Source: Bugula neritina (taxonomy: Eukaryota > Animalia > Bryozoa). Taken from it: a stretch of 64,000 nucleotides of DNA. Of this stretch, positions 1 through 64,000 are shown one piece after another; positions within the stretch are counted from its first letter, which is position 1; every line of letters starts with the position of its first letter. The stretch lies in the NCBI GenBank assembly GCA_964035545.1, contig OZ037767.1, positions 28,722,628-28,786,627 on the forward strand. The letters are read 5' to 3'. The notes below the pieces were generated by a model. It made no database searches and was not told the origin of the DNA. It worked only from the letters and a program-made list of their open reading frames with translations. The position numbers and the translations under genes were made by a program.

Positions 1-93
1 TAAAAGAGTTTATTATTATTTTACTTTACATCTTTCTCCCATAATATTCTATCAAAGCTTCTCTTCTTTCACATCATGATTGTTTTTGTGCAG

Positions 94-746
94 ATTTACT
101 ACATGCCTTGCACAGAAAACAAGAAACTCTGTCAATGAAAACGTTAGTTTGGTACTTTTCATAATTCCAATGGTGGTTATTGGTTTCATCTACATATCAA
201 TTATTTATGTACTTCATAGACAACAATCATCAGGTTAGTACTCAGTCACTGCTAGTTTATTAGTAGTCACACTAATATTTGCTCATGCCAACTGGTTGAA
301 CCATTGAAGTATTTCCTGATTATTAGTTTAATATTAGTTTCAACATGGTGGTTATGGTGACATAAAGGTTTTGAACAGCTAAAATAGAATCTAGATCTAC
401 ATTTAGATCAATATTTATTTCATATATTACAGTGAGTCTTCAATCCCAAGCTGCTAAGAAACTGAAATCATCGACCAGATCGGTAGGCTTCCTGTCTCTG
501 ACATTCATCATATCCTACCTGCCGATAATCATGTTGAAAATATTTGCCAAAGTGGAGAGTATCAAGAGCACAGATATAAGAGCTTACAGAGCCTCATATA
601 TGGTGCTATACATGAATGGGTTCATTAATCCCATAGTATATGCATTGTCCAATAAAGAATACAGAGAGACTGCCAAAAGACTGTTGCGTTTATGTTCTGT
701 GATCAAAGTAGCCACGGCACCACCTGAGCCCACCACAAGAGTTTAG
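94..746 (+). CDS. Rhodopsin-like (class A) GPCR, last two coding exons (94-233, 433-746); 5' part lies upstream of the window
   Basis: Exon 94-233 encodes TM5 (VLFIIPMVVIGFIYISIIYVL) and joins in phase via GT..AG to an exon with TM6 (FIISYLP), TM7 NPIVY and helix 8 (NKEYRET). Confidence 0.85.
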
Positions 747-1491
747 CGGTGCAGATGGATTGTACTATGACTGCTGTGTTTATATACCAGCCAGTGATCT
801 GCTCTACCACTAAGTCAGATACGAGTATTCAATGACACACAGCAGGAAAGAAGTCTCTTAATTTTAGACCAAGATTTAATTTTAAGTTTTCATCTTGAAT
901 GATGACAATAATGGAAACTAACGAGAATAACTTGCAGTTATTCGCTGTTTTAATGATAGCATCCTTTAGCGATATACTAATAATTATTATTATTGCAACA
1001 ATAATTGTAGTCAATTGTACAGCTGCTGTCAGGTCTGACCTCACAGAGAGATCCATTTTATGTCATACCTGCTATTTTTAACACCCTTTACGTATAAAAA
1101 ACGGTTCCTTTGTTCAAAAGTATTTTCCAAAGCTGATGGGGTGAGCAATACATGACATATTATAATGTGAGAACAATCACATTTGTTTTTAGGATTGTCT
1201 GTAAACATAATTTCACAAGTCGTGCTGAACACACTAACTTTTGTCAGCAATAGAATGCTTGCTCAATCATTGCTGGTATTAGCAGCAGTGTTTTCGTAGA
1301 AACGTCCTTATGTGGATAGACCTCACTTATTGCTTATTATTCAAAAATCTTTGATGAAATTTCATTGATAATTTTCAATTACTATGTAACAAATTATCTA
1401 GAAAATAAATTGAAAAAATATTAACCACAACATAGCCTTTTACCTAATGACAAATTCATATCTTCACACACTCACCTATATTTTGACATAC

Positions 1492-4454
1492 TCCTAGAGA
1501 AAGAGCAGGAGAGGTTATTATTGTGTCCAATCACAAGACCAGCATTGCCAACTACACCATACGGGAGTAGCCGACGCCATCCCAAGGATAAGCAACCAGT
1601 AGCCCGACGACTGCTTTCGTAATTGGCTGACAAACTGCTGTCTATAGACACATAGTTCTACAATACACCATCTGCTAGTAACTAATTGCTAACAGTTACA
1701 TCTACAGATAGTTATGTATATAGATAGTTGTATCTAGAGAAGAAATAATTCAACTATCTACAGATAAATTATATATCTAGAGACTACTTGGAGTTGCCTT
1801 TCCGGTGATATAATAATAAAACGCCGTCAGTTTGGCAAAGTCTTTCACTAAGACTTTGCCTAATAGCAAAGTTACAAAAGAACACATCACACGGTGCACC
1901 AAAAACAATGAAGAATACTTGTGGAATTTATGCTAATAATACTACACTACTACTAACAACCAAGTCTAACCTCTGTGCCAATTGGGAACTTGAACCCCTG
2001 CCCTAACTCCATTTTGGTAACGTCTATAGATACAAGCTGATCAAAAATAGTGACATCATCATCAGGGTCCTCACCAAAGTAGTTGGTTTCGAACACAGGA
2101 CACATGTCTATATGTATCGCAGTTTTTGCCTACAATCCAAATCATATAACAACTGTTTCATACAAAAGTTGAAAACTCCTAATGTAAATAAATACTTTTT
2201 CAACAGTATTGAAAACATGTAAAATAGACACGTAAATACGTATTTAATAGAAGGAACAGTTTATTGGTAAGAAAGTTGGCTAAAAAAGTGCTATGCCATG
2301 ACTTTGAATGCTAGTAGGCCATTGGTGATGCCAGAGAGAAAAATGTGAGCTTTATTTAGAGAAAATTCCTATAAACACTCCATGGCCGTATGCAACATTT
2401 CAACTTCACTTCGAACTAAGCTAACACGCCAAATAACTAACATGTGGGTTGTAGCTGTTGATTTCATCTTGAAACCTTTTGATCTCTAACAATCTTTGGT
2501 ATTCTTCCACGACTTCTTCAGAAGATCGCATGTCTTTACGGATCAGCTACTCAAAATATAAATATTTACAAAGACTTATATAATGAAACATATTTATTTT
2601 CTATATATCAATAGTAAGAATGGCTAACATTTTTAAAGTTGCTGTTTACAACTGTTTGAGCTATTTGATGTTCAGTACCTACACATATGCAGGGTCAGCC
2701 TGATTTGAAAATATTACATCTAGTGAACAGTTTATTAATATATCGTATAATCAATTTCATAAACATATTTATAATGCTTGAACATAAATGAAACTTCATT
2801 GATAGCACATTAACACACCTGAGAGTTCTCAAACTCCTGCAAACCCTCAGGTCCGACTGCATCATATATTCTCCGCAAATGTGGATCACAGAGAACTGTA
2901 AAGAAAAGTCAATATTCTGTTCAAAGGGCAGCAAACAAAGTGAGACACTTTCAACATTGACAAGTAGAACAGGGGAATATACCATCTTTAGCTCGCTTTA
3001 TTCTATGGAAAATATTCTCAGCAGCTTTCTTTGAATCTGGCGTAATATGCTTATCTGGATGGAACTGTAGACTTAAACGTTTATAGGCAGAATTAATCTC
3101 ATCTTCAGTAGCCTACAAGAAAACACAGCAGGTACAAACTAGCCAGTTTTTGGCGGCATTTATTTATTTCATTATAAAAACAGCCAATTTAGCTAATCTT
3201 AATTTTTTATTTTAGTATCGTTCAAAAATTGCAGTTTTTTTATATAAATATATTATACTTGAATATATTATATGGCAAAGGCAGCAAACCAGCTTGATAT
3301 TTTCAACTTGGCTATTGAAAAAACTCAATTTATTTAGTAAAATCAACTTGTGCAATGATAGAATATTTATATTATAACTTTGTTGTACAGTCAGTACAAT
3401 TAGCAGTTGAGAAAGCCAAGATTAACAGTGATATGGTCTTAGAGAGAACAACTTCCTAATGTAAATATTTAATGAAAAGCTCAAACAGTACTATGAAAAT
3501 TACAATAATTATTATACTGTAGATAATAATTGCAAAATATATTGAGAGGTTGAGTAACAATGGAACAGCAAATTTCCTAATATGATTTTACTTTCTCCCT
3601 AACAGATTATAATATAATACAATATAATATAATATAAATAGTAGTTTTGGAAAATCAAATGAAAAAAGTAGAGGTACTAAGTGACATTTGTAATTTGAGA
3701 GTTGCTTTCAAAAGTAATTATTGCCAATAGTAGCATTCATAGTGATAGAGTATCAATATGAGTCTCATACTCAGTCATAATGACAGTGACAATAATTATT
3801 ATTAACTAATTACTAATCAAATATCATCATAAAATTTCCTATGCCTATAAATGTATAATACTATTACAGTAATACTATTAGTATTAGTAATATTATACTA
3901 CCAGTAGCACTATCAGCAACTAGTACTACTACTTATTATTTTCAATTACTATCGCTCAGTAATCCTATTAGTATAAGTATAATTATAATTATAATGATAC
4001 TAATAATAATAATAATAATATTAATAATGATTATGATTTACGATTATTGTTATCAAAATGAATATGACCCTTACTACTAGTACTATCAATATCAGTTATC
4101 ATTATGACTATCAATATGTCTATGAATATGATAAATTTATGATTATCACTTAATCTTAACAGCATGACTATGAGTATCACTATCGTCTACTAGTAATTCT
4201 ATCACAATCAGTATCACTATCACATTCTGATTCCCTCCAGGTTCACTATCAGTTTGAATAAACAATATGTGCAATAATACATAACATATTAATTGCAAAT
4301 ATTAATACAATTATATCACATGCATATAATTGCCAAAATGTCAAATAATATATATAAGACTACCACATACTTCTTTATCAATCATCAATATAGAGTAAAG
4401 AGCCCATCTTTCAGGATTATTTTCATCATAACTTGTTTCATAGGAGGCCGCCAT
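1492..4454 (-). CDS. DNAJC11: DnaJ homolog subfamily C member 11-like, N-terminal part (exons 4371-4454, 2983-3112, 2819-2895, 2442-2546, ~1958-2129, 1492-1641); 3' end unresolved
   Basis: Spliced translation MAASYETSYDENNPERWALYSILMIDKE|ATEDEINSAYKRLSLQFHPDKH...AKD|VLCDPHLRRIYDAVGPEGL...|LIRKDMRSSEEVVEEYQRLL...NPH: J domain with HPD motif followed by a DNAJC11-like segment; phases consistent. Confidence 0.75.
3720..4260. repeat. Degenerate 3/6-bp periodic AT-rich tract in intron 1 of the DNAJC11-like gene
   Basis: Runs such as tattag/tactat/atgact/atcact/aataat. Confidence 0.6.
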
Positions 4455-5924
4455 CTTTGTATTAATCTCAAAACAAAACTATTTTTTATACCAAGAACCT
4501 TTGATCATCTTTAAACGTTTTTCGTCTTTTTTAAATTGCTCATTTGCATTAATGTAAATTTTTCAAATCAAATTTAATAAATACTATTGTAGCATATAAT
4601 AGAAATTGTCGAAAAATTTTTGCATTGATTAAACAGCTTCTGCTTATACCCAGAGTGATATATAATACGCTCTTACCTTTTGCTTAGAGGTGATACTTAT
4701 CTAATAATATAAGGAGCTTACACTATTCAATAAATTACAAAAGTATATGTATGCACTACTACACACCTGTTTAGTGAAAAACACCTGAGCAAAGTTTTTT
4801 TTAAGTTTTAGAAGTAACTGAGGAATATATTTCACAAGTTAGTGGAGCAAAGCTTTAAACCAAAATTAGGAAAATTGAGTATGATTTACCTTGGCCAGGA
4901 GTTTACCAGCTTTTAATTCTTGGACTCAAGCTTAAGTCAATGCATACACTTTCAAGGTGGAAACTAGTAATATAATAATAAGATTAACATTTATATTGTA
5001 TTGTATATGATTAGGGTGCTTACCCGATGGGTAATTGTACATTTACTGTAAAGACTTAATACAATATTCTTGTGAAGCAACTAGAGCTAATACAGAAGAT
5101 AACACCATCAGTAAGAAAATATGTTGAGTCAAAAGTCACCACTTTATAGTTGTGAATAGTTGTACTGGACCAGATATGATCAACTCTGAAAAGGGAAAAC
5201 AGTAACGCAAAGTTTACAACATGTTTTCTGCAACTTTTTTTCATGAATCAGCATAAGAAGTTATATTTTTGATTCAATAAAGAGAGCCTAATTTTGTGAC
5301 CTAATGCATACTTTGATTGTTTTTATATTTTGGAGATTAGCTACAATATTGCACATTTACATTATAACAGAAAACTACAGTGTTTAGAAAGATTGTTCAC
5401 ATGAATGGAATCAGTAAAGATCAACTCCTTTAGCTATTGCTTATGGCATTAAATCCTGCAATGAGTGCCTGAGGCCATTGTTATGATAGAGCTCTATCAA
5501 TATTTGAAAACTTCGAGTTCATGTTTCTTTGTACTGTCACAGTCAAAGGCTAGTATTATCACAATTACAATTTGTGACAAATTGAATACAGATGTACTAC
5601 TTTTTGTAATAAAGCCTGTATTGCTGCTTACAATTTATGTTGCAATTTGTACTATTTTTAAATTCTCTAAGCTCAAGAAATCTTGAAATAATATGGTAAA
5701 ACATGACCAGTTGGTTCAGACCCAGTTTTTGCATTTTCACAGATGTTGATTCTCACTCTGATTAGTTGCAGCCTTGAGTTCGGCAGATTACCTCATTATT
5801 TGACAGTCATAGCAGAGGAACTAGAGGTAATTCTACATAATATTATTTACTATTCAAAGTACACAAGTCTGAGAAACATTTTAGTAGGTAAAGCACACAT
5901 TTCTTTAATTTATTGCAGATCAGC

Positions 5925-7060
5925 ATGCAGAAGATTGCACTAACATTCCTTGCAATCGTGGGTGTAGCCTCAGCATTTAGTCGAAATGCCATAAGTTTGG
6001 GCTTGGTGAGTGACGTCTACCCAATAGAATTTTGGGATGCATTGGCTAACACTACAGATTCTGACTTAGAACCAGGGTTTAGAAGATTTGTTCTCTTATT
6101 GGACAGAACCAGAGCTGGTGATGAGTAAGTCATGGTAAACGTTATTTATTACCAGTAATGTATGACAATAATAACACATAGCACAAAAATTATTTTAAGA
6201 GTATTACAAAATGACTTGGGCTTTAAATTAAAATTTTGAGGTTTCTCTTATTTTTACCAAACCACCTATTTTCAAATATTTCTTTCAAAACCTGGTTTAT
6301 TTTACTAACTGAGCATGTTGTATGTAGATTTATAAGTCTTTATTAGTCAGTAAACATTTTACCAACCCCTACATTGAAGCATTACAGGTTATACTTACCT
6401 TTACTCTATCACATTATAATGCAGGCATTGGTGCTGTCACCATGGCCGAACTGATCATGCCAAAGTACCTGTTTACAACAACAGAGGGGAGGTAGTTGCT
6501 TGGAACCAGGTGCCCTGTGAGAAGGTTGGGTGCTGTGACAAGTTTCTTGAAGTTGCCAACCATTGTTTAGGTAAGAATGAGCAGACACGTGTCAGCAGGT
6601 GCTTCTTTTTCAGCCAATCACATTCTGTATTGCTTGGTTTTTAGTTTCTACTCAATAACTTATAGTTGCATTGCACACAATTTGACTGCAGATGAAAAAT
6701 TTGATTAATTTAATTGCAATTATACAAATTAGTTCAATCTCATACTCTATGTTATGCTTTATTGGTGTCATTAAATACTTGTATAATATTTTAATTTGTA
6801 AACTTATATTATGAGCATTGTCTGCTATTAAATTAAAAGCTTCACTATCAAACAGCATAACTGATTTCCAACCGTAAGTTTGCTGAAGTTTGGGTCATCA
6901 GTAGAAAAGTTTTACTATGGTGTATTATTGTGCTACAGACAAAGAGGGCCAGTCCCAGCTACTGGATGCTTTAGATATTGCCAGAACTAGACTAGGTGCC
7001 AAGGACACAGCTGACTTGATATCTCTGCTCAAAAGTGGGAATGAGAATATCATTGGATAG
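5925..7060 (+). CDS. Uncharacterised secreted cysteine-rich protein of about 155 aa (exons 5925-6124, 6425-6570, 6939-7060)
   Basis: Signal peptide MQKIALTFLAIVGVASA; in-phase GT-AG junctions; exon 2 HWCCHHG...VPCEKVGCCDKFLEVANHCL; stop at 7058-7060; AATAAA near 7090. Confidence 0.75.
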
Positions 7061-8053
7061 ACATTAACTTTCCTGTAAATGTGAATAGAAATAAATAAAC
7101 TGATGACAACAAACGAGCACAAATCTTTTTTGTTTCAATTACTTGTATGTTAAATTGTAGCTATGCTCAAATATAGTATTACCTAATTCAAGTAATACTA
7201 GAGAAACAGGTAGTTCTTCAAAGTTATTGAAACTCTGCAAAAATGTTTAATTGGTAAAACAAAGCAAATTTTTTTCAAATTTTTTGTTAGTTTACTAATA
7301 GTTTTACTAAGCTTTAGCAATCATTTAAGTGAAAATGCATTCAGTAGCTATATATAATATCCTATTTGCTACATATTATGTGCTATTTATTATAACTATA
7401 ATATATATAAATTATGCTATAGTCTATATGCATATAATATATTATGCAATGTGCTATAAACATTGGAGTTTTGAGAACATTAAGCAATTGTCAAATAAAC
7501 TTTGTATTTTTTAGAAGCAGCCATTTACGTCTTAACTCAAGTGAAAATTACTAGAAGCAGTTATTACTTGAAATTTTGAAGGTTCACCCAAGTCCTAAAG
7601 TCTTTTAACTATAATGCAAATAGAAAGCAAACTAACAATGACAGATAAAGTAGTAATGTTAGATAATCAGATGCCATATAATAACCTGTTAAGGTCATAA
7701 CTGTTGAATGTCTATAAAAGAAGTTCGTGGCTATTAACTTTAATGTTTTTATAAACGTGAAAGATTGGTTTGATATAAATTCAAATATATATACTCCTAG
7801 AAACTGCTACTATAATGAATGCATTATCTGGAATTGAACAAATATTTTTAAATTAGAACTATATTATGGTGATGCAAATTGTACACAGTGATACCCTCAC
7901 AGTACTAACATCAACCTCTGCCTTTCTAGGTGTCAGTTGAATCCATTCTCTTTAACCTAAACTTGTCCTTCTACTTTGAGGATAAGAGTAATCTTGGGAA
8001 TAGACATTTGGTTTTGTATCTTCAACTCTATAAAAGTTAATGTACTTGCGTCA

Positions 8054-8059
8054 TATAAA
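8054..8059 (+). promoter_or_regulatory. TATA box of the carboxypeptidase gene
   Basis: TATAAA about 45 bp upstream of the ATG at 8099. Confidence 0.55.
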
Positions 8060-8098
8060 TACCACCCCAGCATAGAAAGTCCAAGTTCAGTTCTGAAG

Positions 8099-11000
8099 AT
8101 GGCTTGCAGTGTACTGACTGTCTTCCTCTCCCTCCTGCTGTCTACGGCAGTAGCGGAGATAGTTAGATATGACGGGTAAGTTAGACTTTAAAAACTTCTG
8201 ACGCTTGCATCAGTTTGATACAAGCAATGTAGAATGACATCTCTGATCTGTCACCAAGAAAGTTAAAATCATATAATATGAAACTGAGATGGTGAATATA
8301 TGAATGTAATATGAAAGCATAGATGGTATAACTGTAATATTAATATGCAGATGTTTAAATTGTAACCTTAAACAGTCACTATTCCTATATATTCTGTGTC
8401 AATAGCTTTGACGATTGACACTATATGTCTAATATAGTATAATGATAATGCTATATATTTATTATATTTCACAAACACTAGCAAATTAAAATCAACAGCC
8501 CAAATGTTTGGATATTGTTATCGGCAGCAATAAATAAATTCTAGTTATCAGAGAAAGAAGGAATAGAAATCTGTGGTTAAATATTTAAAAGAGCTAATTA
8601 TGGGTACAATACAAACCAAACCAATACATCCTATATTACAAAAAATTTGCATTTATGTATGTGTACTTTATTCATGGACATTATAGTTGCAGTATGTTTC
8701 TAGACTTAGGTTATATTATTTGAATATTTTCTCCAGTTGCTAGCCAACTATTGCAAAACAAAGTATTAGCAGACTTGTGATTTAAATATTAGCACTGTAA
8801 CAAAGGTGATACCAAAATATTTTTCTGCAGAATTATGTCAACATCACATAAGCATTATAAATATTTCCATTAACAGCTTGCTTTACTGTACTTCACAATA
8901 TATTATATCTACTCAGGTGTGAGTGTCAGTGTGTAACCATTACAAGTAAGGACACAAACCACCAACCTTTTTCCAAAGCTTTTGACAATTGAAAAGCATT
9001 ATAAAACATTTTACTATTATAAATAGTAAAATGGAGTATAATTATTTTTAAGTAATTAATTTTTTAGTTTAACTCCTATTTCTACTAAGCATTCGTGATT
9101 ACTATCAAAATAAAAATGTATTTAAAGGATGAGATCAGTAGCTTCCTCAACTCAGTTTTAGATTATTTCAGGAAGAAGTTGTCTTTGCAAAGTGCTTAGT
9201 CAGCTTTAGTGCATTAGTGTAGGAACAAAAGAAATTAAAAAACCATTTGGCATGTTTTGTGATTACACAATCACTCAATTTGTGTAAACTGCAATATGCC
9301 AGGCCAATTTGTTAGTATTTGGAAGGTCAGGAATTTACAAGGAAAAAAAATACTTTCTTTATCCTTATCCTGCTGTCTTTTACACCTATAATGCATGCAA
9401 AGCATTTAGCTTTTTGTTACACACAAAGAGTTGATCTAGACCGCCAATGACACCTGAAATAGCCAGATATTGTGCCGTTTGAAACACTTCAAAATTTTGT
9501 TGTAAAAGAAAAGAAATAGAAAGGATTCATTTTCTTATAACTTGATTTTTATTAAAACTGCTTTTCTTGAGCTCTAAGTGATATCGTGTTTTACTTGAAC
9601 ATTATATTATATTCTTTGTATCTTTTAAATACAGGCATAAAGTGATACGAGTGCAGGCTACTAACAGAGACCAAGTTGAATGGCTGGTAAAGCTCCATCA
9701 TGAAACACCAGTAAGTGTCAAAAGATTCTAAGCAAGCTCTGTTTATTAGTTTGAAATGTGTGGACGCAATGCAGCAAAGCTTTTTAAAAATTAATGTTTC
9801 TTGGAGTCCTAACCATCTAGCTATTACAAAGTTATAAATTAAGTCTCGTTTGCATATAAATAATTGTGCATCTGAAAGAACTTTTTATTAGTTATTCAAC
9901 TTATTTTATCAGCAAATTCAATACTAAATAATTCTTTAATAGTACTTTAAGTCAGACTTCATTGTAAGCTTTTTGCAGCACTCTAAACATTAGGTAGCTA
10001 CACATTTTATTAAATATTCATGATTCGACTTTTGTGATAGAAACATGCAGTAAATTAAGTTTTCTTTTTTAAAGAAAAGACTGAAAGCACATTTTTATTG
10101 CAGTTAGATTTTTGGACTCATCCAAGTTTGGTTAGACCAACGGATATTCGTCTGGAGCCAGCAGATTACAAGAATATAACAGACCAGCTCATACACCGAG
10201 GCTTCAACTACACAGTAGTCCATGAAGATGTACAACAGTATGCTATTAACTCTTCTTATGGTCTCAACTAATTCTTTCCGTCAGGTAAATTACACAGGCT
10301 ATATACTGGGTGCTTTTACAGGTTAATAGAGAGCGCGGGTCAGCATCCCCACGGCAGAGACAAGCGATGGATTCTCCAGCTCTTTCAACGAGGTTTCCAA
10401 GTTCCTGATAACTTCGCTTCTTACTACCAAGTAACTGTTTACCTACTTGAGTACTTATGTTGCATGTCAATACTTATATAAGCACTTACACTAATTTTAA
10501 AATTTGAAACATTTTTTTTTGCAGTTTATACCAAGAAGTTTGAGGAAATAAAAGTATATACTAATAACTATCAGAATAAATATTGCTTCGTTGATTTCTG
10601 GCTGATATGCGGAGACTTTGAATAGATTGTCGTCAGATACTATGTTTATTTTAAACAGATTTACAAATGGATGATGGCAAAAGAAAAAGAGTTCCCAAAC
10701 ATTATGAAAGTTGAGTCTATTGGAAAAACTTATGAAAGGATGGAGCAATACATAGCAAAGGTATTTCTCTTCCACGGCAAAAAGTTTTAACATTCAGTCA
10801 AGTTAAATCAGGTGTAACTTCAGGTTAACTGATCCTGTGTTATTTAAAATGTTATGTGTTACTGGTGAAATTTGCCATTATAACTACATACACGCGCACA
10901 CACACACACAATCAAATCCTAATCTTATAGTTACAGCTAGTTATATAGCCTATAAACTTATATTCAGATTGGGATATGGGTTATTTTTCTGGGTGTTATG

Positions 11001-13787
11001 TTAGTTAGCCCACACAGCAGTTGGACATCACTCTATCTATGAGTTATGCTGATGCACTTTGTATTATAGTGTTTTATTCACTTAGATTGGTGAACCAGGG
11101 GTCGATAAACCAATCATATGGATTGACTCTGGAATACATGGCAGAGAGTGGATTTCTATCACCACTGGAGTGAACATAATAGACAAGGTATGGTCTGGGT
11201 TCATATCTGACAATAGCTATGTGTATAAGTATCTGTTGCTGTTGCTAGTTAAAGATATGCTTCTGATTGGCTAATGCCTGTTGACCTAATTGCAAACTTA
11301 TCTCTATATCAGAGTCGTTTGTGATCAACATATATGTATACATGCAAACAGCAAAAGGTTAGTAAGTCTTTTGTTCCAGATGCTTTGGACTGTTTAAAAT
11401 TTATAGTTTAAATTAACTAGTTAAAAGTGAAAAGCTGCTTTAGTAAGTACTAGCAGCTATAAGTAAGAATGGTATTGTGTATTCGCATGCAAGCATCTCA
11501 TGCAATATACATCGGTCTGCTGTTGTAGCTGCTCAATGGCTATAAAACTAAAGATCCACAGGTGTTGAAGCTGCTGAAAAAATTTGACTGGTACATTCTC
11601 CCTGTAGCTAATCCTGATGGCTATATTTTTACACACTATAGTGGGGTAAGTTTAAGGAGATGTCTTCATAACATAATTATGCATGTATAATAAATTCTTA
11701 ATATAAAAATGAGTTACTAATATATTGTTGAAATTTTTATAGTTGCATAATAAAACCTTGTTATAGGTTGTAGATTTATAATTTGATGATTAAATTTTAT
11801 TGTAATAATTATTTGTTACAAGTTATGGTCTTATAAAATATCTATGTTGAAATATTTTATTACATTTAATTTATTTCATTATATAAAGTAAACTTTATTT
11901 AGATAAAATAAGTAGTAAACAGCAAAATGTTTCTCGATTATTTATTTTTAATAAAGTTATTATATTTTATTATTCTTCTCAGGGAAGATTGTGGAGAAAA
12001 ACGAGGACCAACTATGGAAACGGCATGTATGGAGCTGATCCTAATAGAAACTGGGACTACAAGTGGTGCGGTAAGAGATTAAGGCTGTATAGTTGACACA
12101 AACTGTAAATCATTATACACAACTGTTGAGAATATGGGCTACGGATTACAAAGAAGTGCTGGGGAATGCATGTATGTAGATATAATATGTTAGACAGATT
12201 GTAAGTATGCATAGGACTGGGAGTAGAGCAAGTATACACAATGTTAGACAGAGCAAGTATAGGGAACTGCTGTAAAACTCATTCAAATAATATTATGCAG
12301 ATAAGTTACATTACTTGTAAACATCTCATGTGGGTAACTTGTGTGTAAAATGTGCAGAGAAACTAACAAATAACTAATAATTATTTTTATCTAATATTGG
12401 AACATAAAGTAAGGCCGACAAAAAGTCTGCAGCGATCATATTGTTAAAGTGAGGTCATAAGAGAAATGCTGAAATGGTTATAAAATATGTTGAATAATTG
12501 ATACAGAAAAGGAAGTTTCCAGCATTTGACTATTTGAGATAAATCGTTTTTTATAACGGCACCGTACATTGATAGTAAGTAGTGTGAGCTAGCTTATACA
12601 TTTGACTAAGTATATTAAACACATATTGGCAGCAACAAAATGAAATAAATATATATTATATTGGCAGCAGTGTTGTTACAGAAACTGGCAGCTCAAGATT
12701 ACCGAATATGTCTAGCTATTGTGGACTAAAACCCTGGTCAGAAAAGTGTGTGGAGAACATGAAGAATACTCTACTCTCTATCAAGTCTAGACTGAGAGTT
12801 TACCTAACTATACACAGCTACGGGCAGTTCTTGTTCGTCCCCTATGCCTGGTCTGCAAATAGTTACCCACAAGACTACCGCCAGCTGGTATGAAGCAAAT
12901 CCTAACAAACAGCTTGCTATAAAAATAAACTGAAAAGAAATCCTCATCTCTACCAATAATGTGATTTGCTTATATAAAATGCAGTCTTCTTCTTGTATAG
13001 TTGAGTGCTGGACAAGCTGCGGCAGCTGCTATGAGGAAATCTTCTGGAGCTATTTACCAAGTTGGCAGAGTTCCAGATTTTATATGTAAGTATTATAAAC
13101 TATAGTGATGTACGTAGTAATAATCTTATAACTATACTCGTACATACGCACACATACACATTTCATCCAGCTATACACAACTCTACTCTTGTTACAGTTT
13201 CGAAATATTTGCTTCTAAATTGAAACTGTTAAGAGTAGAGATTCTAAATGTAAATTAATGTTTATTGAAATAACAATGTTCATATATGATTTTGTTTTAT
13301 TTTTGCTAGCATTGCCCAATACAGTGTTGACAATGACACACATGTTGTTGGATGTGCGTTGCTTATAACTTATTTGGCAGTAAACATTTACACCTAAATC
13401 AATTGATACATTCAGTACCTACTAAATTAAATTTTAAATGCATGGTTCAGCTTTTTAAATGCTAAAAATTATGTGAGAATGTGTATTAAATCAAATGGAA
13501 TTCATTGTAACCCAACAAATTGTTATGCAAGGCGAAACAACTTTAACATCTCAGATATTATCATGACTCATGTTTTAGATGAAGCATCTGGATCTTCAAT
13601 GGACTGGGTGAAGGCAACACTTGGAACAAAGTACGTGTTTGGCCTGGAGCTAAGGCCAGCCACTGCTGAAAACAACTTGGGATTCATTGTGTCTCATAAT
13701 CAAATAAAGCCTGTGGCCCAAGAAGTGTGGGAAGGACTGAAAGTGATGGCAGAGAATGCTAAAACAAATAATGTCATTTTTGGATAA
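8099..13787 (+). CDS. Secreted zinc carboxypeptidase, M14A (CPA/CPB-like) with activation propeptide, 11 coding exons
   Basis: Signal peptide; VRYDGHKVIRV and LDFW propeptide; GIHGREW (HxxE), PVANPDGY, LWRKTR, DPNRNW, IHSYGQ, ASGSSMDW, GLELR (Glu270); junctions in phase. Confidence 0.93.
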
Positions 13788-14232
13788 TTTATTGTTCTAA
13801 AGAAAAAATATCACAATATAGCTGAGAGACTGGTGCAAAAAATGTAGAACTATTTCAGTTGGCTGACACGTGCCACAATGTGCACGCTGAAACTAATACA
13901 GTCACAATATTCAAACTATGTAGTTAGCCAGTTTAGCACTGTCATAGAACATTCCGATAGATTACTAGTTAGTATGAGTTCAATAATATCCGTTATTCAG
14001 CTCACAAACAACATTTTGATTCTTGTGACAAATATACAATTAACACTACAATAAAAACTAATTATTCTTGCTTAGAAAAATATAAAAAGAAGGTGGAATT
14101 TTTAGTATTTAGAGGTCAAAAGATTGTAAATAAATTGTCTAATGCTTAAAAATCCTTTATGAGCACACAGAGAGACACAATAAATATATATTTTCAACTA
14201 CTCCAGGCTCTGGCTGGTTGTGTATAACTAAA

Positions 14233-18881
<4,649 letters not shown>

Positions 18882-19209
18882 TTCGCTAGGGAAAGCTGAA
18901 AATCTCACTTCAAAAATCCACTTTCAGCGTAATACTAATTTTTGAACAGGAAACCCTTTTCTCATTCTGATTTAAAATTTTGAAGTTTCTAATTGCAACT
19001 GCAAGTTTACCCAAAATACTTGCTGCGTTGTCTTTAGAAATCACGGGCGGAAAGCTTCTGTTTTATTTTATCGTTAAATGTTGACTATGTTTAAAGGCTT
19101 AATATGTAGCGAGCCAAGCTCTAATAATGTTCAAATTTAGCGCAGATTTCTAGCGAACAGGCAAAACATTTCAGTTACCGTATAACCAAGAAAAAAAAAA
19201 CGTGTTGTA

Positions 19210-19390
19210 TACCTACCAAAGCAAACACAGAATTGTGATAATGATAATCTCAAGCATGTTGTCCTAGCTTTCCGTTAATCACCAAGACAAACTGTATAGT
19301 GTATAATAATTATAATAAATGTTTCAAGCGTTCTATATCAATTATTACCATTATACTTTAGAGTTTAGAGGAATACTAATAAAAAGGTAA
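19210..19390. promoter_or_regulatory. Probable bidirectional promoter between ATE1 (-) and SPATA5 (+)
   Basis: Divergent genes with ATGs at 18881 and 20229; outward-facing donor-like sites near 19213 (-) and 19386 (+) suggest 5'UTR exons. Confidence 0.4.
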
Positions 19391-19439
19391 AGTACTGTCG
19401 AACTAAAAATCATCGGCTAGTCAACTCTGCTGCCAGTGC

Positions 19440-19950
19440 CAACAGCAACTACCAAGTCAATCATAGTGTAAATCACTTAATCATAATGATAATCAATAAA
19501 ATTTAAAATAAACTTAATAATATAAATTATCTTATAACTGACTATTTATAAGACATCATGATTATCATTATCTGATTAGTGACTAATCACTAATCAGTAT
19601 GAGTATGAGTGTCACCATCGTGATAATGAGTAAATGTAATCATAATGATAATGTAATGATAAGGTGACTGTGAGTTCAATGTCATGCTTATCAGCTCATG
19701 CTCACTTGCAGTTGCTGTGGTTCACACAAAAGTTATAATCATAATCAGATTATAATAATCATGATGTCTAATGAATAGTAAGTTATAAGATTATATATAT
19801 TATTAATAATAATGAGTTTATTTTAAATCAAAACGAATTAAATATAATGATAATGATATTATTTTAATTTAATCATTATATTTATACTAATAATGCATGT
19901 TTAATATACATTTTATAATTTAATATTTTTATTTTTGACTTTTGAAATGA
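19440..19950. repeat. Degenerate 3/6-bp periodic tract upstream of the first SPATA5 coding exon
   Basis: atcata/atgata/atgagt/aataat runs. Confidence 0.6.
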
Positions 19951-20228
19951 AAAAATTAAGAATCCATGACACACTTTATAATTTAATTTTATGTACTTGT
20001 AACATTACAATATTCATATATTATATCTTAGCTATCATAATCATCTGATTCAAGTTCTGCATTGCAGTAAAATTACTGCATGTTGATAAACTTAATTTAT
20101 TTTTTAAAAAGACATTTCAATTTTCATTCGTGATCATATTTAATTTTATATATATGTGATTACCTATATACTGTTGTATGACATTGAAGGAACGTATACA
20201 AAGAAGAAGCTTAAACGTAGAAGTAGCA

Positions 20229-29205
<8,977 letters not shown>

Positions 29206-29223
29206 AGGAGTATACGCCAGCAT

Positions 29224-29665
29224 TGTATATTACTGTATATTACTACTATATGTTAGTATATATATTAGTGTATATTACTACTATATGTTAGTATATATAT
29301 TACTGTATATTACTACTATATGTTAGTATATATATTACTGTATATTATTACTATATGTTAGTATATATATTAGTGTATATTACTACTATATATTAGTATA
29401 TATATTAGTGTATATTACTACTATATGTTAGTATATATATTAGTGTATATTACTACTATATGTTAGTATATATATTAGTGTATATTACTACTATATGTTA
29501 GTATATATATTAGTGTATATTACTACTATATGTTAGTATATATATTAGTGTATATTACTACTATATGTTAGTATATATATTAGCGTATATTACTACTATA
29601 TGTTAGTATATATATTAGTGTATATTACTACTATATGTTAGTATATATATTAGTGTATATTGCTA
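29224..29665. repeat. 34-36-bp AT-rich minisatellite just after the SPATA5 stop
   Basis: Unit tgtatattactactatatgttagtatatatattag and variants. Confidence 0.92.
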
Positions 29666-29887
29666 TGGTATTACATGTTAGTATATGTTAATATATATTA
29701 CTATAGAACTATCTATTACTATAGTGATAGATAGCACCATAGTAATATATATTACTATGGTGCTATATATTGCAGTATAATCAGCTCATGCTGTCATACT
29801 AACTGACACATATAGTAAATTGGGTGACTGTTAAACTTGTTGACTTGATATTTCGAATATTCAGTAGACAGCTGTACCACGTCTTGT

Positions 29888-30172
29888 ATTGGCTAGCTAG
29901 TGTAAATGCATATGTCTATAGCTGTTTAATTGGCTAGCTAGTGTAAATGCATATGTCTATAGCTGTATGATTGGCTAGCTAGTGTAAATGCATATGTCTA
30001 TAGCTGTATGATTGGCTAGCTAGTGTAAATGCATATGTCTATAGCTGTTTGATTGGCTAGCTAGTGTAAATGCATATGTCTATAGCTGTATGATTGGCTA
30101 GCTAGTGTAAATGCATATGTCTATAGCTGTTTGATTGGCTAGCTAGTGTAAATGCATATGTTTATAGCTGTT
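29888..30172. repeat. 41-bp minisatellite, about 7 copies
   Basis: Unit ttggctagctagtgtaaatgcatatgtctatagctgt(t/a)tga. Confidence 0.92.
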
Positions 30173-31086
30173 GTCTTTTGACTGACCAACCCATGACCTT
30201 ATATATGTGTTATTTTAAATATTTTGATTTTATCACATATATTTTTTAGGAATTGTGCAATATCTTTTATTATTGTTTTTCATGATAATAGATGGCAATA
30301 TTTAAATGTCAACACTGACTATGTGGAATATGTAATTACACTGATAGCAAGTTTAGTAACATACTCTATCTAGTATACATGTATCACCCTTACTGCAGCA
30401 GACATACTGTAGTACATGTACTTTTAGTACCTGTACTGTAGAGATAAAACGCACCATAAGGCACCAGAACGGACTAAAAGTACTAGGATTATATTGTAAA
30501 CAGAGTTTTGAGTTAATCTCAAAGAGTAAGTTGAGAATAGCTAAGCAGTTTTTCTCTGAAAATTGTTGTGTCGCTCAGTGTTATATGTTGATGGTAACTG
30601 CAGAAGAGCTTTGTTGTTTGGGAAATTTCTCATGATGAGATTTTTTTAAGGATTTAAAACACCTACCTTTACCGCTGAAGTATATTTATTCCAAGAATAT
30701 AATGACAGATTGTGCCATGTGTACCAAGCAGAGTAGCTGTTCACACTCTTAGATCTGATTTTGCTGAAAGCAATGACCATAAACAGGGTAATCTAAGTTT
30801 GTGGTGCTATTTAACAAGTGTTACATAATCAGACTTATTTTTATTCTCTCTAGGGAGCAGTCTGATCTGCAATTGTTGTTAATTTTAAAGAATGATGGTT
30901 GTGTATTGAGTTTTTGCAGCTTTATTATCCAATAAATATTTGATTTGATTTACTTGAAATTAAGTAAGCTGAAGTCATTTCTCCGAAGCACCTTGAATGG
31001 GAAGTTGCATTAACCATAATAAACATAAACTATTAACAACACAAATAAGACATTAATTCAACAATATGGATTGAAAGCGGTGTCAG

Positions 31087-34000
31087 TTAGTAGAAAAGAG
31101 GTGAAGCGCAATCACTCGGACAATTTCCACAGCATTTCTGGTTTCCTGGACAGGAAGAATCATCAGTACAGCGTGCGATGCAAACGCCGACGGTTCCAGT
31201 TGGTGGGGTGGGGCATACTCCTGGTTTAACAACTGGCTCTGGAGTTCGGCATTTTTTTCGGTATCGGCCACAACACTTCTGGTTTCCAGGGCAGGATTGA
31301 TCATTGGTGCATCGAGTTCCATGGCTGTAGCCGCGTGGACAGGTGCCAGGTTTGACTTGTGGTATTTCTGGAAAATATGCAAACTGTTTATATATGATGC
31401 ATAAGCTATACCATATGAAAACTTAGTCTACAATCAATCATACATATATTTTATAAAACAAACTTAAAAATTAGCAAAAGAGTATTAAAGTGATCACAAA
31501 TTCTCCTAATGGTAAAAATTTCTCATTAATATTTCCGATGAAAAATTTTGCACATTGTTCATCCGTGAAAAATAATAAAACTATGATTATTGACTGGATA
31601 TTTCTTTTGTAGTTACAGCTTATATAATTATTGTTTCGTATGTGTTGATATTATGTTGTACAAAGAAAACTCACCACATTCACAGGTGGGGCACCCAACA
31701 GCTGGGGTCTTGACAGTCGGAACGGTGTTGGTTGGACACAGGGTCGCAGCGCATGGCTGGTCCCCAAGAGGGCAGTCTGAAAAGTTGATAGAACACAGTC
31801 TAAGAGTTGATAAAACACAGTCTAAAGAATTGATAGAACACACATAGTGCAAATAATATATAGCCATCTCCTGTGTAATATTATCACATGTCCATGATCC
31901 TTCATTCTTACAGAAATGTAATTTGGAATTTCACCAATCAAGAAGTTCTACATTGAGATTACAACTCCTTTGATAATTTACATACAAAAACTCACCTCTA
32001 CACTGACAGGTTGAACAGCCATTCTCATCAGTTAGGGAACCATAGGGGCAGGGTTTGGCACACAACACCAGGGGACATGCTGAAGTGAAGATAATTCAAC
32101 ATGAATAACTTATACACAGTTACAGGCTAGCAAAATTTAAAGACAGTTTAATTTGTTAAGAAAGTACATGGAAGTTCATATTTTTATATTGCAAAGCTGT
32201 TATACAAAATCTTTAAATACAAACTACATATGTTTTTACTTTTGGTCTTCAAAAATAAATTGAATTGGTGAGATTTTGAGTCACTGCACCTGTTTTTGGA
32301 AGTGGGTCTTCACATTGTCTAGGGCAACTACCACAGCACTTCTGGGCTCCAGGGCACTCTGCGTCATCAGTGCACAAAGCAATGCAGATACCAAATCCTA
32401 TGCGGGGTGCACACACACCGGGCTTAGAGTTGGCGACTGTAAGAGTAGATATACAACATAAAACAGGACTGTAGGTTCGTTTTAATCTAGTAAAATATGC
32501 AAAATTGCGGTTTTGCTGCTGTTTGAGGAAATTTACAGATACGTACCACACTTGCAAGTTGGGCAGGCATTAGGTTTATTGATGACAGTTGGGGTGGTGC
32601 CACTTCCGCATCGAACTGCTGAACATGGCTGATCTCCCAATGGGCAATCTAAAATAACAATTTCAGAAAGTAATTTAATGGAAATTCTTATTTTGTATAA
32701 AATGGCTTTCACTAAATGGCATTATTTATATAACCTGACAAGAAAGATTTATATTATAGCCAGTTCCATAATGACTTTCTTCCAAGTTTCAAATTTGTAT
32801 TACTCACCTCTGCATTGGCAAGTTTGACATCCAAATTCATCTGTCTTGAAGCCATATGGACAGGGCTCAGAGCACTTCACCAACGGGCATTCTGAAGTCA
32901 GAGAGAGTTAGACAACCCTTTAGTTTGGGGTTTTTGTAATCAAGTTTCCAGAGGTTACTATACGAGAACACAGATAATATCTGGAATAAAGATGAAGCAC
33001 TCACCACAATCGCAGGTGTTGCAGCCACGTTTATCTTGTTTCCATACGGGACAGTTGACCGGGCAGGACTGCTGGGAACAGTACGCCCCGCATGGACACG
33101 GGGTAGTCACACATCTTATAGGGCAATCATTTGGTGTGTTGACAGGTGGAACTGCAAAAGGAGGAATTAAGAGATTAACTATAGATTAGCATTGTGACCA
33201 GAGATTCAGATCACCTCTGTGCCAGGAAGTTGATACCAGGCGGCATAAGGTTTAGCATTCCAACTTTCAGTTGACTGGTAAACAGGATAATAGCAGAGTT
33301 AAGTCACGGATGTGGAAGTGGTAGAAATTATGCAACATGCTTGTCAGCAAGAGAGTTCAAGTTTGGCAAGTGGGTGTCAAGGATCTCATTCACTGCATTC
33401 CTATTGCTTTGAATGGATCCATACAGATGGATTATATGAATTTGTGGATGCAGTTTGCATCAACTTATGGTTGTGGTTTTATTCATAGAAAATTCATTGC
33501 ATAAGCTTTGAAACAGCTTCGAATTAATGTAGTGAATATGCTTATTTTCTCTTCTTAGCATGAGTTAATTAACTATTTTATATTAATTTTTGGCAGATTT
33601 AAAGCAATGTGTGTGAAATAAAATAACCTTTATTGCATTCATCCATCAACTGCATTTAAATCATAGCCATTTCCGAGCATGAATTTTATTATGTTAGCAG
33701 AGAAAAATTTTTTGACTCAGTTATTATTTTTCATAAAACATAAGAGAGATGACAGTTGCAAAAATAAATTAACTGAGAGAACTACCAGCATAAAAACAAA
33801 CCTCAGTAGAGCTATTAAATAAATTAATACGTTTTAAATTTAGAACATTACTCTGAGCAACAGAAATTAAATTTATTTGATTCCTGATGTTTATTTACTA
33901 ACTAAAGAATTAAACAAACAGAGCATTCAATTATATATATATATAAATATATAAATATATATATATATATATATATGTAATAATAGGAACACCATAGATT

Positions 34001-34373
34001 GAAAATTAATTATATATATATGTATATATATAATTAATTTTCAATCTATGGTGTTCCTATTATTATTTAGAAAACATAAAAAGCAGTTGCATCAAACAAG
34101 AATAAGTTTCTAAAAGTGACAGACTTTCATAAAACTTCTAAATGCACACAGTTTTCTAATCATTTTACAAGCTGCTATCAAGAATTTGTTATATATTTAG
34201 ACATGTGGATGTACGTATGGGTGATTCTCATGCACAACTACTGCCTATTATGATTCTCTAAAACAATAGTTATAGTACTTACAGTATGGTCCAGGACTGG
34301 TGGTCGTAGTATAACTGTATGCAAGCGAAGCAGCTGCAAACAGCAGAAGTGTTGTAAGAATTCTGTTAGCCAT
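31087..34373 (-). CDS. Secreted multidomain cysteine-rich protein with antistasin-like and WAP domains (putative protease inhibitor), 8 coding exons
   Basis: Signal MANRILTTLLLFAAASLAYS; CPYGFKTDEFGCQTCQC and CPYGSLTDENGCSTCQC (antistasin); KPGVC...CTDDAECPGAQKCC and two more WAP-like units; TATAAAA near 34430; phase-1 introns; stop at 31087-31089. Confidence 0.88.
33978..34065. repeat. 88-bp inverted repeat (43-bp arms) in intron 1 of the WAP/antistasin gene
   Basis: taataataggaacaccatagattgaaaattaattatatatata-tg-reverse complement. Confidence 0.9.
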
Positions 34374-35763
34374 GACTGAACTTTAGCAAGGGTTGAGGTT
34401 ATGACTTGTGCAGTAGCCACCGCAGTGTTTTATACTGTATTTATGAGCACGTGATGGCATGTTAAAACTCTCTTACGTCACGGCTTCCTTGTTGTTGATT
34501 GACAATAATAATGTAATCCTCGTTGATGGTTTCCTTGACTGAATGATACACAATGGGCTGTCTACTCATAGACACAAGTGACAGATAGAAGCAGGTGCTA
34601 TCATGTTGATGGCATAACTAGTCTATATATAGGACAAGGATATGGTGATGAATAATACGCATTTTTTGTTTGTGAATTTAGTGTCCTATAATACAGTTTT
34701 TCTATAGAAAAAAAAACAATTAGTTCAACTGGTGTCATTTTATAGAACAATGAATTATTCAGTAGAAAGAAGTCTCAACTCTTGGTTTAAATTTGAAAGA
34801 AAGTATTTGTTTTATGGATTTTAAGCATTATAAATTTGAAAGAAAGTATAAAGACTGTGAAACTGTGTATGTGATGTCTTTAAAACTGAAAACGTAAGAT
34901 TTGGTGAATCTATGTGTATTAAAAGTACTATGATAGTGTTTTTCTACACTTATCTATTGACTGTCAAAATATGGTTTGGAAACTACTGAAATATATTTAA
35001 TTATTTCACTGTTTGAGCTGTTATATTTTTGCAATGACATGGCTAAAGACTTAATGGATGCTCATCGTCATCATAAAGTAAGTCAATACACTTACATGTA
35101 AGTGTAAATGCAAACGTATACTTGTACTTACATTTCTATAACCCACACCAATGTTAGTCACTGTATTGTTTGTCTATAATTGCCAATAGTGTAGTAGATT
35201 AAATAATTAAAATTCAATGCAACAATTTTAACACAACTTGTGAAAAGCCTGTTGTAACTTTTTGCATAACATTGTTTTTCTCAGAAACTAAATCAGAACA
35301 TTGAGTAAAACAATTTTCTTTATCTGCATAGATTAAGTAACATTTATCTATAGAAATCCATTGCGCAACTTGGTTGGTACTTATGCCATGTTACTATGGA
35401 GGATAATTTATGTAGCAAGATGTTGCTAGGTGGTGATAGAAAAACACAACTGGTGCAAAAGACAAATAATATGAGTAATATATTACTTTATGTGTTCTAT
35501 AATGAGCAAAATCTATTTTTAGAAACTTGTAATTAACTAATAAATTGCGTATTCAACTAATAAATGTATTAGTGCGTAAAATAACAACAACTTCAGCATT
35601 TATTTCAGATAATTTCAAATAAATATTCTATACATAATAATAGCTTGTGTTTTTTATTCTCTATAAAATAACAACGCATTTTATTCAGATTAGGTAATTT
35701 GAAATATAGATTTCTTCCTTTGCGTTTTGTGGCCAAGGCCGCTTAGATATAAGAAGCTTAGCA

Positions 35764-38700
35764 TCAGAGTAAAAAGCTCCGGGTGAGATTTCGAAGCTTT
35801 TTCAAGAATGGTATTAAATCTAAAACAAAACAGAGACTCAGTAGACTTAAAAACTTATTAAAATATTTAAACTCTGTTTAGACAACATGCTGCTACTGTG
35901 TTTGTCTTAAAGCTTTATTGTTAAATAATATAATATATGCTATTATTTTAAAAACTTTAATAAGAAAAGTGCAACCAGTATAAGAAATTTACCTTTTATT
36001 AAAAAGGTTTTAATTAGTTTACATTGACTTAATTAATCAAAACATAATATTTTACAATAGTATTATTGCAAAAGAGTTGTTAATTTTATTTAAACATTTT
36101 AAAAATTAATAGTAACAATAATAATTACTATTGTTATTAGTAGCATTCTTTGATAAACATTATCCATCTTTACCATATCATCAAGCTATTAATAGATGCT
36201 GTGTGTTAATAGGATAAACATTTTAAATATAAGAATAATCTACTCACCTTGGCCCCCAGTACCAACATTGTCTAGTCTCTGGAAGTCTCCATTTTGCTTT
36301 TGAGATTTGGGTATTAGGATATATCTATGAAGTATATGCCACCCAACTTACACCACAAGAAGTAAATGTGCTCAACAGTATTATTATAATCTTACAGTAT
36401 GTGGCTTCCTTAATTGGCTGCAAATGAACTATAAATAGGTCATAAAAATAGCCTGAAACAGTAACTGCTTAAATTAAGAGGCAGGAGGGACACAAACTAT
36501 TGAGCTCACCCCACCTCCTACCAGCTTTGGTGAAGACAAGACTATATTCAATATCATAGAGTTTAGTTCTGTTTGCAATCCCATTACAGATAAGCCATAA
36601 TTCTAGCTGTTTATAGTGGAGTATTATTACTAAGACTGTCATTCCCCTCTTAATTGTTGACTAAGTACCATATTATACTTATAGATAAAGGCTGCTGTTA
36701 CAAGGTCTCGTCCAACTGTTACAATTGTTAATGAATCACAGGCCATGTTTGTCTAAGATTAAGACTTTTGCATGCAGTTTAAATATCATCATGCAACTTG
36801 AATTTGATCATGACATTCTCAATTTCTATTGTAATTAGTAAACAGCCCTTTATATTTATATTATGATAGTATTTATAAATTAATACTTATATAATTAGAT
36901 AATGCATTTTGTCATAGGTCACCTAAATTCACTTTACAAGATAGTATAAAAATACACACTTAGCCACAATTTGAATGTGATTTGTCCTCAAATTAGCCAC
37001 AGCCTCCACACACTTGTTGTATGCCAACACAAGGTCTTCATTATCTCTGGAGTTGTCTTCCACTGTAGCACAATACATACTGCACCACTATAGTCAAGGT
37101 CATGTAACAATACACCAGAGTATATGATTCATAGAATAGCAAATAATGTTTACCAAAATCTCTTGTCCGGCAGATATTTTCAAGATGGAGGAGAAATCTT
37201 TTGTGTATGCCAGGCATGTAGTTTCTCATGTTTAACAAAAATTCTGTAATTCATACATTTTATTAGATAAAATATAGATAACTACACCTATATTATAATA
37301 ATTGAGATTTTGTGTAGAAAGTTGCAGCTTTAATTATAATAATAATCATAAGATTTATTGTTGCAGAGAGCCAACTATGCTTTATACAAACTAAACAAAC
37401 ATACAGTAAAAGGGAAATATGTTTAGAAGCTATTGAAAAGCTATTGTAATTGGTTGAAAAACTGTCTATTAATTATGTAAAGGTGAAATTTAAAGCTTAG
37501 ATTACATTGCCATAAGGTTAAATGATGCATCATTATGGGGGACACAACTCTTAAAGGGCAGGCTACGTGTCGGGTAGCACTTGCCTGCCACTGCCACTGA
37601 CACTTGCAGTGAAGAGCTAAAAGCTATTGAACCTTATAATTAAAATGAAACAAATCGTGGCTGAGTAGTGTGAAAATGTTTGATTATAACGAATTAATTT
37701 GCTGTTGATTGAAAAATTTAAATTAATCTATTGGCCATTTAACATTTTAATAGTATTTAATCTTGTTTTAAGCTTTCAATTTACTTTTAAGTTATTTTTT
37801 TCCTTTCACCCAACTGTTTAAACTCAGAAATTTTTTAATAATAAAAGCAGTTACAAAAACATATTAGGATGAATGAGAAGATATAATAGCAAAATAGCTC
37901 ATGAAAAAAACTCTACCTCACCCATGGCAGAAAATGTAACCATGCACATGTATAAACCCTAATATAAACAATATAATATTTGTAATATTTATTATATTTA
38001 TTATGTAAAATGTACAAAGTATAATATTCACACTATATCTTTTAGTAAATGATTTCATACTTGAGTTGTGCTGAACTTGTAGAAATATATCTATAGCTTG
38101 AATACCGGTACACTGGGCTGCAGATCCTCCTGTCATCTAACAAAGAAAAACAGGAAATACATTTCATCATTGAACTATTAGTACTCTAGCAGATATAGAG
38201 TATAGGCAATATATCATAATTTTTTCATTATAAGAAGTTAAAGTAGCACGGGACAGGTTCATGTTTAGCACCTGACAAAACTTTATTAGAGAGAAATAAC
38301 AGCTAGAACTGCTTTTTTCTTTTTGTCCATAAATATGATAAATAAATTGAAAATAAAACAGAATAGCCTGTAAAACACCTCACCTTCATGGGTTGGTCAG
38401 ACACACCTTCGTAAATCATACCAATTTTATCCCAACCTCCAAGATAGGGCCTCAGTTCATGATAAAACTTATCAGGATGCAATCCTTCTGTAAAGTATTT
38501 CCATTAACAAACTTACATCATTCTGTCATTTCTTTTCCATTATTTTGTAGTTCAAGATTTATAAAGCTCACAACAAACCTATTTACAGCAAGATCAAATG
38601 TCATCAGTTGTGTCATCACTTTTGTCAACAGTTGTGTCATCAGGAGTGTCCTAAACAATTTCTACTGCATTCACTGCAATAACTTGTACAGAAGGTGCAA

Positions 38701-41700
38701 TTAGTTCTTTGGATTCTTTTAATATTACTTAGACATGAGTACAAACCATGCATTCGCATAAAAGCGGCTGTTAAATCATCTATGTGATTGGCCAGTTCAC
38801 AGAGACAGGAAGTGACCTCATTTACATGCTTCTGCTTCATGCTCCATTGGCATGCCAGCAACGTCTAAAAGTGTATAGCGCAGAGTGCATATTGTTCATC
38901 TTAATTTTACACAGTATAAATATAAATTTATTTGAACAACAATAGAAATATAGTGCAAAAATTAAACTTGGCTATAAACTACACTTGTGGTGAATATGCA
39001 ATAAATTTGGTTATATATTTAGCATTTCGATTTATATATAATTTATATAATAGCTACTTAAATTTAAATTAAATTTAGATTAAATTTAACATCTTTTAGA
39101 TTTACAATAGATTATGTGATTTATAAAATTGCTTTACTTTTAGAACAGGTAATATTTTCAACTCCACGTTGGCTGTTGCCAGGAAAAACCAGTCACATGA
39201 CTTGTCGCCAGGCATACTGTATTTCAGACTCATGTTCCTAGAAGTAAAACACAGCTGTATCTATTATATATGGATCATATTGAAACATTATCCAAGACAA
39301 CATTTTTGTGGTCAGAAAGTTCAGCCACTTACCCAAGCTCCAACGGTTCTGATTGATCTATGTGAACGATGTTGGCCAGAACCAAAGATGCGTGGCATAC
39401 TACTGGTGGTAACTCAACCTTCTTTGATAAATCTGTAAGAGGCATAGCCAACTGTTTTGGAAGAACCTAAAAATATTTTACAATAATAAAATTCTCAGAC
39501 TGAAACTGATAAAACATGGTGAATCAAAACAATGCTTCAAGGTGAGGCAAATATGAGAACACAACTAACTATCTAATCTTAGAAAAGAGTATAAACTCGT
39601 TCCATATCTCCATTCCATGTTAAATCTGTTGGCAAAATACCAGGCTATTGATTGTATAGCCTCAGCTCTTTATAATATATTATGTTCTTATATAGTTCTT
39701 CATAAATAGCCCATGTTTATTTATAGACAATTGCAGAAGCATTGATTTTGTATGGGTTGAATCTACACTATGTAGAAAATATATAATAATATCATAATAT
39801 CATTGCATATGAAACATTATATGCAATGATATTATGATATATTATGATATATTATATATAATTATTATTATTATAAGATCAAATGCCGAATACTAGTTTC
39901 ATAGAAGTGTCAAAAAGATGGAGTATATTTATAGATAAGTGTAGATTAATCATCAGTTTTTGTATATTTTTAAATGCAGGCCAAAGTTTTGGTTACTGAA
40001 AATTTGCATAAACTCCTTTGCCACGTGTTTCAATAAAAAAGAGCCTCATGAAAGGTTATTTCAAGTGTGTACAATATGATTAAAATTATATTATAATAAT
40101 TGTGTTAAAATTTAAAATGAAATGTTCCTTTCATTCATCATTCGATATTAAAGTTATAAATTTATGTGTGTGTAGCACACATAAAGAGGTTTACAGGCCT
40201 ACGCTGTGTTACCAAGACTCTGCACTGCTACATAATTAAAGTGTTGTTCATATTTTGCAATAAAACTAAGTAAACTTAATAAACCAGTTGAGGGAAAGAG
40301 TTTGCTATGGCAAATCACCATACCTTTGGTGCTTGGGATTCCCCATCTTGCCAGACATAACCATTTGTTACAATAGAATATAACATATGAGCATGTCTTA
40401 GTATCTCGTATTCAACAAGATCTCCTGTGTCAATTACTGGTAACTACAAACATATAATATTATATTTGATATAAGACACCAAAATGCTATAGTTTAGCGT
40501 AGGGCCACTCAGGGCGTATTTTCACAGATGAAAATTTGTACCGCAAGTAGAAAAAAGTATCCACTTTACACGAATTTCACGAGTTGAGAATACTGAACGA
40601 CAAGGGCGAATATTTTCTGTCGTAGTTACCTAATTGGCTGGTAGTTATTTAGCGAGCCCATTTTTCTTAATTTAGTGCTACATTCCACTAAACTGCATTT
40701 TATTGAAAGCAGTTAGATTTAAAAATGAAAATTTTAAATTTATCCCCGCACATGTAGCCATAGAAACAAAGCGAGCAGTAAAGTTAAATGCAAATACTGA
40801 CACAACGTTGCGTGTACAGCGGACACTTTTTCTACTTGTGGTGCAAATTTTCATCTGCGAAAATATGCCCGTGTGGCCCTATGCGTAGTTGTAAATATAT
40901 ACAAGCGATACACATATTTATATTAATGATTATAAACTACTTACCTCTACACTACGCTAAACTGTTTGTTACTAAATACGTTGATTTGCTTCTTTGACAT
41001 AAAATGTTGAAATTTTGTGCTCTTGACTCACCTTTGAGTTTGTCATTGAAAATTTAAAGTATGCTCTGATAACGAATACAATACTATGGCTCCATATAAG
41101 CTGCACATTTATGCCTGATCAAAATGCTACATGTATGTTAACTTGTAATATTGCTATGTTAGGATTCACATATTTTAAGGGCGCTTTCGGATTCCCTACG
41201 CGTAGGGAATCCGAAAGCGCCCTAAGTATGCTCATACCACTCATAGATCTTTTTGGTATAAATTCAACAAAGTTATGCTAAACATACAATATCAAATATC
41301 TAAACTTTATTAGTATTACTTCTCACGTGATTTTGTATTTACCTCGTTGATTAAACACCTCAGCTTTTTTTGTTGGACTAGCTGAGCAATATTTCGTAGA
41401 ATATCTACCAAACCATCAAACCTCGATGGCAGCCCTGGCTAGAGAAAAGTACATAAAAAGTCCATTTTTAAACTCATATCATATATTGACCTGAAAAATT
41501 ACAAAATTATGATAATTATCAGAAGCAGTAATTCAAATATAACTGAGCAGGCGATCATATTTCATACCACTGCTTAAAGTTAGTAAGTGCAAGTTACAAG
41601 TTACAAGGTATAAAATAGTTTACCAGCCATGTAGCATTATAATATTATCATAATACTATACAGTCTTTTACACTATTTGAGATAAAGTTACAGCCTAAGA

Positions 41701-41881
41701 GGCACAATTAACTATAGACTTGACCACAAACTGAACCCTCAAACTGAAAACAAAGATAATTTCTCACCACATCAACTAGTAGAAAGCCGTGAGCTGATGA
41801 AATTCTGAATCCATCGAATATTTTCTGAATATATTGCTGTCGAGAGTCAGCAAGACACGCTTCTACCCTGTTGACCTCCAT
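35764..41881 (-). CDS. IDO: Indoleamine 2,3-dioxygenase (IDO2-like residues), 12 coding exons
   Basis: ISSAHGFL; GYVWQDG; VLPKQLAMP...LPPVVCHASLVLAN; WFFLATANVE; PDKFYHELRPYLGGW; GGSAAQ; MRNYMP; LRTNHIQIV (proximal His); GTGG; LIPFLK. Confidence 0.93.
40502..40879. mobile_element. MITE with long imperfect terminal inverted repeats in an IDO intron
   Basis: Left gggccactcagggcgtattttcacagatgaaaatttgtaccgcaagtagaaaaa mirrors right tttttctacttgtggtgcaaattttcatctgcgaaaatatgcccgtgtggccc; flanked by TA on both sides. Confidence 0.8.
41179..41222. mobile_element. 44-bp perfect palindrome flanked by TAA direct repeats (minimal PIF/Harbinger-like MITE)
   Basis: taa-gggcgctttcggattccctacg|cgtagggaatccgaaagcgccc-taa. 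Confidence 0.65.
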
Positions 41882-44755
41882 GACTCACCAATTTAGTCTA
41901 AATTTATTATAAATTTTTCAACTCTTAGCCTGTAATATTATAGAAAGTTCTAACTAAATTACTCTACATAGTTGAAGGGGTTGTTAGGTCTAAACTCTAG
42001 GTTTTGAGAGAATAAATGAGGAAATGTGAATAGTTATATTAGATTTATGCTAAGAGTAAGAACCTAAAGTAGTGTGACCTACCAGTCACCAAACTATTCA
42101 AGATCTCACTTTATAGAGACTGTATGCAGTCTCTACTAATGCTATCAGATTAACTCACAAAAAGTATTTGTGAATTTATAGAACTGTGCAGCCCAGCATA
42201 TAATAGTAATTAGTAATTGGGGACAGCAGTTAACATATTCATATAATATTATGTAACATATCATTATTATTAAACTGTTTATTTGTAAATGTTAAAGTGT
42301 AGGTTACATGATCAAATGCTACCACCTACATGAGTTTTGTTACCTAGCCTCAACGTTTAGGACTTATAATTCAACTTACTTGAAATCTTTAGAAGCCATG
42401 TTACAGAGGCAAGTATTAGTGCCGAATGTGTGACTTAGCTATTTAGGTATATGAAAATCACTCACTTGAAAAGTTTTGGATGACCCAGTTACTGCAATCA
42501 AAAACCGATCATGCAAAACTTGCGTACGCAGTGCATGCCAGAGAATCAACTGCTGAATGCAGTGTCTCTAAGGTCACGTAGTATCAATGTTTGCATCAAT
42601 TAACTTTGAATGTTAGATTATCTGTAAGTTGGACAAAATAGACTGTTGGTTATTATAATAAATATGTTGACGGAAATTTGAACCCACTCCCTCGTGCAGG
42701 CAAAAGCTCTTAGGCTATCCATAATAGAGTTGTAATTGCTGTAGCTGTAGGATTCTAGTGACGTATTTCATACTAGAGACATGTTTTACATTTCTAATAA
42801 ATCACCGTTTTATATTAAAGTTCACTCTACAGATTATTGGAGTTGTGCCCCTAATTAGTAGGTTGGGGTCTCAACAACAGAGAACGCAAGAAATATGATA
42901 AACTGGTAAGAAGTTATGATTGTCTAACCAATTTACTTCATGAATTGTAATTTAATGGCTAAAGTTGAAATGGAAAGTAGATTTTTTAAACTATGGGCTA
43001 AATAATTAAAGTGGGACTAGCTAAATTTGGAAATTGTAGTGTTGCCTTGTTTACAGAATGTACAGGATTATATTATGTCCTAGCTTTTGCTTTAAAAGCT
43101 TTTACAATGAAAAGCTGCCACAAAAACACATCTGCTAACTTTAATATTTCTGATAAATTCCAGACATGTGTTGGTTGGTGAGTTATAGCATACGAATAGT
43201 AATAAATGGCCTTCAGTTTAAAGGGTCATAACTTGCATACTCTGCGTCTGTTGGGTTCACACCATCATATTCTCATTAATCAACATCAAAATATAACAGT
43301 GACATAACCTAAAAGCTAGCTGAGTTCCATCACCATGGAAACTACTAAACACAGTGTCTCTTATACCATAGTTTAGCCACCGATTAGAAAATGAGAAGAT
43401 AACTCCAAAGTTAACAATGGTGAATGAGTGAAGATGTATAAGTGAAATTATGTTGATATTTTTCTTTAAACTCAGCAGCTGCTCAATATTATGTAGATAT
43501 ACGTATGTGAAGTCATGGCACAGTTAACATTGGAAAATGAGTTTTGTGGAGAAAACACTCGGTTTTATGGACTATGCATTTGAAATATAATGTTCAAATA
43601 TGTATTTAGCATCAGGCAGGACTACAGCAGCAGTCAAGGCAAGAAGAAATATATTTATAATATTTAAAGCTTTTAAAACCATGTTATTTTAGAATGATTT
43701 TGTTCTGGAAATATTTTGGATATGAAACAGTGTTGAGAATTGCATTGAGAATATAACTCCATCTATAATCAGTTCACCTAGATAAAATAACTTTCAGCTT
43801 TTATTTTTAGCAAAACAGTTACTAGCTTATTAAATACATAATTAAATATATTTCTTACAAGTATGACATGTTAATCACAGCTTTAAAACCATATAAACTT
43901 GGGTTTTAGTCGAATTGAAAAGTAGAATATTAGTAAAATTAATAAATGTTTTATATATTATTCAGCTTGCTACTTTTTCAATTTAAGTTGCAATAACAAG
44001 TTTCAAACTTTTAAAGTTATCTATGCATTATTCTGCAATTGTTTATTAAGTTTATAAGGAAGATTATAATAATATTTAGAAAATATCATTTAAATATAGA
44101 GTTGTCTTCTCATCAAGCAGAGTGCATATGCCAGAATAAAGGCTAGATAGTAGTTACAATCCCTAAAACTTAAGCAACCAATATTAATGACAATCATTAC
44201 ACACATGGCAATTACACCAAGAAGTTATAAGGGTAAATCGTCATTATTTACTTCAGCATAGTTACATATGGAAACTAGCACAATTTTCATCATCATTATA
44301 ATAATTATTGTATTACAGACTGCAGTCACATATTGGCAACAAGCCAACAAACATAAATGAATATGGATGCATTAGGAATGAATAGCTATGTATATGAATG
44401 GATTTCCCCAAAGTACAATGATGAGTTAATTTGAGCCGGGTAGAGGAAGTCTTATTTTTGTGTTATCAGTTAGCTTGTAGGAGTTAGTTGATAACATAAA
44501 TATTGGGCTATTTACTTTGCCAGCTGCATATTGCATTATGCATTCCATGTTATGAACAATAGTTTCATTTAAATTAGCCTGCAATAACACTATGTGTTTA
44601 AAAACTTTATTGACTTGAATTTATCAGTAACAAAAATACAATCAATATGCAACTTTGTAAATAAGTTATCTGAAGAATTAAAGTTACGCAAAATCTGATC
44701 AAGAATTAAATTTAATATTATTCCAAAACAACTAAGTTAGAGGTTAGTTCCATAT

Positions 44756-44935
44756 TCAAACAGTCCCCACATTAGCCGTAGCAGAGGTCCCAAGTCCATA
44801 CTTCCGTAGATAAATCTCAATCATCCTTTCCCACTGACTTCTGGTACTCTCTGCTGTTTCATGAACCTCCTCAAACTCTACTACTTCTGTACCTCCATCA
44901 TAGGGTTGGTGCAGGTTGTCCAGAGTGTCCACCAT
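44756..44935 (-). CDS. 59-aa acidic microprotein, copy 1 (MVD type); 5'UTR exon ends at 46136
   Basis: tttcag acceptor 11 nt before the ATG; in-frame stop upstream after splicing; AATAAA about 150 nt after the stop. Confidence 0.7.
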   Translation of the reverse strand: MVDTLDNLHQPYDGGTEVVEFEEVHETAESTRSQWERMIEIYLRKYGLGTSATANVGTV

Positions 44936-45019
44936 TGCTATAATAGCTGAAATACAAATACTTATAGTTGTATAGTTGTTACTAATTCTATTGTAAAATA
45001 CTAACAATTGGTTAACAAT

Positions 45020-45801
45020 CACCGGCTTTCCATGGACCGATCTCAGATCGATCTCAGCGAGATCGATCCATGGAAAGACACCAAAGATCGATCTCAATCG
45101 ATCTGAGCTGGTCGGTCTGTGGAGCTCGAACTCAGATCGATCTCATGTCAATAAGACCATGGAAAGACGCCAGATCGATCTGAGAAGTAGAAAAAGACTG
45201 CGCGCTACAATGTTGTCTGCTAATAAAAATGATAACTTATTGATAATTACTAAACAAAGACGTATTAAATAATTATGATAGCCACCTTTTTTAGATGCCA
45301 AAACTTTGACTTTCAGTACAATGATTAAGAAAACTCAATTATATGCAGTAGAAGGTTGAAAAAAATAAGAGAATTTAAATTGAACTTAAATGACTATTAA
45401 AACTTAGTTTCATTAGCTATTTTCTTTGTGATTTTAAGCCTAACAGTCCTGTAAGTTTATTAATAATCTGCAAGACAGCCATTAATTTTATATAAGCTGC
45501 CAAGCTAAAAAATTAAAATTAATTATTTTAAATTGGCCAAATTATCATACACTGAAAGCTTTGCTGCGTATAGTTTATATCTGGGATTAAATTTTAGACT
45601 AGGAGCATTTTGTTTTCAACAGTAGTAGCTTTAATCACTCAAATAGGTGAACAAATTATACTTTTAAAGTATCCTTCACTTAAGAGGAGGCAACTTCGCA
45701 AGATCGATCTGACGCTTTCATGGAAAAACGGTCGATCTGAGCACATTTCTCAGATCGATCTCGCTGAGATCGATCTGAGATCGGTACATGGAAAGCCCGT
45801 G
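45020..45801. mobile_element. 782-bp non-autonomous DNA transposon (CAC...GTG ends, AAT target duplication) in the intron of copy 1
   Basis: TIR cac(c/g)ggctttccatg; subterminal agatcgatct repeats; empty site ttaacaatataaaa visible in the paralogous copy at ~56445. Confidence 0.9.
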
Positions 45802-47299
45802 AATATAAAATATAACAACTGCTTATATACAAGAAATATTCCATCATCCTAAACCTTAACATTCTCATGATGCATGTTAAGAGCTAGAAGGGAACAACAA
45901 AATAAACTACTTGTTACCCATTTAGTTAACCAAGAAAAGTTTATAGTACCTCTGGTTAGTTGAAATAGGTGAAAGTTACAATGACTAAAGGGGAATGAGC
46001 TCTCAAAGAGACCACCACCCATTTTAGTGATGTAGGAATTATCTATCATATCTAGTGATGACCATAGGGTTATAATTGTATGATACACAGGACGTTGAAG
46101 TGACAATAACTTTCTCACAACTAGAAATATCTTACCTTAGAATGCTGGCTGCTCCAAAATATGTTGTAAAATTAAGAATAATATAATATCTCCAAGAGCA
46201 GTACAATGGGTAAGTGTTTCTCTGCTATGACTTATAATGCTTCTGATGTAAAGATTGTAACACCGCCTAATTGAATATTAACCTTGAATGTTTTTAGCCT
46301 ATCAAATGCAAGTCGAAATTTCACAACAGTCACAGATTATCAACTAAATGTTGATAATTTATAGCTTAGTATTGACTAGGTCAAAAAAAGGCAACACAGT
46401 CATAAATTGCCATAGCATTGTATGACTGCAGTACATGACAATAGCTATTATAAGTACAAATTCTCATTTGGCAATTATAGTGTTGACCTAGCTTTTGTTT
46501 AAAGAGTTTTTACAATGAAAAGCTGCCACAAAAACACATCTGCTAACTTTTGATATTTCTGATAAATTCCAGACATGTGTTGGTTGGTGAGTTATATTGA
46601 AAAGTAGAATATTAGTAAAATCAATAAATGTTTGAAATTTTTCCTTTGAGATAAATGTATTATATATTATTCAGTTTGCTGCCGTTTCAATTTAAGTTGC
46701 AATAGTAAGTTTTTAGCTTTTAAAGTTATCTATGCATTGTTCTGCAATTTTTTATTAAGTTTATAAGGAAAATTATACTTGGAAAATTATTATTTAAATA
46801 TAGAGTTATCTTCTCAGCAAGCACAGTGTATATAGCAGAATAAAGGCAAGATAGTAGCTACAATCCCTAAAACTTATGCAACCAATATCATTACACACAT
46901 GACAATTATGCCAATAAGTTATAAGGGTAAGTCATCTTTACTAACTTTAGTTTAGTCATCTAATTCTTGTGAATATTGGTTTAAATAGTTTTAATTAATG
47001 CTAGTGAAACACATACAGCCAACCATATCATAGTTTATTGCAACTAGCATAATTTCATCATCATTATAATATTGTATACCACAGATCAGCGGAGTGACGT
47101 AATGGCAACAAGCCCAACATACAATAAGCGCATGCATAGGAATGAATAAATCAATAATCATGTCCGCTAAATATTGGATTTCCCCGTATAATAGCAAGTT
47201 GATTTGGGCCAGTGAGGAAGTCTCTGTTTTGTGAAATCAGCTGGAAGCTAGCCAACACAAATGTGGATTATCATTTTTATTATCATGCAGACAGCATTT

Positions 47300-47342
47300 C
47301 AGTCTTTTTCAACTTCTCAGATCGATCTGGCGGTTTTCCATG
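47300..47342 (-). mobile_element. Short inverted remnant of the same element family
   Basis: cagtctttttcaacttctcagatcgatctggcggttttccatg resembles the reverse complement of 45159-45200. Confidence 0.6.
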
Positions 47343-47508
47343 ACTACATGTTAGAAACTTTATTGACTTGAATTTATCAGTAACAAAAACACAATTAATA
47401 TGCAACTTTATCAATAAGTTATTATCTGAAGAATTAAAGTTACACAAAATCTGAAGAATAATAGTAAAGATAATCCTAAAACAACTAAGTTAGAGTTTGG
47501 TTCCATAT

Positions 47509-47688
47509 TCAAACAGTTCCCACATCAGCCGTAGCAGAGTTCCCAAGTCCATACTTCCGTAGATAAATCTCAATCATCCTTTCCCACTGACTTCTGGCAC
47601 TCTCTGCTGTTTCATGGACCTCCTCCAACTCTACTACTTCTGTACCTCCATCATCGGGTTGGTGCAGGTTGTCCAGAGTGTCTGGCAT
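47509..47688 (-). CDS. 59-aa microprotein, copy 2 (MPD type)
   Basis: Same structure; donor ~48220, TATAAAA ~48330, polyA signal ~47360. Confidence 0.7.
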   Translation of the reverse strand: MPDTLDNLHQPDDGGTEVVELEEVHETAESARSQWERMIEIYLRKYGLGNSATADVGTV

Positions 47689-48557
47689 TGCTATAATAAC
47701 TGAAATACAAGTGCCCATATAGTTGTACAGTTGATACTAATTCTATCATAGAACACTAACAATTGGTAAACAATACCAATATGACAACTGCTTATATAAC
47801 TATTCCAACATCCTAAATGTTACCATGTTTATGGATATGTTCATGCATTTTATGTGCATGCTAAGGGCTAGATAGGAACAGCAGAATAAACTACTTGTTA
47901 CCCATAACAAAATTTAAACACTTGAAAAAAACAGTCTTTCAACATTTTACACCTACTTTTGACTTAAATTTCTGTCTAATTATCATATTTACTATAATTC
48001 ATAATTTTCTTTAACCAATAAAAGTTTATGGTAACTCTGGTTAGTTGAAATAGGTGAGAGTGACAATGACTAAAGTAGAATGAGCTCTCAAAGAGACCAC
48101 CACCCATTTTAGTGATGTAGAAATTATCTATCATAGCTAGTTATGACCATAATGTTATTGTGTGATACACAGCACGTTGTTTAATGAAAAGTAACTCTCT
48201 CACAACTAGAAATATCTTACCTTAGAATGCTGGCTGCTCCAAAATATGTTGTAAAAGTAAGAATAATCTAGCAGCTCCAAAAGCAGTACAATGGGCAAGT
48301 GTTCCTATCCTATGCTTCTGCTCTCATTTTATATGAAACTTGTAACACCATGAAGTACTAACAATAGGAAAAGGATCCGAGATCTTGGAGCACCAGTATT
48401 GATGACGCCACAAAAGGGATAATAGCCCACAATGCTCACTAGTATGGCAACATGTACAAGTGGTTGAGTAGTTGGGAAATCCTAGAGTCATGCTATTTTA
48501 AAATGAATTTGTTCTGTAAATGCTTTGGATATGAAATGGTATAGAGAATTAAGAATA

Positions 48558-48775
48558 TTTATCTCACCCCTTCTATTTAACTCCTTTTATCTCACTCCTT
48601 CTATCATAACACTTTCATCTCACTCCGGCCTTCTATCTTACCCCTTCTATCTCACCCTTTCTATCTTACCCCTTCTATCTCACCCCTTCTATCTTACCCC
48701 TTCTATCTCACCCTTTCTATCTTACCCCTTTTATCTCACCCTTTCTATCTTACCCCTTCTATATCTCAACCCTTT
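48558..48775. repeat. Degenerate 13-14-bp pyrimidine-rich repeat (ttctatct(c/t)acccc); also at ~50967-51110, 53327-53450, 54920-55040, 57118-57335
   Basis: Visible tandem units whose copy number varies between array units. Confidence 0.85.
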
Positions 48776-49916
48776 TTTCTGTTTTGATTTTAAAGAATGA
48801 TTACATGAAATTTGACAAAAGTAATTCTTAATAATCACTAATGGGAATCTTAGAACATAATTATGTATTTAATTCACGTTTTATTATTCTGTTATAGCAC
48901 TGTTCTATTATGACTTTGTACAGGTAACAATGAAATTAGTAAGAATTTGTCCACATGTTTACCACATTATTTGGTATATGCTGTTATTAAAAGTGGTTGC
49001 TCTCTGTCCTAAATCTTCTTCCAGGAGTTTGTCAAGGAACTTAAGCTAGTCAGTATGCACTCTGTTGAATTCTATCAACTACAATTGTTCTCTGGCTGAG
49101 AGAACTGGTATAGTTATTCTGGTTTTATATTACAAGTGAGGTATCTTGGTAGTTCACTATGCATGAACAGCAATAAGTAAAAACAATAAAAGTCTGCTAC
49201 ATGCAGGTACGTAATATATGCATTGATTACAATTAGTAATAATCATAGTGCTAATGAAAAGGAATTCATAAAAAGGTCTGAAAAAAGCATCTATGACTAA
49301 TATTGGATTTCCCCAAACGAGTGATGGTCATTCTTAATGCATGGGATGATGATGCATGGACACTCTTGAAGCATGGGATGCACATTATACCAACCTTTAT
49401 ATAATAATGTCATTTAAAGTGGTTTATAAATATTGCTTACTTATGCCTGGAATACAGACAGACTAAGTCATGCTAACTAAGTAGTAACTATCTACAGCAC
49501 AACACATAGACTATAATAGAGTAACATTAAGATGGTGGTAGGTATTATAGAGTACTAGTTTCACTTTTTTTGAAAAGAAACCCAACAGCTGAAAGTTTAA
49601 TTTCATTTCTACATATCTAACTGTTGTGTGCTAGGAATAATTTACCTGCTACTATCTATATTTCTCATAGGTCACTCAGTTGTCTAATTTATAAACAATG
49701 CTTTAATGGGGAAATTTAGCAAAAAGCTATTTTAGCTGTATAGTTTCAATAAGAAGTCCTTTTTACATGTTAGCAACTTTATTGACTTAATTCAGTAATA
49801 AAAATACAACCAATGCTGCTAGCTTTAATCAACTTGCAACTTAATAAATGAGTTAACATCTGAAGAATAATATTAAAGATAGTTCCAGAAAACTAAGTTA
49901 AAGGTTGGTTCCATAT

Positions 49917-50096
49917 TCAAACAGCTCCCACATCAGCCGTAGCAGAGTTCCCAAGTCCATACTTCCGCAGATAAATCTCAATCATCCTTTCCCACTGACT
50001 TCTGATACTCTCTGCTGTTTCATGAACCTCCTCAAACTCTACTACTTCTGTACCTCCATCATCTGGTTGGTGCAGGTTGTCCAGAGTGTCTGGCAT
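49917..50096 (-). CDS. 59-aa microprotein, copy 3 (MPD type)
   Basis: Intact ORF with the same splice, TATA and polyA signals. Confidence 0.7.
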   Translation of the reverse strand: MPDTLDNLHQPDDGGTEVVEFEEVHETAESIRSQWERMIEIYLRKYGLGNSATADVGAV

Positions 50097-52272
50097 TGCT
50101 ATAATAGCTGAAATACAAATACTTATAGTTGTATAGTTGATACTAATTCTATCATAGAATACTAACACTTGTTAAACAATACCAATATAATAACTGCTTA
50201 TATAACTATTCCAACATCCTAAATGTTACCATGTTTATGGATATGTTCATGTATTTTATATGCATGCTAAGGGCTAAATAGGAACAGCAGAATAAACTAC
50301 TTGTTACCCATAACAAAATTTAAACACTTGAAAAAACAGTCTTTCAACATTTTACACCTACTTTTGACCTAAATTTTTGTCTAATTATAATATTTACTAT
50401 AATTCATAATTTTCTTTAACCAATAAAAGTTTATGGTAACTCTGGTTAGTTGAAATAGGTGAGAGTGACAATGACTAAAGTAAAATGAGCTCTCAAAGAG
50501 ATTACCACCCATTTTAGTGATGTAGGAATTATCTATCATAGCTAGTGATGACCATAATGTTATTGTGTGATACACAGCACGTTGTTTAATGAAAAGTAAC
50601 TCTCTCACAACTAGAAATATCTTACCTTAGAATGCTGGCTGCTCCAAAATATGTTGTAAAAGTAAGAATAATCTAGCAGCTCCAAAAGCAGTACAATGGG
50701 CAAGTGTTCCTATCCTATGCTCCTGCTCTCATTTTATATGAAACTTGTAACACCATGAATTAGTACTAACAATAGGAAAAGGATCCGAGATCTTGGAGCG
50801 CCAGTATTGATGACTCCACAAAAGGGATAATAGCCCACAATGCTCACTAGTATGGCAACATGTACAAGTGGTTGAGTAGTTGGGAAATCCTAGAGTCATG
50901 CTAGTTTAAAATGAATTTGTTCTGTAAATGCTTTGGATATGAAATGGTATAGAGAATTGAGAATATTTATCTCACCCCTTCTATTTAACTCCTTTATCTC
51001 ACCCCTTCTATCTTATAACCCCTTCTATCTTACCCTTTCTCACTCACCCCTTCTATCTCACCCCTTTTATCTCACCCTTTCTATCTTACCCCTTCTATAT
51101 CTCACCCCTTTTTTCTGTTTTGGTTTTAAAGAATGATTACATGAAATTTGACAAAAGTAATTCTTAATAATCACTAATGGGAATCTTAGAACATAATTAT
51201 GTATTTAATTCACGTTTTATTATTCTGTTATAGCACTGTTCTATTATGACTTTGTACAGGTAACAATGAAATTAGTAAGAATTTGTCCACATGTTTACCA
51301 CATTATTTGGTATATGCTGTTATTAAAAGTGGTTGCTCTCTGTCCTAAATCTTCTTCCAGGAGTTTGTCAAGGAACTTAAGCTAGTCAGTATGCACTCTG
51401 TTGAATTCTATCAACTACAATTGTTCTCTGGCTGAGAGAACTGGTATAGTTATTCTGGTTTTATATTACAAGTGAGGTATCTTGGTAGTTCACTATGCAT
51501 GAACAGCAATAAGTAAAAACAATAAAAGTCTGCTACATGCAGGTACGTAATATATGCATTGATTACAATTAGTAATAATCATAGTGCTAATGAAAAGGAA
51601 TTCATAAAAAGGTCTGAAAAAAGCATCTATGACTAATATTGGATTTCCCCAAACGAGTGATGGGTGGACATTCTTAATGCATGGGATAATAATGCATGAT
51701 AATGATGATGCATGGACATTCTTGAAGCATGGGATGCACATAATACCAACCTTTATATAATAATGTCATTTAAAGTGGTCTATCAATATTGTTTACTTAT
51801 GCCTGGAATACAGACAGACTAATTCATGCTAACTAAGTAGTGACTATCAGCAACACAACATATAAACTATAATAGAGTAACATTAAGATGGTGGTAGGTT
51901 TTATAGAGTACTAGTTTCACTCTTTTTGAAAAGAAACCCAACAGCTGAAAGTTTAATTTCATTTCTGCATATCTAACTGTTGTGTGCTAGGAATAATTTA
52001 CCAGCTGCTATTTATATTTCTCATAGGTCACTCAGTTGTCTAATTTATAAGCAATGCTTTAATGGGGAAATTTAGCAAAAAGCTATTTTAGCTGTATAGT
52101 TTCAATAAGAAGTCCTTTTTACATGTTAGCAACTTTATTGGCTTAATTCAGTAGTAAAAATACAACCAATGCCGCTAGCTTTAATCAACGTGCAACTTGA
52201 TAAATGAGTTAACATCTGAAGAATAATATTAAAGATATTTCCAGAAAACTAAGTTAGAGATTGGTTCCATAT

Positions 52273-52460
52273 TCAAACAGCTCCCACATCAGCCGTAGCA
52301 GAGTTCCCAAGTCCATACTTCCGTAGATAAATCTCAATCATCCTTTCCCACTGACTTCTGGCACTCTCTGCTGTTTCATGGACCTCCTCAAACTCTACTA
52401 CTTCTGTACAGGGGGGTCTCCATCATCGGGTTGGTGCAGGTTGTCCAGAGTGTCTGGCAT
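52273..52460 (-). pseudogene. Microprotein copy 4, frameshifted by an 8-bp insertion
   Basis: aggggggt inserted at 52410-52417 (ctgtac|ctccatc in the other copies) gives an early TAG. Confidence 0.75.
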
Positions 52461-55400
52461 TGCTATAATATCTGAAATACAAATACTTATAGTTGTATAG
52501 TTGATACTAATTCTATCATAGAACACTAACACTTGTTAAACAATACCAATATAATAACTGCTTATATAACTATTCCAACATCCTAAATGTTACCATGTTT
52601 ATGGATATGTTCATGTATTTTATGTGCATGCTAAGGGCTAAATAGGAACAGCAGAATAAACTACTTGTTACCCATAACAAAATTTAAACACTTGAAAAAA
52701 CAGTCTTTCAACATTTTACACCTACTTTTGACTTAAATTTCTGTCTAATTATCATATTTACTATAATTCATAATTTTCTTTAACCAATAAAAGTTTATGG
52801 TAACTCTGGTTAGTTGAAATAGGTGAGAGTGACAATGACTAAAGTAGAATGAGCTCTCAAAGAGACCACCACCAATTTTAGTGATGTAGGGATTATCTAT
52901 CATAGCTAGTTATGACCATAATGTTATTGTGTGATACACAGCACGTTGTTTAATGAAAAGTAACTCTCTCACAACTAGAAATATCTTACCTTAGAATGCT
53001 GGCTGCTCCAAAATATGTTGTAAAAGTAAGAATAGTATAGTGTCTCCAAGGGCAGTACAATGGGTAGGCAAGTTTTTCTCTCCTATGCTCCTGCTCTCAT
53101 TTTATATGAAACTTGTAACACCATGAAGTACTAACAATAGGAAAGGGATCCGAGATCTTGGAGTATTGATGATGCCACAAAAGGGATAATAGCCCACAAT
53201 GCTCACTAGTATGGCAACATGTACAAGTGGTTGAGTAGTTGGGAAATCCTAGAGTCATGCTATTTTAAAATGAATTTGTTCTGTAAATGCTTTGGATATG
53301 AAATGGTATAGAGAATTAAGAATATTTATCTCACCCCTTCTATTTAACTCCTTTTATCTCACCCCTTCTATCTTATAACCCCTTCTATCTTACCCCTTCT
53401 ATCTCACCCTTTCTATCTTACCCCTTCTATTTAACTCCTTTATCTCACCCCATGAAATAAAAGTTAACTAAGTTCTATCACCAAGGAAACTACTAAATAC
53501 AGTGTCTCTTATACCGTAGTTTAGCCACAAAATAAAGAATGAGTAAATAACTCCAAAGTCACCAACTTCACGAATCATTAGCCCATACAAAGCAAATAGT
53601 GAATGGGTGAAGATTTATAAATGAAATTCTGTTGATATTTTTTCAAAACTCAGCAGCTGCACATTATTTTGATCAAAAATTAGTGGATATACGTATGTGA
53701 AGCCATGGCACAGTTTACATCGGAAAATGAGTTTTGTGGAGAAAACATGCACTCACTTTTATGGGTTATGTATTTGAGATATAAGGCTCAAATATATATT
53801 TAAAATCAAGCAGGAAAATTAGTATATTTATAATCTTAAAAGTTCTTAAAGCCCTGCTATTTTAAAATGAATTTGTTCAGTAAATATTTTCGATATGTAA
53901 TGGTGTCAAGAATTGCATTGAGAATATAACTCCATCTATAATCAGCTCACCTACATAGTACAACTTTTGACTTTCCTTCTCAGTAAAACAGTTTCCTTAT
54001 AAAAAGTTTACAAAATTATATACAACTTTTATAAATATATGATGTTATTCACAGCTTTAAAGCCATAACTTGGGTTTCAGTCGAATTGAAAAGTAGAATA
54101 TTGGTGAATTGTCAATAAATGTTTGAAATCTTTCCTTTGGGATAAGTGTATTATACATATACTATTCAGCTTGATATGTTTTCAATTTAAGTTGCAATAG
54201 TAAGTTTCTAGCTTTTAAAAAGTTATCTATGCATCAATTTGCAATTTTTTATCAAGTTTATTAGTTTGTAATGATGTTTAGAAAATATTATTTAAATATA
54301 GAGTTGTCTTCTCATCAAGCAGAGTGCATATACCAGAATAAAGGCTAGATAGTAGTTACAATCCCTAAAACTTATGCAACCAATATTAATGATAATCATT
54401 ACACACATGACATGCCAAGAACTTATAAGGGTAAATCATCGTTATTTATTTCAGCATAGTCATTTTATTTTGTTTAATACCAGTTTAGACAGTTTTACAA
54501 TTAATGCTAGTGAAGCGCACGTATAGCCAATCATATCATAGTTTATTGAAACTAGCATAATTTCCATTCTCATTATATTGTATAATATGCACCTCTGTGT
54601 TAGAAGCATTATTTTGAGCAGTTAATTTGTTACTATAAATTGAACTTTTGAACTCCCCTGAATATAGCCATATATAGCAAAATTTTTGAAGATTAATTAA
54701 ACTTAGCTTAGATAGGCAATTCATTACGTAGCCACTAGTAGCTAAAAATCTCACCAATACATTTCAAGAGTTTTCAAGTGTGACATTTTTGTTGTTAAAA
54801 ACTGACATTTAATTGACTAATTTATTAAAACCAGTAATTTGTAATCTATAATTGAAATGAGTAAAAAAGCTAACAATGTGCACATTTACCTAAATTCTAA
54901 TACATAACATACATCTCGATATCTCACCACTTCCATCTCACCCCCTTCTATCTCACTCCTTCTACCTCACCCCCTTATATTATCTCACTTCTTCTATCAT
55001 AATCCTTCTATCTCACCCCCTTCTATATCTCAACCCTTTTTTCTGTTTTGGTTTTAAAGAATGAATACATGAAATTCAGCAAAAGTAATTCTTAATAATC
55101 ACTAATGGGAATTTCAGAACATAGTTATGTATTTATTACTTGTTTTATTATTCTGTTATAGCACTGTTCTATTATGACTTTGTACAGGTAACAATGAAAT
55201 TAGTAAAATTTTGTCCACACATTCTTTGGTATATGCTGTTATTAAATACGGTTGCTCTCTGTCCTTAATCTCTTCCCAGGAGTTTGTCAGGGAACTTAAA
55301 CTGTCTGGCATGCACTGTGTTGAACTCTGGCTGGGAGAACTGATATAGTTAGTCTGGTTTTATATTACAAGGGAGGCATCTTGGTAGTTCTACCATCCTA

Positions 55401-56199
55401 TCATACTGTAAGAGTTGTGCTCCCGTGTGTAATGTTTTGAATGTGTGCTGCATGCAATAGAGTTGTTTGTTATTACTGCATGAATCAGATGATGTTTGGC
55501 AACTGTATGATGTCATATTCTGTATATATATATAAGATGAAGATTTACAAATATAAGTTAGTTTTTAGCCCTCAACCGAGTGTAGTCTCTACAGCATAAA
55601 TATAATAACTGCAACTTAACACAACATAAAACCGTGCACATCTTGTTTAATACTCGGTGTGTTAGTTTTGTGTAGCAATACCTTAATATTATTCTCTAGT
55701 TTGGTAACATTATTATTGAGGTCTTCTAGAGGCAGGGCACCAAGCAACCAATCAGACGCTTTGTTTCACTTACACCGCCTAAATCAATAATTTGCTGTGC
55801 AGTGTTACTTGTATGCTGTCACTTTGCCAACTAATTATTGCACAGCTTTCATTTTGCGCAGTGTTCTGAATGGCTTAAGGTTACATATTGCATATCTGAC
55901 TGGTGTGTGCTATAGGAATAATTTACCAGCTACTATCTATATTTCTTATAGGTCACTCAGTTGTCTAATTTATGAGCCACGTTTTGATGGGAACTTCAGC
56001 AGAAAGCCATTTTAGCTGTATAGTTTCAATAGGAAGTCCTTTTTACATGTTAGGAACTTTATTGACTTGGCTTATCAGTAATAAAAATGCAACCAATGCT
56101 GCTAACTTTAATCAACGTGCAACTTGATAAATGAGTTAAAATCTGAAGAATAATATTAAAGATAGTTCCAGAAAACTAAGTTAGGGGTTGGTTCGATAT

Positions 56200-56379
56200 T
56201 CAAGCAGTTCCCACATTAGCCGTAGCAGAGTTCCCAAGTCCATACTTCCGTAGATAAATCTCAATCATCCTTTCCCACTGACTTCTGGTACTCTCTGCTG
56301 TTTCATGGACCTCCTCAAACCCTACTACTTCTGTACCTCCATCATCGGGTTGGTGCAGGTTGTCCAGAATGTCCACCAT
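56200..56379 (-). CDS. 59-aa microprotein, copy 5 (MVD type)
   Basis: Intact ORF with the same signals. Confidence 0.7.
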   Translation of the reverse strand: MVDILDNLHQPDDGGTEVVGFEEVHETAESTRSQWERMIEIYLRKYGLGNSATANVGTA

Positions 56380-58475
56380 TGCTATAATAGCTGAAATAGT
56401 TGCATAGTTGATACTAATTCTATTGTAAAATACTAACAATTGGTTAACAATATAAAATATAACAACTGCTTATATACAAGAAATATTCCATCATCCTAAA
56501 CCTTAACATTCTCATGATGCATGTTAAGAGCTAGAAGGGAACAACAAAATAAACTCCTTGTTACCCATTTAGTTAACCAATAAAAGTTTATGGTAACTCT
56601 GGTTAGTTGAAATAGGTGAGAGTGACAATGACTAAAGTAGAATGAGCTCTCAAAGAGACTACCACCCATTTTAGTGATGTAGGAATTATCTATCATAGCT
56701 AGTGATGACCATAATGTTATTGTGTGATACACAGCACGTTGTTTAATGAAAAGTAACTCTCTCACAACTAGAAATATCTTACCTTAGAATGCTGGCTGCT
56801 CCAAAATAATATGTTGTAAAAGTAAGAATAATCTAGCAGCTCCAAAAGCAGTACAATGGGCAAGTGTTCCTATCCTATGCTCCTGCTCTCATTTTATATG
56901 AAACTTGTAACACCATGAAGTACTAACAATAGGAAAGGGATCCGAGATCTTGGAGTATTGATGACGCCACAAAAGGGATAATAGCCCACAATGCTCACTA
57001 GTATGGCAACATGTACAAGTGGTTGAGTAGTTGGGAAATCCTAGAGTCATGCTATTTTAAAATGAATTTGTTCTGTAAATGCTTTGGATATGAAATGGTA
57101 TAGAGAATTAAGAATATTTATCTCACCCCTTCTATTTAACTCCTTTTATCTCACTCCTTCTATCATAACACTTTCATCTCACTCCGGCCTTCTATCTTAC
57201 CCCTTCTATCTCACCCTTTCTATCTTACCCCTTCTATCTCACCCCTTCTATCTTACCCCTTCTATCTCACCCTTTCTATCTTACCCCTTTTATCTCACCC
57301 TTTCTATCTTACCCCTTCTATATCTCAACCCTTTTTTCTGTTTTGGTTTTAAAGAATGATTACATGAAATTTGACAAAAGTAATTCTTAATAATCACTAA
57401 TGGGAATCTTAGAACATAATTATGTATTTAATTCACGTTTTATTATTCTGTTATAGCACTGTTCTATTATGACTTTGTACAGGTAACAATGAAATTAGTA
57501 AGAATTTGTCCACATGTTTACCACATTCTTTGGTATATGCTGTTATTAAAAGTGGTTGCTCTCTGTCCTAAATCTCATTCCAGGAGTTTGTCAAGGAACT
57601 TAAGCTAGTCAGTATGCACTCTGCTGAATTCTATTAACTACGATTGTTCTCTGGCTGAGAGAACTGGTATAGTTATTCTGGTTTTATATTACAAGTGAGG
57701 TATCTTGGTAGTTCACTATGCATGAACAGCAATAAGTAAAAACAATAAAAGTCTGCTACATGCAGGTACGTAATATATGCATTGATTACAATTAGTAATA
57801 ATCATAGTGCTAATGAAAAGGAATTCATAAAAAGGTCTGAAAAAAGCATCTATGACTAATATTGGATTTCCCCAAACGAGTGATGGTCATTCTTAATGCA
57901 TGGGATGATGATGCATGGACACTCTTGAAGCATGGGATGCACATTATACCAACCTTTATATAATAATGTCATTTAAAGTGGTTTATAAATATTGCTTACT
58001 TATGCCTGGAATACAGACAGACTAAGTCATGCTAACTAAGTAGTAACTATCTACAGCACAACACATAGACTATAATAGAGTAACATTAAGATGGTGGTAG
58101 GTATTATAGAGTACTAGTTTCACTTTTTTTGAAAAGAAACCCAACAGCTGAAAGTTTAATTTCATTTCTACATATCTAACTGGTGTGTGCTAGGAATAAT
58201 TTACCTGCTACTATCTATATTTCTCATAGGTCACTCAGTTGTCTAATTTATAAACAATGCTTTAATGGGGAAATTTAGCAAAAAGCTATTTTAGCTGTAT
58301 AGTTTCAATAAGAAGTCCTTTTTACATGTTAGCAACTTTATTGACTTAATTCAGTAATAAAAATACAACCAATGCTGCTAGCTTTAATCAACTTGCAACT
58401 TAATAAATGAGTTAACATCTGAAGAATAATATTAAAGATAGTTCCAGAAAACTAAGTTAAAGGTTGGTTCCATAT

Positions 58476-58655
58476 TCAAACAGCTCCCACATCAGCCGTA
58501 GCAGAGTTCCCAAGTCCATACTTCCGTAGATAAATCTCAATCATCCTTTCCCACTGACTTCTGATACTCTCTGCTGTTTCATGGACCTCCTCAAACTCTA
58601 CTACTTCTGTACCTCCATCATCGGGTTGGTGCAGGTTGTCCAGAGTGTCTGGCAT
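58476..58655 (-). CDS. 59-aa microprotein, copy 6 (MPD type)
   Basis: Intact ORF; donor ~59190, TATA-like site ~59320. Confidence 0.7.
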   Translation of the reverse strand: MPDTLDNLHQPDDGGTEVVEFEEVHETAESIRSQWERMIEIYLRKYGLGNSATADVGAV

Positions 58656-59554
58656 TGCTATAATAACTGAAATACAAGTGCCCATATAGTTGTATAGTTG
58701 TATAGTTGATACTAATTCTATCATAGAATACTAACACTTGTTAAACAATACCAATATGACAACTGCTTATATAACTATTCCAACATCCTAAATGTTACCA
58801 TGTTTATGGATATGTTCATGTATTTTATGTGCATGCTAAGGGCTGAATAGGAACAGCAGAATAAACTACTTGTTACCCATAACAAAATTTAAACACTTGA
58901 AAAAACAGTCTTTCAACATTTTGCACCTACTTTTGACCTAAATTTTTGTCTGATTATAATATTTACTATAATTCATAATTTTCTTTAACCAATAAAAGTT
59001 TATGGTAACTCTGGTTAGTTAAAATAGGTGAGAGTGACAATGACTAAAGTAGAATGAGCTCTCAAAGAGACCACCACCAATTTTAGTGATGTAGGAATTA
59101 TCTATCATAGCTAGTGATGACCATAATGTTATTGTGTGATACACAGCACGTTGTTTAATGAAAAGTAACTCTCTCACAACTAGAAATATCTTACCTTAAA
59201 ATGCTGGCTGCTCCAAAATAATATGTTGTAAAAGTAAGAATAATGTGGTGTCTCCAAGGGCAGTACAATGGGTAGACAAGTGTTTTTCTGCTGTGAGTTA
59301 ATGCTTTTGCTGTCACTTGTTATATAGATTGTAACACCATGGAGGCTTTACACTTTTGAGTTTCCCTTCAGCCTATCACTGCGCGGCATTTCAAATCACC
59401 GTACAACACAGTAATTGTAGGAAGCAGTTCCTACAATTATACTGTGATAAAAGTATTGACTAGGTCAACATGCGACAATACAACCATACCGTTGGCAGTA
59501 TGACAAGGCTGTGACTTGGTGTTTGTTTGTAGATTAGTGGCTATGATAGACTAT

Positions 59555-59715
59555 CACTGCGTTAATTCCATTATCGCATTATGCGAATGGATTTTTTCAT
59601 TCGGCTAATGGAAACAGTTACATCGAATGAAACCGCAACTATAAGCAAACCACAAACCAGAAATGATCCGTACGGGGCATTCATTCGCATTATGCGCAGT
59701 CATGGAAACGCAGTG
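59555..59715. mobile_element. Small degenerate MITE with CACTGCGTT ends
   Basis: Left cactgcgttaattccat, right catggaaacgcagtg; internal tcgcattatgcg repeats. Confidence 0.55.
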
Positions 59716-59944
59716 GGTATAGTCTATAGACTATAGAAGTTTATTTTGAATAGGGAGCAGTCACGATTCACTCATGTGGCATGCCTGATATTAATAGCCC
59801 ATAGTTATGCAACAAGCGGATTGACTCTAATAGTTTTGATCACACTATCTTAACTTTGCATATTACATTTTCAACTCTCCCTCTCTCATACTTGAAAAAT
59901 ATATGAGTGGGAATTATTAATCCAATTCCACATTATTTTTTGAA

Positions 59945-60250
59945 TTTCACATTATATTCACACCTTTCACACCTATAGGGTCGTAGTCCTGCACGGGTGA
60001 CCGGTCTGCAGGTTTCCAATCTCTATCAGCGTCTGCCATCTTTCCCTGTCTTCTGCATCTTCTGGTTTAAGATCCCATTGCTTCATGTCATCTCCTATCG
60101 TGTCCATCCATGTTCGTTTGGGCCGTCCTCTCTTTCTCTTTTCCACTATTTTCAACTCAGTCACATATTTAATATCCTCTTCACTATCTCTCCTCTGCAC
60201 ATGACCATACCACTGAAGTCTTCTCTTCCTCATATGCCTAGACGCAGGTT
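59945..60250 (-). mobile_element. 3' fragment of an RTE-type non-LTR retrotransposon
   Basis: RRLQWYGHVQRR...RKRGRPKRTWMDTIGDDM...DRERW is typical of RTE ORF C-termini; short tgtgaa repeat tail after the stop. Confidence 0.85.
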
Positions 60251-60651
60251 TAACCTTAGCTCCTTATGCCTTCATTCCTAACATGATCCTCCCAATTTAT
60301 TCCCTCTCTGTATATTTAATTATTTTAGTGCAATATAATTATATGTATTTTATGTGCAACTTGTTTGAATGTTATTGAAGTGTATGTATTTATTTAGATA
60401 AATTTTGATCAGTTGTTTGCATTAACAAGTTTATTAATTCTGCATTTTCTATACTTCTTATTGTTTGAAAAAAATAATATTTCAATAAGAAGTATTCATT
60501 AAAGACAATGTCTATTATTAATGTATTCCTGCTTTTTATCCCACACAAATTCGTGAAAATTGGAATATTATTCCACATAATTTATATTAACAATTACTTC
60601 GTGTTTAGCAATCAATACAACAGTTATATGGGTATATATACACGTATATTA

Positions 60652-61141
60652 CTATATATAATCTAACTGGGAAGCTTCTATCTGCATGGAATGATTAACC
60701 TGATTTTCATCATCAACATCAACCAAGCAACAATTGTATTCCAAACAATCAACTGATTGATGAAGGCTATTCAAATAAATGTTTGTTCACCTGAATGAAC
60801 CATTATTAATTGGCAAGTGTAAAAAGTTTCTTTCGTTCATGCTGGTAATTGTGCATAACTTTCTTACATCTTACAAAATACTTGTATTATCATGTAGACT
60901 GTATAATAGAAACATATTCTTATTGTCCATTACAGGCATAAAGGGACAGACAACTTACACAAACATGAGTTTTCAATCAAATAATTTACTTTCTCTAGCT
61001 CTCACAACTTTATGTGAGGTGGATTCTAATAATATAAACATATTTGAGATGACCAGCTGCTTACCATAACGTAGCTGTTGACAAGATCACATCCTGCCAG
61101 ACCTGATGCACAAGCCTATTGGTATCATCCTTAATATCCAT
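60652..61141 (-). CDS. Tentative spliced 63-aa ORF (exons 61065-61141, 60652-60766); could be non-coding
   Basis: tacag acceptor at ~61150, gtaagc donor at 61064, in-frame join to a gaatag acceptor; upstream gtaagt donor near 61797; no homology recognised. Confidence 0.3.
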
Positions 61142-61919
61142 TGTCAAATCTGTATATAGAATAATTACTAATAGCTTCCTCAATGTTAATATACTGTCAC
61201 AATTCTCATTTCAGAAACGTTAAAACAAGGGAGATAACCTACAACTTTTGACTCTATGTTTTACTAACAAGCTTGATTTGTTAATATTATAGTAGCCACC
61301 AGAATATGATTTAAAAAAGTACTTCAATTACTTTTTAAGTGTTCCAACATTATTATAATATGAATAAAGAGAGACAAACATCGATAAGAAGAGCTGAAAC
61401 ACAAGACTAGTTATAAGTTATAATACTTGAAATTATAAAACAGTATTAGACATATTATTTTGATATAATTTGATGTCTAGCCGACTGCGAATTTTGCACA
61501 AGGTCGAATATTACCAAGCAAGCTTTTCAGGGCTTTAAATAATGACAACAAACACGGAAGCACAACTACGAACACTTATAACTGTAGACTTTTCCTGAAC
61601 CCTTTGAAATAATATTGTACTATGGTTTTAATCATTGGTTGAACCGATGTTGTTCCGCCGTGCATTACTTTCGCATCAACTTTCAACATCAGCATGTGTT
61701 TTGATTGATAGATATATTTTCATAATAATAAATCTTAAAAGTTAAATGATGGAAGCAGCTGCGGATTACGACAATATTCTCAAAAAACCCAACTTACGCG
61801 AAGATTTTTAGTTTATAGAGTTGACTTCAAACTCCAAAATTGAGAAACAAAGCATCAACTCTTCTATGCTGATTGATAATCATAATGATTATTTGACGAC
61901 CGAGTGACCGCACAACTAG

Positions 61920-62480
61920 TGAACTATTACTATTAGTATTACCATTACTATTAGTATTACTATTAGTATTACTATTAGTATTAGACAATACTAAGTCTAA
62001 TAATTACTATTACTATTAGTATTACTATTACTATTAAGTATTAGTATTAGACTTAGTATTAGTATCATTATTATTATGATCCATTATTCATTACACTTAC
62101 AGTAACACCAACACTGGCAACAGTGTAACTACAAGTACTCACTACTACTACTACTACTAGTACTACTACTAGTAGTTGTACTCAAGTAAATGTACTGATA
62201 CTCATAGTCATACCCATAGTCATGCTGATAGTGATACTCATACTCATACTGATACTCAGTATGAGTATCACTGAGTGATACTCAGTATGAGTATCACTGA
62301 GTGATACTCAGTATGAGTATCACTGAGTGATACTCATAGTCATACGGATTGTGATACTCACTCCCATAGTTAATGTTATACTGATACTGCTTCTCATACT
62401 GATACTTATTGATACTGATAGTGACTGTGATATTCTAATTCATAAATCATATTGATATTCATATTCTACTTACTTTATAG
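61920..62480. repeat. Degenerate 3/6-bp periodic tract with a 26-bp palindromic repeat (62250-62340) upstream of UBE2J2
   Basis: tattag/tattac/atactc runs; gatactcagtatgagtatcactgagt x3. Confidence 0.7.
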
Positions 62481-63360
62481 TTGCTATTAAGTTTAATTTA
62501 ATATCAAAATCTAAACAGCTTTTATTTTCGTTTTTACTCCTTCATTTTAATAAAAAAAATTTATTTGTTATTGATGTTTTAGTCTCAACTCACTGACAGC
62601 TGTGCAATTTTCTTTTTTGATAGTTTTAGTTATTTTGTGGTTCAGTCTGAGTCTGCTCTAAAATAAGGCCTTGACTAAAAATTTCCTTTTCATTTCTGTA
62701 GCCTGGTTTTAGCCATGGTACTATTGATGCTCACAATAACAGTCATAATCATCATGCAAATTATAATTAAATATTTCAAATTTAATATTGAGTGGTTGTA
62801 AAGTAAAAACCCAATAATGGTAATTTAGAACTAAAACTTAGCTAGTAGAACCAACAGTAACCGAAACTAAACTAAAGTGCAACCCTATGACTAACTTTGA
62901 ACGATCCTTATCTATGCACTCTAGCCAACATACTTGTGCATTACTTGCTAATACATTGACATACAATAATCATAACAAAACTCTATGACTGAGTTTCAGT
63001 GATAATACTCCGGATTTTAAAGTGTAGATTTTAGTTAATTTTTGAGGAAAATGGCTGTAATAACAGATCTATTGTGATTATGTTTATTATTATTGTAACA
63101 ATCAATACACTCTGTAGGACTATGAAGATATTCCCTTTATGTTGAGTGAATGAAAATTTTGATATTAATAGTTTGATTTTCATCAAACCTAATATTAAAA
63201 CCAAATGATGTAGACCTATATATTAGAAAACAAAAAGAAGCAAACTATCTTATGGAACTGATCAAAGACTGGAAGTTTCTTGTTTTTATGAATATTTTTA
63301 TTGAGTATCCAGTCAAACTATTGCTTAATGGTGTTGAATAAATACTTTCAAGCAACAGTG

Positions 63361-63898
63361 ATGTTCAGAAAGTCCCCAAAGACCGAAGTAGCTAATCCAA
63401 CCTCAACTAATAGACTGCAAAAAGATTATTGTCGATTGCTTAAAGATCCTGTGCCATATGTAGTAGCTTGTCCAAAATCTGATAATATACTAGAATGGTA
63501 AGGCAAAGTTGTATCAGCTAACATATTATATTTTGTAGTGTCTTATTGTAGTTGTTTTGAACTGTATTAATATTCTTACTTTAATTATTTGACAAAGTTT
63601 AATATAATAAAATAACTTGATGGAACTTTTGAGTGAAACATATGCTCTTTACTATATTGCCAGGCATTATGTGTTGGCTGGACCACCTGACACTCCTTAC
63701 GATGGTGGCTACTATCATGGTAAACTGTTATTCCCAGCGGAATACCCATTTAAACCACCGAGTATTTATATGATAACTCCTAGTGGAAGATTTGTATGTG
63801 ATACTAGACTTTGCCTATCAATGAGTGACTATCACCCCGAGTCTTGGAATCCTTCGTGGTCGACGTCAACCCTTCTAGTTGGTCTGCTTAGTTTTATG
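63361..63898 (+). CDS. UBE2J2: Ubiquitin-conjugating enzyme E2 J2 (Ubc6-like), exons 63361-63497 and 63664-63898; continues beyond the window
   Basis: [16 protein letters not shown]...NILEW|[43 protein letters not shown]...[18 protein letters not shown]. Confidence 0.93.
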
Positions 63899-64000
63899 GC
63901 AAGTTGTAACCCATCTTCTTGAATATAACTTTAGTTCTTTTTCTAATATAGTATGTGATCTTAGTTCTTTATGTAATATAATATGTGATCTTAGTTTAAT

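Follow-up and report, generated by a model that had tools for sequence, protein, structure and literature searches.

A six-unit tandem array of putative two-exon genes for a 59-residue acidic protein, part of a Bugula-restricted family

The window, a 64,000-nt stretch of Bugula DNA, harbors six direct-repeat units of 2.3-3.9 kb on the minus strand, spaced 2085-3927 nt from start to start. Each unit has the layout of a two-exon gene, and five of the six 180-bp open reading frames (ORFs) are intact, that of copy 4 being broken; the six-copy array described in the earlier note is thereby borne out. The units and their predicted coding sequences (CDSs) are:

44606-46155, minus strand: unit 1, downstream-most; conserved exon-1 3' end 46136-46155, intron 44947-46135 (1189 nt), exon 2 from 44946, AATAAA 44606-44611
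44756-44935, minus strand: CDS copy 1, 59 codons and stop, beginning MVDTLDNLHQPYDGGTEV
47359-48334, minus strand: unit 2; TATA-like box 48334, last exon-1 base 48221, intron 47700-48220 (521 nt), exon 2 from 47699, AATAAA 47359-47364
47509-47688, minus strand: CDS copy 2, intact
49778-50739, minus strand: unit 3; TATA-like box 50739, last exon-1 base 50626, intron 50108-50625, exon 2 from 50107, AATAAA 49778-49783
49917-50096, minus strand: CDS copy 3, intact; protein identical to that of copy 6
52134-53107, minus strand: unit 4; TATA-like box 53107, last exon-1 base 52990, intron 52472-52989, exon 2 from 52471, AATAAA 52134-52139
52273-52460, minus strand: CDS copy 4, broken; frame shifted after codon 14 by an 8-nt insertion at 52410-52417
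56058-56899, minus strand: unit 5; TATA-like box 56899, last exon-1 base 56783, intron 56391-56782 (392 nt), exon 2 from 56390, AATAAA 56058-56063
56200-56379, minus strand: CDS copy 5, intact; most diverged of the six (I4, G20)
58337-59326, minus strand: unit 6, upstream-most; TATATA 59326, last exon-1 base 59195, intron 58667-59194, exon 2 from 58666, AATAAA 58337-58342
58476-58655, minus strand: CDS copy 6, intact

The exon-1 donor, GGAGCAGCCAGCATT[C/T]TAAG followed directly by GTAAG, has exactly six occurrences in the 216-Mb genome, one in each unit (last exon-1 base of unit 1: 46136). Copy 1 has an intron of 1189 nt, and those of copies 2-6 measure 392-528 nt. In 6/6 copies the ATG is preceded, at a distance of exactly 11 nt, by an AG acceptor, and AATAAA starts 137-145 nt past the stop codon, again in all six, as had been claimed for each ORF. 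The gene model proposed earlier (non-coding exon 1, intron, acceptor 11 nt before the ATG, 59-codon ORF and poly(A) signal) is therefore kept in every unit, and in the Bugula neritina copies described below. The TATA-like box said to accompany each unit is found in five copies (ATATAA or TATATA, 114-132 nt upstream of the donor); copy 1 has none within 220 nt of its donor. The insertion in copy 4, ACCCCCCT, falls within the codons for G14-G15. Other ORFs, of 52-91 codons, also repeat across several units because these are near-identical. A tandem small-RNA array (SL RNA, snRNA, 5S), or a trans-spliced SL-RNA exon 1, is rejected: the donor occurs once per unit only, and neither Rfam nor tRNA searches match in 40000-64000. 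The neighboring genes (E2 ubiquitin-conjugating, IDO, GPCR, M14 peptidase, AAA and WAP) are unrelated in order and strand. No part of the window resembles human DNA.

The locus is collinear with two contigs of the NCBI B. neritina assembly (GCA_010799875.2) at 84-88% identity: contig L050 is collinear with window positions 63951-39697 and carries two copies, contig L010 shares the downstream flank of the array, and unit 1 is collinear with the last copy of both. At the syntenic locus, two copies are assembled per contig in B. neritina versus six in the window. Acceptor, ATG context, stop position and AATAAA are also kept in the B. neritina copies; with paralogous repeats as units and their signals recurring in this second species, a chance origin is excluded. 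Three B. neritina copies are annotated (EB796_017616, EB796_017617 and EB796_013314), all as hypothetical proteins with neither name nor domain, and a literature search on the locus tags returned nothing relevant. They are 91-98% identical to the array proteins over the 59 residues and have acceptor, stop and poly(A) signal in common with the array, but the models start elsewhere: a 69-aa form uses an upstream in-frame ATG that most copies do not have, and the 100-aa EB796_013314 includes a doubtful extra exon. The latter joins a far-upstream exon, with a weak donor outside the repeat unit, to an array-type acceptor. These models derive from AUGUSTUS with transcriptome hints, and such hints do not amount to proof of expression at the array locus. 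The suggestion that the genes are small enough for predictors to miss does not hold, since AUGUSTUS called three B. neritina copies and the JGI callers many more, with other start codons.

The array protein has 59 residues (6.6 kDa, pI 4.25, net charge about -9). Ten positions vary among the six copies (2, 4, 12, 20, 21, 31, 50, 55, 58 and 59), in agreement with the earlier estimate, and RSQWERMIEIYLRKYGLG is identical in all of them. The claim of an invariant core is correct within the window's six copies, but the core varies in the B. neritina copies, is loose in the chromosome-5 paralogue introduced below and has no counterpart in the remaining 11 family members. As previously described, the array proteins have no Cys and, by inspection, no signal peptide: the N-termini of all family members are acidic and hydrophilic, and those of the array have no hydrophobic stretch. 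They would be cytosolic or nuclear. AlphaFold2 predicts a helix at residues 22-47 (pLDDT up to 89) after a low-confidence, disordered N-terminal part. The predicted helix is amphipathic (muH 0.43 vs. 0.21 +/- 0.10 in shuffles), so that the proposed combination of a disordered acidic half and an amphipathic helix is upheld by the model.

A profile search places the array as one branch of a larger Bugula-restricted family, a relationship new with this analysis that comprises at least 18 loci on three chromosomes: six on chromosome 3, two on chromosome 5 (chr5:2438510 and chr5:4125827), and two plus eight on chromosome 2 (chr2:2.62 Mb and chr2:3.35-3.40 Mb, respectively). Members of 26-59 aa have in common an N-terminal motif, M-x-[DE]-x-x-x-N-x-x-x-P-x-DGGTEV-x-E, which starts 6-12 nt past a splice acceptor, with an AG at that distance 5' of the ATG in every member; their C-terminal parts are highly variable. 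As a degenerate pattern, the motif hits 17 sites vs. 1 with the reversed control; 13 of these 17 loci came from the protein search and 4 were found by the pattern itself. The paralogue at chr5:2438510 is 48% identical to the array protein and, alone among the non-array members, retains both the length of 59 residues and the W...YL.KY helix. The other chromosome-5 and chromosome-2 members have the N-terminal motif, the acceptor position and the acidic character in common with the array, but encode 26-48 codons with unrelated C-terminal tails. The part conserved throughout the family is the N-terminal P-x-DGGTEV-x-E motif and not the helix core.

The 59-codon ORF looks coding when compared with its surroundings. 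In an alignment of 11 copies from the two lineages, the CDS has a mean column identity of 0.93-0.95 and is the best-conserved and sole gap-free segment of the unit; the introns reach 0.79-0.88 with gaps, and identity falls to 0.53-0.66 past the poly(A) signal. Conservation of the ORF above its flanks, one of the checks proposed earlier, is therefore seen between the two Bugula lineages, although gene conversion could inflate it within the array. The dN/dS comparison among copies and orthologues, also proposed, gives about 0.5 for the array copies (mean pN 0.058 vs. pS 0.107; some pairs above 1), and their variable sites are nearly evenly spread over codon positions (13, 13 and 16); constraint on the array subfamily is therefore weak. 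These values, together with the recurrence of other 52-91-codon ORFs and the frameshift already present in one copy, would suit a view in which the units, transcribed or merely repeated DNA, carry a young ORF that is untranslated or functionless and has stayed open through recent duplication and gene conversion, not selection. We regard this view as unlikely. Start, stop and acceptor positions are kept, the CDS alone is gap-free, and the chromosome-5 paralogue, of the same length at 48% identity, has dN/dS of 0.31-0.38 against its B. neritina counterparts, with a CDS 92% identical to theirs and flanks at 75-88%. Across 14 distinct paralogues, moreover, the seven invariant motif codons change synonymously only: third positions vary in 7/7 and first or second positions in 0/14, a result that is partly circular because 4/17 loci owe their detection to the degenerate pattern.

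The same conserved boundaries bear on the notion that the ORF is the first coding exon of a larger gene, for example one of several variable first exons joined to constant downstream exons via GAT followed by GTGGGA, 11 nt before the stop, or via another donor. GT dinucleotides with partial donor character do occur within the ORF in all copies, EB796_013314 connects a far-upstream exon to an array-type acceptor, and ESM features show a weak likeness (0.84, below the counting level) to helix 1 of Myb/SANT-like domains (PF12776, PF13837); these domains are themselves rejected, with no Pfam match and a single AlphaFold2 helix. This arrangement is nevertheless very unlikely: the stop position does not shift between copies, nor does it in B. 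neritina or the chromosome-5 paralogue, the conserved AATAAA follows about 145 nt on and conservation collapses past it, each unit has its own exon 1, the 2.4-kb unit contains no conserved downstream ORF, the extra exon of EB796_013314 has a weak donor outside the repeat unit, and the gene that follows downstream, an IDO homologue, has a structure of its own. It is more improbable still that the ORFs encode precursors of processed or exported bioactive peptides, cleaved for instance between the invariant DGG and T to release peptides for defence or signalling that tandem duplication has diversified. The tandem array, the invariant "leader-like" N-terminal segment and the variable C-terminal parts of products of 26-59 aa are in keeping with this, but inspection of all family members reveals no signal peptide and no dibasic KR/RR site flanking a repeat, the array proteins have no Cys, and no processing or modification genes neighbor the array. 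Scarcely credible is an assembly artefact that over-expanded a locus of one to two copies: L050 does have two copies between the same flanks, but the six units differ by substitutions, indels, intron length (392-1189 nt), a 1.5-kb spacer insertion and a frameshift, at least eight distinct protein variants occur in two JGI Bugula metagenomes, and arrays may be collapsed in the B. neritina assembly, a short-read-polished draft of high heterozygosity.

The lineage-specific character claimed by the earlier note agrees with the searches: only Bugula-derived sequences are recovered from Pfam, PDB sequences, a word search, a profile search of 1.84 billion (1.84e9) representative proteins and a scan of metagenome contigs, collections that lack other bryozoan genomes. 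Single-exon references were used because the whole CDS lies in exon 2. The absence of homologues and the signature of protein-level selection place the array genes, as far as sequence goes, in a taxonomically restricted (orphan) small-protein family. Two repeat proteins returned by the profile search, P0019 (1784 aa) and P0020 (869 aa), are not homologues; their scores are sums of 9-10 weak matches of 13-20 residues (RPKDGGSEVN, RQPDDGLTEE). Several resemblances of the array protein are likewise rejected: DSS1/SEM1 (PF05160) is not matched by any of 12 members in Pfam hmmscan at E <= 10, and neither it nor the PP1 inhibitor-2 region "KSQKW...YGL", the central helix of complexin ("IRDKYGI") or helix 1 of the Myb repeat ("IELVQKYG") yields a Pfam match at E <= 10 or a PDB sequence match. 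All four similarities are put down to chance. In the alignment, read by eye, no EF-hand loop, CK2 site, B56 LxxIxE, KEN, NPF or TRAF motif is conserved across the family.

The array probably consists of six two-exon genes, five intact and one frameshifted, of this Bugula-restricted family, whose products would combine a docking motif and a helix in a dose related to copy number. The units would be transcribed, spliced and translated. The units may evolve via unequal crossing-over and gene conversion, as suggested by their mosaic segments: the regions upstream of copies 2 and 5 are 100% identical, but the introns of these two copies match at 79%. An exon-2 tree of the two lineages is too poorly resolved to separate concerted evolution from an ancient array. 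The invariant N-terminal stretch could act as a short linear docking motif within the disordered acidic segment, binding a conserved cellular partner; it matches no known motif class or partner. In the chromosome-3/chromosome-5 branch, the amphipathic helix (residues 22-47, hydrophobics 3-4 apart) might mediate self-association or a second contact, and tandem copy number would set the dose. DSS1/SEM1 and prothymosin-alpha are single-copy, pan-eukaryotic small acidic disordered regulators. The array proteins resemble them in size, strong negative charge, a disordered segment with a short helix and the lack of a signal peptide, by analogy only: there is no sequence relation, and Pfam gives no match even at E <= 10. 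Tentatively, and with considerable doubt, P-x-DGGTEV-x-E might define a bryozoan-specific superfamily, previously undescribed, with at least 18 micropeptides (26-59 aa), all docking on one conserved machine via a new motif, with tails and copy number tuning that machine; if true, the lineage would have invented a regulatory layer made of micropeptides.

Few animal phyla have had their genomes studied as little as Bryozoa, and very small protein genes are often mis-modelled. The array family touches no long-standing open question so far; it offers a well-delimited conserved orphan family with a seven-residue invariant core, variable copy number and a syntenic locus, a tractable case for the origin, diversification and concerted evolution of micro-genes. 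The B. neritina gene models can be corrected to 59 aa instead of 69 or 100 aa, and the N-terminal motif provides a concrete peptide for partner-fishing. A second micro-ORF family (MAEPDNIQQVVDIDDEDW..., MAEPDN) lies at chr3:29.50 Mb, 716 kb away, and likewise comprises lineage-restricted, tandem, tiny acidic ORFs just past a splice acceptor. Kinship with the array is rejected, hhalign finding nothing in common past the first four residues; the MAEPDN family lacks the DGGTEV motif, and its ORF extends up to a donor site and so continues into another exon.

The minus-strand array on chromosome 3 lies at a syntenic locus and is one branch, amplified in tandem, of a conserved family of tiny acidic proteins that is confined to this lineage. 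In this AT-rich animal DNA (G+C ~32%), a repeat search of the window found direct-repeat families of six copies within 44.6-59.4 kb, spaced 2085-3927 nt start to start, and six-frame translation gave six minus-strand occurrences of M[PV]D[TI]LDNLHQP[DY]DGGTEVV[EG][FL]EEVHETAES[IAT]RSQWERMIEIYLRKYGLG[NT]SATA[DN]VG[AT][VA]. The unit layout proposed in the earlier note (exon-1 donor, acceptor 11 nt before the ATG, AATAAA) was recovered in all six units. The exon-1 donor, GGAGCAGCCAGCATT[C/T]TAAG|GTAAG, has exactly six matches in the whole 216-Mb genome, one per unit; the AG acceptor precedes the ATG by exactly 11 nt in each unit, and all copies have an AATAAA that begins 137-145 nt past the stop codon. 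Introns measure 392-528 nt (1189 nt in copy 1, the downstream-most). The predicted junctions of the five units with intact ORFs are 46136^44946, 48221^47699, 50626^50107, 56783^56390 and 59195^58666. The TATA-like box claimed for each unit is present as a hexamer in five of the six, 114-132 nt upstream of the donor. Five of six ORFs are intact; copy 4 (52273-52460, minus strand) is broken by an 8-nt insertion, ACCCCCCT, at 52410-52417, within the G14-G15 codons.

Protein, profile and degenerate-pattern searches place 18 family loci in this genome, of which the array is one branch (C2, C3 and C5, chromosomes 2, 3 and 5 of assembly G000; L-numbers, extracted loci):

Family loci outside and inside the window
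Chromosome 3, window array: six loci
chr5:2438510-2438686 (L007:1501-1680): single-copy paralogue with the same 59 residues, 48% identical to the array protein
chr5:4125827, at G000:C5:4125763-4125879 (L022:1483-1602), minus strand: member of 40 codons, the second of two loci on chromosome 5
G000:C2:2623982-2626819 (L028, L029): tandem cluster of two copies
G000:C2:3351744-3395608 (L030-L037): tandem cluster of eight copies

All members share the N-terminus M-x-[DE]-x-x-x-N-x-x-x-P-x-D-G-G-T-E-V-x-E and an AG acceptor 6-12 nt upstream of the ATG; the protein alignment (A1) shows no variation at P11 and D13-V18. The degenerate motif pattern matches the genome 17 times, versus once for the reversed control. 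C-terminal of the motif, the members diverge totally. The chromosome-2 clusters encode 26-48 codons (MAEP[IT/NT]KNQE[NQ]PDDGGTEVEE...), each starting 6-10 nt past its AG acceptor, with tails unrelated to the helix of the window proteins, and the W...[IM]..YL.KY helix is common only to the chromosome-3 array and chr5:2438510. The helix core, described earlier as invariant, is so only within the window; it varies in the B. neritina copies (GSQWER, WKRM, ERMVEIY, YLQKYG, RKDGLG), and most family members lack it. Counterparts of each branch are present in B. neritina. The comparison thus points to the N-terminal motif, not the helix, as the family-wide functional core.

That the family is real, expressed and protein-coding is fairly probable from these sequences. 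The most serious alternative is a non-functional ORF carried within a repeat, and the array copies themselves do little against it: mean pN is 0.058 and pS 0.107 (ratio ~0.54, Nei-Gojobori), and variable sites fall almost evenly on the three codon positions (13, 13, 16), suggesting weak constraint confounded by gene conversion. Across 11 aligned copies from the two Bugula lineages the ORF is better conserved than its flanks. Mean column identity is 0.93-0.95 with zero gaps in the CDS bins, versus 0.79-0.88 with 10-38% gaps in the intron; it is 0.80-0.89 in the 3'UTR as far as AATAAA, 0.53-0.66 past that signal, and rises again to 0.76-0.83 in the exon-1/promoter block. The paralogues are stronger coding evidence than the array copies. 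Among 14 distinct paralogues, the third position varies in all seven invariant codons and none of the 14 first and second positions does, a result with some circularity in it, since four loci were detected by the pattern alone. The chr5:2438510 paralogue is 92% identical to its B. neritina counterparts in the CDS and 75-88% in the flanks, and with a dN/dS of 0.31-0.38 it is under purifying selection between the two Bugula lineages; by dN/dS, the check proposed earlier, constraint is clearer in this gene than in the array. Some B. neritina metagenome copies of the same gene (P0015, P0017) have the C-terminal helix deleted.

A second and less probable alternative is that the ORF is an exon of a larger gene. 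The nearest public proteins are the B. neritina (GCA_010799875.2) hypothetical proteins EB796_017616 and EB796_017617 (69 aa each) and EB796_013314 (100 aa); further close ones, unnamed, come from two JGI Bugula-associated metagenomes. The NCBI models were made by AUGUSTUS with transcriptome hints (PMC7576161), so predictors had not missed the gene, contrary to the suggestion in the earlier note. The 69-aa models start at an upstream in-frame ATG that array copies 1, 3, 4 and 5 do not have, and the 100-aa model has an extra exon, with a weak donor, 1.7 kb farther upstream. In the array the whole CDS lies inside exon 2, and single-exon sequences were used in the searches. No ATG occurs in the final 100 nt before the exon-1 donor, so a spliced mRNA would have the ORF's ATG as its first; by eye, the TAA of ...CTAAG stands in frame shortly before the junction, making a 5' extension impossible in the spliced message. 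The M of M-x-[DE] is the start in all paralogues, and this common start favours the 59-aa model over the longer two.

The 59-aa protein has a pI of 4.25 and a charge of about -9. Given A1, AlphaFold2 predicts a single helix, residues 22-47 (block pLDDT 67-89), between low-confidence termini (mean pLDDT 64.5). Its hydrophobic positions (24, 28, 31, 35, 38, 42, 46) are spaced by 3-4, and its muH of 0.43 exceeds that of shuffles (0.21 +/- 0.10; 2.7% reach 0.43), so the amphipathic helix proposed earlier is supported as a prediction. The invariant P-x-DGGTEV-x-E, in a disordered acidic context, might act as a short linear motif on which a conserved partner docks; self-association or a second contact might come from the heptad-like helix, and copy number might set the dose. 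We regard this mechanism as speculative and rather improbable. That the proteins, with their invariant motif and divergent tails, are precursors of processed peptides is a further reading, and an unlikely one.

Besides the array, the window has the following genes and exons:

Genes and exons around the array
432-746: rhodopsin-type GPCR exon
13473-13787: M14 carboxypeptidase exon
28074-28328: AAA ATPase exon
32249-32557: WAP domain exon
~39700-41900, minus strand: indoleamine 2,3-dioxygenase (IDO) gene (PF01231), downstream flank, from collinearity with VXIV02001955
~62470-63950, plus strand: E2 ubiquitin-conjugating gene (PF00179), upstream flank, from the same collinearity

Window 63951-39697 has a collinear counterpart in the B. 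neritina contig VXIV02001955 (82-88% identity), which carries two array copies between the same flanks, E2 genes upstream and the IDO gene downstream; VXIV02002621 has the downstream flank in common (84% over 3.9 kb). The window genome is thus that of a bugulid bryozoan, related to the NCBI B. neritina assembly though clearly diverged, and the array is a syntenic locus with differing assembled copy number, six versus two. That difference might suggest an assembly artefact, the least likely alternative, but the JGI data include at least eight distinct protein variants, so the window assembly is not alone in having a multi-copy array. What we consider of lasting value is the sharp motif, the family of 18 loci, the gene model corrected to 59 aa and this copy-number difference. 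Units are mosaics: 48395-48694 and 56954-57253 are 100% identical, whereas intron identity between these two units is 79%, which implies unequal crossing-over or gene conversion. The exon-2 tree is poorly resolved, with copies of the two lineages interleaved.

The copy 4-copy 5 spacer is 3.9 kb versus 2.4 kb elsewhere, and ~1.5 kb of it resembles sequence just downstream of copy 1 (53451-55400 versus 43076-44264). In B. neritina the block lies between the two copies; it is a remnant of the ancestral unit structure of the array. A 14-nt microsatellite, TTTATCTCACCCCT, in 7-15 copies, occurs in the spacers, ahead of the promoter region of every unit, and varies in length by unit (48558-48780, 50968-51110, 53325-53451, 54919-55032, 57117-57339). 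Within ~650 nt missing from the collinear B. neritina contig is an 86-codon minus-strand ORF (59973-60233; ...RLQWYGHVQRR...KRGRPKRTW...) with no significant Pfam match; it is similar to the C-terminal tails seen in ORFs of invertebrate non-LTR retrotransposons.

The claim of lineage specificity is supported in the collections searched: no relative outside Bugula was found in Pfam (none of 12 members matches a family at E <= 10), among PDB sequences, in 1.84e9 representatives or in a metagenome scan (567 pattern matches, none confirmed). Word search and exhaustive hmmsearch of the representatives returned small proteins, all of them from Bugula, and two long repeat proteins; these two were rejected because their scores add up from weak motif-like repeats. 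The highest ESM Atlas feature score was 0.85 and that of a Myb/SANT-like lead 0.84, both short of the informative range. In window 40-64 kb, Rfam and tRNA scans were blank, and a literature search returned no paper mentioning the family members deposited as 'hypothetical protein'. The family is new and uncharacterised, but small genes that are taxonomically restricted and arrayed in tandem are a familiar kind. A second tandem acidic micro-ORF family lies 716 kb from the array, with five tandem exons at G000:C3:29502489-29519112 (L048, L049) encoding MAEPDNIQQVVDI[D/V]D.E[DE]W[YFH]VD.QTSYN, an acidic-tryptophan motif, and reading into a GTAAGT donor. A relationship to the DGGTEV family was rejected, hhalign finding nothing in common past MAEP; both families are tandem, acidic and tiny, but the MAEPDNIQQVVDI exons run into a donor.
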